Of a stretch of DNA of 64,000 bases, positions 1-64,000 are shown in pieces. Source of the DNA: Eledone cirrhosa. Taxonomy: Eukaryota. Every line of letters starts with the position of its first letter. Within the stretch, counting starts at the first letter, position 1. The position numbers and the translations under genes are program-made. Below the pieces are notes generated by a model, which made no database searches, had not been told where the DNA came from, and was given only the letters and a program-made list of their open reading frames with translations. The stretch spans positions 99,510,001 through 99,574,000 of the forward strand of contig OZ024744.1 of assembly GCA_964016885.1 (NCBI GenBank), read 5' to 3'.

Positions 1-1671
1 AGAGTTAAATGATATAACAGGGCATATGAAACGCTTATCTAAAGCTGTACTCTTCGCGGTGGAGTGGGGAGTAGAAACTCGTGTAAATCACACTGGAATA
101 AAAAGTCGAATTACTATGATTTTAGCATATTTTCAAATACTCTAGTCTTCCATTATCATTAGATTTACATCTACGATGAATTGTAGGTATCGAACCAGTA
201 TTTGATGGTCTGGTACTTTCTTTTTTGTTTTTTGTCTTCTTGCCCAGATGAATGAAAGGCTAAGCTGATCTCGGCTTGATTTGAAATCAGAATGTAAAGG
301 GCCGTAACTAAACACCATAAACATTTTATCCGACGCACTGAGACTGCCAATCCACCACCTTCTGATGTCTGCTCCACAAATTAACAAGAATTCTAAGAAA
401 TTTTTTTCTAATTCTCAAGAGAAGAATTTCTTAACGACACTGTATGAAATAATCAATCAAATCGTATTAATCAGTTAGTTGTTCAACAACTGTCATTCTA
501 TTCTCAAATCTATAGAGCAAAACTGTCAACGGTTGTTGTTTAGCCTTAGGTCAAGCGCAATCTAGCAGACTTTTTAATCAAAAGACATTCCAGCCAAGAC
601 CTCTCCGTTTTCATCCGGGGTATTGTGGTAATAAAATGAAGTTATCTAGTATGTTATTTTTCTTTTATGGCAGTAGAATGTGATATGAAAGAGATTTTAC
701 TGTTGTTTCTAGCGGGTGGGACGAATCGTCAAGTTGGACGCCATTCAATAAGGCTGGTAGTTTACAATCCGTTAAAACAATTATACTAACTAATAAAGCA
801 ATTATATTTTCTTTTGACTACTATAAATGTTTATTTCGTCTTACGTTCTTCTGATTACTAGCATTAGCGAGAAAACCTTTCTTAATATCTTAGATACAGC
901 GTTCTATTTTATATGTGGAATGGTAACATTACTGAAATTGATTCCATAGAACCTAGGGGGAAATCTATAGAATCTACTACTAAATAGATATTGATTTCTA
1001 GGGACTCAAATTTGAATACAGTCGATTGTGTCGACTAAAGTACTTGATTGGTACATATATTTCATCCACTTCGGAAGGAAGAAAGGTAAAGTTGACCTAG
1101 GTGGGATTTGAACGCTATTATAATAATAACAATGATGATTTCTTTGGGCCAAAAATAAATAGAATAAAATAAAATAAAATAAAATAAAGATAAATAAAAC
1201 CTTCTTTTAGTAAGGAAGGTGAGTAATTAATCGAATAGACATTAGTATATTACTGGTACCCATTTTATCGAGCGACGAAGTAGCAGGTGCCCGGTTGGTT
1301 GGATTGGAACTGATGAAACGAGATGCATCATCGAACCAACCATTTTAACTAACACCTTAGTCACCCATCTAGAATGGTGATGTTACCAAGTGTTGGCGGT
1401 GGATATAATAAATTAAATGTTAGTAGTAAAGTAAAATGATGGCAAAAAAAAGGGGGGAAAGACAGAGCTGAGTTAAGTTGAATCCGTTGATTAGACAGAG
1501 AGCATTTGGCTGTTATATTATGTCGGGATAAAGATAGAGAGAGAGAAAAATATATAGGTTTAATTGAAATATTTTTCCCTATATATAGCATCGTCGGTGG
1601 TATGTTTATGAGTTCCTTCTACGTGTATATATATGTTGGAGCGTGCGCAAAAGCCCGTATGATTACATCAG

Positions 1672-1703
<32 letters not shown>

Positions 1704-1774
1704 CATATACACACACAAACATACATATATACATAAATATATATATATAAATATATAAGTATATAAATATATAT

Positions 1775-1808
<34 letters not shown>

Positions 1809-1914
1809 CAACTGCTGTATATTGTATGAAAGGTCGGTGTGTTGCTGCTGCTGCTGCTACTTTCACTGGATAATCACCTCCTCCTGGATATCCTTCGTAT
1901 TCTAACGTTGACCA

Positions 1915-3370
1915 CCATCCCCACTACCATCATCATCACCACCACCATCACCTAAACTACAACCACCACTACTATTACTACTGCTGCTCCCAGCACAACC
2001 ATCACCACTGCCACAACTACAATCACTACTACCACCATTACTGCCACTACAGCTGTAACCACCACCACCACCATCACCACAACTGCAATCACTACTACCA
2101 CCACTGCCATCACCATCATCTCAATTACAATCACCACCACCACTACAATCACTGCTATACTACCCTACTACCACCATCAGCATCACCCCTACAGTTACTA
2201 CCACAACCATCACAACTCCCCCCACTACTACTACTACAACCACCACCATCATCACTACAACCACCATCACCGCTACTCCCACCACCACCACAACTACTAC
2301 TGCAACCACTACCACCACCACCATCACCATCATCACTACAGCCACCATCACCGCTACTCCCAACACCACCACAACTACTACTGCAACCACTACCACCACC
2401 ACCACCATCATCACTACAACCACCATCACCGCTTCTCCCACCACCACAACTACTACTGCAACCGCTACCACCACCACCACCATCACCACCACCACAACTA
2501 CTACTGCAACCACTACCACCACCACCATCATCACTACAACCACCATCACCGCTACTCCCAACACCACCACAACTACTACTGCAACCGCTACCACCACCAC
2601 CATCACCATCATCACTACAACCACCATCACCGCTACTCCCAACACCACCACAACTACTACTGCAACCACTACCACCACCACCACCATCATCACTACAACC
2701 ACCATCACCGCTACTCCCAACACCACCACAACTACTTCTGCAACCGCTACCACCACCACCACCATCACCACCACCACAACTACTACTGTAACCACTACCA
2801 CCACCACCATCATCACTACAACCACCATCACCGCTACTCCCAACACCACCACAACTACTACTGCAACCACTACCATCACCACCACCACCATCATCACTAC
2901 AACCGCCATCACCGCTACTCCCAACACCACCACAACTACTACTGCAACCGCTACCACCACCACCATCACCATCATCACTACAACCACCATCACCGCTACT
3001 CCCAACACCACCACAACTACTACTGCAACCGCTACCACCACCACCATCACCATCATCACTACAACCACCATCACCGCTACTCCCAACACCACCACAACTA
3101 CTACTGCAACCGCTACCACCACCACCACCATCACAACTACTACTGCAACCACTACCATCACCACCACCATCATCATCACTACAACCACCATCACCGCTAC
3201 TCCCAACACCACCACAACTACTACTGCAACCGCTACCACCACCACCACCATCACAACTACTACTGCAACCACTACCATCACCACCACCATCATCATCACT
3301 ACAACCACCATCACCGCTACTCCCAACACCACCATAACTACTACTGCAACCACTACCACCATCATCATAT
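1915..3370. repeat. ACC/ACT/ATC/ACA trinucleotide-derived minisatellite with a higher-order unit of roughly 75-80 bp
   Basis: The anchor CACCATCACCGCTACTCCCAACACCACCACAACTACTACTGCAACC recurs many times with variable (ACC)n spacers. It produces the 439-aa and 413-aa minus-strand ORFs. Confidence 0.95.
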
Positions 3371-3409
3371 CTGCTACTGCTGCTGTTGTTAGTGCAGCCA
3401 TATTGTCTG

Positions 3410-3516
3410 TCAGTCAGCTTATTTAGCAGTGTGACTACTGACTGCTCCCAGCCTTCACTGCCTCTGACACTCATTTACAGCCAGTTGAAAAACCCCCCTT
3501 TTTTGACGACACAATC
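3410..3516 (+). promoter_or_regulatory. Putative transcription start and 5' UTR of the synaptobrevin gene
   Basis: Unique, more GC-balanced stretch directly before the AT|GTAAGT donor. Inr-like TCAGTC at 3410-3415. A possible acceptor (tttacag) at 3480 means an upstream UTR exon is also possible. Confidence 0.35.
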
Positions 3517-3518
3517 AT
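3517..3518 (+). CDS. Syb: Synaptobrevin/VAMP coding exon 1 (AT of the split start codon AT|G)
   Basis: Exon 2 starts with an orphan G before TCT GGA (Ser-Gly), so an upstream exon must end in AT. acaatcAT|GTAAGT has a consensus donor and A at -3. As I recall, vertebrate VAMP2 has the same split ATG. Confidence 0.72.
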
Positions 3519-3699
3519 GTAAGTATATTAATATTAACATTAAAACAATTACTATTATTACTAGCATTATTACCTTTCAATATGTTTAAAATTTCAATAA
3601 TCAATCATATCATATGAATGTCTTTTTTTTTTTTTTTTTTTTTTTTTTTGTACGAAAAAAAGAAAAAAGAAAAGAAGCAAACATCGACACGAAGAAAAA

Positions 3700-3713
3700 A
3701 ATATATATTATAA

Positions 3714-3752
<39 letters not shown>

Positions 3753-3907
3753 AATATATATATTACACACACACACATATATATATATATCTCTATATAT
3801 ATATATATACATACATATATTACACAGACATATATACATTTATATATCTATATCTCTCTGCATATATATATATATGTGTGTATATATATATACATGTATA
3901 TATACAC

Positions 3908-3955
<48 letters not shown>

Positions 3956-4133
3956 GCATTGTATATATATATATATATATATATACATAACGAAAATCAA
4001 AGCTCCTCTGTCTCATTTTTCTTGATATATAATGTCATGACTAGAAATGGAGAATTAAATTTTTGTTATTCGACGCCATTTTGTTCTATCTGTCATTAAT
4101 GTTTATCCATATTCTATGAATGTACAGATGCTT

Positions 4134-4164
<31 letters not shown>

Positions 4165-4454
4165 AATACATATATATTTATATATATGTAATATACATAT
4201 AATATATAAGAATATATGCATCGACGACATCAACGGCGAATCATTACTCATTGTTCCTTTATTCAGAATTCATGGAAATTTTTTTTTTTTTTTTTCCATT
4301 TTTCTTTCAAAGCTTGTCAAACAAATCTTGAATCACCTGTTAACCATGAATTCCTTTAGAGTGGCCCCCCCCCCCACTCCTAATTTTTTTTTATTATGAT
4401 GTATACATCCCCCTCCCCCGCGCTGTCAGCGCACCCATACCAAAGTGATATAAT

Positions 4455-4504
<50 letters not shown>

Positions 4505-4655
4505 TATATATACACACACATAATGTTTAAGGTACGTTATATGTATATAATATATACATGCACTATATACACATAGACAACGTAAAATGCTCACTATATT
4601 TATAATATACATACATAATATACCCCCATATATACTTAATATGCATAATGAACAC

Positions 4656-4723
<68 letters not shown>

Positions 4724-4769
4724 GACACTGTATGCACACACATAATGTATAATATACATTATACATTAC

Positions 4770-4806
<37 letters not shown>

Positions 4807-4942
4807 GTACACTATATAATATATATACATAGTGACACACACACAACTTCGCTAATGAAGCTGCATTAATATTTTATAAAATTAATGTCTTTTGTGGAAG
4901 ACCAATGGATTTTAAAATTTCCATTTCAATCAATGAAATCTC

Positions 4943-4980
<38 letters not shown>
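3700..4980. repeat. Cluster of (TA)n/(CA)n/(TG)n microsatellites at the start of intron 1
   Basis: Directly visible dinucleotide runs; source of the I/Y-rich spurious ORFs. Confidence 0.95.
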
Positions 4981-4981
<1 letters not shown>

Positions 4982-5217
4982 GGGACATGTTATCTTTACT
5001 GTTCCCCAACCTGTTGCCGTAATTGTCTGTTATATAGAAGAATGTCACAGCTATTTCCTTCCACACAAATATATATTATAGATATATATATCTACAAGTG
5101 TCCTCTTTCTTTGCCATTCCTTATAATTATATATTTAATGTAGTCGTTTTCATAAGTTATTTGTTATACGTGTGTGTGTGTATATCTATATATATATGTG
5201 TATATATATATATATAT

Positions 5218-5328
5218 AAAGACAGCTTGTATGTATGTATGTATGTATATATATATATATATATGAAGACAGCTTCTATATATGTATGTGTATATATATA
5301 TATATATATAAAGACAGCTTCTATATAT

Positions 5329-5370
<42 letters not shown>

Positions 5371-5386
5371 ACAGCTTCTATATATG

Positions 5387-5427
<41 letters not shown>

Positions 5428-5940
5428 ACAGCTTCTATATATATATGTATGTATATATATATATATAGACAGCTATATATGTATGTGTATATGTGTATAT
5501 ATATATATATAAAGACAGCTTCTATATATGTATGTGTATATATATATATATAAAGACAGCTTCTATATATGTATGTGTATATATAAAGACAGCTTCTATA
5601 TATGTATGTGTATATATATATATATATATATAAAAAGACAGCTTCTATATATATATATATATATATAAAAAGACAGCTTCTATATATATATATATATATA
5701 TATGAAGACAGCTTATGTATGTATATATATATGAAGACAGCTTATATATATGTATATATATATATATATGAAGACAGCTTATGTATATATATATATGAAG
5801 ACAGCTTATATGTATGTATATATATATATGAAGACAGCTTATATGTATGTATATATATGATGAAGACAGCTTATATATATATATATATATGAAGACAGCT
5901 TATATGTATACATAATATATATATATATATGATGAAGACA

Positions 5941-5970
<30 letters not shown>
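5218..5970. repeat. Compound minisatellite: constant AAGACAGCTT core separated by variable (TA)n/TGTATG spacers
   Basis: About 20 copies of AAGACAGCT(T). The first half has aaagacagcttcta and the second half tgaagacagctta. Confidence 0.92.
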
Positions 5971-5971
<1 letters not shown>

Positions 5972-8499
5972 AGCATCTCTAGTACTAAACGAATGTAGGT
6001 GATGAATTTATTATATTATAGGTGAGGTGTAGTGAAATCTGAAAAAAAAATATTATAGAACTAAAATAAAATAAAAAAGAATGAAGGGGAAAAACACGTA
6101 GTTTGTCCTGTGATTATGTTTCATTCATTTTGATTAAATCAATAGTTAAATATATGTGTGGGGCGAGGAAGAAATAATTGTCACTATTTCATCTCCTGTT
6201 TTTCTATCAACTTCATAGATAGGAAGGACTTCAATTAGGAATGAATGGCTGACATTCGTTGTAGCTCTCTCTCTCTCTCTTTCGTTTTAGGATTTCTTCC
6301 TAATGGGATAGCTAGCTTATTAAATCCAGTGTTTGTTGATTTGTTAGTTGTGTTCAAGAAAAAAAAAAATTCTTTTTCGCTTTTAAATATTTCATACACG
6401 AAATAATTAAAAGTAATTTAAAAAAAAAAAAAATGTATTTGCAAATATTTTGATTTCAAGTCGGTTTTGAAATTCATTGATAGTGATAGATTGATAACCA
6501 TAATAATTATCAATGGATTCAGCTGGCTTCTTCCTTCTTCACGACACGGATTAAAATCAAGTATTCTGAAATGAAATGGAGGCAATTTATTATATATTTT
6601 TTAAATAAATTTTCTTTCACCTATCCGACTGTATTTTTTCAGCTGTAGTTTCTTCTTTGATCAGAAGTTACCTATCAAAAATATCAGTTTCATTCATTGG
6701 GAGAAAGAGAGATAGGGAAACTATGTAATGTTTTTTTTTTTTTGTTTTTTTAATATATACATATATATTATAAATAGCATAATTTATAATTTAGCAAAAA
6801 TCATTTTTGTGGCTGCAGTTTTTAAATTGTTATCAGCTATTGATTTTGCTGGAGTATTAAAGGAAGAATTGTAATTTTTTAGAGACACCTTGTCATCTTT
6901 GAAGAAAATACATAAAATAACCCTCGTATCTTAATTTTTTTTTTTATGTAAAGAAGAAACCTAGTTTTAAAAGACTGCTTATTAAATCTATTTTATTTAC
7001 TCTAACACTATTATTTCTTGGTAGTCCATATTTTCTAAATTGTCTTACCAAAAATTCAATCAAGTGATCGTTATTGAAATTCTGTGGAAAATACATTATT
7101 ATATCCCAAACCTTTTCTACTGTCAGTTGAATTCAATATGGATTTTTGCACCCCCACATTTTTTTCTTTTTTCTTTTGTTTGCAACAAATATTTGTTAAA
7201 TAAGTTACTTTGTGGTAACAATTTTTTATTTTTTCCATTGGCTATTTATTATAAGCTGAATAACACTGAATACTTGCTCCATTTACTTGTGATCTTGTTC
7301 GATTTAATCACATTAAGATAATCTATCAAAGCATGATCTTAATTACATTCATACAAGTAATTAAATATCTATTAATTTAGGAAATCATTAGTAATAAACT
7401 GAGTAAATTTCCCTTCTGGTTGCCAAAATGTTAGTTTTTAGGGTGGGTGGGTTTCAGTTTAAATTAGTGTGTGTGTGTAACTGGAGTTGTTAGGTGTAGA
7501 TGTTGGCATTTTAAATATATTAAATATTTTAATAAGATAAGGATGGTTAAATTTTTAATATCTAGCAATACTTTGACCTTGAACAAACAGACACGTATGT
7601 GTGTTTGTCTGTGTGTATATATATGTGTGTGTGTGTAAATATATGTGTGTGTGTGTGTGTGTGTGTAAATATGTGTGTGTAAATATATATGTGTGTGTGT
7701 AAATATATATATATATATATATATGGATGTTTGTGTGTATATATATGTATATACACACATATATATGCACACACATACATGTGTGTATGTATGTGTATAT
7801 ATATATTATTTATTTAAATTTATTAGTCTTTGCTCATTGTCAGAAATGTCTTTTTTTTAAATTGAATTTAATAGTGGTTTCTTTTTAAGCTGTGTCGGGT
7901 TGTCTCCTAATTTATTCTTGTATAGCTTGTGCATGTGACTGTGTTGTGTCAGTGTTAGGATTAATGAGATGTTGCGACTGGGGGGAAAAGAAAGCTTTTC
8001 TGCAAAATCGAATCTTCTTCTTTTGTACTGGTTTCTGGTGCTACCGTTTAGGATTCTCAAATTCTACTCTTTTTTCTTTCTTTTTCTTTAACTTGTCTCT
8101 TATGAAAACAGTTGTAATTTTCTACAGACTGTCACTTCATCCTTGTTATCTATCTTTTCAGCTGGCTTGTAGGTTTTGTTCATTATAAATGAATGAATGT
8201 AGTATGCTGCTGCTGCTGCTACCATCACTGCCATTACTGATTGCTGCTGCAGCAGTAACTACTACTACCACTACTACCACCACTACCACAAATGCTGCTG
8301 CTTATAAAGCAGCAGGAAGGAATGAGGAAGCATGGAATTGGAAAAGCTGATGAATTATTGCTTTAGTTAACTAATAGAAAAGATTATTTCCTTGTTCTTT
8401 TATTATTATTTCTAAAAAAATTTCTTATAAATTGGGTTTCTCCTGTTCATTCTAACTTATCACAATCTTCCTCCTCCCACCATCACCACTTCTGTCTCA

Positions 8500-9490
8500 C
8501 TCACCAAACTTATCATTTTATGTCCCCTTTTCCATGCTTGCAAGGGTTGGACTGGTCTTTTTCCTTTTCTTTAGCCTAATACCTCACCATTTGTTGAGGG
8601 TTTCTTGCCATCTCAATTGTCATGTTCAGCCTCCTGGTGTTAGTCTTTATCAGTTCTTCCGAAGTCTTTCTCAATCTTCCACTTCAGCAGCTTTCTTTCA
8701 CTTGGATCACTTGTGACATTTTTACCAAACTCTCATATTCTTCCATATGCATCACATGTCCCTAATAGCTCAGTCTTCTCTCTTGCACACACATCTGATT
8801 CTTCTTATACTCAGGTTTTCTCTCAGCTCATTTGTGTTAACATTCATGCATGTTAACATTACACATCCAGTGAAGCATACTCACTTTATTTATTTCCAGC
8901 CTTCACATAACCTCGCTACTCAATTCTCATACACAACCATCATACAATCTCTTTTACTTAGAAATAATCACCCCTGTTGCCAGCAGAGGTTCCAAAACAT
9001 TTTCATTCAGTTGTTTCTCAAGCTACTATGCTTCTGGAGTTCCCTCTTTCACTGCTAATTAGGTCACCTAGGTAATAGAAGCTATCAACTATTTCTAGGT
9101 AGGCTGCTTATTGCTAACTATTCCTGTGCGTTCTTCTCTCAATCTGCATTCTCACTACATATTGTGCACCCTTAATTTACATGTGATACACAGTATAGTT
9201 TCTATCTTTTATACATAATGAGCATAGCCATTTCTCTGTTGTCAGTTCTTTTCTGAAAACTAGATCTTTTGTTTTTGCTAGGTTTGACTTTCACATCTGG
9301 AATTTCAACTGTGGGATCTTGGTCATCGACATGGAGTTTCTACAGACATCAAATCTTAAACTCACTTGTTACGGCCTGGAGAACCATAAGCATGAGACAT
9401 TCAGAACTGTGCCCTAATGAGCAGATGGGATTTTTGTCCATTTTTTTTTTGTATGGTTCTCCCAAGTCATTAATCTATACATAGTTTTCC
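8500..9490 (-). mobile_element. Degraded non-LTR retrotransposon (RTE/L2-like) 3' part
   Basis: Minus strand near 9060-9095 reads EIVDSFYYLGDLIS (post-RT 'V..F.YLG' motif). It ends in the tail also used by local SINEs (ttccatgcttgcaagggttggac at ~8530). Many stops. Confidence 0.6.
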
Positions 9491-12400
9491 TAGTGACCAC
9501 CACTTACAGATCATGGTTACTTGTTGAATGCCTGCTCTGTTAATGCATAGTGGCTCATACTTTCCTAAGAAGTTCTGTAGTTGTTGCACTAAAAAGAGGG
9601 TTCTTATCTTAAAGCTAATTTTGTTTCTAATCAATTGTTACTTTCATAAATTAGACCATCAATTTGATGCCTCTAGTTGCTTCTTTCTACAGCATTTCCT
9701 TTGTCCTTGCATCAATGAATCAATCATTGAATATGGCTCTTCCATGTACTCTTCATATTTATTACACTTTCAATCATATATTCTTCTAAACTATTGCATA
9801 TATATTTAATAATATTTACAATTAAAAAATTATTTCCAGTTAATCTGCTACATCAATGTCTTATTTTGTATTTAAATTGGTTATTTCCTCTGAATTCTTA
9901 ATGTCTTTAAAATTTACTGAATTTCTTTTAATACTTCAAAAGTCTCTTATGAAACACATTTTAGATATTTTAATCTTAAGCTATCTTATTTAACAACCTC
10001 TCGGATTTCTTTATTTTTTAATGTTGAAATCCATAAAGGTAGCTTGAAATAATTATGGTTTTGAATTATAAAATGTGCTTTCTTTAGAGAAACATAAGGA
10101 CTTCTAAACCTTGAACCACCAAAATTACATATTAGAATATTTTATATGCGAGCAAGTATTTAACTGTTTTAAACCTTTTTACCTCAAGGGCAGAAAATGG
10201 AGACTGGACTGTTGTTGTCAGGTATCATATATATATATATATATTTTCACTCTACTTGGCTTTGGCTTCTGACTCTGCTCCAAGCTGTATGACTACTTTT
10301 ATTTCCTTTCAACTAAGTGAAGCCCTTATTCATTCTTGGGAGGTATTTCAGTCTTTTTCATCAAGTGTGTGACATCGTGAATAGTTCTGAACTAGAATTT
10401 CTTTATCTTCTGGTACTGGGTTTTGTTATTTTATAATAATTCAAATGCATAAATTTTGCTTATTACAAATAATAATTATACTAATAATTATAATTATATT
10501 AGGCATTCAATTATCACCTAAGCTGGGAATGAGAATCAATTTATTTTGTAGTCAAACGGACTAACAATTAATACTAGCCAAGTTTTTTAATAGAAATGTA
10601 AAATCAGGTTTTAAGATTTACTTCTACTAGGTTATGATTATTGGTAAAAATTAGTAAATTATTATGACTTGTAGCTCTTAAGTTTATTGAATCCTATATC
10701 TTATTATCTAGTACATTATTAGATTATGTAACAATTTCTGCAATATATATAAGGGACTTTCAAAATATTTTTCTCTTAATCTTTTGACATCCAATTATTT
10801 CTGTCTGAATGTTCAACTACTAATTATCCCAGACTAAACTGAAGCATGGTATGTTTAATGTAAAAGAGCTGTTTTATTTTATATACCATAGATCTACTCA
10901 AACTAAGGCTACTCAGCAGCTACTTTTTATTTACTGATATTTTCAAAGCATACAGTTTCTTGTTAACTGAGTATTCTTTCATCAAATTTGGAAAAGAAAT
11001 ACTTGATATAATGCTTTTATACTTTCATTTTTTACTTTTACGTCCACTTTCCATGTTAGAATGGGATGGATGAGATTTTTTTTGAGGCCATTTTTCAATG
11101 GCCAAATGCTCTTCTTGATGCTAATCCATACTTTATTTCAAGTATGGTATACATTCCACTAACTTTTGAATTGCTAAGGGACTAAGAAACAAATGTCACT
11201 GTTTGTTTAAATGGTGTTGATTATGTGGATGTATGTGGAGACACATACACGTGATAGGCTTCCTCACGGTTTACTTCTATCAAATTCACTCAAATGGTTT
11301 GGCTGGCCCAAGTCTTTAGTAGGCTGGCCCAAGGCTTGATGTGGTTGCAAAGCAAACTTAGCCACATTGCTAAGCTTGGCTGTAAATAAATGTATGCCTG
11401 TATTTTATTAAATTTAATTTTAATTTTTAGTTATTGATTTATAAGTTAACTCATTACTAATGTTTTTTCTAATTTGTTGTCCTGTATCAATTAGATTTAT
11501 AAAATATCACATAAAAATGTTAATCTTTGCACTGACTGGGAGGTTTTAATGCTTGACAACTAGATGCATTCTGATAATTTAATTAGGTAATTAATATTTA
11601 ATTGAAAAGCTCAACACATTTAAGAGTGAATTTGCTTTCATTAACCTGAACTTTCTTGCTTCACCAAGATGCATTTTTATTTTACTGGTATATTAAAGTT
11701 AACTTGATACTTGTGAATTTAAGACAAATTGAAACCAAGTTTGTTCACTTGCAGCCTAAATTATTTTTTAAAAAGTCTTAGATTTAAACATTGAAAAGAT
11801 ATTAGAAAACATTCATGGAAGTATTGCTAAAATTTGACTTTTCATTAGGCTTTGAAATCAGTTGTAGCATATTGCATACTTGGTTAGGTTCCTGAATTTT
11901 TAACGGAGTATTCTTTATATTCAGTTCTTATTGAAATTATTAATGGCAGAATTTTTAAATAGATGGTTTTGGGTATCTATTGTCCAAATAGCATTGCTAG
12001 AACAAAAGTTTGATAATTGGTAAATGTGAATAAGCAGTTTCTTTTTTGTTTGTTTGTTTGAAAAGATTGGAGATGTATAGTGTTGATCGGTCTAAGCAGA
12101 ATTTGAGTGTTCAGATAAAAAAAAAATATATGGACATGAAACTGACTGGAGGAAATGGAGAATATTTAAGTGTTAAAGATTAGTATTTATAGTGGGATAA
12201 AGATGGACATAAAATTGTACTGATGATTAAATATTAATCTTTCTTTGCAGTGTCAGCATAATACAAACATTTTTTTTTTAGAAATCATTAAGGTTTAGTT
12301 TTATTTTTTGTTAATGTTCTGAAAACTATTTTTTTTTTGTTTTTGTTTTTTTTAAATATATTTCTTAGATGTAGTAATATATGGAATATATCAAGATATT

Positions 12401-14706
12401 AACTCAAACTGATATATGTAAGTTGAATATCAGTTGTTGCATGTTATAATTTAGGTTGATCACTAGACAAAATGTTAAACAGAATTATGTTAAACTATAC
12501 CCTTTTAATATACCAGAGGTCTTGATATTGACTTGTAATCCTCTGATAAAGTAGCACTAACATACTAGGGCTGAAACATAAGAGTATTATACTCTTAAAT
12601 AATTAGCTTTTTGCTGGGAAAGTAATTTAAGGTACAAATTTACCTTTTGGAATATTTTTATGTGATTGAAACTGCTTAGAAAATATTAAACATTGATTTA
12701 GAAGAAAATATTTTTTTAGTGGAATAATTCTAGTAGGAATAATGCTATTTAGCAACATCAGTTATGCATGGCTGCCATAACTCTTTTGATACCTACCTGG
12801 CTTTGGTTCTATGAAACAAAACCATCTATATTAAAAGGTTACTATTTAAATTAAATCTTTCTACAATTTTATATAATAACCATATGTTAAGTTACTATCT
12901 TAATTAATCATTTTAGTAAATCTCTCAAAATTCTTCAATTAATTGAAATAAAGTGTATTTCATTACAAATAGTCATGAAATGATTAAGAAGCAAACACTT
13001 CAATTGTTGACAATTCAGTTACAGATTTGTCTTTCTTTACTTGTATAATTAATTTAAACTATTAAAGGTAACAAAATTTCTCATTGTCACATAACCAACT
13101 TATAATAAAAATATTTTCTGTACACCTATTCTTTTTCTACTCTTCACTTTCTTAGATGGTATTTCTAATCTTAATCCTATAAGTTTTTACATGTTTTTTT
13201 CTTGTGTGTTAATTTGAAAAATTATAGTGTAAAACAAAGAGTAATTAAAACAACTGTTTTATTTAGTTATGTTTAATTAAAAGAAAAAAAAAACTGTCCA
13301 GCATTTGCATATTCAAAAATTCTCATATTTTGAATTTTGAAAAAATTTCATATTCTTTCATCAAAAGGAATTTTTTTTTTGCCTTCTTTTCCTGGAATTT
13401 TTATTGATAAGTGCTAAAAGACAAAAAAAAACCAAAATAAAAATTTATCATCTTGGAGAAATGTTACATTTTCAATAATGGCATTACAATCACTGCCTAA
13501 TTTGACAAAAGTGATATTTACTAAAAATAAAAATAAAAAGTTATGCACATTTACTCGGAAGAATAATCAAATGTAATTATGCTTGTATTTTAAAACAAAT
13601 TAAAACTGTTAAGTAATTGGAGCAGGTCCAGATACTTTTCATGTGTATAGCTTGAAATGTGCTACTCTGAAATCTACAACTGCTACAGGGGGGGCTGGTG
13701 GTAAGTCCATTGTAATGTCTCTCTCTGTAGAATGAGTCACATTCCTGGAATCATTCTATTGGGCTATTATATATTCACAAAAGTTGAATTTCATTCTGTA
13801 AAACACTTGTCAATCTTATAGTGCTGCTTCTGCTAACACCAGCATGATCTCCCTCTACAATATCTATAATATCGTAAAATAAGAAATGACTAAAATAGTT
13901 GGTGTCGGGTCAGGAGGGACAAATGCCTTTTTAAAAAAAGTCCCATCCAAACCCCTGCCAGCATGGAAAAGTCGGTGTGAAAATGACAATGATGTTGAAT
14001 TCAGTGAAGTGTACGAATATAGACACAATGTAGTGTGGGTTGTCAGTAATAACCCTGTTGAACCAAGTTATCAGAGTACTATTTAACAGATCTGGAATTA
14101 TATACACTTGTGCAAATTGTTAAATATTTTCGCAAGACTCTTTGCTTCATCTACAGTTTTTTTTCTTGTTTTGTTTTTTACATTAGCTGCAGCTACATGG
14201 AATTTGCCTTTTTTCCAGCTACCTGTGCTTGTATATTACTTTTTCATTATGAGCAAGATATAATCTCGCTTGTCAAATATAGGAACGTGAAACCGCTCCA
14301 ACCCATGCCAGCATAGTAAAAAAAAAAATAAAAGGAAGTAAAATGGTGCTGCTGATGATTATAATGATTATGAAGAGCTGTCATGGATATAGTGGTTTCT
14401 GAAAGTCTTGATTTATACAGATTGTTGGTACGACTGATATGCTATTGAATGACTTCCAATTGTTGGTCAAGCAATGGTGGATTTCAATTTGGCACAATGT
14501 TACATTATCAACAGGAATTTTATTTTTCCAATTTATTTAAAACATTTTTTTTATTTTTTATTTTTTTATTTATTTTTTATTTTTCATTTTTACCAAATTT
14601 CAAATCAGGAGAAAAAAAAATATATATATATATATATATACCAAATCAACTTTTCAAATGCAAGTCGATGTTGTAAGGGTATCTAGTTATAAGACTGTTT
14701 ATATTG

Positions 14707-14770
14707 TATTTTGTCTGAAGAAGGCATAACATATTTTTAATGATATCCCTGAAATATATATAATGAAATA
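14707..14770 (+). ncRNA. Minimal type I hammerhead ribozyme motif (Penelope-like-element type)
   Basis: Core CTGAAGA (14715-14721). Stem II 14722-14732/14740-14750 (9 of 11 pairs, closed by A-U). GAAA at 14751-14754. Palindromic stem III ATATATAT, AUA cleavage triplet at 14760-14762. Stem I 14707-14714/14763-14770 (8 pairs, 2 G-U). Confidence 0.65.
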
Positions 14771-14924
14771 GATATGGTTTTATAAATATAATTTCCATTT
14801 ATTTAATATCGTATATATATATATATTTTTAGAATTAAAACTAAAATATTTGCATCAAATATTTTAGTTTTAATTCTATAATTCAGGTTTATACTTGAAA
14901 ATATTAAATTGAAAAATCACTGTC

Positions 14925-15346
14925 ACTCTCTCTAGTGCTTTCTCTCTCTCTCCATCTCTCGCGCTATCTCCATCTCTCTCTCTCGCTCTCTCCCCATCTC
15001 TCCATCTCTTGCTCTCTCCATCTCTTGCTCTCCATCTCTCGCTCTCTCCATCGCTCTCGCTCTCGCTCTCTCTCTCTCCATCTCTACTGCTCTCTCCCTC
15101 TTTAGCGCTCTCTCTCTCCATCTCTAGTGCTCTCTCTCTCTCTCTCTCTCCCTCACTAGCGCTATCTCTCTCCATCTCTAGTGCTCTCTCTCTCTCTCTC
15201 CCTCACTAGCGCTATCTCTCTCTCTCGTTCCATCTCTAGAGCTCTCTCTCTCTCCCCATCTCTAGCGTGCTCTCTCTCTCTCTCCCCACCTCTAGCCTGC
15301 TCTCTCTCTCCCCATCTCTAGAGCTCTCTCTCTAACTCTCTCTCTT
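14925..15346. repeat. (CT)n-rich compound microsatellite with recurring CCATCTCTAG/CGCTCT interruptions
   Basis: Directly visible; produces the E/R-rich and L/S-rich ORFs. Confidence 0.92.
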
Positions 15347-15489
15347 GTGTTCATAATGTTAGCTCTGTTGTCCAAACAAGACAATGAATGCACAGATGTT
15401 GATGGTTATTTAAAAAGGATACATAGGCATGTCTAAGGTATCCCAGTGATATTAAATACTTTAATCTGAAGACTAGCTAGGTAGCTGGT

Positions 15490-15665
15490 TGTTGTTTTGT
15501 TGTGCTGAGAGTGAAGGGAGGGGATAATTGTGTGGCTTGTTGTTATTGTGCTGAGAGTGAAGAGGGAAGGAGAATTGTGTAGCTAGTTGTGCTGATGGTG
15601 AAGGGGAGGGACTGATAAATGGGGGGAGTTGTTGTGCTGAGAGTGAAGGGGAGGGAGGATTGTGC
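15490..15665. repeat. Short degenerate tandem repeat (TTGTGCTGAGAGTGAAGGG core, 4 copies, ~43-46 bp period)
   Basis: Core at about 15500, 15546, 15588 and 15632. Confidence 0.8.
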
Positions 15666-18600
15666 AATGGGCCATTGAAAATTGAATGCTGATTTGACCT
15701 GTAGGGCTTTTTCCATAACAATCAGCATCATACATCTGTTGATACCTGGACTTAGTGAGCTGCAGCCTTTTGGTGTTGAAAAAGGGTCAATGTGGTCTCT
15801 TGACCCCGGGTGTTAGTGAATCCTGCTTCCATTCTCTTCCTTCTGCATGGCAGTATGGTCTCGCAGATAGCAAACATTTAGAATGTTAGACATGGCTGGC
15901 TCCCATTTTTACAGTGACTGGTTCAAATATCTACCCTTTCATTCCTCCCACCCTATCTGTGAAAAATGATTTAGACCAGCATATATGTATGGAGCTGGTA
16001 CAGGAGATTCAAAAATTTTGGCAGGCAATCAGTTCCCTGTTTAGTGTTAAATTCCTTTTTTGACAGATGATTTGGCATTTACATTCTCAGTGGAGATCTT
16101 TATCATAGTCTTATTTTCTCTCCCACATTGCTGTCTAACTCACTTGCATTTTGTATCTACCTTTACTGTGCTTTGGTTAATTTACAAAACATTGAGGAAA
16201 TTTGAAAATGTTTGCTTCTTTAGGAAGCTGCCACAGTGCAGATAACTATAAATAGTTGAGTAAGTTGGGCAACGTACCCCTGGGGAAAAAAGTGTACAGA
16301 AATGTATTCACTTTTTTTTATCTCCAGGGATACATTGCCTGACTTAATGGGAATCATTGTTTAATGTCAATTTTTCCACGCTTGCTTGGGTTAGACAGAT
16401 TGTCACAAGTCAGATCAGGTGACCACATTTTGTTCATATAGATCTGTATTATGGCTTGGATTCTATGACTGGATGCCCTTCCTAATGCCAACCATATTAG
16501 TGGACTGGGTGCTTTTTATTGTGGCACCCAAGCGACCATCTAACAAAGTAAACTGGGTGCTTTTTCATGGTCACCAAAACGACTAACAAGATGGACTAGG
16601 TAGTTTTTCAGCGTGTCACCAACTCAACCACCTTACACAGTGAACTGGGTGCTTTTTTTTTTGCTTTTTTTTTATCAACACAACTACTAAAAAGGTTGGA
16701 CTGGGAACCTCTTGTGTCATGAGAAATTTGATGTGGGGTGTGTTCAGTTTTCAATGCTTGTATGCATGGGTTGGACTGGAGGTGTATCGGGGTGAGGTTT
16801 TCCGGTATGGGGTAGAGGAACGAGTAAGCAAGTTCGACATGGATGAGATGTGTACATAGTGTATCTAGCATTTATGCTAAACTTAGCAATTTTATTGAAC
16901 TATCCTTTTGTTTCAGCCAATACAAGTCTTTTCTTTTGCAAAAGTCTTAACTGTACCACTGCCTTCAACCTAACCTACAATCTTGCTCAGTTAATTTTTG
17001 TAGGGGGACGTTAATTACTGTGCCCTAACTCATCGTCAGACCAGCAAATAGAGAAATACAGTTGAGTGTATGCAAGGTCTTCTGAGATTCTTACTATTTT
17101 CTTCCCCACCCCCTCCTAATGTTTTTGGAGTTATTAACATTTACTCTTTTATAATCCTTCTTGTGTCATTAAAATATGGACAAGTACTGGGGTCAATATA
17201 ATCACACAAAAAAACAAATTGTTGGCCTTGTGCCTAAATTAGACATTGTTTCCCTTTTTATATTAAACTTCATATTTACATCTTTTTCCTTTGTTTTTGT
17301 GTAATTCACCTCAGCTTATTTATACTTTTTGTATCATCTCCATGAAAAGCTGTTAAGGACTAATTTGTGTGTAATCCTTTTGTTACAATATTTCTAATGA
17401 AAAACATTGGCTGTGATTTTTAAAGAATTGAAAAATAATCATTGATTAGAAAGGATTTAGTAATATAACTTTCTCATTAAGCTGGTGTTTAGGCCATAAC
17501 TTATCAATTTTCTTCCATAAAATTATAATTTAAATTTAAACAATCACTACAGCTTTGTAGTATATAGGCAAAGTAGTTTGGTATCTAAGGCGCTAGTGTT
17601 TTCTCTTTTTAACATTCGGTAAAGTAGTTGGTGATAGGAAAGGCATCAAGCCTTAGAAAACCTGCCAAAGATATGGAAGATTCTTCAGCTGTATCAGACA
17701 TGAAAATTTCTCTTTTGTGTTGATTTACACAAATGTGCCCCGTACAATCTGTAAAGTGGTTTATAGAGAACTTGCCAAATGGTCAAAACTCTTCAACCTC
17801 ACTAGTGTTGGTGACAAGATAAACACACTCAGTACATTCTGTAAAGCAGTTGGTGATAGGAAGGCATCCAGCCATAGACAAGCTGCCAAACAAAGGGTTA
17901 GGAAGATTCTTCAGAGGATTCAAATGCATGACAACCTTGTTGGTGTCATTATAAAATGTACTCAGTAATATGTAGGATCATGTGAATTGTGGACTAATAG
18001 CTAGTCTGAGCAGGGTGCATAAATGATATGCAGGCTCCGGTCCACTGTGGGGTTAGTACCAACTTGGTCTGTTGATGACCTGACCAACGTTGCAGTGAAA
18101 ATGGATGTTAAATGAAGTTTTTAAAGGATTAGTGTGTGTGTGTGTGAGAGGGTGGGCTGTGCTTTACCAGAAGTATCCCAAACAACCAAATCAAGTAAAA
18201 CAGCTGTGTAAAGACTTAACTAACACTGTATTGGTACAGATATAAGGATTTTAAGTAGTTTGCTTTGCAACCATGTGGTTTAGGTTTAATCCATTTGTGA
18301 CATCCTCAGTGTATTCTACCATATCCTTACATTGACTAAATTGCCTTGTAAATGAAACAAGTCCATTGAGCAAAAGAATACCTTGTGCTTATGTGGTTCA
18401 CCTAAGTTACAGTCTTTTTGTCATTCTCAACATAGAAAATGATTGGCTTGTTGGAAACTTATAATCTACAACACTATTATTAATAAAATGCATGATACAA
18501 AATAACCATTGTAAATATTCATTTGTTTAGCCCTTTCATGACAGCATTTCTAATGAAATACACTCTTTCAATTAATTTTTAGGGATTTACTAAAATTATT

Positions 18601-19248
18601 TCATTACTAAGATAGTAACTTAATGTAAGGTTCTTATATAAAATTATGTTGGAAGATTTTAATTTAAATTGGAAACCTTTAAAATGGCTGACTTTATTTC
18701 ATAGAACCAGAGCTGGTTTTGGCTGGATTGAAGTGTAATGGGTCCACTGTAAAAAAGAATTGTAGATGAAGTTCCTTGCATAAGTTTGGGTTCACTTATT
18801 CTTTTATTGATCCTACTAGCAACACATTTCATGAATTAGCAATAGTTTGAACTTCATACCATTACTTTATAATAATCCTAAACACAGGCCAAGAAAATTA
18901 ATGTTAATCTAATGTCTCTACAGTTTAGAACAAGTTGGGACCTCTAAATGTTAGAGAGGGAATTGACAGTTGTTAGGCATTGGTTTAAAATTCCTTTGTA
19001 TTTGTTCTGGCTCAATGCATTAATTTGCATGCTTTAAACTAGCCGTAACTGGCTACTCGTACTGATGTTAAGGTGGTGTTCTTAAAATAAATATCAATCT
19101 CATAGATTTAATATTGAGATATTATGTGAGGTAAAGACTTTACTATCAAAATACAATAGTAAATATAGAATAATGTAAATGCTAAAGTGTTGATGTACCA
19201 GTCAAGTACTGGTGTAAATTCTTCCTATCTCTTTGTCATATTTTCAAA

Positions 19249-19279
<31 letters not shown>

Positions 19280-19819
19280 CTTCTAGTAAGTTTTATTTCT
19301 ATGATGGAACTTTGACAATAACATAATCATGTTGAAGTGATTTGATTTAATTTTCAATTTCACTGAAAATGTTATGACTGTGCTTGACTAATAAAGTTGA
19401 GCAATCTTTGCATCTGAAACCAAAATTACACATTTTCTTCTCTGAAAAACCATTTATAGAATTGTTGTGTTGGAGTCCTACCAGCTTCTTTTTCGATATC
19501 TGTCACAGTCAACAACCCCTGAGCATTTGTGGTGGGAAGGTTCTAAAGATATATATACATTCATCAGCACCAAAATTTGGGAAATATAAGTTTCCTCTTC
19601 CAGTTTCATAAGATGCTCAGTGATAATCTTTTTTAATGTCTTACAAATATTGATTTTGAATTAAACAGCCAAAGGCATAATATTTTTTCCTCAGTGGACC
19701 AGGAGCCTGCATCTCATGTGTTTCTTCATTTGAATATTTTTGTGTAGCACATTTAGAACATTAGAGCATCAAAAATATTAATATAAGCAGAATTCAGAAG
19801 GAAGAAATAGTATTTCAAG

Positions 19820-20760
19820 GAAGCGACAATATCTTCAATTTGTTAGAATGTTGAAAATTTCACAGCAATTGTCTTTGAAGCCCTTTTGATTTTTCCATGG
19901 AAAAAGACAGTGAAAGATAGTATGGAGCTAAAGTACATTGTGGGTAGCAGTTTAAATACTGGCTTGCTAAGATCATTTTTTTTCATATAATAGACTGGAT
20001 AACTCATCAGACAGGAGCCTGCTTGCCAAAGCAAACACAGATTGGGAAATCATGTATAAAAGTTCCATGAGAAACTGTTGTTCTAAATCCAGACTTTTGT
20101 TTTAATATTGCTAGTGTCCTGTCAGCTGTGCAGCCTTTGAAATCTTCCCATTTTAAGTCCTATTGTTTTTAGGATGCCTGCTTTACTTGTTGCTTCTAGT
20201 GGTGCAATCATCAATGTTTTCTTAATGCCTCCATTTTCTACATACCATGTAGGTACATGTACTGAGCTCAATTTGTAAATCCAATTTCATATATATAAAT
20301 CTTGCCAAACACTTGCTGTAAAATACCCTTGTATTTTATCTATTTCATCATTGGTCTGCATTGTTAGAGATAAACTTGTAAAAAGAAAAGAAAAAAATTC
20401 TCCTATAGACATAACATGCTTTATCATTTGCTGCTAGTAGGTCAAGGTTTTCAATGGCATAACCATGGCAGTTATAAATGAGACTTGATAAGATGCCTTC
20501 TACTGCACTAATTTGACAGAAAATACTACCACTTAGATCCAGATCCATTCATTGTTCCTTGAGCATGGTTGCTCTATGCTTGTCTTTAAATTCCGGATGA
20601 GTTTTCTCCAGATGTGGAATAAGGTGGCGGTTAAGGAGACTTCATTGTTATTTGACAAAGCACATATTGTGGAATGATCATGCCATTGTTTACTGTGGGT
20701 ATTAATCTCAGCTGTAGATGTTTCTGGATGTGAAAAGTAGAATGATTGCAATAAGATAGC
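19820..20760. mobile_element. Highly degraded LINE (RTE-like) remnant(s)
   Basis: The minus strand has a decayed RT catalytic-motif-like segment (IENLDLLAAND). The plus strand near 19850-20050 has decayed 'FH..CL...W...V' and 'LPKQ' C-terminal motifs. Broken frames. Confidence 0.35.
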
Positions 20761-23528
20761 AGTTAAGATCAGATGAGTTATTCACTCAAGATATTGAAGA
20801 TGGGAGTAGAGGAAAATGTCTAGAAAGTCACTTATATAATCTATAAATTCAGGAATTCAAATGAATTTTTTAAACTGCTTATAGTTTTTTGATATCAATA
20901 AATTTTAGTTTTCCATTGGGTTTTCCATTTTTTTTGTTTTCACCCTTTAACTGTATTGGTATGTTATATAATTCTAACTGACCAATGATCCATCTGGAAT
21001 TTTACAATGCTCACTCTTTTTATTAAACTGTCCAATTTTTTTTTTTTTTATCAAACTTTTGTTGGAAGAACTCCATGTACCATGCTTCATTATCATCCTC
21101 ATCGCTGTTTAATGTTGACCTTTCATGCTAGCATGGGTTAGACAGGTTGTCTCATTTGAGAAGGGTTGGGTCAGGTGACTGTATCCTGCTCATATACAAC
21201 TGCTTCTGGCTAGATTAGTACAGCTGGATGCCCTTCCTAACCACATTTACAGTGTGTGTGCTGGGTTCGTTTTGCCGTGACACCTACACGACCACTTTAC
21301 AGTGTGGACTGGGTGCTTTGATTTAAAATAAATATAACATTTTATGTCCGCCTTCTATGTTTGTATGGATTGTCACAGTCTGTGACTAGATGGGTAAGAG
21401 CAACCAGGTCTTGCTCATACATTCCATATTTTGCAGTGTACTGGTTAAATGCCTTTCCTGATGCTAACTATACTACATAGTGTGTTGAGTGTTCTTTCAC
21501 GACACTAGCACTACTATGCAGAGTGTGTTGTGTACATTTTATTGTGGCACTAATACACATACATATAGTGTATGTAAAGTGGTTGTTTTGGTGCCATGAT
21601 AAAAAGCACCCAGTTCACACTGTAAGTGTGGTTAGCATTAGGAAGGACATCCAGCCATAGAAACAAAGCCAGAGACGGTTCTGTTTGAGCAAGACACTGT
21701 CATCTGATCTAATTTCTCTCAATGGAACAACTCATCTAGCCAAGACATGGCTAGAGAAAACATGTTTGGTTATTGCTACTGCTTGCAATAAGTATACTCT
21801 TAATATCCTGTACCACATCAACAAAACATTTTTGAAAAATAAACAGCACTACAACCGCATTGCATTAAAAATTAGTCATTTTTATACTGCAAATTTTCAC
21901 ATTCTGTTCTCTAGTAATGATACTATAAACATTTGAATTAACAAACTTGTTTTTAGATAATTTTGGTTAAATCATTACAGGCTGTTAAGTCAAACTTGCA
22001 ATTTTTCAGTAAGTACTTCTAAACATTTAATATATTGTTGCTAAGATAAATTAAACAAAAATTTTAGTTTGAAATTTAAATATTTGAAAGTAATACGGCC
22101 AAACTACACAAATAAAGTAAGAATTCAGTCAATTTATTTAGTGTTTTTCTCTTGCTGCTGAAACAGTCTTGTATGTCTTGTCTGTAAAAACGTCTCCTGA
22201 TGGAGGTAACTATATCATATAGACATATATATATGTAACGAGCAATAAAATTGACATATGTTAGTACATTCTATTTGAAAATCTTTATGCAGATAGCTTT
22301 GCTCACACAAAATACCCCCCCCCCCCCCCACTCACCCATCAGCTAATCCTTGTGGACAACAGAACATCCTAGCATTTATCAGACAGTTACAGGACAAAGA
22401 AACACATTCATATATACAATGTTCTGCATATTTTATCTATCAAATTCTACCCAAACGTATCATAGGAACCACTTGGTTATGAAGCAAACTTGTTAGGCAC
22501 AGGCATAATAGTGTCTTTATCTATATATGCAAATCAGATAACGAAATGTAATCTCTCTTGTTAGCTAGAGAAAATTATGTATGTGTGTATCTAAAAATTT
22601 TCACACAGTTGAAGTTGATTTTATTTTTGAGAATAGCTAGATATTTGCAAACATGCAAAATGTGATTCTCTGTCTCTGACTCTGGCCCTGCTAAGAAGCT
22701 AGTAACTTCTAAAAAGAACCAACCCATACTAGCATATAAATCGGACAATAACATTTTATTTGTATTACATACAAAAATTAATAAAGAGTAGGAAGAGGTG
22801 ATTATTCAAGACCCAAGATTTTCACATTACTACTGCCTTTCTTTCATATTTGATTGGATGAAAGGAAGGACACAGGAAAGATGGTTTTTATTTTTAAGAA
22901 ATTTTGTTTATATATCTAGAAACCATTTTGTAATTGCTGTTAAGAGATCATAAATGACTGTTTAGATATCTCAACTTTAAAAGAAAATAGCACCAATAAC
23001 GTGCTTTGCTAATTATTATTCCATTGGTATTTACTTTCTTTAAACAGAGCCTCATAGTTGCTTTTAATGTGTAAAATTAGACAGAAGTTTGTACACAGGA
23101 ATTTGTCATATAGGGAATGGTTCATTGAATAAGAAAAAAGATTTTTCTGAAATCTTTTTCAAAAATGTCAGATTTATCTTTTTTCCTCAGTGTACAGACT
23201 TATCCAAACACTATAACTTCTGCTGACCCCTAGTTCCTGTAAGGTAGTAGTGGTGCTGGTGCCACAACATAAAGCACCCAGTCAACTCTGTAAGGTGATA
23301 GTGTTGGTGCCACAAATAAAGCTCTCAGTCCATGATGTAAAAAGGTTGGCATTAGGAAGGGCATCCACTCAGAAAACCAAACGAGTAATGTAATGTATAA
23401 GAAAGGCATGGCCACCTAACCTGTTTAGTATCAGTATGTGACAGCTTGGAAAACACTAAATGTTGATGATAATGGTACATTAGTCTTCCTTGGACTCTGT
23501 TTTTTGATGTGATAAAACTAAACACTTG

Positions 23529-23728
23529 TTAACCCTTTAGCATTTCTATTGGTTTATATTTATTTTCATGGTAAAGGCTTTACCTCACATATCGAATCTG
23601 AGATTTTGATATTAATTTTGAGAACAATACCTTAACATGAGTATGAGTGGCCAGTTACAGCTAGTTTGAACAGAAAAAGGTGGGGGAATTCGGGCCAGAT
23701 ATGGCCAGTTTAAATGCTAAAGGGTTAA
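23529..23728. mobile_element. TTAA-flanked piggyBac-type MITE, family 1
   Basis: TTAA-CCCTTTAGCATTT ... AAATGCTAAAGGG-TTAA. Other copies at ~19030-19192, 41825-42039, 48547-48728, 56455-56668, 56733-57255, ~59920-60076, ~60208-60411 and ~60590-61075. Confidence 0.9.
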
Positions 23729-25542
23729 ATATTCTACTGGATTTCTGACTTTCAAATTCATTTCCTTTGCTTGGATCTTTTCAAAGAAAATGTATTCATC
23801 AATTAGCAATTATAGCTTTTTATTATCAGTTTATACTATTTGTGGAAAGGATATTTCCAACAACTAATTCTGTAATTTGTTTTTTTTTTTTTGTTTTTTT
23901 TTCCCCCCTTGTATTAGCTCAGTAGCATTGTTCTCGACCATTCAACAAACTACAAATTTTCTAATTATAGCCTTTAATTCTACAGGTATGATAATTAGCA
24001 ATGTTTATCTCGGGTGAGGTTATGATGATTGCCTAATAAGCAACAAAGCAATGAAGTCCATTTGTATAATGAGTTCAGGCAATAAGATATGTGAAAGTAA
24101 TTGCAATAGTATAGAACTTTTGGATCATGTTCCCTAATTTTGCTGAATATGTTGTCATTTATGTAGCATAAATCTTTGCCAAATTGGCTAACCATCCCCA
24201 AATACAACTATTACCATCTTAACATCCTGTAGTAGTTTATTAGAAAATATCTAAAATAGGTTTAATTCAAATAAATGTTTACCAGTGGACAGATTGTTAG
24301 AGTAAAGACTTCAGTTTTTAATGTGATACATAGTGCTGTTTTGTACTTTTCAAGAATGTCTTGCTAATGTGGTACAGGATGTTGAGTTAATCCCATTTTA
24401 CACTTTTTCCCGTTTAATATATCGTGACTATTTATGACACCTCTGTCATTTTCCTTGTATATTACTGCTACCTTGCTGGCATTAAAACTTGGAATTTCTT
24501 TAAATTCAGTTTGTAATTTCATAACACATAGCTAAGATTATTAGCCAACCCTTTACTTTTTGTGTAAAACTATTTCAAACGATGGAATTTTGTTATTCCT
24601 TTCTATACTTTGAAATTGCACCAATCTCTGACTATCCCATATTTGCTATAAATGTGGTTAATCATCCCTTCTAAATTCCCAACTGCTTTACTTTATATTC
24701 AACTATTGTAACTTGTAGTCTATCACTATCATCATTTTTGACATGTTTTTCTGTGTTGACATTGGTTGGATAGGTCTATTGCCACTTGTCCATGTCTTTT
24801 ATCATTACATTTGAGACCAAACATTTTGCTGCTCTCAGAACTTGTCAACTATTTGCATCACATATTCTTACTAGCCTAGTAGTTTTAGTGTCGGTCCCAT
24901 GATCATATGATTAGTCTGATTCTTGGATTAAGTGGTGCATTGTGTTCTTAAGCATGGTGCTTCATTTCACACTCATATCGTTAAAACACCCGAGAAACTT
25001 GCGATACAGTTAAACCAGTTTAACAGGTGGCCAGTTAAACCTATATAAGTGTGAGCTCTAACATCATGATAGGACTGGGGTCCCTATCATTAAAATGCCT
25101 GAGAAACATATGAAATACCTTGTTGACCAACTAAATTGATATAGATGTGAGCTGTAACATACACGACATGGGCTCCTATCATTTAAACACAAAAAAACCC
25201 CAATGATATACAGCCGCAATGGCCAGCTAAACTTACCAGAGGGGAGCTGTTTCATTTTAACACTATGAATCCAAGAGATGCTGCTTGTCCCATTTTTCTC
25301 CAACTTCTGCAGTTGTTCACATCCAATGTCTGTGTCGTCCTGCCATGCAGTGTCACATATTTCAGTATACATTGAGAAACACTTATCAAAAGAAGCATCA
25401 GCTCCTTGAATATTTTACACTGCTTTGATTCTTACCTACAGCTAGCACAAATAAATATCATTTAGGTAACATCAACTATGTCTATTAATGTGTAAGCACT
25501 GTCCATGAAATTTGTTTCAAAGGTGTTCCTTTTGCTGTAAAG

Positions 25543-25800
25543 GTACATGGCTTATTGGTTAGTGTTTAGCTCATAATCATTAGGTTATGAATTCAATTCC
25601 CAGCAGCATGTTGTCATTGAGTAAAATACTTTATTTCATGTTGCTCTGGTCCACTCGGCTAGCAAAAATTAGTTGTACCTATAATTCAAAGAGCCAGCTT
25701 TATCACTGTCATGCTGAATCTCCCTGAGAACTACATTAAGTGTACATGTGTCTGGAATGCTCAGTCACTTGCATATTTTCTCGAAGGCAGTAACATATCT
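25543..25800 (+). mobile_element. tRNA-derived SINE (degraded)
   Basis: A-box-like TGGCTTATTGG and B-box-like GAATTCAATTCC, then the conserved 'ttgagtaaaatactttatttcatgttgctctggtccactc' body. Relatives at ~38140, ~38565, ~47070, 56881 and ~62585. Confidence 0.75.
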
Positions 25801-26107
25801 AAAGATCTGGTTGTCAGTCCGACAGACTCCACTGTACATTTTGAGTGTGTTCTGCTTTCCTACATATTGAGCAAAATAAAATAACTCCCTAGATGGTGCT
25901 GACCATGTTTCTAGATTTGCAGCATTTTCTGAGTGTTTGGCAGTACAACCAAAGACAGTTCTTGAACAACTACCCCTGGTCTCAAAATCTATAATAAATA
26001 GCAAGGGTTGTTTAGAGCCCTGGTGAACACCTACCTATCTCTACACTAAATTTAGCATTTGATTTATCTTTTAGTCACTCATGGTTATTGCAGTTTGCTG
26101 GCATTGG

Positions 26108-26334
26108 CCCTTTCATGACTACATTCCTAATGAAACACCCTCTATTTTAATTGATTAATGGAGAATTTTGAGGGATTTACTAAAATTATTTCATTACTAA
26201 TACAGTTAACTTAATATAAGGTTCTTAAATAAAATGTTGAAAGATTTTAATTTCAATTGGAAACCTTTAAGATTGGTAGTTTTATTTCATAGAACCAGAG
26301 CTAGTTTTGGCCGGGTTGGTAACCAAAGGGTTAA
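26108..26334. mobile_element. TTAA-type MITE, family 2
   Basis: CCCTTTCATGAC ... AACCAAAGGG-TTAA. Same-orientation copy at ~18530-18742. Opposite-orientation copies at ~12779-12988, 32000-32236 and ~49022-49232. Confidence 0.8.
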
Positions 26335-26803
26335 ATATTCAAACTGGTTTTCTTTTTTAAATATTGGACAAAGCAATGAATCATTTATGAAATTTATTGA
26401 GCTATAAAATGTCAAGAGCTCTTGTCAGTTCTAATCAAGCTATCAACACTTTAGTATGAGATTTATACTGTTGTCATAAGCAACACTCAGAACATTGGTT
26501 CAGCTACAAATATAACATTGCAGAACTTTAGTTCTGTTCTGAAAGAACAGCTTCTTTAACCATATTAACCCAATTCTAGATTAACTGCTCCCTTCCTTCT
26601 CTTTTTTTTCAATTTTTCTCTTTTTCCCTCTCTCTCATCTTATAACTTTAGTTTTTCTTTCCCTATTGAATCTTTCTGACTCAGACCAGTGAGCAATAAA
26701 TGTCATCGTGGCTTTTCGTTCACCCCACATACATCGCATTCCAGTCGTGACCATCCCATTTTGTATTTTATATTATATTTAAAAATGTTATCCAATGTGT
26801 TCA

Positions 26804-26835
<32 letters not shown>

Positions 26836-27248
26836 TCTAGCCAATCAAACAACCATATAGTGGATCCCTTTTGTACTCCTTGATTTAGTTTTAAAAATCT
26901 TTTTTTAATAGAATACCATATGTGTGTGTGAATGACATTTTTCAGTCATTTATTCCTGTCAATTCATACTAGAGAATTTAGCTGAACTCGAAACTTTAAA
27001 ATTTGTATTAAAAAGTTATGTCTTAGTCAAAGACTAGAATTATCTTCTGACCAGGAACCTTCTCCGATCACTTGTAACAAAGGGGACTCAGCTGAAGCGC
27101 CCTAATGACCAAATGGTAATGTTAAATCGTCAAATTATGTCTACCATCCAAACACAAATACAGTCATTCTGATGAGCTGTCGTCACACATTTAACTCACT
27201 GGGCTTTGGTTGACCCAAGGCCATGGTAGAATGTTAGAATGTCTAGGG

Positions 27249-27694
27249 CAGAGATGGAGAACATGTGGTCTTCAAAGACATTCTGTGCGGCCTTTTGAAA
27301 GAATCAAAAATTTCCAAATTTTTTATTTTTATTATCTGTCTCCCTATTTTAATTTAAAGCATAAGATGAACATTTTTAAATACCTAAGAGTAAAAGAAAA
27401 TTCAATGAAATAACCCACACTGACAGCCAGCCAGAATTAAAATATTAGATCATAAGGGCCATTTCAGCACTTTCTATATCCTTCTTTTCATTGTGATTCT
27501 AGAATGTACACTAAATTACCATTTGACTGGAGCTACTATCATCCAAGGCTTGTTAGTGAGAACCCACAGGGATTTAGTACACGAGTGATTAACAAAAAAT
27601 TAAGAATATATAATTATGGTTTCTTGAATGCAGCTTTATTATATTACAAGTAACTTAATGCAGCCTTTCAACATGAAAAGGTTCCCCACTTCTG
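27249..27694. mobile_element. Non-autonomous hAT-like DNA transposon
   Basis: Imperfect terminal inverted repeats CAGAGATGGAGAAC / GTTCCCCACTTCTG with subterminal (T)GCGGCC/GCAGCC motifs. No intact 8-bp TSD. Confidence 0.5.
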
Positions 27695-28540
27695 GTGACT
27701 TGCAGTGAAACTGAAATTACATAGTTACCTCTTTAAGCACACACTCATGCCTGAGACCACATTGGCTTGATTAGTTTTTTTTTTATTCTTGCATTTGTTG
27801 ATTATACTACGTATGATCTGCCAACTATTTCAAAATATTTTGCAGCAAAGCATGATAAACCTTCAAATATCATTTGTCAACAGTGCTCTGAAATTATCGT
27901 GGGATACACAAAATGTTCAACATCTCCAAAACATTGTGCATATTGGATGTGACCATACCCATTTAATTTTTTTCAATGAGGCTTAAACTGCATCAATAAA
28001 TCTGTCATAGAGGCTAGTGGATAATTTATCCAAGGAATTTTTGAGTGTATGAAGATAAATGTTAAACAACTTGCTTTTTGTTTGCTTTTCTGGAATTGAT
28101 GATTCCCTCCCATTCTTTTCAAAACTACTTATCACACAAGCCTCTCTATTACTTCTCGCAAGCCTCTCTATTACTTATCACACAAACCTCTCTATTACTT
28201 ATCACATACACACACACACACACGCACACACCTCTCTATTACTTATCAGACACTTTATTTTACAATCATTTTTCTTCCTGCAATGCATTTCTATCAATTA
28301 TCTATCAGTCAGCATTATCATAATCATATTTCAAATTATAGTCATAATAGTTTTATTACATTTTTTTTTTTCATTCTCCACCCTCCAGTTAAAGAAAGGA
28401 GAGGATTTCTATTATAGATGGCTTCTTGGAAGAGCTTTCTACCATGTATGTGCTAGTGAAAAATATCTTTAAGATAAAGAGTACATCAAAGAAATCACTA
28501 TTGAATAGTAGCTAATATATTTTTCTCCATGTTTACTTAG

Positions 28541-28582
28541 GTCTGGACCACAAAATCCACAGGCTGGCCCTGGGGGTCCACC
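28541..28582 (+). CDS. Syb: Synaptobrevin exon 2, (M)SGPQNPQAGPGGP(P); 42 nt, phase 2-2
   Basis: ttacttAG|G TCT GGA CCA ... CCA CC|GTAAGT. GC-rich island in AT-rich intron; Pro/Gly-rich N-terminus typical of synaptobrevins. Confidence 0.92.
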
Positions 28583-29079
28583 GTAAGTACAGAGTTAATG
28601 TGTGCTGTAGCTTACTGCTCAATGTTGTAATCAATGTTGACTCTGTAAAATCATTTTAGTTTTTGTCATTATACAGCACTCGAGAGAATAAATCTATTTC
28701 AGTTTTTTTTTTTTTTTTTTAAAGTTTTCTACGCTTTTATTATTTTTTTTTTTTTACAGATGCTGCATGTATAATTGCTTGAAATTATTTTATGCACTAT
28801 TCTGTTAGACACATACACACATAAGCCCAAAACAATATAATATATCACATTTCAAATGTTGTCTTTTACTATTACAATTGAATATTTTTCTTTTTTGTCT
28901 CTATCAAAATACCCTTTTAGCAGATATCTGGAAACCTAATTTCTCTAAAGCAGTTATGAGAAAGTGAATTTTCAATTCACAAATGCTATTGGTTTCCATA
29001 AGGTTATGAGGAAAATTTTAGTTCTTTATTTATTTTTTTTGTTGCTTAAAACTGTTTTAAAATAATGCTTGTTTTGTTT

Positions 29080-29115
<36 letters not shown>

Positions 29116-29467
29116 TAAATGTTTATATTTTCTTTTATTATATATATTTGCAATGTACAGCATGTACAATCTATTAAAGTATTGTTACTTAATTTCAAAC
29201 GTTTTGGCTTTGTACATTCGTTAGGTAATTGAGGCTTATTATGAATGGTTAAAATATACTGTTCATTATATCAGTCCTTTAAAATATTGACTTTCTATCA
29301 TAAGTAGTTGTAAACTCATTTTGATAGATTGCTTTTAAGTTTAAATTTTTCTAATACATTTCTTAAAAGAAACCTAATAAATTATGTAACTTCATTAGAT
29401 AATGTTACCTTTTGATTTAAATTTATTTCAATGTCTGTATTAATTATTGTTTAATATATTTCTTTAG

Positions 29468-29573
29468 GTCAGGCCCACCACAGCCTGGTGGCCCTCCTGG
29501 CCCGCCACAAGGCCCCCCTCAGCCTGTCCAGCAAAGTAAACGGTTGCAACAAACACAGGCCCAAGTTGAAGAG
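29468..29573 (+). CDS. Syb: Synaptobrevin exon 3, [35 protein letters not shown]
   Basis: tctttAG|G ... GAA GAG|GTAATT; start of the R-SNARE motif (RLQQTQAQV). Confidence 0.97.
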
Positions 29574-29825
29574 GTAATTTCTGCTTTTTTTATTATCCAG
29601 TCTTATATACATCCTAATTTTAGGAATGGTAGGTTATTTAATCTTTTTGAAATTTGCTATTTTTATTCAAGTATTTTCATAATTTCCTTTTTCTTCACCA
29701 GTTTTCATTTGCAATTAAGAATTTCTTTCACCAATATAAAATATATTTCATGCAGTCATAAAAATTTTTGCTTGAAGCATGAATTTGTAATATCATTGCA
29801 TTTTAATAATTTTCTATTTCTACAG

Positions 29826-29904
29826 GTTGTAGATATTATGCGCGTGAATGTTGATAAAGTTTTGGAAAGAGATTCTAAAATCTCTGAACTGGATGACAGA
29901 GCAG
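29826..29904 (+). CDS. Syb: Synaptobrevin exon 4, [26 protein letters not shown](D); contains the zero-layer Arg
   Basis: ctacAG|GTT ... GCA G|GTTAGA; near identity to the VAMP1/2 SNARE core. Confidence 0.98.
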
Positions 29905-30529
29905 GTTAGATTTAAAATTTTTTTTATTTTATTTCTCAAACGTGATGCAAATAAATTGAATTTTTAATTGATCTCAACCCAAGAGAATAAATCAAAGATG
30001 AAGTTAATTGAAAATGTTTTACTCAAATTTGAAGATTTCCTGCGGGTGCACGATGGCAGTACAGCCAATTCGATGTGATACTCAGTGAAAATTACTGTGG
30101 TAGTGCTAAAATATATTGCTTTATTGCAAATATTTGCTATTTCTTTTAGCTTAGCTAATAATATAAATGAATTTACAACAGTAAATTGTCTGCACACTTA
30201 GATAAAGTAGCAAAAAGTTTTAAGATTCTTTGTCAAATACAATCCATGACCAAATGTGGAGTTAATGATGTAAAATCTGTCTTGATCAGTATATTGAAAG
30301 CCACAAATAAACATCTTTTAACATACAAGCAACAGGTTTTTGCAGGAGGCACAGATTTCTCCCCTCTTATTTCTATATTCCAACTTAGTGGTGAAAAGTG
30401 ATGTACAACTCACTCACTTTCAGTTACCCTAACTCGTGTCTCTTATCCTTATTCCTCTTATTTATCTGCTTCCTTTGTAGTTTTGGGTTTTCAGAGTTTG
30501 GGTGTGTCAGCATTATTAACTTTTAGGTC

Positions 30530-30750
30530 TAGAGACTAGCATCCTGTTTCTGCCCTAATGTTGTCTGCCTTGTGGTCCCGGCCGACAGGATCGAGAAGAC
30601 ATTGCCCCAGAGCATGGCAAGGGAGATGCACTGGAACAGCCACTCCACCTCACGTGGCTTACACCCATGAGCAGCCAACTCTCTTCTGATAGCAATGAGC
30701 AGGGATGTGGTCCAGGAGCCAAGAATACTGGAAATGATTCTCTTCATGAA
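30530..30750 (-). mobile_element. Non-LTR retrotransposon 3' remnant with a restriction-like endonuclease C-terminus (CRE/NeSL/R2-like)
   Basis: ILGSW...REVEWLFQCISLAMLWGNVFSI resembles the 'LG.W...FLFQRLS.A..RGNA..I' C-terminal motif. A related copy lies at ~50850-51040 (+). Confidence 0.6.
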
Positions 30751-31999
30751 CCCTCTAAATTAAATTAACCTGCTTCTTTTACCTCTCTCTGAACCCCTCC
30801 AAACACCAGCAACTGATCAATCTCTCAACCTGCATCGAGAACATCTATTTCACATTGCCATTCTCTGAAGTCTTCATTCCTAGTGATTTCAATGTTCACA
30901 TCTCTTGATTCATGTATTATTCGCACACTGCTATTGCTGCAGAAGCAGAAAGCAGCTCTGCTGCAGCGGCATCTTCATTTGTCTTTGATGCATACATTCC
31001 ATATTAATATCCTTCCTACTACCTTCCACCCACCCTTTACCTTAATCTTCACCTATCAGATTATCTAAACACTGCCTAATCAAAGCCACACAGCCACCTA
31101 TTGCGCCACACCGACATGAATCAAATGGCACTTCAAATCAATTTATATTGGTCTTAACTATTTCTGGTACTGATGAGGGTGACACTATCTTGCCTTCAAG
31201 TGGGAACTTGTGGGTCATAAGACAATTGTCCAGTTTTTCTGGTAGGTCAGCCCTTTGACACTCCTCACAACTGGTTTAATCAGCCTGTTGCCAGCACTGT
31301 TGTCCTGGAAGTTGTGAACTTGTACATGCAGTTTGTGAAGCTGCCTGTAAGGATCGAGCGTCAAGTGAGTCGGTGGTCGATATCCTTCTCTCAAAGATGA
31401 TCTCTTCTGACACTCCATGAGAACCAGTAGCAGACAAGATGTCTTGAAAAGAACTTAGTTGACATCCTCCTATCAGAGGTACTCTTTTCTCTGACACTCC
31501 ATACTGTCCATCAGTAACATAGTCTTGTCTATGTAAAAAATGTTTGCTTTCCACAAAGTGATTCATCATCACCATTTTATGTCCATTCTTCCACACTAGC
31601 ATGGGTTAGACAAGTTGTTCTTTTGTGGGTAATGCTAGGTCAGGTGACAATGTCTTGCTCATACAGAACTGATTCTGGCTTGATTTCTACAGTTGGATTC
31701 CCTTCCTAACACCAATCTCATAAATTAAGTTTGTAAAACAGCATTATCTGAGTTTTCTCCACTATATAATCGGGTATTTTTGAGGCCTCTACATGGAGAA
31801 TATGTATGCTTCAATGGCAAATTTTGAGACCTTCAGATTAATAGTAGTGTTATCTATATTGGAATCTAAAAATGTTATGGAAAAGTGAGAATTGACCAAA
31901 CTCTGCAGAAGATTTAGTTAATTACTCTATATAATACTATGTAAATGGAGTTGTTCCATCAACACCAGTGTTATGATTACATGAGTAAAGAGACTTTGT

Positions 32000-32236
32000 T
32001 TAACCCTTTTGATACCAACCCATCCACTCATCCAAAACTGGCTCTGGTTCTGATACAGTACCAGTCACGTTAAGGATTATTTAAACTAAAACTATCCAAA
32101 CATTATTTGATATAAGAATCTGTTATATTATCTTTGTAATTCAAATAATTATAAAAAATTTCCCTAACATCTTCATTAATTAATTGAAATACAGTGTATG
32201 CTATTAGAAATATTAATATTGTAATGACAGGGTTAA
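32000..32236. mobile_element. TTAA-type MITE, family 2 (inverted relative to the 26108 copy)
   Basis: TTAA-CCCTTTTGATACCAACC ... ATGACAGGG-TTAA. Confidence 0.8.
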
Positions 32237-32579
32237 AATATTATGAATAGGTTTTACACAGAACTGTGAAGCTGTTTAAAAAATATGCAACAATTTTAGT
32301 ACCTCTAAACTGTCAAAAAACAAAATGTTTTAAAATATTGAATTTGTATTCTAGATCCTAATAGATTCACGGAGGAATATATAGCCCAATTTGACATGAA
32401 AGCATCTTTCCTTAAAAACTGTTATACCAAATCATCTTATTGCACTATTTGCCAGATTGATAAAGTATCCCCAGGCATGGATTTATTAATTTCATAATGC
32501 TTTAAGCAATTGTAATGTTGAAGTTTTCTTTTGTAGCATTTTAGGCTCTTTTAATATTTTTTTTTTTAAATCTTTTTAG

Positions 32580-32659
32580 ATGCACTTCAAGCAGGTGCCT
32601 CACAGTTTGAAGCAAGTGCTGGAAAACTCAAACGTAAATTCTGGTGGAAAAACTGCAAG
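32580..32659 (+). CDS. Syb: Synaptobrevin exon 5, (D)[26 protein letters not shown]
   Basis: tttttAG|AT GCA ... TGC AAG|GTATGT; ASQFE site and the juxtamembrane KLKRKxWWKN motif. Confidence 0.98.
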
Positions 32660-33539
32660 GTATGTCTGGTTTTAAGATTTAAATAACTTTCTCTGTAGAT
32701 AATTATCTCTATATTAAATTTTATGACAAAATTCTCACCTCTTGAATTTATAATAGACCTTTCAACTAACATAAGATCATATAATTTAATCATTTAAATA
32801 TATATTTTTCGAAGATTTCATTGTGTAATTTGTGAAAAGTATTTAATTCTTAATTTAAATATTTTTATAAGTAAAATAAAAGCATTCTATGGAAATTTAT
32901 TTTCCATTTAATAGATTATATTTGTTATTTTAAATCTATAATTTTCCTGATGAGTTAATTGATATGATGAAATCAGTATAAAAGGTTTTAAATTAATGTA
33001 TTAATGTTAAATTATACACTACCAAGGTGCTGGAATGTTTAGAAAAATCCTCTTGTGTGTGTAATTTACTAACTCGAATAATTTAAATCTTTTCATGTAT
33101 ATAAAAGTGAATTGTTTGAACTAAAAAATGAAGAAAAAATGCAATAATTTTTAGCATTGAAAATCATAACAACCTAGAATAAATGTACTTCACTGATTTT
33201 TGAAGTTTTAATAGTTGTATAGTTTTTTTTTTAAATGACACATTTCATACATATTGAAATAGTTTTTGAATAGCCATACACAACATAATGTCCAAATTAT
33301 TCATTTTGGAGTCATTATAACATAATTAGATGCTTGCTACTCTCTGTGAGTGATCATTTCCAATATATTTAAGTGTTTGAATTTCGGATGGGTAATCCAT
33401 AACAACTTTATTGTATATTTTATGGAGGAGAAAAAATTAAATATGTTGAGTTTAAATTTTATAATGTATACAGCCTGGTAGAATTATTTTATGAACATGG
33501 TATAAATCATGAAGCCTTATTATTACTAAATAATTTCAG

Positions 33540-33591
33540 ATGATGATAATACTTGGTGCAATTGTGGCAGCCATTGTCACTGTAATCATTG
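33540..33591 (+). CDS. Syb: Synaptobrevin transmembrane exon 6A, MMIILGAIVAAIVTVII(V); 52 nt, phase 0-1
   Basis: tactaaataatttcAG|ATG ATG ... ATT G|GTAAGT; canonical MMIILG start of the VAMP transmembrane domain. Confidence 0.96.
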
Positions 33592-34358
33592 GTAAGTGCT
33601 GGTGTCATCGATTATCAATCACTTTCTTGTTGAGTTTGTTTACAACAGCTTCATGGAAATACAGTTTTTTTTATCCACTCAGTATATGCAATAACTTGCT
33701 GTTTAGTTTACTTTTTTTTGTTTTTTATTTTATAAAACAAGCAAAAAGTATGGGTTACTGCATCAAAATATGTTGAGTGATAAAAAAAAAAAAAATCTTT
33801 CAACCACATAAGAGCTGATTGTTACTGAACCAACATTTCGAAAGTGTTTTTCTTTTCTCCAGCACTGAATGCCAATTTAGAAATTTTATTTATTTCAAAT
33901 TTTTATATACTTTAACAATTTGCATCTGAATTTTTTTCCCCATAGCACGCAAAGCAAATTTGCTATCTTTCTTTCAACTTTTTTTTTTTTTTTTTTTTCC
34001 AATATCTATTCTGGAATGTTATTATGCCTATTTTTTTTATCTTGCACTTGCACGCCAATCAAACATATATATATATTTTTCTTTTTTTTTTTTTCAAATT
34101 TTAACCTCTTAAATTAGATTGCTATTTGATTAAATTTCATAAATGTGACCAGCTTCTGTTGTGCTCGTTGATATGAAATTTAAAAAAAGTAACAATAACA
34201 CAGAAAAATCAAAAAGCATTCGGACAATTTTCAAGAAATTTATTTTTTTTTAATGTTGAAGTCAATCTTTTTAGAGGTTAAACCATTTTATTTATCTTCT
34301 TTACTTTACAATTTTTATTTATTTGCACTTTTGGCTTTTTTGAAATTCTCTTTTACAG

Positions 34359-34410
34359 ATGATCGCTATTCTTGTTACCATTGTACTTGTGATTATTATC
34401 ATTATCATTG
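34359..34410 (+). CDS. Syb: Synaptobrevin alternative transmembrane exon 6B, MIAILVTIVLVIIIIII(V); 52 nt, phase 0-1
   Basis: ttctcttttacAG|ATG ATC ... ATC ATT G|GTAAGT. Same length, phases, first codon and last 7 nt as exon 6A, with an uncharged hydrophobic translation. Confidence 0.88.
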
Positions 34411-36633
34411 GTAAGTTATTGTTGGTCTTACGAACTGCCATCTACTCTAACACTGTAATGCAAAGAAGATGTCGGTTCTTTTGTGCTGCTCTAACATTCT
34501 CTTAATTCCAGTGAATGAAATACCTCGATTTCATAAACCATCTATTAATCCACTTTTTAAATGCTTTTTGTAATACTAATTTCTCAGTTAAAAATGGATT
34601 AGGTTTTCAATTCTAAATCGTGTAAAACACTGAATTGAAATTCAATTTAACAAAAATTTCAGCAACTTTCTGTGATAATCCTGAATATTATGTTGCTATT
34701 ACTTTCTGACTTCCTAACTTTTGCAACTATCCCGCTCTTGCAACCCCCCCCCCCCCCTCGTTCTTCATTTTTTGCTCTTTCTCTCTGAAAGTCGGTCTAT
34801 TATTGCATGATTGGTTTTATGTATATTTATGACCAAACATGGTTTGGTCATAATTTACTAGGTGCTATCCTGTTGAACTGAATAAAGGCTAAAAGATCCA
34901 ATGTCAAAAAAATTAAATCTAATTTCATTGAAACTAGAACAGGGCTTAAACCAAGTATATGATCAGGACGAAGTTCATTGTGAGAGGATAGTTCACAGCT
35001 GAAGATGCAACAGATTTCAAAGACGATCTGGTTGGTGATTGGGCAAGACAACCTTTTCCTAAAGAAAACACCACATTTGCAAAGGAATATTTGAAAAATT
35101 ATTACAAACTGAGAAATTGGTTAATTCAGTTTCAGCTTCCCATCTAATGGAAATCCATATGTAGTTGAAGTTTCAATATTTAGAAAGTCAATCTGTTGTT
35201 GCTAGAACAACCACATAATTTTCTTTTCTTTTAACCCCCTATTTCATGAAACATGAGTAGGTGACCAGACAAATCTAGATTTTGAATTTAATCAGATTGT
35301 TTATACAAAATGTTGCCTTGGAGGGCTCCAAAGAAGTCTTCTAATAGAATAGTTTATGGATTCCAGTTACTTGTTGCAGATAAGACTTGTTCCTCTTTTG
35401 TAATCATAAATGGAATAGACCTTGGTTTCAATGAGTGTTCCAGCTGTTCATGAAATTATGTAAGTGAAACTAGTAAAATAATATATGCACACACACGCTG
35501 GAAAGTGGTTGGTGATAGGAAGGGCATCCAGCTGTAGAGGGCTTGCCAAACGGTTGTTAAAGACATGATAACCTCCCCTTTGCACCTGACAACTTGAGAC
35601 AAATCCATGACTTATCTGGGAAATCAGTACTGACTTGGTCTATGTAGAACCTGTCCAACGCTTGCTAACAGGGAAAGTGGACGTTAAAATTATATATATA
35701 CTGGAAAGACTGATGTAAAACTATATAAGCCTTTCATGTATTGCTGTAGCATTGTAGTATATGAAAACGGCTTCTGGCTGAGAATAGAGCAGAATAGATT
35801 TGAGAGGATTCTTCTGGCAACTGATCCACTCATTTTAAATGTTGATTATCATGAAGCTAGAAACTTGTCCATTTGCCCAACTTTGAACTGAAGATGCTCT
35901 GAACTTAAATTTGGATTAAACATTTTAAAATGATTGAGCTAAGAATCTAGTACACCAGAAACAAACATCATCAGTTCAGATTTTATTAATGAATAAGGCA
36001 ACCTGAATATCCTTTGCTCAATCGCATAGCACATCCTGTAAAATGGTTGGTGTTAAGAATGGTATCCAGCTGTAACTATGCCAAATATGGAACTTATAAG
36101 CAAGATGCGATATCTTTGTCATCAAGTCTAAAACTATGACAATCCGTCCCACCCATCCAACATGGAAGGCAATGTAAAATTATGTTGATGAGGGTTGTAT
36201 TTTTGTTTTTATATAAAGTTTTTTTTTTTTTGTATTATCCTAATCATATATTTTCAAGTAATAATCAAATTGTATGTATGCAAAGGTAGAGAAATGGATG
36301 TAAAATAAAGAGAACTGTATATTGTTTTTTTTTAATATAAATTAACGTAATCATATATTTTCAACTAATCAAATTGTTTGCAAGCATGGAGAAATGGGTG
36401 TATGGTGATGTTTCTTAACATTTAATTTGTGTGTGTTTGTATGTATATATATATATATATATATACACACACATACAAATGCAATGAATCTAAACATATC
36501 AAATATATTAGAATTTTGTGTTTCTCAATAAACAAGCTCAATAGACATTGTCCAGTAATAAATCAATTGTAAAAGATATATATCTATATATATATATATA
36601 TAGAGAGAGAGAGGTGTGTGTGTGTATAGAGAG

Positions 36634-36668
36634 AGAAAGAACCATATTTTGTAGAGAAAACAGTATAC

Positions 36669-36711
<43 letters not shown>

Positions 36712-36838
36712 TGGATACATATTTCATTGAGGATTCATTAAGGAACATGTACTCAAGATGAGTACATGTTCCTTAATGAAATATGTATCTAGTATATATA
36801 CGATATACTGTGTTTTCTCTACAAAATATGGTTCTCTC
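36634..36838. repeat. Long interrupted inverted repeat (fold-back)
   Basis: Perfect 22-bp inner arms at 36734-36755/36759-36780, with further arms at ~36703-36723/36780-36800 and 36638-36662/36811-36835. Confidence 0.92.
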
Positions 36839-38116
36839 TTGCTCAAAATGTAAATATTACATATTTATTAGTGTAAATGCAATAGGTGTATGGTAGATAT
36901 TTTCAGTTAAGTTTTTCACAAATTAGCTTTTGCAAACATTTTGTAAATGTTCTGTGGTAGTTACTTTTAGGCTGTTATGGAAAACTAAACGCTTGTTTCA
37001 TTATAATTGATATGCCAAATATCAAGCATTAGGCCTCCTGGACTGCCATGTTCCTTCACCAAATTCGGATGGATGAGGACATCACATACACTAAGGGTGG
37101 AGCCTGGTGGGAGTGGAATGGCTGATGCCACGAATATTACTGCTTGTTTTCTGCAGCAATATTTTCGCCAGGTTATCTGGACGCAGCTTAGATAAGCCGT
37201 CCAACTATGATAGGAGAGTTTGCTCCCCTTTTCCTTGTTTTTTTTGTTTGTTTCGTTTTACTGTTAAATTCTAGAAGAAAAAAAATCTTCACATCTTATT
37301 TAACATGTTAATCACCAGCTAACTGAACCATTAAATTATTCCTGTTAATTATGTGGAATTGGTTTGGAGCTTATTTTGTAGCTTGCAAAGTAAACTGAAA
37401 TATTAAAAAAAATTATTTATTTAGAATTTTTAGATTTACTGGATGGTCTAATTCCTCTTTTTAAACAAAATAATTTCCATTTTAACATTCAAACATTTTT
37501 CTGGGCCTATTAGTTCAGCAATTATTTTATGCCAACTTACCTGAGGCTACCCCTGTTTCTATGCTGTTCATTTTGAAATTGAAACCTTCCGCAACAGAGG
37601 CTCTTAGATAAAATTTTGTTCCAAAACAGTATGGTGATGTTAATAATTTTTTTTCTTCTTTTTTTATGATTGCATTCCACCTTTCTTAGACTTAACATAC
37701 CTTTCTTAGACTTAACATTAACAATTCCCATTTCTTCCTTGGTCAGCTTCTGTAAGTTTCATTATGTATTATGTGTCTATACCAGTTAGCTCTCTTTGCA
37801 TACCTACTTTCTAGTTCTTGAGTATGCTCAGTTTTTTTTATGTTTTATGCATATTATGATCCATTGGGTTTTCAGCGTTAACTAATTCTTCATCATATTT
37901 CATACACATTGCTTTATTCATTAATACCATCAAACGCCATGCCTTCTTCATGCAGGTTACTCTTTGCCAACAGGGGACTGCAATTCTATCATTAGGGAGC
38001 TGAAATTCCTTCAGTTCGTGGTTTTCTCAGTTACTCACTATTGTATACATGGTTCAAATCCTCCTGGTACTTCAGTTTTTAGGTTTGTTTTTTTTTCCTA
38101 TACACATGCCAGCCAG

Positions 38117-38151
<35 letters not shown>

Positions 38152-39721
38152 CTTGGCCAAATGTTTTGTTTGTAATCATTTGGTCCTGGGTTCAATCCCA
38201 CTGTGTGATATCTTGAGCAAGTGTCATTTACCATAGCCACAGGTTAATCCAAGCCTTGTCGGTGAGATTGGGTAGACAGAAATTAGAAATTGTTTGAAAG
38301 CTTGTCAGATGGACTGTACCCATCAAGCTAAATCTCTGAAAATTGCATTACAGGTACATATGTTTGTGGAATGCAGTCACTTACACTTTAATTTCATGAG
38401 GAGGCTTACTCATTGACTGAACATGTAGAACATCTAGAACACATCAGAACCATAGGTCTGTTCTGTGTGTTTTGTATAAATGGTAGTATCAGTAGCAAGC
38501 ACCAGACAGTTGTTGTCTTTGTCAACTACTGTGGTCAATTTGACTTAACTTCTTTGTGGAGAAGGCACATGGCTTAATGATTAGGGTGTTCTGTTCACAA
38601 CTGCAAAGTTATGAGCTTGATTCCTAAAACGCGTGCTAAAACGTGTATCCTTGAGCAAGACATGTCACTCTAGTTCACTCAACTAGCAAAAATGAGTTGT
38701 CATTCAGGATCTCCCTGAGAATTATATCAAGAGTGTCTGTGGAATGCTAAGCCTCTTGCAAATTAACAAATATACTGCTTGTGAAATTAATGTGTAACTT
38801 AGGTTGTAATAATTGTATACTAACTACATCAATGATTATTGGCAGTAATGATGATTATAGTGGTGATGGCTTATGAGTTGTATCAAACATGACAACCTCC
38901 TTAATGCTGGTGCCACAGTGCAAAAGACTCAGCACTCTGTAGAGTATAGCAAGATGTGGTTCATCCGTGATGTCTGTCGCTCTGATTAGGTATTGAAATG
39001 ACCCATCCAACTCTTGCTAGCAGGGAAAACAGACATTAAATGATTGATATATCATCATCGTTTAACGTCCATCTTCCAAGGATATTTGGAAGGATTGAAT
39101 AGATTTTCAGCCTGATCTTTGTTAAAAATCTAAAAAAAAAAGCATAAATCATAAATGCATTCTACAAACTTTTCTAATCTGGCTATAAAATGGTTCTTTA
39201 CATGCATACATAATATAGTGTATGTGTGTGTGTATACATGCACACATACATATATACACACACCCACAATCTCATTTACATTTTATTGTTCATCTAACAT
39301 TCTGAATTCTCTCCTTTATTTGAAAAATTATTTCAGGAAACCTTTTAATCTTATGGCTATATATTGTGCACTTTATTTAAAAAAATAAAACAAGACAATG
39401 AGTTTTCATGAATGTGTAGAAATAAGACTTTATTACTTGAATTCAACACGCATCAGTAAAATCTTTGCAGTATTTTTATTGGAATTTTAAGGTTTCAAAG
39501 AAAACAAATTGTTGAGAGTAAATTAATTAGATTTGACAATATTCTCATTTTCTTTCCTTCACGTTTGCTTTTTGTCCTTTGTACACATTTCATATGCACA
39601 TATTATATATTTCAGTTTAATTTTATTTCATTACCTTTGCAATTGAACCTTTCTGTAGAATAATTCAATGCAAGTATTTCACCACAAAATTTAACGTGCA
39701 TCGACTGTTCTTTTCCTCTAG

Positions 39722-39736
39722 TATTTCACTCATTTG
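39722..39736 (+). CDS. Syb: Candidate 15-nt microexon (V)FHSF between the TM and tail exons; phase 1-1
   Basis: TTTAAC branch-like motif, then ctgttcttttcctctAG|TATTTCACTCATTTG|GTAATA; frame-preserving. Confidence 0.35.
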
Positions 39737-40727
39737 GTAATATTTTGGTTTTTTTTTAAATTGTATAAGAAATTTTTACCTTTTTTTTTTTTTTAAATGT
39801 ATCCAACATTGAAACTGCTTCTAATGTTTATTATATTATTTCTTTTTAAGCAAATTCATTTTTTAAAAAAATTAGATATATCCTGGTAGCATTGTAATTA
39901 TGAGCATTTAACATTTATTTTACTTTACATTATTTGTATTAAAACAAAAATTTAGATTCTTTGGAAATATAATTGAGTAAAGTTGTAATTTAAATATTAT
40001 TAACTATATTTTACATTTTAAAATATTGTAGATATGTTAACTTAAATGTATATTTTTAACTGTTAACCTCTTCTTAGCTAGAAGTACTACTTAATTTTGA
40101 CCATCAAATTAAGTTTTATAAATTTAAAAAATTTATTTTAAAATTGTGCTGATATTTTGATATTCTTATATATTCACCGTATTAAATGTTTTGAGTGTGT
40201 ATGAAAACTTTATATGAAATTTAATTTTGTTTCATTAACTCATTGTATTGACAGATTTAAATTTCTTTGAAAGTAGACCTATTTTTATTGTCTCTTCATT
40301 GTTCAGTAATAATTTTAAAAAATTATTCACTATTTGGCTATAGAACTTTTTTTTTTTTTTTTCTTCCTCCATCTTTGAAACTATATTTTCTAGTGAGCCT
40401 GTATTTTTTCTTTGTCCATTTCTATTTGAATTAAATTTTAACTTGCATGTTATTCTTCACATCTGCTTGAAATTGATAGTGTAATCTCTACACATCCTTC
40501 TTGGAATTGCATCAATACAATGAGTCAATGTTTTGTGAATTGTACTTATGCAAGACAGTTATAAACGTGTGTGTGTGTAATAATATATACATATATAATG
40601 CGTGTATGATATATGTATAGGTGTATATGTATATTTGTGTGTATGATCTAAGAATAAATCTATGTACCTTAATTTATGTACCAAATTTAATCTGTTCCTA
40701 TTTTTTTGTCTTCTTTACCTATAACAG

Positions 40728-40744
40728 TCTGGGTGGCCACATAA
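40728..40744 (+). CDS. Syb: Synaptobrevin luminal-tail exon A, (V)WVAT*; probable exon end 40758
   Basis: Long pyrimidine tract, then ataacAG|TC TGG GTG GCC ACA TAA; donor GT|GTAAGC at 40759. With exon 6A it gives a 125-aa protein ending like squid synaptobrevin (VWAAT, from memory). Confidence 0.88.
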
Positions 40745-41220
40745 ATACTCTATGATGTGTAAGCTCAAATTTCTTGTCTTATGAATATATATATTGCACT
40801 AATCAACATTAGATGTTGTACATATTGTATATATATAGAGGTAGATGTTTTTTGTCTCAGATTCAAGTGTAGTTATACTTGTGTGTGTTGGTTTTCTGCT
40901 GTTAGGGGTTTTTTTTTTTTATTGCACTTATAGCTCAATTGTGTGTATGTATGTTGTGTGTGTGATATACATATTGCTTTGTAAAATACATGCTAATTAG
41001 GGAATTAAACAATCTTTCACTTTAAACCATTTGTATAATATAGTTTGAGTTCATTTTAATTTACAGTTTTGTTTTGTTTAGTGTTATAGAGTTAAAAAAA
41101 AAAAAAAGTTTCTTATTGTTAACCATCTTGTAGATGGTCTTAGGTGTTGAGTTTTAGTGTTGTTCAGTGATGACCTGTTTCAATTTAAAATGCTGATATT
41201 GGTTTTTGATCACGCTAAAT

Positions 41221-41564
41221 TCATTCATTTCATCATTTCATTTTACGTCCACTTTTCCCTGCTTGCAAGGGTGGGACGGGAACTGATTCTGGCTTGATTT
41301 CTACAGCTAGATGCCCTTCCAAACACCAACCTCATTTACAGTTAGTGCTGGGTGCTTTTTTGTCGTGGCACCTCCACGACCACTTTGCAGTGGAATGATA
41401 TGGACCCCAGTCCCTATCATCTCATTTCTACAGCTGAGTAAACTGGAGCAATGTGAAATAAAGTGCCTTGCTCAAGGAAACAACACATCACCCGGTCTGA
41501 GAATTGAGCTCACAACCTTTCGATTACAAGGCCAATGCTCTAACCACTAAGCCATGTGCCTCCA
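41221..41564 (-). mobile_element. Apparently full-length tRNA-derived SINE, a near-identical inverted copy of 56881-57223
   Basis: Reverse-complement match over ~340 bp (see ORFs 41311+ and 56895-). A/B boxes and an (ATG)n-type tail. Confidence 0.9.
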
Positions 41565-41577
41565 TCTTTTATATATT

Positions 41578-41676
41578 TTATAAGAACAGATTCAAGTTTA
41601 AGCAAAGAATTGCTGCTTTCACCCTTAATGGATAAAAGCAGTAATTCTTTACTTAAACTTTAATCTGTTCTTATAA
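41578..41676. repeat. 99-nt hairpin: 42-bp stem with 15-nt loop
   Basis: TTATAAGAACAGATTCAAGTTTAAGCAAAGAATTGCTGCTTT pairs with 41635-41676, with one C-U mismatch, one C-A mismatch and one G-U pair. Confidence 0.92.
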
Positions 41677-41824
41677 TAATATATATATATAATCAGTTCT
41701 GTGTGAACGAAACACACTCCTTTGACCTGGATCTCTCACAATGGGACAGCCCATCTTACCCATGTTAGTGTGGAAAATTGACATTAAAGAAGATATATAT
41801 ATTTACATTACATATTTGCTTATA

Positions 41825-42039
41825 TTAACCCTTTAGCATTTACATTACTCTATATTTACTATTGTATTTTCACGATAAACACTTTATTTCACATCTTGCA
41901 TATCGAATCTGAGATTTTGATATTTATTTTGAGAACAATACCTTAACATCAGTATGAGTGGCCGGTTACAGCCAGTTTGAACAGAAAGAGGTAAGAGAAT
42001 TCTGGCCCGATATGACCGGTTTAAATGCTAAAGGGTTAA
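41825..42039. mobile_element. TTAA-flanked piggyBac-type MITE, family 1 (intact ends)
   Basis: 14-bp perfect TIR CCCTTTAGCATTTA/TAAATGCTAAAGGG with TTAA on both sides. Confidence 0.93.
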
Positions 42040-44529
42040 TTTATTCATATTTATTCATAACACACAAAAATGTACTAAAATCAGGTTGATAGAAACAAAT
42101 CTTGCTAATAACAAATAAACTGATTATCACTTAAATTAATTTATTAATTCTGTATTAATTTTTATCAGCATTTTAAATAAATTATTGCCTCGTTACTTGA
42201 GAATGGGGACAATAATTATCCTGATTGTTCAATATTAATATACATATTTTGTTTGATTTAGTCTTGACTAAAATAATTTCATAATTACTAATTGAAATTT
42301 TAGAGTTCTGTTGAGTTCTACTTTTTCTTGTTCATATATAAATTTAGTGTAGAGAATATATTTGATCTAACTTAATAGTTGTCTAGCCCACTGATTTAGT
42401 AGACCTGCTATAAACTATCCTTCTGTTGTTAAGATATAATATCTGACTTTAAGCCAGTTAGATAGTTTGATGTAATCTAAAAGGGTTGTTTATTATTTCT
42501 AGCAGGTTGACGGATCATGTAAAAGTTCCCTTATTTCAAATTTACAGTTTTATCAAGTTTTTTTAATTTAATTTTTCTTCAAATATTGTTTCATTAGCGA
42601 CTATAGGTTCTTCTGTCCTGTACCACATGAAACCACATTCTTGAACACTATAAAACACTGACTGCATCACATTAAATATTAGTCTTTATTCTAATACTGC
42701 AGATACTCACAATCTGTCCACCAGTAAAGAAACGACAAATATTTGAACACATTTTTAAAGGTAATTTCTGATAAATCATTACAGGTTAAGAGTTAAGATG
42801 GAAGTAAAACGATGAGTTTGTTGTATAATCCCTAGCAGGACTTATTAAACAAATAGAATGGACCACTGTCAATCTCGACAATCAGTGTTCCGGTTGTTTG
42901 ATCAACAGAACAACCTGCCCATGAAATTAAGTGGCTGATCCAACAGGCTTCCAGTTTGTCTACCTGGTTTTACTCACAAGGTAGAGGTCAGCCCGAGGCT
43001 ATGGTAATTGACACTTGCCCAAGATGCCACATACTGGGATTGAAAACTGGACCTAATGATTGCAAAGCAGACTTCACCATTTGCTGTCCAGTGTTGAATA
43101 TAAATATATATATGTATATTAAATTTCATACATTTAATCTTCAGCATGCTGAATTTTTTCTTCTAGGATTGCTTCCCTTGACACTGCAATATGTATTAAG
43201 GGGAGATTATTCTAGTTACGTCCCTTTACGATCTGAGGTTGACTTTGCCTTTCATCCTGACGGGGTCGATAAAATAAAGTACCAGTAATGCACTGGGTAA
43301 TTGCTGGCCTTGTGCCTAAAGTAGAAACAATTATTCTATTGGTGATTTAACCTGGAGGCTCTAGGCACCTTAACATGTATGCACGTCCTTAGGTTTCAGG
43401 GACCAGTTATGGCCAACACTATAGTGGTGAAGTCATTTCAAAACTGGCTTCTCGTCAGGCTCCAGGACATATCTAGGGATATCCTGCACACACATGTGTG
43501 TGTCACAACAAAAAATAAAGTCCACGCTGTAATGTGGCCGTGTAGGTAACATGGTAAAAAGACTCCCAGTCAACACTGTAAATGTGGTTGGTGTTAGAAA
43601 GGGCATCCAACCGAAGAAAACCTGCCAGATAGTGCTATATGAGCGAGACAAGGTCATCCAACCAACCTTGCTTCAAATTGGGACAATTCCCGTCTAACCC
43701 ATGCTAGCGTGGAAGATGGACGTTAAACGATGATGATGATATATATAAAATCACACGCATGCAACTAATTTGAGTTAGAGAATCCATTTATATTTAAAAT
43801 AAAACGCTTTATCCCTTAATTCCCTCATAGACATATATACAAATGGTGCTGACGATCCATTAATTTCTACATGCACACACAAACAATACATACAATTGGT
43901 TCCCTCTGATAGATTTTGTTACATTTTACACATTCAGTAGATCATATTACTTTAAGCTCTAAAGGTTTTGTTAGTAATTTTCAGGCAAGCAGTTTACTAT
44001 TTTATAATCAATTGTGATCCCAAAAGGTTTTATTCTCTTGGACAGTTAGTTTCTAATAGTTTTTTTAACTCTTAACATCCTGTACCACATGAAAAGTACA
44101 AAATAGCATCATGACTGTATAACATTAATGAAGTCTTTATTCTAAAACTGCAAATGTTCACAATCTATCCACTAGCAAAGATTCTAGAGATATTTGAATT
44201 AACAAACCGCATTAGCAAGGCATATTTGAAAAGTATAAAACTGCACTGTGACTATCACATTTTAAAAAAATGGTGATAATGAAAATTGTGTATAGTGCTC
44301 AGGTGCACTACAACTCATCAAAGGTGCATGTATAGTACATAGAATAATCGTTTCTACTTTTGGCACAAGGGCAGCAATTATTCCAGTGCATTATTGGTGC
44401 TTTATTTAATTGACAACAATAGGAAGAAAGGCAGTTAACCTTGGCAGGATTTGAACTCATAGTACATAGAATAATGTACAAATGTCAGGAAAGTTAAGTG
44501 TATAAGTCATGATATACACACAGATACAC

Positions 44530-44695
44530 ACGCATATGGAGGAGGAATTTTGAAGGATGTAGTGTCCCAACAGCTAACGACTGATGCAGGTGGTTTATTC
44601 CATGCAACTCTGAGCGTGAAAAAATGTTTACGAAAGTCGTGGGGGCTATGGTGTTTTCTGACTTTGTAGACATGCCCATGGGTGTTACACATGTA
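44530..44695 (-). mobile_element. CR1/L2-type LINE 3' end
   Basis: THGHVYKVRK...RKHFFTLRVAWNKPPASVVS...SFK matches the CR1-clade C-terminal 'TRGH..K...R..FF..RV...WN.LP..VV...SFK' pattern. Confidence 0.75.
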
Positions 44696-45809
44696 AATAT
44701 TAGTCTTTTCTCTAGTACTCAAATTTTCACAGCAATCTGTCCACTAGTAAAAATACTAGAAACATTTGAATTAACAAACCTGTTTTTAGATGTTTTCTGC
44801 TAAATTATTACAGGATCTTAAGAGTTAATAGACATGTCTCTTGTAGCAGGTCTAATCATATTAATTCAAGGATTCTTTTTTGGCCGCTTTAATAAAGGCT
44901 TTAAGGGTTTTTTATTTGAGGTAAACAATTTAATGTGAAATATTTATCAAAGCTTGTCACAGCAGTTGAATTTGAAATCTACGTTTTACATCTGAGAGCT
45001 TGTAAAGTTATGATAGAGAATAGTGCTATGGAATATCAATACCAGATTTATTAATTCTTTAATTGTATTGTTTATTATCAATACTTTTACACTTTCACAT
45101 ATTTCTTTTAAATATAGGCTTTCGTGTGTTTTGAATATGGTGCATGCATTTTAATTTATATAATGTGCACTGAGTTCACTTTTTCTTCTTGAATACTGTT
45201 TATGTGGTTATTGTTTCTAAATGTTGTTTAAATTTATTTGTTACTGTTTCAAACAAATATATCACTGCTTGCAATCTGTTAAGATGTGTACCAAATATTC
45301 TTGTCTAACTTTAAATTTTATAACTTTGTATTTCAAATGAAAACTGTTTCAAACTGTGATTTTGGGTTTAATATGTAAAGTTAAGAACAGTTTAAATAAT
45401 ATTTTCTCGGAAGTCAAATGTATATTTACTAATCTATGTAATTTATATTTGGGATAATTTCAGTGAATTAGATACCATATATACTCATGTACAAGTCACA
45501 TCTTTTCCCACAAAAATGTGAAATATCAGCACAGGCCCTATCTACTTGACCTACAAAGTGGTACAAGTTAGATGCATGTAAAATGGTGTGACCTATTATA
45601 CATAAGTATATACAGTACTCATTTTTTTTTGGGGGGGGGGGTAAAGTTCAGTTAATTGAAACTCTAAAACATATTTAACAATAGAAATAACAGATCTAAT
45701 TTATTCGAATTTAACTTTTACAAAATTTTACTAATGTAATTTTATTTATGGAGTGTTAGATAAATTTTGTACTAATATTCTTTTCATTCTTTTCTCATTT
45801 ACCATGCAG

Positions 45810-45835
45810 TCTGGGTAGCCAACAAATATGGCTAA
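45810..45835 (+). CDS. Syb: Synaptobrevin luminal-tail exon B, (V)WVANKYG*; probable exon end 45837
   Basis: ACTAAT branch motif, long pyrimidine tract, then catgcAG|TC TGG GTA GCC AAC AAA TAT GGC TAA TG|GTAGAT. 11 of the first 12 nt are identical to tail A. Confidence 0.8.
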
Positions 45836-48546
45836 TGGTAGATTATTTTCATTCTTTTGATGTTGTCATTTTCGTAATTTCTTTATTTTTAATGGTTCAA
45901 CATTTATTTTATACTTAATGTAATTTATTTTTCTGTCGGTTTTAGTTTTGAATTTGTATATCAAAATTTATATCTTTGCCGATTGGGGGTGTTGTTGTTC
46001 AAACCATTATATATATATATATACACAAGTGGGAAAACCCCCGTCCAAACCCATGCAAGCGTGGAACACGGACGTTAAACGTTGATGATGATGACACATA
46101 TATCTAATGCGAAGAGCAAATTGAAGAAAAATTGGGTACTTTTTTTGTCTTAAGTCCCAACTGCGCAGTTTCACCAACTGTTATGCAGCTAAAGTGCACT
46201 GAAGTTGTGAGGTTGTTGGCTTGTCAAGATACTCCCTCAGTGTAAGGACAAATTCCCTGGACTGACTGCTACTAGTGAAATTTTCGAAAGCAAAAATTAT
46301 CACATGGTTTTAGTCAATACTGAGGGGTAGACTGTTGGCAAGTAACAGACTTGCTAGAAGAAGCAGTCTATTTCAGCTTAATTTTTAACTCAACCATATG
46401 GGAGTTAGGACAAATTATAGAAAATACATATGCATATAGATACATAAGTATTTGAGGTGTCCTTCCTTTACATATTTTGCTCGATAAATGAATTAAATAA
46501 TCATTTAATCAGAGCTATATAAAATTGTGTGAAGAGCATATATTTATATATATATACCACCATTAGTTTAGATAAAATTCTTCGCCAACAAAATACAATT
46601 AACTATTTACAATTTATATAATTCGGGAGTAAAGCAATACGGATACATCTTGAATGTTTGAATTTTAAAAATTTGTGCGGTATTTCAAAATTATATGAGG
46701 CATAAAACTAACAGCTTATGTTTATCGTTTGTTCCCACCTAAACGATGTTTACTATGTGCTTTAATTATATCATTTACGATATAGTTTCGTGAAATTATA
46801 TTAAAATTAACTGAGCTAGTGTCCAATTCTAAAACGGATTCCAATAATTTAAATTTTATTTAATGTTTTATTTTTTAAAAAGTGTAAGGTTTCAAAATTA
46901 AAGAATTCTTACTGAAAATATTTTGTATGGGCATGGAAAAGCTAGGAATTTTAGATATGATTCATGGTGGAGATGTATTGAAATTCTTTTTCATATTCCT
47001 TGATATTTGCAGCAGATGAGATAGGCATTTCTTTATTCTCTAATGCCTAATAAGGGAAAGCAAGCAGTCTGTAAATGTTGTGGGTTCTATTCCTTGACTT
47101 AGTGGTAGGTTGTGTTGAGTAAAACAATTCTTTTCATGTTGTTCCAGTCACCTCAGCTGAAAATGAGGTTATGAGGGATAGGCTCTGACCTGATGAACTT
47201 GTGTGTGGAACAGGCCTGAACTTCATATTTGATGGATTCTGGCTTTGCCATTTTTCATTCTATAATTCAAAGTAAAATGTTATCTAATGTACATAATTAA
47301 GGAATTTTTTATTGTTCAAAAATGAAAGATATTATTTATAACTTGTAAAAAGCACCAAGTACTTTTCGCAAAGTGGTTTGTGTTAGGAAAATCATCCAGA
47401 CATAGAAACCATGCCAAATTATTGAACAAATGACATGGTATGCTGACCAATCTAATCTTAGACTGTGAGAACCTGTCCAATCTTTGCTAGCATGGAAAGC
47501 TAGAATATTAGTATGAGATATCCTCTCTGTCTAGAGATGGCGGTGTACAATTAAGATTAGTGTGGCTAATGTGGTGATAAAAATGTTATATTAATTTAGT
47601 AAGTGAGGTTTCTTAACAATATTGATCTTTGAAAAGTTACTGCATGTAACATTGATCAGTCTATTGTGTTTTAGGAAATACAATTTTTAAAAAATGTAAA
47701 TTAATACAAAGGAAGTATGTTTAGAAAGCAACAAGCAAATTTTGAAAATTGAAGTAGAAATAAAAGGTTTCGTCATATCATTTGACTAAATAAGTACAAT
47801 TTTTTATCCTGTTCTATACATTTGTTTCGGAACTGCCTGAGAAGAAATATTTTAGCATTTTAAATTTTTTAATAGTATTTCAGTTAGAGGACTTAGGATT
47901 TAACAATTATCATTTGAGTACATTAAAATTTGGCAAATTGACAGTCATTAGAACATCAGCAAGAATACTTTGTAGTGTTTGTTCTGGGTCTCTGAGCTCT
48001 TTGAGTTCAAATCCTATCAATGTTAATTTATCCTTTCCATGTTGATAAAGTACCAGTTCAATAGTGGAGGTTTATTCTTCCTTTGATCTCTCTTTTGCTG
48101 GAAGAAGAAATCAGTTATGTTCAAACCTGGAGAGAGGGTGGGTTTTACCAGGTTTAAAAAATGTCCAAGGCATGTCAAGACAACTCCTTCAGGAGTTAAG
48201 GGTGCCATGGACATTGAAATATAGAACCCAATATTTACTGTATATAGTAAAATATAAGCCAATGCCATTATTTTATGTCTGAGAAATGGGCAAAAATCTA
48301 AACCTTAATTATGTAGAATTTGAAGTTGGTGAAAATCATCAAAATAATGACCCCGAATATAAGCTGACCCTATTTCTACCTTCAGGTTTTTTTTTTTTTT
48401 TTTTTTTTTTTCATGGGGGTCACATATTCCTCGGCTTATATTCAAGTATATATATGGTACTTCTGTATAAATTTTTTTTTTTTTTATGTATAGTGCATGT
48501 CATTTATTTTTATTTTATTTTCTTAATTTCCAATGTTTTAATGTGT

Positions 48547-48728
48547 TTAACCCTTTAGCATTTAAACTGGCCAGAATTCTCCTCACCTCTTTCTGTTCAA
48601 ACTGGCTGCTCATACTGATGTTAAGGTATTGTTCTCAAAATGAATATTAAAATCTCATAGATTTGATATTATGTGAGATAAAGCCTTTACCTTGAAAATG
48701 TAGAGTAATGTAAATGCTAAAGTGTTAA
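48547..48728. mobile_element. TTAA-flanked MITE, family 1 (inverted relative to the 41825 copy)
   Basis: TTAA-CCCTTTAGCATTTAAAC ... AAATGCTAAAGTG-TTAA. Confidence 0.88.
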
Positions 48729-49329
48729 ATTGTTGGAATGCTTTGATATTCAAGTTCTAAGAAATTATGTAATTGAATTGGTATATTTGAAACAATTCTA
48801 TTATATACTCAGTAGTATTGAATTTAAAATCAATAGATATTTCTTCATAAGATTTACTAGAATCGTTGTTTCTTGTCGAGCTTTTGCTGAATTTTCTTAC
48901 AATTTCTTTAAGCTTGCTTAATGAATTTGACTCCTTTCTATTTGTGTTGGTGCATATGTCCAATTTCCATTTCTTTAAACATATTTTCCCCCTTCAGAAG
49001 ACTAACAATACAATCTTTGTGTAACCCTTTTTATACCAGCCCCACTCAAAACCTACTCTGGCTCTATGAAACAAAACCACCCATTTTAATGGGTTCCTAT
49101 TTAAATTAAAATTCTCTAATATAATTTCATATAAGAACCATATTGGGCTATTATCTCAGTAATGAAATAATTGTTTGTCAATCCTTAATTAATTGAAATA
49201 GTGTCGTTAGAAACACAATCACAAAAGGGTTGAATTAAAATCTTAAAATTATTTAAATAAATACTGTTATGACATAATATAGTTTGTAATATTGACGAAC
49301 AGGAATGCATATGACATTGTAAGGCAGTG

Positions 49330-50420
49330 TTTGAGGCTTGCTCAACCAGAAGAGTAAGTTAAGCATGATGCATGGAATAGATGAACTAACTGAATGCAAG
49401 TGGAATATCTTCTAAAGCATCGGCTACGCTGTACAAGGGAAATAATTATGGGTTAAGCTGAAATCCAACTTTAAATCATCAAATAAAGTATTCTCGCAGA
49501 CCATCTGCCAACTTTGTGATAAGAAAAGGTATGCTCTGGATCTGTAGAAAGGCACCAAAGCAATGGCAATCAGGAGTGATAATCCCAATTTTTAAAAAGG
49601 AAGAAAAGGTTCTTATTATAGAGGAATATCTTTGTTAAACCTTTCCGGTAAAGTCTATGCTAAGTGTCTGGCAAAGCGATATAGAGAGATTGTTGGGTCC
49701 AAGCTAGCTGACCAAATATTCACTCTGCAGCAAGTCTTTGAGAAATTGTGAGTATTGCCAACATGTGTATGCTTCTTTTGTGGACAGTTTTTTTGTTGCC
49801 TTCAAGTCCCTGGAGGAATGATGAATGGCAGGAATGAAAATCAGTGCTGCAAAGACACTCTCTTTCTCCCAAGAAAGCCATTACAGTGCTCTCTGCATGT
49901 GAGTGGAATTCCACTGAAGCAGGTGAAGAAGTTCAAGTATCTTGGAGTAATTTTCATAGGTGATGAAAGGCAGGAGGCTGAGCAAGAATTATTGGAACTG
50001 GTGCAGTAATGTGCCAGCTTCAGCATTCAGTCCTCAGAAGAGAGGTATGTGTAAAAAACCAAATTTACTATCTTCAATTCAGTATCTGTGCAAACCCTTA
50101 CCTATGGCAATGAGTGAAATGCAAAAGGTCTTTGGCCTAAAGTTACTCAATACGTGGCTCAGTGATGGAGTTTTGGTACTGTGGACATGTGATTGAAATG
50201 TCTCAGGAAATAATCGCTGGTCAGATTTTATAGGCAAAGCCAATTAGCAGTAGACCCAAAGTTATACGACAAGGAAGATGGCTGGATAACATCCATGAGC
50301 TTAGTTGATCTCTATTGCAGATTCAGCTGGAGTCAGTTGCTTCTGATAGGACCCTCTGAAAGGTGTGTTTGAGGAGTATGTCACTATGACCCTCCCTAGG
50401 AAGAATAAGTTGTAGAAGAG
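49330..50420 (+). mobile_element. RTE-like LINE remnant (RT domain and C-terminus; internally deleted, frameshifted)
   Basis: WQSGVIIPIFKK, YRGISLLNLSGKVYAKCLAKR, LKQVKKFKYLGVIF, CGHVIEM and RWLDNI motifs, in order. Confidence 0.85.
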
Positions 50421-50773
50421 AATATATATTTTACTAAGTTATAAATGCTATGAAATTTATTTAAATTATTTTTACTTCTCATTTTAAATAAAACTTAAAT
50501 TTCACTAGTTGATAATTTTATAAATTTGTTTAAAAATGAAGTAAAATTTACATGTTTATGGTTGGAACAATTTATATTATTTCATTTATTTGTAGTTAGC
50601 TATATAGTATTTTGATAAAGTTTAAGTAGAATTAATATAAAATTACATATTTAGTCAATTCTTTGGGGTAATAAGAATTGAACTAGTTTTCTTACCAACT
50701 CATTGCATTAAGCTTTCTTCAGTTTATGAAAATATATTGGAAAGATAGGCTTTTTAAAATAGCATGTTTTTAA

Positions 50774-50823
<50 letters not shown>

Positions 50824-50849
50824 GTTTATGCACAATCATACATTGATAC

Positions 50850-51040
50850 AAATTTTTCGCACCAGTTGCCATCAAGAACTCGGGAATCCTCAGACCCCGT
50901 ACTGCCAAGCTCCTCCATAAAAATCAGAATGTCAGCAACCTATCTGAGGAAGGAGCCTTGTGATGTGGGGTGGCTGTTTCAGCAGGTGTCACTGGCCATT
51001 GTTCGCGAAAATACCTTTGCAGTTATGTCTGGGGTGCAGC
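50850..51040 (+). mobile_element. Second REL-endonuclease-type non-LTR 3' remnant
   Basis: FAPVAI ... DVGWLFQQVSLAIVRENTFAVMSG; same motif as 30530-30750. Confidence 0.6.
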
Positions 51041-51326
51041 TAAAACACAGCTCTGTTTTAAGCATAGAACCTATCACCTCTCCTTTTCCCTTATCTTTCT
51101 TCTATGACTTCATAGTCCTCGCTTTTTCCTGCCTTTTCCTCTCATTTATGGAATTTATAGTCCTTTTCTTTATAGCCAGATCTGCCCTTCTTTACTCCTT
51201 CCCCTTTTTTGATTATTTAATTTTGGTTTATATCCTTTTTTGATATTTCCATCCTTGTATAACTTCTTTTTCATAAAATATAGTTGACATGTTTATGTAT
51301 TTTATTTTTTTTTTCTTAAATTTCAG

Positions 51327-51355
51327 TTTGGCAAGTGAATGATTCTTCAAAGTGA
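51327..51355 (+). CDS. Syb: Synaptobrevin terminal exon, luminal tail C, (V)WQVNDSSK*
   Basis: ttttttttcttaaatttcAG|TT TGG CAA GTG AAT GAT TCT TCA AAG TGA. Phase 1, conserved V-W, followed by a long UTR-like region. Confidence 0.82.
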
Positions 51356-51651
51356 AGCATCTGGCTCCAGCAGCAGGACTCTTTTGACCAAAGCAACATA
51401 TTTAGTGTAGATTTGTAGGGAGTGGGGGGGAAGGGTGGGTCAGATGGTTGGATGAATGTCTTTTGTCAAGGCTGGACGTAGTGAGGGTGGGTGTGTACTC
51501 TGTACACATTTGTGGGCTTTATATATTTGTTCTGCTCTTCAGTGTGTGTGATTGTGTGTGCTTGGTTGTGTGTGTGTGTGTGTATATATATATAATATAT
51601 ATATATATATATACACACATATATATACACGTATGTATGTATATAATGTAC

Positions 51652-51688
<37 letters not shown>

Positions 51689-53437
51689 AAGTTTGTAGAC
51701 ATGTATACAGATATGTTTATGCTCTCAGAAGTATTACTAATATAATATAATTACGGATATGTTATTGTAATTTGCAATTGTTATCTGAGATCTCCCCCCC
51801 CCTTCTTTTTTTTTTCTTTTTTTTTTTTTTTTTTGTTCCTTTTTTGTGAAGGTTTTAGGAACTATATGGTGTGACTATATTGCTGCATGTGTCTTTCCAT
51901 TATTTCTCTCATCATTTTGTTTTCTCACACTTGTATGCATTACTTGCATGTATGCCTGCAGTCCTTCTCCTTGCTCTCCAGATACCTATCCTCTCCTATT
52001 ACCTTACATTTCTCTGACACAACCATGCTATGCCCACTCACAACATAGTAAAAGGAAGCCACTACTGCTGGCTTTTAATGTATTTAATTATAGTTTGTGA
52101 AAATTTGTATAAATAAAATTGTAAAAAAAATGAATAAAATACACAAAATAAAATAAAATAAATAATTTATGTATAAAATAAAATCAACTTCAAAAATGGT
52201 GTATTAGTTATAATATCACCATTTAAAAAAAATTACATTAAATATTTCATTTGGTTAGTATATGATCTATCACAGCAATTTGTAAACACTGCTGGTGTAT
52301 GTGGTTGAAATGGGGTTATTTTTCCATATTAGTCATATAACTGAAATTATTTTAGCCAATTCTTTTCCGATAGCTTAAGAAATAACTTAGACATCTCTTG
52401 GCTCATGTATTTAAATCAATGATAAATGTACTGTCATAAACCTGGACACTAACATTATTTATTTCCACATAAATATTGTTTTATAGTGCTGCTATTGCCA
52501 TTATATTCTTTTCAAAATTAATTTACCCTACATGTAAATAGTTTCTGTAAAGTCAATACAATTTTTTTTTTGTTTTTTTTTTCCTTCATTCCCCACCCCA
52601 CCTTTTATTTTTGTCATTACCTGTTTTTTTGGCAGTTGCAATTATACTTCAGTGTAACTAGTTATTTCCACAGGTGTGGCTCGACATACTTGTTCATGAT
52701 GTACAACACAATCTTAACTCTAGTACTCTCTTACTTTGATGAAATAAGAGATGAATTATTATAATTATTATTATTATTATTATTCAAAGATAATTTCTAT
52801 TTAAATTAGAAAGTGTATGGTGGATTTCCTAGCAGCTTCCATACCTCTTAATTTAATAAAATTGTGGATAAAAATTAAAAACGTAAAAAATCCTGAGCTA
52901 TTAAGATATACATTATAGGCTGTTTGAAAATAAAATTTTGAATGAAATCTCTCTTCAATTATTTTTTATTTGTTTAAATAAATTGTTTCAAATTCCTAAC
53001 TGTAGCTTGTGTCAATGCTTCATGATACAATCTGAATCTAAAAAAAAAAATACAATAAAAAAAAAAAAAAAAGAAAGAAAAACCACCAATGATTTCCCTT
53101 CCCTCTGTATATGTGTATGTGAATGTTTGCATGTAAGGAACTTTTGGTATTTGGTTTGTGTTTTTTGTTCAGTCTACTTCACACAAACCAATTTACCTAT
53201 CTTGTTATGAAAGAAAAGTACACTCTCTTAGGAGCCTTGGATTATTTATTTGTAATTTATCAATTAACTTCTGTTAACTATCTTCTCTAACTTCCTTCTT
53301 TTTAATGTTTACTCTGTAAGCTGCTGAAATGGGAACCAGATCTACTCAGTACACCAGTTAATGGTGTGAGATGTGTACAGCTCTCAGCCGAAATCTGGTG
53401 CAGATTAAATTCATCAAGCAATTCATTACCTTTATGA

Positions 53438-53468
<31 letters not shown>

Positions 53469-54076
53469 TGGAGAAAAACAAATGGGCTCTGTATCTTTTT
53501 ATATAAAAGATAATCAGTTTCCAGATCTATTTAGCTCTTATAGATTACTGATGAGAGAGAGAGAGAAAGAGAGAGAGAGCAATAACCATCTTACGAGTAC
53601 TTAATAAGTCAACACTGCTTGAGGAGATAGTGAGAAAGGCCACTCAGCCAAGATGGTTGCTTAATATCTAATACAGCAGGAAAGTTAGATTCATACTTCC
53701 TCTTAATTTATTTCATCTTTCTCTGTTCCTTTTTATTATAACAGAGCCTTTCTTTGTTTGTTTCCTTCTTTCCAAAAGAAAGTAATAATTTATCTTTTAT
53801 CGTTTTGGCTGGTGCCCAGAAATCTCACAACAGATATTACACAAATCTCTCCCTCCAAAATAAGCAGCAAAATCAATTTGAAACCTCTTACCTGATTTTC
53901 ATTTTATCTTTTTATTATTCATCTGTATTTCACTTCTGGTTTGTTTTTTGTTTTTTTTTCAATTCTCAACAAAATAAAACTTGAACTCAAATATGCCGCT
54001 GTAACAAATATTCAAGTCTTGTTTTGCACGAGAAAATTTACCAGAAAATAAAACTAAAAAAAATCCTTTGTTTATA

Positions 54077-54107
<31 letters not shown>

Positions 54108-54580
54108 TTTTCCTTGTTGTTCTCCAACTTTTCCCTGGGATTAGGGATTGTTGGCTGTCACTAATTTTGAGATGGGTCTTTTAAATAACTTCATTCCAAA
54201 TCAATAGTCCTCTGTTTATTTGAAAGATTCCATGAATATTGTTATCTATTTAATAGCATTAAATTTATTTTTTTTTATTTTTTATTTATCCTAATGTTCA
54301 ATTATGCAATTATGAGCTTATTTTCCCCTTCCTTCAATCTTATTTACTTTGTTTGTTTGTTTGTTTGGGCCTTATACAGTGTATGATGGATGTTGTCTGT
54401 ATTCATTTAGAGGTCCCTTGGAGAATAGTGTAAAATTGGGAGAGTTGTTTTAAAGTTTAAAGTTACACTAATGAATGGGAAGCCCATCACTGAAATTGAT
54501 TGTTGTCCTGACCCTTTTTCTACTGCCTTTATATTGGCAAAATTAGATTATTCGAACACACATGTCTACATATGTGTATG

Positions 54581-54615
<35 letters not shown>

Positions 54616-55115
54616 TATACATATGTGTATGTAATATATATATATATATATATAAAGAAACATTTAGATATTCTTAGTAAATTAATGGTGTAATATACCA
54701 ATTGTGTGTGTGTGTACATATGTATGTGGTAATTATTATTACTGATAAGGACAATGGCAGTCCTGCTACTGTATTTTTAAATACATTTGTCGAGTGAGTT
54801 TGACCAAATATGGACAATATAGCCTGTCTCCTTAATAGCCAGACGAACACACTCATTACACTCACTGATACACACATTCTCTCATACAACTCAATGCAGA
54901 TGGACACGTCCCTTGCTTGAAAAAGTTTGACTTTTATGGGGTTTTCTTTTTTCATTTTAGTTGTTTTTAAGTTATTTAAAAAATATTTTCCCTTCCAACT
55001 ATTTCAGTGGGGGCACCCCTGTTATGATGCACAAGTTAACTTGTTATTTTAGACTTATGACTTGTAGTTGTTCATGAATAAAAAGAAATGTAATAAAAGT
55101 TTGTGTTCGTTTATT
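51356..55115 (+). other. Putative long 3' UTR of synaptobrevin
   Basis: U-rich and free of recognisable SINE/MITE/LINE copies, unlike the flanking introns and downstream DNA; bounded by poly(A) signals. Confidence 0.6.
55077..55115 (+). terminator. Distal polyadenylation signal (tandem AATAAA plus GU/U-rich downstream element)
   Basis: AATAAA at 55077 and 55092 followed by TTTGTGTTCGTTTATTT. A proximal AATAAA cluster lies at ~52112-52165. Confidence 0.55.
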
Positions 55116-55361
55116 TAATTATTTTTGCTTCGCTCTAATATAAATGTTGTAGAATTTTATACATATATTTATCTATTTAAGTAAACATTACTTTCAAATT
55201 AATTTATCTAAATTGCTTTCAAACTATGATTTGCCCATATCTACCTATTTAGTACTGTTAAATTGACATTTCTAAATTTTTCTGATAGATTTTCTAAATT
55301 AATTACAATAAGATGTAAGTTCTATTAGAAGCTTGTGTATCATTCCATTTATGAAAAATGT

Positions 55362-55393
<32 letters not shown>

Positions 55394-56112
55394 CATATAT
55401 ATAGTTAGAAATATTGACTCTCTCTCTCTCTCTCTCTCTATAAAATTAGAGTTTTTTTTTTAAAAAAAGCCTGCATGGCTAAGTCTTTAGAATATGTATT
55501 CAAAAATAGAGAGGGGGGGGGGGGGGACAAAGACAATGGAAAAAGTTCTAATTCCTCAGTAAACCTCTAGAAATCACAATTTTGGTGAATTAAGGTCGGT
55601 ACTATTCTTTCCAGTGCACATTAGGGTGTAACAAAACATGTAGAGACAAAGACAGGACAAGTTATCCCTTTTGGCAAAAAAAAAAAAAAATCCCCAGTGC
55701 GTCAACTGACAAAGGGAGAAAACGGTGTGCAAGGGCTTAGCCAAAAGAGAAAAATATAGAAAGGCGAGGAATAGTAACACAGAAGAGAATAATATGGACT
55801 ACAGTCCAAATAAGAATGACACTGAAGCAGGCATATGAAAGGTAAGAAGGGGAACAGGCAGACAGGCCGAGTGGTCTGAGATCTATTATATCATTTTTTT
55901 AAAAAGCCCATCCTGCTTTGACAATCATCTTTAATAAACAATTTTCATGACACATATACTGTTGAATAATATTTTGATAAGCAAATAGGCAGCATTAGCT
56001 TAGACTGCAGTTTTTTTTTTTTTTTATTCATTTGTTATGTCAAGTGTAATTATCATTTTAACATCTGTTAGAAAAGGTTGTAATGTTGAATTGAATAGAA
56101 ATATAAAAGTTA

Positions 56113-56356
56113 TTAACCTCTTCAGTGCCGTAGATGAGATAACTTGTCCTAACATGCATACATTCCACTGCCACAGGCGAGATAACTCGTCCTAACATGT
56201 TTGAACTCTTTTCCAACAGTTCACAACTTCAAAGTTAGATGGAGTTACTAGTTGATGTGACATTTGTCAATCAAAATAGTCATTTTACTGAGGAGAAAAA
56301 AAACGTGGCACAGCAACTGAAGCTGTGTGAAATATATGTGGCAATCAACAGGTTAA
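56113..56356. mobile_element. TTAA-flanked piggyBac-type MITE, family 3
   Basis: TTAA-CCTCTTCAGTGCC ... GGCAATCAACAGG-TTAA, with the subterminal direct repeat GAGATAACT(T/C)GTCCTAACATG twice. Confidence 0.65.
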
Positions 56357-56880
56357 ACTTAAATTCTTACTGGTTCCAGCTAATAGTAAATCACTAAGAT
56401 TCAGGCGATATATCTACATAGTGCAAATTATTTCAAATTGTCCTGACTACTAGCTTAACGCTTTAGTATTTGCATTACTTTATATTTACTATTGTATTTT
56501 CACGGTAAAGGCTTTATCTTACATAATTATCTCGCGTAATATCGAATCTACGAGATTTTGAAAACAATACCTTAATGTAGGTATGCATGGCCAGTTACAG
56601 CCAGTTTAAACAGAAAGAGGTGAGATAGTTTTGGCCGGATATGGCTGGTTTAAATGCTAAAGGGTTAAGTATACATTTAGAAGAATGAAAAGTGAAAAAA
56701 AAGCATCACTGAAAACGAGAAAAAGTCTATTGTTAACCTTTTAGTATTTAAACCAACCAGAATTCTCTCACTTCTTTCTGTTCACACCAGTCGTAACTGG
56801 CCGCTCATGTTGATGTTAAGGTATTGTTCTCATAGATTCAATATGTGAGATGAACTGTTTGCCGTGAAAATACAATAGTA

Positions 56881-57223
56881 TGGAGGCACATGGCTTAGTG
56901 GTTAGAGCATTGGCCTTGCAATCGAAAGGTTGTGAGTTCAATTCTCAAACTGGGTGATGTGTTGTTTCCTTGAGCGAGAAACTTTATTTCACATTGCTCC
57001 AGTTTACTCAGCTGTAGAAATGAGATGATAGGGACTGGGGTCCCTATCATTCCACTGCAAAATGGTCGTGGAGGTGCCACGGCAAAAAAGCACCCAGCAC
57101 TCACTGTAAATGAGGTTGGTGTTAGGAAGGGCATCCAGCTGTAGAAATCAAGCTAGAATCAGTTCCCGTCCCACCCTTGCAAGCAGGGAAAAAGCGGACG
57201 TAAAATGAAATGATGATGAATGA
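56881..57223 (+). mobile_element. tRNA-derived SINE inserted in a family-1 MITE
   Basis: A box TGGCTTAGTGG, B box GAGTTCAATTC, tail GGACGTAAAATGAAATGATGATGAATGA. The MITE sequence resumes at ~57225. Confidence 0.9.
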
Positions 57224-57723
57224 TATATAGAGTAATTTGAATGCTAAAGTGTTAAACTGTGGATTGTTTCATAACTGTTATGGGAGATCTGCAGATCTTT
57301 GAAGCTATAGATATTTTAATATTTCACAATCTGAAACACGAAGGCAAGAAAATAAATGTAGAGAATTCCAAGAGATAATGCAGTACTTAGTGGGGATACT
57401 ATAAACATTTGAATTAACAAACCACAGGAAACTTCATTAGCAAGACATTCTTGAAAAGCACTTTTAAAAATTAAAATCTTTACTCTAATACTACAAATTT
57501 TCACAATTTCAAGGGTACTATAAACATTTGAATTAACAAACCACAAACTGACACTATGACTGCAATCATCATCACTGTTTAACGCCTATTTTTCCACGCT
57601 AACAAGGGTTAGACAAGTTATCCTGTTGTGAGCAATGCTAGATCAGGTGACCATGTCTTGTTCATACAGAACTGATTTTGGCTTAATTTCTACAGTTGGA
57701 TGCCCTTCCTAGCGCCAACCTCA

Positions 57724-59345
57724 TTTACAGTGAGTACTGGGTGCTTTTTGTCGTAATGCCTACACTTTACAGTGTAGACTGGATGCTTTTTGTCATGACA
57801 CCTAAATGACCACTTTACAGTGTAGACTGGATGCTTTTTGTCATGACACCTACGTGACCACTTTACAGCATAGACTGGATACTTTTTGTCATGACACCTA
57901 AATGACCACTTTACAGTGAGTACTGGGTGCTTTTTGTCATGACACCTAAATGACCACTTTACAGTGTGGACTGGGTGCTTTTTGTCATGACACCTACGTG
58001 ATCACTTTACAGCGTAGACTGGATGCTTTTTGTCATGACCACTTTACAGTATGGACTGGGTCCTTTTTGTCGTGACACCTACATGACCACTTTACAGTAT
58101 GGACTGGGTCCTTTTTGTCGTGACACCTACATGACCACTTTACAGTATGGACTGGGTCCTTTTTGTCGTGACACCTACATGACCACTTTACAGTATGGAC
58201 TGGGTCCTTTTTGTCGTGACACCTACATGACCACTTTACAGTATGGACTGGGTCCTTTTTGTCGTGACACCTACATGACCACTTTACAGTGTGGACTGGG
58301 TCCTTTTTGTCGTGACACCTACATGACCACTTTACAGTGTGGACTGGGTGCTTTTTGTCATGACACCTACGTGATCACTTTACAGCGTAGACTGGATGCT
58401 TTTTGTCATGACCACTTTACAGTATGGACTGGGTCCTTTTTGTCGTGACACCTACATGACCACTTTACAGTATGGACTGGGTCCTTTTTGTCGTGACACC
58501 TACATGACCACTTTACAGTATGGACTGGGTCCTTTTTGTCGTGACACCTACATGACCACTTTACAGTATGGACTGGGTCCTTTTTGTCGTGACACCTACA
58601 TGACCACTTTACAGTATGGACTGGGTCCTTTTTGTCGTGACACCTACATGACCACTTTACAGTATGGACTGGGTCCTTTTTGTCGTGACACCTACATGAC
58701 AACTTTACAGTGTGGACTGGGTCCTTTTTGTCATGACACCTACATGACCACTTTACAGTGTGGACTGGGTGCTTTTTGTCATGACACCTACGTGATCACT
58801 TTACAGCGTAGACTGGATGCTTTTTGTCATGACCACTTTACAGTATGGACTGGGTCCTTTTTGTCGTGACACCTACATGACCACTTTACAGTATGGACTG
58901 GGTCCTTTTTGTCGTGACACCTACATGACCACTTTACAGTATGGACTGGGTCCTTTTTGTCGTGACACCTACATGACCACTTCACAGTATGGACTGGGTC
59001 CTTTTTGTCGTGACACCTACATGACAACTTTACAGTGTGGACTGGGTCCTTTTTGTCGTGACACCTACATGACAACTTTACAGTATGAACTGGGTCCTTT
59101 TTGTCGTGACACCTACATGACCACTTTACAGTATGGACTGGGTCCTTTTTGTCGTGACACCTACATGACAACTTTACAGTGTGGACTGGGTCCTTTTTGT
59201 CGTGACACCTACATGACAACTTTACAGTATGGACTGGGTCCTTTTTGTCGTGACACCTACATGACCACTTTACAGTATGGACTGGGTCCTTTTTGTCGTG
59301 ACACCTACATGACAACTTTACAGTGTGGACTGGGTGCTTTTTGCC
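57724..59345. repeat. 48-bp minisatellite with higher-order structure, expanded inside a SINE
   Basis: Unit ATGACCACTTTACAGTATGGACTGGGTCCTTTTTGTCGTGACACCTAC, more than 30 copies. A SINE tail on the minus strand precedes it at ~57567-57725. Confidence 0.96.
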
Positions 59346-59460
59346 ATCACATTAGAAATTAGTCTTTATTCTAATACTGCAAATTTTCTCAACATTCTGT
59401 TTACTAGTTAAAATACTATAAACATTTGAATCAACAAACCTGGTTTTAGACATTCTCTAT

Positions 59461-59674
59461 TGAATCGTTACAGATTGTTAACAATCATTTTATATGAAAT
59501 CATTACAGATTGTTAACAATCATTTTATATGAAATCATTACAGATTGTTAACAATCATTTTATATGAAATCATTACAGATTGTTAACAATCATTTTATAT
59601 GAAATCATTACAGATTGTTAACAATCATTTTATATGAAATCATTACAGATTGTTAACAATCATTTTATATGAAA
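59461..59674. repeat. 35-bp tandem repeat, about 6 copies
   Basis: GAAATCATTACAGATTGTTAACAATCATTTTATAT at 59496, 59531, 59566, 59601 and 59636. Confidence 0.95.
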
Positions 59675-60689
59675 GTCGAGTGATGTCATTAACATGGTGT
59701 CTAAGAATTATCTACAGCTTAGAAATTTAGAAACTATGAATTTTTGTGGGTATATTGCTCTCTGACTTCAAAACCTGCTAAGTTAACTTTGCCGTTCATC
59801 CTTTCAAGGTTGATAAAAAAAACTACCAGTCCTGTATTAGAGTTGGTTCTCTCTCTCTCTGTCTTTCGTTGGAAGAAATTGGATGTGTTCAGACCACCTA
59901 GAGAGGAGATGGGCTCTATGAGGTTTAATTCCGGCCAGAATTCTCTCACCTCTTTCTGTTCAAACCGGCCATAACCGGTTGCTCATATTGATGTTAAGGT
60001 ATTGTTCTCAAAATAAATAATATCAAAATGATAATACAATAGTAAATATAGAGTAATGTAAATGCTACAGCGTTAAAATATCCAAAACATGTATGTCACT
60101 ACAGTACCCCGCTCCGCTACAACAACACCTGGAATTAAGGGTCCATACATATAAAGCCACAGCAATTTGAATTTTTCCCCCCTAACTCCTCAGTTCTTAC
60201 ATGTGGTTAATCTCCTTAGCATTTACACTACTCTATATATACTATTGTATTTTTACAGTAAAGGCTTTACCTCACATAATATGGAATCTAACATTTTTAT
60301 GTTATTTATTTTAAGAACAATGCCTTAACATCAATATGAGTGGCCAGTTACAGTCGATTTGAACGGAAAAAGGTGAGAGGATTCTGGCCGGTTTAAATGA
60401 TAAAGAGTTATACAATCTTTTTTTGAGGTGTGAGGGGGAGCAATCTCTTGTTTCTTTTTGTATTTCTCTGGTCTATTTTTACTCAAGATATACTTTTATT
60501 ACAATGAACACTAATTAGGTAATCCAATGACTTTGTTATCATTTAATGTTTGTTCTCCCATCTAGTGATGGTTGCATAGATTGTCATTGACTTTAATTAC
60601 TCTATATTTACTTTTTTTATTTTCATGGTAATGGCTTTATCTCACTTAATATTGAAACTATGAGATTTTGATATTATTTATTTTGAGAA

Positions 60690-60873
60690 GGGCGGTGAAT
60701 TGGCAGTATCGGTAGAGGGTAGGATATGCTTTCCAGCATAGTTACGTCCCTTTACGATCTGAGTTCAATTCCCGCCGAGGTTTACTTTGCCTTTCATCCT
60801 TACGGGGTCGATAAAATAAAAGTACCAGTAATGTACTGGGATAATTGCTGGCCTTGTGCCAAAAGTAGAAACA
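60690..60873 (+). mobile_element. Short tRNA-derived SINE (second family) with target-site duplication, inserted in a family-1 MITE
   Basis: GGCGGTGAATTGGCAG ... GAGTTCAATTCC; flanked by ATTATTTATTTTGAGAA at 60673-60689 and 60874-60890. Partial copies at ~1020-1115 (-) and ~43213-43335 (+). Confidence 0.9.
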
Positions 60874-61084
60874 ATTATTTATTTTGAGAACAATATTTAA
60901 GATAAGTATGAGTAGCTGGTTACAGCTGTTTGAACAGAAAGAGGTGAGAGACTTCTAGCTGGAAAGAGGCGGTTTAAATGTTAAAGAGTTAACATAAGTA
61001 TGAGCAGCTGGTTTGAGTAGAAAGAGGTGAGAGAATTCTGACCGGATATGGTTGGTTTAAATGCTAAAGGGTTAAAAAACTTCT

Positions 61085-61860
61085 TTAGTTCTTTTGCACC
61101 CTATGAAGTTTATGCAATGAGAGGTTTCCATTCTACACAGTCATAAGTATTGTCATGGGCCTGCTTCCAAGACAAACCCATATCTGCCAGGTTTTCTTCC
61201 AAAGAACTCAACTAAGTTTTCTTTGCCACATATACCTTGCTCTTTCCGCACCACCTTTCTAGATTTCATTTCAGGGAGGCTCTCACTAGTTATGACTAAC
61301 ATATAGCCAAGCATCGTACAGTGATGGTATTCTGCAGTCTACTCAGCTCAGTCCTTTCCATGACCTCTACATTTGTGATGTAAACATGCTAAGAAATCCT
61401 AAATATGGTCCTATGGCAATGTCTATGGAAGACATCTGCAAGTCTGTAGATTCTGCAGGTCTTTTTCTACATCTTGAAAGTCAATGTTGCTGTTGGCAGA
61501 ATTGGCATCTACAGGTGCAGCTTTTGCCTTGGCTAATGGGACAGTTGGCCCAGTCTCTTTTCCACATCAATTCTTGAGCTGCCATTTTTAGGGAGAACAT
61601 TGCCCAGGTGTCAATAGTCTCCAAAGTCTAAAAAATATTTCTTCTTCTTGGGAGGGTCATGGAGGCAGAGTCCTCAAATACTCCTTCCAGAAGATCCCAT
61701 CAGAAGCAACCATCTAATTTGGTTAGATCTCCAAGACCAACCAAGCTCATGGATGTTGTCCAACCATCTGGCTCTGGGTCTCCTGCTGGCTGGGTTTGCC
61801 TATAAAATCTGTCCAGTGATTCTTTCCTGAGACATTCTAACCACATGTCCATAGTATGAG
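61085..61860 (-). mobile_element. LINE (RTE-like) 3' remnants
   Basis: Minus strand YGHVVRMSQERITGQIL...RWLDNIHEL is homologous to 50180-50330. A second decayed 3' end lies at ~61085-61400. Confidence 0.7.
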
Positions 61861-62535
61861 CTGTGATCTCTCAATTCAGAGAAGTAGCGGCTCTACCTGG
61901 AGTGACTCACTGATCACCGTGTTACAAATCTGTCCAGTGATTCTTTCCTGAGACATTCTAACCACATGTCCATAGTATCAGAGCTGTGATCTCTCAATTC
62001 AGAGAAGTAGCGGCTCTACCTGGAGTGACTCACTGATCACCGTGTTACAAATCTGTCCAGTGATTCTTTCCTGAGACATTCTAATCACATGTCCATAGTA
62101 TCAGAGCTGTGATCTCTCAATTTGAAGAAGTAGCAGCTCTACCTGGAGTGACTCACTGATCACCGCGTTACAAATCTGTCCAGTGATTCTTTCCTGAGAC
62201 ATTCTAATCACATGTCCATAAGTATCGGAGCTGTGATCTCTCAATTTGAAGAAGTAGCAGCTCTACCTGGAGTGACTCACTGATCACCGTGTTACAAATC
62301 TGTCCAGTGATTCTTTCCTGAGACATTCTAACCACATGTCCATAGTATCAGAGCTGTGATCTCTCAATTCAGAGAAGTAGCGGCTCTACCTGGAGTGACT
62401 CACTGATCACCATGTTACAAATCTGTCCAGTGATTCTTTCCTGAGACGTTCTAACCACATGTCCATAAGTATCGGAGCTGTGATCTCTCAATTTGGAAAA
62501 GTAACAGCTCTACCTGGAGTGACTCTCTGATTTCT
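61805..62535. repeat. ~123-bp tandem repeat, about 6 copies, derived from LINE coding sequence
   Basis: AAATCTGTCCAGTGATTCTTTCCTGAGAC recurs at about 61805, 61926, 62049, 62172, 62296 and 62419. Confidence 0.95.
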
Positions 62536-62584
62536 GAGCTACGCACTCTATCTAGTGTGGTTTCATGTACAATTCCATTGTGAG

Positions 62585-63170
62585 TGCAGCATGGCTGAAT
62601 GGTTTAAGAAGTTTTCTTCTCAATCATTAAGTCTCAGGTTCAATTCCACTATGTGACATCTTAGACAAGTGTTATTTACCATAGCTTCAGGTTGACCCAA
62701 GTCTTGTCATTGAAATTGAGTAGACAGAAACTGTTTGGAAGCCTTTTGAATGGACCGTGTCTGTAATTCAAAACTCCATCATTGTCACATACCGTTTCAT
62801 GCTGAATCTCCCTGAGAAATACATGTCTATGGAATACTCAGCCACTTACACTATAATACAACATAGACTGTACCTGTAATTCAACAGGGTCAGGTTTGTT
62901 ACACATTGTCTAACACTGAATCTCCCTGAGAACTATGTTAAGGGTACACTGTGTCTGTGGAATACTCAGCCATGTATGTTAAAATATAATATAGACTATA
63001 CCCGTAATTCAACAGGGTCAAACTTGTTACACAATATGTTATGCTGAATCTCCCTGAGAATTAAGGGTACACTGTGTCTGTGGAATACTCAGCCATGTAT
63101 GCTACAATACAACAATGGATGGTACCTGTAATTCAACAGGGTCAGCTGTGTTACACAATATGTCATACTG
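62585..63170 (+). mobile_element. tRNA-derived SINE whose 3' ~110-130 bp is tandemly repeated 3-4 times
   Basis: TGGCTGAATGG and GGTTCAATTCC boxes; repeated CTGTAATTCAA...TGAATCTCCCTGAGAA...TGGAATACTCAGCC. Confidence 0.75.
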
Positions 63171-63439
63171 GAGAGCAGTAGAACAAAGGGAACATTTGTA
63201 CTAATTCACATATCCCACTTATTGTTATATGTCTTAACTAGCTGAAAGACTGACATTGCTGTATTTATTCAGATCAGTTAAACAATAAATATGAAGATAT
63301 ATTTTTTTTATCATAATTATTTCAAAATATCTATATTTTATAAAACAAAATATCAAAATTGTAATCATAATAGAATTTAGAAATGAAAATCTGTCAATGT
63401 TGAAGCACCTCAGGGTAAACAATATTCATTGTGTAATTT

Positions 63440-63690
63440 TTTGTTGGTGTGCAAATGAATAAATTGTTGCTGCTTCCAACATGTGAGTAACCAACATAGA
63501 GTTAACTGTGGGAGAAACATGTAGTAGAGAGATCAAGTCCAACTACCTTGAGGGATTGACCCTGAGATTTGTTAATTGAAATAACAAAACTTAGTTTGAC
63601 TGGAAACTGAAGCCTCTTAAATTCAAATGGAACATCTGTAGGTTTGAGAGGAATTTTTAGGATAAAGACATTTTTTTTCAATATTGTAAA
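63440..63690 (-). mobile_element. Helitron Pif1-family helicase C-terminal fragment (pseudogenised)
   Basis: IPLKPTDVPFEFKRLQFPVKLSFVISINKSQGQSLKVVGLDLSTTCFSHS*LYVGYSHVGS matches Pif1/Helitron motifs V-VI (RxQFP, TINKSQGQS, FSHGQLYVA.SRV), with an in-frame stop. Confidence 0.9.
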
Positions 63691-64000
63691 CAAATAAGTC
63701 TCAACATCCAAAAGAAATATATATTAATCTCTATTTTTGTATGCAGTGTAAATTAACCAAATATAAGCAAATGTTTTAATTGTTAATTTAACCATATGAG
63801 TATGTAAATATAAACGAACAGACACACGTATATTCACACAAACATACACTTATAAAAAACACACAGAGACATACATTCATACAAACACACAGAGTTTCAC
63901 CCGCAGATTTCATTATGTCAGTCGGCACAGTAATGTGTGTATACTCACACACATATGCTTGTCAGTCAACACATGTGTAGATGTGTGTGTGTGTGTTTTT

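Follow-up and report, generated by a model that had tools for sequence, protein, structure and literature searches.

The DNA analyzed here is a stretch of 64,000 nt from Eledone cirrhosa (GCA_964016885.1, contig OZ024744.1, positions 99,510,001 to 99,574,000, forward strand), referred to as the window, and all coordinates are relative to it. On its plus strand lies a brevin-type R-SNARE gene (the synaptobrevin, VAMP1/2/3 type), with a SNARE motif highly identical to that of synaptobrevins, a short proline-rich N-terminus, no longin domain, and a single C-terminal anchor, its exon 1 being a candidate. The end of this exon was placed at 3517..3518 (the AT of a split start codon, phase 2 donor), the best-looking of five matches to AT followed by GT(A/G)AG upstream of exon 2. 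Then come a 42-nt N-terminal exon (SGPQNPQAGPGGPP, 28541..28582), which agrees with O. vulgaris protein P0271 and whose equivalent is missing in some chiton, abalone, and mussel isoforms, and an exon with the proline-rich segment and the start of the SNARE motif (29468..29573), which agrees with squid synaptobrevin P0002 and, as a query, matched solely a squid PDB chain. The 79-nt SNARE-motif exon (exon 4, 29826..29904) has no second copy within the 64-kb window. The last constant exon (32580..32659), placed by sequence and by RNA joints in relatives, encodes the end of the SNARE motif and the juxtamembrane WWKNCK, ends in phase 0, shows 96% identity to squid synaptobrevin, and matches Pfam PF00957 above the cut-off. 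In four of four runs of related species, exon 4 is joined directly to exon 5 (loose ends). A 15-nt microexon, given without coordinates in an earlier sequence-only reading of this DNA, was not found, a GT(A/G)AG donor being present in none of the eight candidates upstream of the core exon; the count of 12 forms in that reading depends on it. A second brevin-type paralog was not found in a genome search with 150 of 12,164 candidates scored; the 10 other matches above the Pfam cut-off, all fetched, have at most 49% identity over alignments of at least 20 residues.

Behind the core exon lie two homologous anchor exons. The first, TM1 (33540..33591, residues 95-111 in VAMP2 numbering), has Gly at position 100 and is by score (+29.8) and tree an anchor of the VAMP1/2 type, and the second, TM2 (34359..34410), has Val at position 100, lacks Gly, and is of the VAMP3 type (score -30.8, and tree). 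Both are 52 nt long, bounded by AG/GT, run from phase 0 to phase 1, and are identical at 32 of 52 nucleotides, so that they agree in length and phase and are similar, and in relatives they are joined to the same upstream exon, as expected of mutually exclusive homologous exons. Together with the three tail exons described below, they make up the five exons of the earlier reading, which were all recovered in the sequence, as was the in-frame state of all six anchor-to-tail joins. With a length of 52 nt, using both anchor exons or neither would shift the frame. No TM1>TM2 joint occurs among 15 of the 18 joints in relatives, where contigs drop rare forms, and double inclusion is annotated in Physella isoform X3 and Lineus isoform X3; exclusion is not strict. 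Nonsense-mediated decay as a guard against double inclusion is doubtful, because in each of the three joins the stop codon of the shifted frame falls within the terminal exon. The intron between TM1 and TM2 measures 767 nt; of 99 inverted repeats, the 25 longest are rich in A/T and 70-94% complementary, and nothing beyond such arms pointed to an RNA duplex as the exclusion device. Splicing-factor motifs were likewise uninformative (a lone TGCATG at 34804). The intron stretch after TM1 (33592..33800) is conserved in relatives, with a contig of run X8 aligning at 33567-33661 and 33723-33795. When TM1 is read through, the first 23 codons are identical to O. vulgaris P0271, a TM1 read-through model and the sole octopus protein retrieved, and a frame difference follows; the stretch likely serves splicing control or belongs to a read-through form.

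Splicing was followed in four of 16 listed RNA-like runs of related species. These carry no tissue label and, as they are not on record as RNA, contributed only their loose ends and their GT..AG splice joints; isoforms were not ranked by contig depth, and uncovered parts were not counted as evidence. The core>TM1 joint (32659>33540) was found in run X4 and the core>TM2 joint (32659>34359) in runs X8 and X12, from two studies; X4 and X12, which share the label organism A, each have a contig that passes unbranched into an anchor exon, TM1 in X4 and TM2 in X12. Both anchor exons of the earlier reading are spliced in relatives, the runs differing in which one they show. The TM1>tail 1 join is spliced as well, the loose ends behind TM1 being tail 1 in runs X1, X4, and X8. 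This is the sole tail join among the loose ends listed; the aligned stretch ended upstream of the tails, and with 15 of 18 joints listed and 209 loose ends outside the list, the missing joins of TM2 to a tail and of either anchor to tails 2 and 3 are no evidence against them.

To score the tails, 28 distinct tails from outside the cephalopods were combined into a profile. The coding part of tail 1 (VWVAT and a stop codon, 40728..40744, at the start of a terminal exon) reaches 18.8 bits, that of the predicted tail 2 (VWVANKYG and stop, 45810..45835) 17.7 bits, and that of the predicted tail 3 (VWQVNDSSK and stop, 51327..51355, with an AATAAA cluster from 52112) 9.0 bits, the best of 4,011 minus-strand control sites scoring 7.4. 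They rank first, second, and third of 153 plausible acceptors and first, second, and fourth of 1,544 AG sites, and the predicted acceptors at 40728, 45810, and 51327 are more than chance. Third among the 1,544 sites stands a possible fourth tail exon between TM1 and TM2 (33749..33780, VWVTASKYVE and stop, 17.3 bits), unproven, which may be TM1-only or a relic; its AAG acceptor is weak (8 of 20 pyrimidines), and no joint into 33749 is present among 15 of the 18 joints. This candidate tail, absent from the earlier reading, was seen in octopods only.

The earlier reading further proposed that one gene can yield a set of v-SNAREs whose cytosolic domains are identical. With anchor and tail chosen separately, this is borne out at the anchor level in relatives among the octopods and for anchor and tail together in models of other molluscs and hagfish. 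Named isoforms with both tiers and one SNARE core per species are found in mussel, abalone, chiton, clams, and hagfish (the RefSeq isoforms are model predictions and not cloned cDNAs; 120 of 1,536 and 120 of 998 matches were listed). Five of six anchor-tail joins are represented in Mytilus edulis and in M. californianus, four of six in Haliotis, and three of four each in Liolophura, Mercenaria, Ruditapes, and Myxine. Both anchor types occur in chiton, gastropods, bivalves, a nemertean, and hagfish, where Myxine X1-X3 and the Eptatretus models combine one SNARE core with either anchor (protein models). The cassette is real and is not a cephalopod invention; the view of it as a trait of the octopus lineage did not hold. 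In Physella X3 and Lineus X3, the unusual C-terminus corresponds to TM2 read out of frame behind TM1 at 17 of 17 positions (the same fit gives 5-6 of 17 in Priapulus X1, used for comparison) and thereby fixes the exon order, which is TM1 then TM2 in a nemertean and a pulmonate snail as well as in the octopus.

In all eight two-exon genes, seven of them molluscan and thus not independent, TM1 scores VAMP1/2-like and TM2 VAMP3-like, also without position 96, the classes being named after sequences already seen. The TM1 signal is weak, with a shuffle p of <0.05 in only three of eight genes and loss of sign in two of eight without positions 96 and 100. The octopus TM2 lacks the Trp typical of its class, the Priapulus anchor has a neutral score of -0.9, and a tardigrade-like anchor appears mixed. 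The Val/Ile rule of PMC4972536, applied to the first nine residues of the anchor, does not tell the two exons apart consistently (TM2 higher in four of eight genes, equal in three, lower in one) and was dismissed as the functional difference. Among 57 proteins with a VAMP1/2-type N-terminus, 53 carry TM1, two carry TM2 (hagfish, lamprey), and two are without the anchor exon, and in the jawed vertebrates sampled, each paralog appears, at the protein level, to keep a different anchor type, that of TM1 in VAMP1/2 and that of TM2 in VAMP3.

Our preferred reading is that the single brevin-type gene found joins its SNARE exons to one of two anchors and then to one of three predicted tails, and that this switch is probably older than the divergence of molluscs and vertebrates and was likely parcelled out later, anchor 1 going to VAMP1/2 and anchor 2 to VAMP3. 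It would be an old bilaterian splice switch, likely between a regulated and a housekeeping v-SNARE, whose exons were later shared out among vertebrate paralogs. The contrast drawn earlier with vertebrate paralogy likely comes down to one history instead of two strategies, since VAMP1/2 and VAMP3 each have a single anchor type. TM1, which keeps Gly100, may reasonably be taken as the v-SNARE of regulated, probably neuronal exocytosis and TM2 as a cellubrevin-like housekeeping form, an assignment somewhat less secure than the ancestry of the switch. Tissue-specific splicing factors that act on the conserved intron flanks, rather than an RNA duplex, would determine the choice of anchor. The tails, as alternative last exons, would exchange the final residues in the membrane, the luminal end, and the complete 3' UTR as a unit.

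The tail tier could instead be mainly a 3' UTR/polyadenylation switch beneath a real anchor switch, with the 5-9 residue tails as by-products and tails 2 and 3 rarely used in the octopus. Each tail indeed opens a separate terminal exon with a stop codon and its own downstream AATAAA/ATTAAA signals, tail 1, the one seen in transcripts, is the sole tail spliced among the loose ends listed, and its sequence differs among relatives (VWVAT and VWVFA). The nearest counterparts of tail 2 are VWVATTYG in chiton and mussel and VWIATKYA in Priapulus, and that of tail 3 is VWAVEDNK in mussel; against this alternative, the tail 2 motif is recognizable in chiton, mussel, clam, abalone, and Priapulus, and its retention suggests selection on the peptide. 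We regard a mere UTR switch as unlikely, although still a serious contender, and it does not conflict with what the preferred reading says about ancestry.

The ancestry of the anchors was approached through trees, and common descent of the mollusc and vertebrate exon pairs appears the distinctly more probable course. The comparison has 17 informative columns, of low complexity and subject to strong functional selection, so that convergence can mimic descent. The anchor tree (23 columns) splits by anchor type and not by phylum (100/98). The tree of the cytosolic part follows species, with the vertebrates together (82/70, a group not starred) and jawed vertebrates with Petromyzon (95/94); as to whether the cyclostome genes group with VAMP1/2, p-AU was 0.21. 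The exon tree, on few columns, conflicts with the gene tree. The alternative of independent tandem duplications in lophotrochozoans and chordates, converging on Gly100 and Trp96 forms, could draw on the short, hydrophobic segments and the weak TM1 signal, on the readiness of the synaptobrevin family to duplicate exons (as in the octopus tail tier), and on the lack of a two-exon gene among the echinoderm, hemichordate, tunicate, and priapulid proteins sampled. It appears improbable in view of the TM2 of chiton, abalone, and mussel, which shares 16 of 17 residues with a jawed-vertebrate VAMP3 anchor versus 8-9 of 17 with its own TM1, of the rejection of a clade of the 15 lophotrochozoan anchor exons (p-AU 0.018, 23 columns), and of the occurrence of both anchor types between ambulacrarians and tunicates, as sampled echinoderm proteins have a TM1-like anchor only, and tunicates and the one hemichordate TM2 only. 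A combinatorial innovation of cephalopods for neural complexity, to which the own sequence features of the octopus TM2 and tails and the octopod-only candidate at 33749 might point, is contradicted by both tiers in chiton, bivalves, gastropods, and hagfish and by the exon order shared with snail and nemertean, and has hardly any probability left. The same applies to the view that only the path through TM1 and tail 1 is functional and the duplicate exons are dead, a view in line with the TM1-only P0271 model and with loose ends lacking tails 2 and 3 where the aligned stretch ended upstream, but refuted for TM2 by its joints in two runs of two studies and opposed by intact splice sites and frames and by homologous tails annotated in other molluscs.

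Returning to the old splice switch, a more far-reaching version can be put forward tentatively, with slightly less than even chances: the mollusc-vertebrate ancestor would have made synaptic and housekeeping v-SNAREs from one gene by swapping only anchor and tail, VAMP2 and cellubrevin would be frozen isoforms, and the anchor, not the SNARE motif, would first have decided between a neuronal and a constitutive identity of the vesicle, with octopus, mussel, and hagfish keeping the switch. Whether the v-SNARE anchor has a role beyond membrane attachment is disputed, Gly100 being reported to matter for exocytosis (PMC5460238) and G100L or poly-Val anchors to cause no secretion defect (PMC4972536). 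Two anchors on an identical cytosolic domain, apparently kept together from chiton to hagfish, are a natural, internally controlled test pair. If the ancestry is true, the origin of the VAMP2 and VAMP3 anchors is explained, and the gene is a very old case of isoforms split between paralogs. The mollusc and hagfish RefSeq models contain the same anchor-tail products and are named "synaptobrevin-like" or "VAMP3-like" largely by anchor, and caution is advised with such annotations in molluscs, as they are forms of one gene. In the literature searched, from which subscription papers fell outside, no description of the cassette or its history was found.

Among known systems, SNAP-25 is, unlike synaptobrevin, without a transmembrane anchor. 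Its exons 5a/5b are likewise duplicated, mutually exclusive exons of a synaptic SNARE gene, with one tier only and, in the passages of PMC2581893 used here, described as a duplication in higher vertebrates. Passages of PMC4342343 contain no discussion of isoforms of the synaptobrevin gene. Splice variants of the extreme C-terminus of VAMP1 (Isenmann 1998 and Berglund 1999, as cited in a passage of PMC3123573) resemble the tail tier in varying behind the anchor exon, and the residue position at which VAMP1/2 models of bird, mammal, and shark change is that of the tail tier; unlike in the octopus gene, the anchor exon is constant in the VAMP1/2 proteins sampled. The survey of Abascal et al. 2015 (PMC4494069), in the parts drawn on here, started from human exon pairs and reports 11 cases of splice isoform separation, with no mention of VAMP or synaptobrevin in the main text. 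As in those cases, homologous exons of one gene appear to land one per paralog, with hagfish and molluscs keeping both; unlike them, no sampled jawed-vertebrate protein keeps both, and the anchor pair would predate vertebrates. TM1 shows the MM-I-x-x-G pattern of mammalian VAMP1/2 and TM2 of most species the MWAI pattern of VAMP3/cellubrevin (PMC4972536, PMC5460238). The octopus TM2 has Ile96, Val100, and Val103 and at the latter two positions equals the engineered G100V/C103V anchor (TM1 also has Val103), and whereas the mammalian VAMP2 and VAMP3 anchors reside in separate genes, those of the octopus are exons of one.

The synaptobrevin gene is present on the plus strand of the window. Its constant exons (28541-28582, 42 nt; 29468-29573; 29826-29904; and 32580-32659, the last before the anchors, ending in WWKNCK) matched the synaptobrevin of squid as well as an Octopus vulgaris model in sequence comparisons, which places the animal among the octopods. 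They are followed by two 52-nt anchor exons running from phase 0 to 1, TM1 (33540-33591) and TM2 (34359-34410), identical at 32 of 52 nucleotides, and by three phase-1 tail acceptors on the same strand, at 40728 (tail 1, VWVAT*), 45810 (tail 2, VWVANKYG*) and 51327 (tail 3, VWQVNDSSK*). The exon places and frames proposed in the sequence-only reading were all located, with the six anchor x tail joins in frame; for its 15-nt microexon, claimed with no coordinates, no credible candidate was found. When a profile of 28 distinct non-cephalopod tails was scored on 153 plausible acceptors and 4011 minus-strand control sites, the three tails took ranks 1-3 among the plausible acceptors and the best control site fell below all of them. 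Tail 3 is the least secure of the three (9.0 bits versus 7.4 for the best control site).

Several further features accompany these exons. Some isoforms of chiton, abalone and mussel lack an equivalent of the 42-nt exon, which may make the N-terminus a third tier of splicing. Both anchors read through into open intron frames (TM1 over 33592-33780, 61 extra residues; TM2 over 34411-34510, 31 extra residues), resembling VAMP1/2 models with a retained intron, and the first 23 codons past TM1 are identical in O. vulgaris. A tail-like acceptor between the anchors (33749-33780) scored 17.3 bits with the tail profile; a difference at 33764 in X8, a run from a relative, would stop it after five residues, as in tail 1, and a similar five-residue tail would also fit the O. 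vulgaris TM1 read-through model (P0271). The element may be a relic tail or one used with TM1 only, a hint that anchor and tail were duplicated as one unit. A CAG acceptor at 53173 with a good pyrimidine tract encodes VYFTQT..., resembling the VYFSTK tail of Ciona and the IYFxT tails of vertebrates, and scored 7.3 bits with the same profile, inside the control range.

RNA evidence was drawn from the contigs of four runs among 18 (16 guessed to be RNA), compared over 32400-39100, a region short of all tails. Small differences from the window in tail 1 and TM1 show that the runs derive from relatives. Among the joints listed (15 of 18), the core is spliced by GT..AG to TM1 in X4, and to TM2 in both X8 and X12; among the loose contig ends listed (209 further rows lay beyond the listing), those 3' of TM1 are tail 1 in X1, X4 and X8. 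None of the joints and ends listed runs from TM2 to a tail, or into tail 2 or 3. In organism A, one contig passes from the core into TM1 (X4) and another from the core into TM2 (X12), suggesting a sample-dependent switch on the basis of single contigs, which show presence only. In organism B, the intron flanks of both anchor exons align and the remainder of those contigs does not; such conservation would be the pattern expected of regulated exons. Short repeat fragments at 35490-35550 and 39000-39050, with very high depth in all four runs, are probably an abundant interspersed element. The window also holds a low-complexity, trinucleotide-like array (~1870-3480) and, downstream of the gene, a tandem array of 48-nt period (57960-59360).

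Homologues were searched with squid and hagfish proteins (120 of 1536 and 120 of 998 matches listed, plus 30 clusters), and joins were counted with one SNARE core per species, all from automated gene models. Modelled introns in such annotation are usually backed by junction reads. Among the matches listed, five of the six anchor x tail joins occur in each of two Mytilus species, four of six in Haliotis (two species pooled), and three of four each in Liolophura, Mercenaria, Ruditapes and the hagfish Myxine; Biomphalaria and Eptatretus carry two anchors on one tail, and Ciona, Lampetra, Priapulus and three echinoderms a single anchor with two tails. In both Physella X3 and Lineus X3, TM1 precedes an out-of-frame TM2 (17/17 positions compatible). 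The TM1, TM2 order therefore holds for one snail and one nemertean, and exclusion is leaky. The cassette is real and likely ancient, and its supposed restriction to one lineage is contradicted by both tiers in other molluscs and hagfish and by the shared exon order. TM2 is present in every unnamed mussel-type protein listed (11 of 11), which would fit a housekeeping role. Annotated isoforms of Mytilus californianus (P0257, P0259) and Lineus (P0071) have a hydrophilic C-terminus with no anchor after WWKNCK, for which no counterpart was found in the window.

Anchor profiles were built for VAMP1/2 (14 distinct anchors from 31 jawed-vertebrate proteins, one of 32 being dropped for having no anchor) and VAMP3 (24 from 34 proteins). 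In 8/8 two-exon genes among the matches listed, TM1 scored as VAMP1/2-like and TM2 as VAMP3-like. The TM2 signal was kept without positions 96 and 100 (VAMP2 numbering) in 8/8, with shuffle p at most 0.005 in 8/8; the TM1 signal is weaker (kept in 6/8, shuffle p under 0.05 in 3/8). The anchor tree (36 rows, 23 columns) splits by anchor type with support 100/98, and a lophotrochozoan-exon clade was rejected on it (p-AU 0.018), while the cytosolic tree (72 columns) follows species (vertebrates 82/70, not starred). Among the matches listed, 57 proteins have a VAMP1/2-type N-terminus, and just two of these, one hagfish and one lamprey, carry TM2; going by automated protein models, the hagfish is the key witness for both anchors in one vertebrate gene. 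The tail tier may, like the anchors, have been divided among vertebrate paralogues, the VAMP3 tail being VWxxS/T. Among chordate tails, a YF(S/C)x tail, as in VAMP1/2, is seen in proteins of Ciona (P0196/P0273), Lampetra (P0175/P0276) and Myxine (P0025/P0243). As a genome search scoring 150 of 12164 candidates found no second brevin-type gene, the octopod probably uses splicing where vertebrates use paralogues.

Mechanistically, the constant SNARE exons are joined to one anchor exon, as seen in the relatives. The sequence from residue 112 on, with the stop and the 3' UTR, then comes from a terminal exon, as observed with tail 1; use of tails 2 and 3 is a prediction. Since inverted-repeat analysis of the 767-nt intron between TM1 and TM2 gave no sign of a pairing device, splicing factors presumably select the anchor. 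Judged by reading frame, a transcript that skips both TM exons has no anchor. If both are included, TM1 is retained, a luminal stretch rich in Cys, His and Tyr is gained, and the stop lies in the last exon. By analogy with VAMP2 and VAMP3, TM1 may serve regulated exocytosis and TM2 constitutive or recycling traffic. Gly100 is present in TM1 and absent from TM2 in 8/8 two-exon genes among the matches listed. According to PMC5460238, G100V lowers and G100V/C103V nearly abolishes evoked secretion, whereas PMC4972536 reports no secretion defect with G100L or poly-Val and links Val/Ile content to pore kinetics. Given this conflict, and that Val/Ile content does not consistently separate TM1 from TM2 in the eight genes, the functional step is the weakest.

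No description of the cassette was found in the open-access literature, subscription papers, including the main metazoan SNARE evolution survey, being outside that scope. VAMP and synaptobrevin have 0 mentions in the accessible main texts of PMC4494069 and PMC9741552, and the available portions of PMC9816800, PMC5406017 and PMC4342343 hold nothing on a synaptobrevin anchor x tail cassette. Database models already contain the cassette implicitly, yet it is apparently undescribed, and its interest lies in the likely link to the split between VAMP1/2 and VAMP3. Its elements are of known kinds: the TM1/TM2 pair is like the duplicated exons of SNAP-25, C-terminal variants are known from VAMP1 (as cited in PMC3123573), and the proposed split between paralogues is like splice isoform separation (PMC4494069).

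Follow-up and report, generated by a model that had tools for sequence, protein, structure and literature searches.

C-terminal splice isoforms of human VAMP1/SYB1 were reportedly described by Isenmann 1998 and Berglund 1999. According to PMC5288468, the transmembrane (TM) segment of the human isoforms A-D has 17 residues and is followed by tails that differ between isoforms and are 3-5 residues long. The variable junction is given there as c.340, in phase 1 and after TM residues 97-113, which is the same position as in the octopus gene described here. Human isoform D results from reading on past the donor (c.340+2/c.342; PMC5288468), whereas the octopus tails are separate mini-exons. Unlike human VAMP1, the octopus gene moreover likely has at least one tail mini-exon upstream of a common terminal exon, and it encodes two TM types as opposed to one in VAMP1 (57 of 57 scored records).

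A comparable class of events is found in C. elegans, where 136 non-triplet events of 'alternative C-terminal length' splicing, resistant to NMD, are listed in PMC13247117, which makes no mention of synaptobrevin, snb-1 or VAMP. The worm events and the octopus tails would be alike in that non-triplet splicing close to the 3' end moves the stop without triggering NMD. In contrast to the worm class, the octopus gene has two such exons in series together with an alternative TM exon pair.

The same combinations of two TM segments with two to three tails occur in the RefSeq isoform sets of Mytilus, Haliotis, Liolophura, Biomphalaria, Mercenaria, Ruditapes, Lineus and Myxine. These sets are automatic database models, and no paper describing them was found. 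Our literature search, which covered paper listings with few subscription journals, likewise returned nothing on alternative synaptobrevin TM exons or on their partition among VAMP paralogs, and PMC4342343 makes no mention of isoforms. Events that switch the tail are thus of a known kind, while the search gave no precedent for a design in two tiers that was apparently split among the vertebrate paralogs.

The synaptobrevin locus and its paired transmembrane exons

The window, i.e. the whole stretch of 64,000 nt from Eledone cirrhosa that was analysed, holds a synaptobrevin gene on the + strand. Its exons were located by a six-frame search with synaptobrevin motifs. The PF00957 (brevin R-SNARE) profile matches the locus above cut-off and the SNARE motif contains the zero-layer Arg. 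The predicted protein has a single C-terminal TM, a short Pro/Gly N-terminus and no longin domain, as is characteristic of brevins. Across three exons it matches squid synaptobrevin at 87-96%. When the genome was searched with the squid protein, all three matches fell inside the present gene; the locus is hence the sole close synaptobrevin match in the Eledone cirrhosa genome, match counts being lower bounds. The remaining PF00957 matches look like more distant R-SNAREs. Nearest named matches are squid synaptobrevin and the Octopus vulgaris record P0127, whose residues are the same as those of the Eledone cirrhosa gene through TM1, including all 17 TM1 residues. P0127 then runs from TM1 into the following intron (33592-33850), probably owing to a gene-model error.

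The first exon likely ends with the AT of a split start codon (3517..3518) followed by GTAAGT (to 3524), as suggested by the phase of the next exons. This putative first exon is located ~25 kb upstream of the next one, a 42-nt exon encoding a Pro/Gly-rich N-terminal segment (28541..28582). The latter is probably a cassette, and a segment matching it makes the difference between isoforms X5 and X6 of the chiton. Three exons assigned by motif and homology matches follow. They encode the Pro-rich N-terminus with the start of the SNARE motif (29468..29573), the part of the motif with the zero-layer Arg (29826..29904), and the end of the motif with the juxtamembrane WWKNCK (32580..32659, also matched by the profile). 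A 48-nt unit forms a tandem array at 57770-59370, and the window contains related single copies in other places as well.

The membrane anchor is encoded twice. TM1 (33540..33591) was assigned by exon scan and by P0127 and belongs to the MM..G, VAMP1/2-like class. TM2 (34359..34410), which the sequence-only reading had omitted, lies 767 nt after TM1 and was located by a scan for hydrophobic phase-0-to-1 exons. It is of the VAMP3-like class, is present in a spliced contig from sample X19 (see below) and represents an alternative to TM1. The two exons stand in tandem, both are 52 nt long and run from phase 0 to phase 1, and 32 of their 52 nt are identical; inclusion of both together would shift the frame. 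Their donors rank within the top 1% of 991 intronic GTs as scored with a donor frequency matrix. At the position of VAMP2-G100, TM1 has Gly and TM2 has Val. Beta-branched residues make up 10/17 positions of TM1 and 13/17 of TM2, and the octopus TM2 is devoid of the Trp typical of its class.

In all six mollusc genera tested, isoforms with a single TM each pair the one or the other TM form with the same core of 55 residues, and single-TM pairs are recorded for hagfish as well. Physella and Lineus have RefSeq models in which the two TM exons are included together, so the mutual exclusivity of TM1 and TM2 may leak. The hagfish isoforms X2 and X3 differ solely at residues 90-106 (TM), X1 and X2 solely at 107-110 (tail). 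Judging from sequence and isoform numbering, these hagfish isoforms would derive from one gene.

The tail exons A, B and C

Three exons able to continue from the phase 1 end of either TM exon are found downstream. Tail A (40728..40758) is preceded by a pyrimidine tract and ACAG. It encodes WVAT followed by a stop (the TAA ends at 40744) and, with GTAAGC at 40759, forms a candidate cassette of 31 nt whose donor lies 14 nt past the stop. Tail B (45810..45837) encodes WVANKYG and a stop (TAA ending at 45835); a weak donor, GTAGAT at 45838, follows 2 nt past the stop and delimits 28 nt, likely a cassette spliced onto C. The terminal exon C (51327..52180, end approximate) contributes the tail WQVNDSSK, a stop at 51353-51355 and the 3' UTR. 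Re-examination of the sequence gave the same coordinates, lengths and distances for A, B and C as the sequence-only reading, including the start of C and its N-D-S.

All three exons begin with T-N-TGG, which yields Val-Trp after a phase 1 TM exon. The stretch 34411-51400 has 28 acceptor-like sites that score as strong, and this pattern follows just three of them, namely A, B and C, where 0.10 would be expected; the pattern was picked after the exons were known, but homologs have it too. Each of the three tails moreover has matching tails in other animals. Exons A, B and C are real. In addition to the lumenal tail they encode the final helical turn of the TM, and the tails span 5-9 residues with differing charges.

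The near-identical start of A and B had been read as a sign of exon duplication. The similarity itself stands (11 of the first 12 nt match), but only 2 of the 3 free third positions agree. The identity is weak evidence for duplication because it mostly reflects the common V-W-V-A coding, and a recent duplication was dropped as its explanation.

The donors of A and B are weak: in a donor frequency table, equal scores are reached by ~9% of the 991 intronic GTs, and for any given stop a site of this quality would fall within 50 nt by chance in about 1 of 4 cases. A stronger donor, GAG/GTAGAT, is located at 40841, 96 nt past the stop of A. Its use would place this stop beyond the 50-nt limit and could yield a decay-prone form. 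ACTAAY and TGCATG occur 13 and 9 times, respectively, in 16.8 kb, numbers too small to assign a role to the copies close to A and B.

In a set of 262 proteins, B-like tails of 8 residues are found in 18 records from eight named genera, many being isoforms of the same species; the holders are bivalves, abalone, chiton and Priapulus. A-like tails occur in 10 records of the set. In a frameshifted Mytilus model the frame stays open over a long stretch past the C-like tail, as expected for a terminal exon. The likewise frameshifted Lineus isoform X3 (P0149) reads directly into T-N-TGG after the stop of its tail, which hints at one tail spliced onto another in this model. Of ten comparisons in the frame-compatibility test, two showed full compatibility, namely that of Lineus X3 to one tail and that of a Mytilus model without TM to the C-like tail; those of Physella and Priapulus were uninformative. 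A scan of metagenome contigs gave eight matches, one of them not a synaptobrevin. None of the seven true synaptobrevin mRNAs has a B-type tail, and in the two with short A-like tails no convincing second tail was found past the stop. A-like exons may hence be terminal elsewhere.

Splicing onto exon C and the competing readings

Exon C and its upstream intron were compared with assembled contigs of 4 of the 24 listed runs, none of which is on record as RNA. X9 gave no alignment and the pieces from X6 were short and did not reach the acceptor of C; neither constitutes splicing evidence. In the X19 contig (529 nt, depth 134) the alignment starts at the acceptor of C. The last 30 letters of its loose upstream end are identical to 34380-34409 and unique in the window. 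Since this loose end equals the 3' end of TM2, TM2 is spliced straight to C (51327) in X19 and A and B are skipped. A genome search revealed no retrocopy that could account for this contig. As it is unbroken for 432 letters upstream, one path dominates the sample.

Assemblers break contigs where paths merge. The contig from X1, a related organism, is 2006 nt long (depth 218) and begins two letters before C, its first letter not being displayed. The suffix common to the incoming paths would be two letters for TM and B, seven for TM1 and TM2, none for TM and A and one for TM and intron. The sole other two-letter suffix belongs to a longer form of A with unspliced intron, which should have aligned one letter further. 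Among the paths tested, the start of the X1 contig thus favours B joined to C, and we consider it likely from this one contig of a related organism that B is spliced onto C. It further argues that no direct path from A to C exists in the X1 sample, where A may be absent, joined through B, or terminal. The single path in X19 versus the branching at the same place in X1 suggests that the choice differs between samples. The relatives also differ in the UTR (51483 G>A in X1 and X6, 51497 A>G in X1), by species difference or editing, which are indistinguishable here.

The sequence-only reading had A and B as cassettes spliced onto C, with the tail of C used when both are skipped. The skipped form is shown by the TM2-C junction and the B part is likely, whereas a junction of A to C was not seen; A-C, B-C and A-B junctions were not read directly in any contig covering exon C and its upstream intron. 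Our preferred reading, which we hold with reasonable though incomplete confidence, is one SNARE core with two anchors and three tails, giving up to six C-termini, each defined by the anchor chosen and by whichever tail is included first after it. In this reading B is likely, and A possibly, a stop cassette on C. The reading starts from the exon anatomy, the phases and the single-copy status, and from the TM2-to-C junction in X19. B would be joined to C as the contig break suggests; A would be joined to C directly, with its stop 14 nt before the last junction, or via B, with 42 nt in between.

The main competitor, which we regard as rather unlikely, holds that transcripts can end with A, which would then have a 3' UTR and a poly(A) site of its own, leaving B alone as a cassette onto C. 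The lack of a direct A-C path at the X1 contig start speaks for it, as do the hexamers downstream of A (ATTAAA at 41004, 260 nt past the stop, and AATAAA at 41457, 710 nt past the stop) and the mRNAs of two relatives whose A-like tails show no clear second tail downstream. But such hexamers are common by composition in sequence of 70% AT, A is possibly unexpressed in X1 or joined through B, and the GTAAG found 14 nt past its stop equals the donor consensus from +1 to +5. That both A and B are terminal with separate UTRs, which the sequence-only reading had named as its refutation, seems improbable. It would agree with the weak donors and with a cassette junction never being read directly, but the two-letter start of the X1 contig is explained by B into C, and no AATAAA occurs within 1.75 kb after B, where ATTAAA alone is present. 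After C, in comparison, five AATAAA are grouped at 52112-52177 (cluster to 52182). Least credible of all is a dead or chance exon A or B that is never included, even though neither was seen directly in a transcript and O. vulgaris P0127 has none of the three tails. The T-N-TGG count at acceptors far exceeds expectation, B is a fixed 8-residue tail kept from the priapulid to bivalves, chiton and abalone, and A matches tails of gastropods, annelids, nemertean and echinoderms.

If A and B are cassettes as we prefer, their stops would lie 2 nt (B), 14 nt (A) or 42 nt (A and B together) from the last junction, all within ~50 nt. The 50-55 nt rule held for 91% of the NMD-sensitive C. elegans events in PMC13247117; our literature search found no mollusc data on it. 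Escape of the A and B stops from junction-dependent NMD is plausible under this rule and would give stable isoforms with the UTR of C in common. By itself it is an ordinary point. Any exon so small meets the rule automatically, such that 'positioned to escape' is indistinguishable from 'simply tiny'.

A glycosylation sequon needs 12-14 residues from the membrane. The N-D-S of tail C had been doubted as a glycosylation site for being too close to it, and rightly so: the Asn is tail residue 5, a relative has N-E-N at this place (loose end of two X6 contigs) and the C-like tail of Mytilus is without a sequon. The N-D-S was ruled out as a functional N-glycosylation site, being not conserved and its Asn far too near the membrane.

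Anchor classes and the vertebrate VAMP paralogs

That the TM exons come as a pair, one matching VAMP1/2 and the other VAMP3, is a more interesting result than the NMD point. TM classes were built from molluscs only and records were assigned by similarity score, with no tree. We chose 75 jawed-vertebrate records by name, omitting unnamed ones, and the names may in part reflect similarity. Records named VAMP1 (57/59) and VAMP2 (4/4) fall in the TM1 class, those named VAMP3 (11/12) in the TM2 class; the three unassigned records (2 VAMP1, 1 VAMP3) have no TM segment to score, and all 72 scored records fit. Echinoderm-type records (n=8) and lamprey (n=3) show the MM type only, a hemichordate record (n=1) the MW type. 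As the segment comprises just 17 residues, the likeness may have arisen by convergence.

In jawed vertebrates the VAMP1/VAMP2 and VAMP3 anchors reside in separate genes, whereas a single octopus gene contains the two as exons. Isoform records indicate both anchors in one gene for other molluscs and hagfish as well. We put forward, as a proposal about evenly balanced between right and wrong, that the ancestral bilaterian synaptobrevin had mutually exclusive VAMP1/2-type and VAMP3-type anchors followed by stop mini-exon tails, serving as a cell-type switch of the fusion pore, and that jawed vertebrates later fixed one anchor per gene.

In mammalian cells, exchange of natural TM variants alters fusion-pore kinetics (PMC7239655), replacement of G100/C103 by Val nearly abolishes evoked exocytosis (PMC5460238) and a longer lumenal tail inhibits release/exocytosis (PMC5288468). 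By analogy to this VAMP2 work, the choice of anchor and tail in the octopus may tune fusion-pore behaviour or sorting, and one gene could thereby be used for regulated fusion of the VAMP2 kind as well as for constitutive fusion of the VAMP3 kind.

It is debated if SNARE transmembrane domains actively shape fusion. With two anchors and three tails for the same SNARE core, the octopus gene represents a 2 x 3 panel made by nature that was apparently kept in protostomes and deuterostomes, so questions on SNARE anchors and tails become testable with evolved variants. Our proposal moreover offers a concrete origin of the difference between VAMP2 and VAMP3. If true, octopus, other molluscs and hagfish keep an ancestral switching of anchor and tail by splicing, and fixation of one anchor after gene duplication would be how neuronal VAMP1/2 and ubiquitous VAMP3 diverged.
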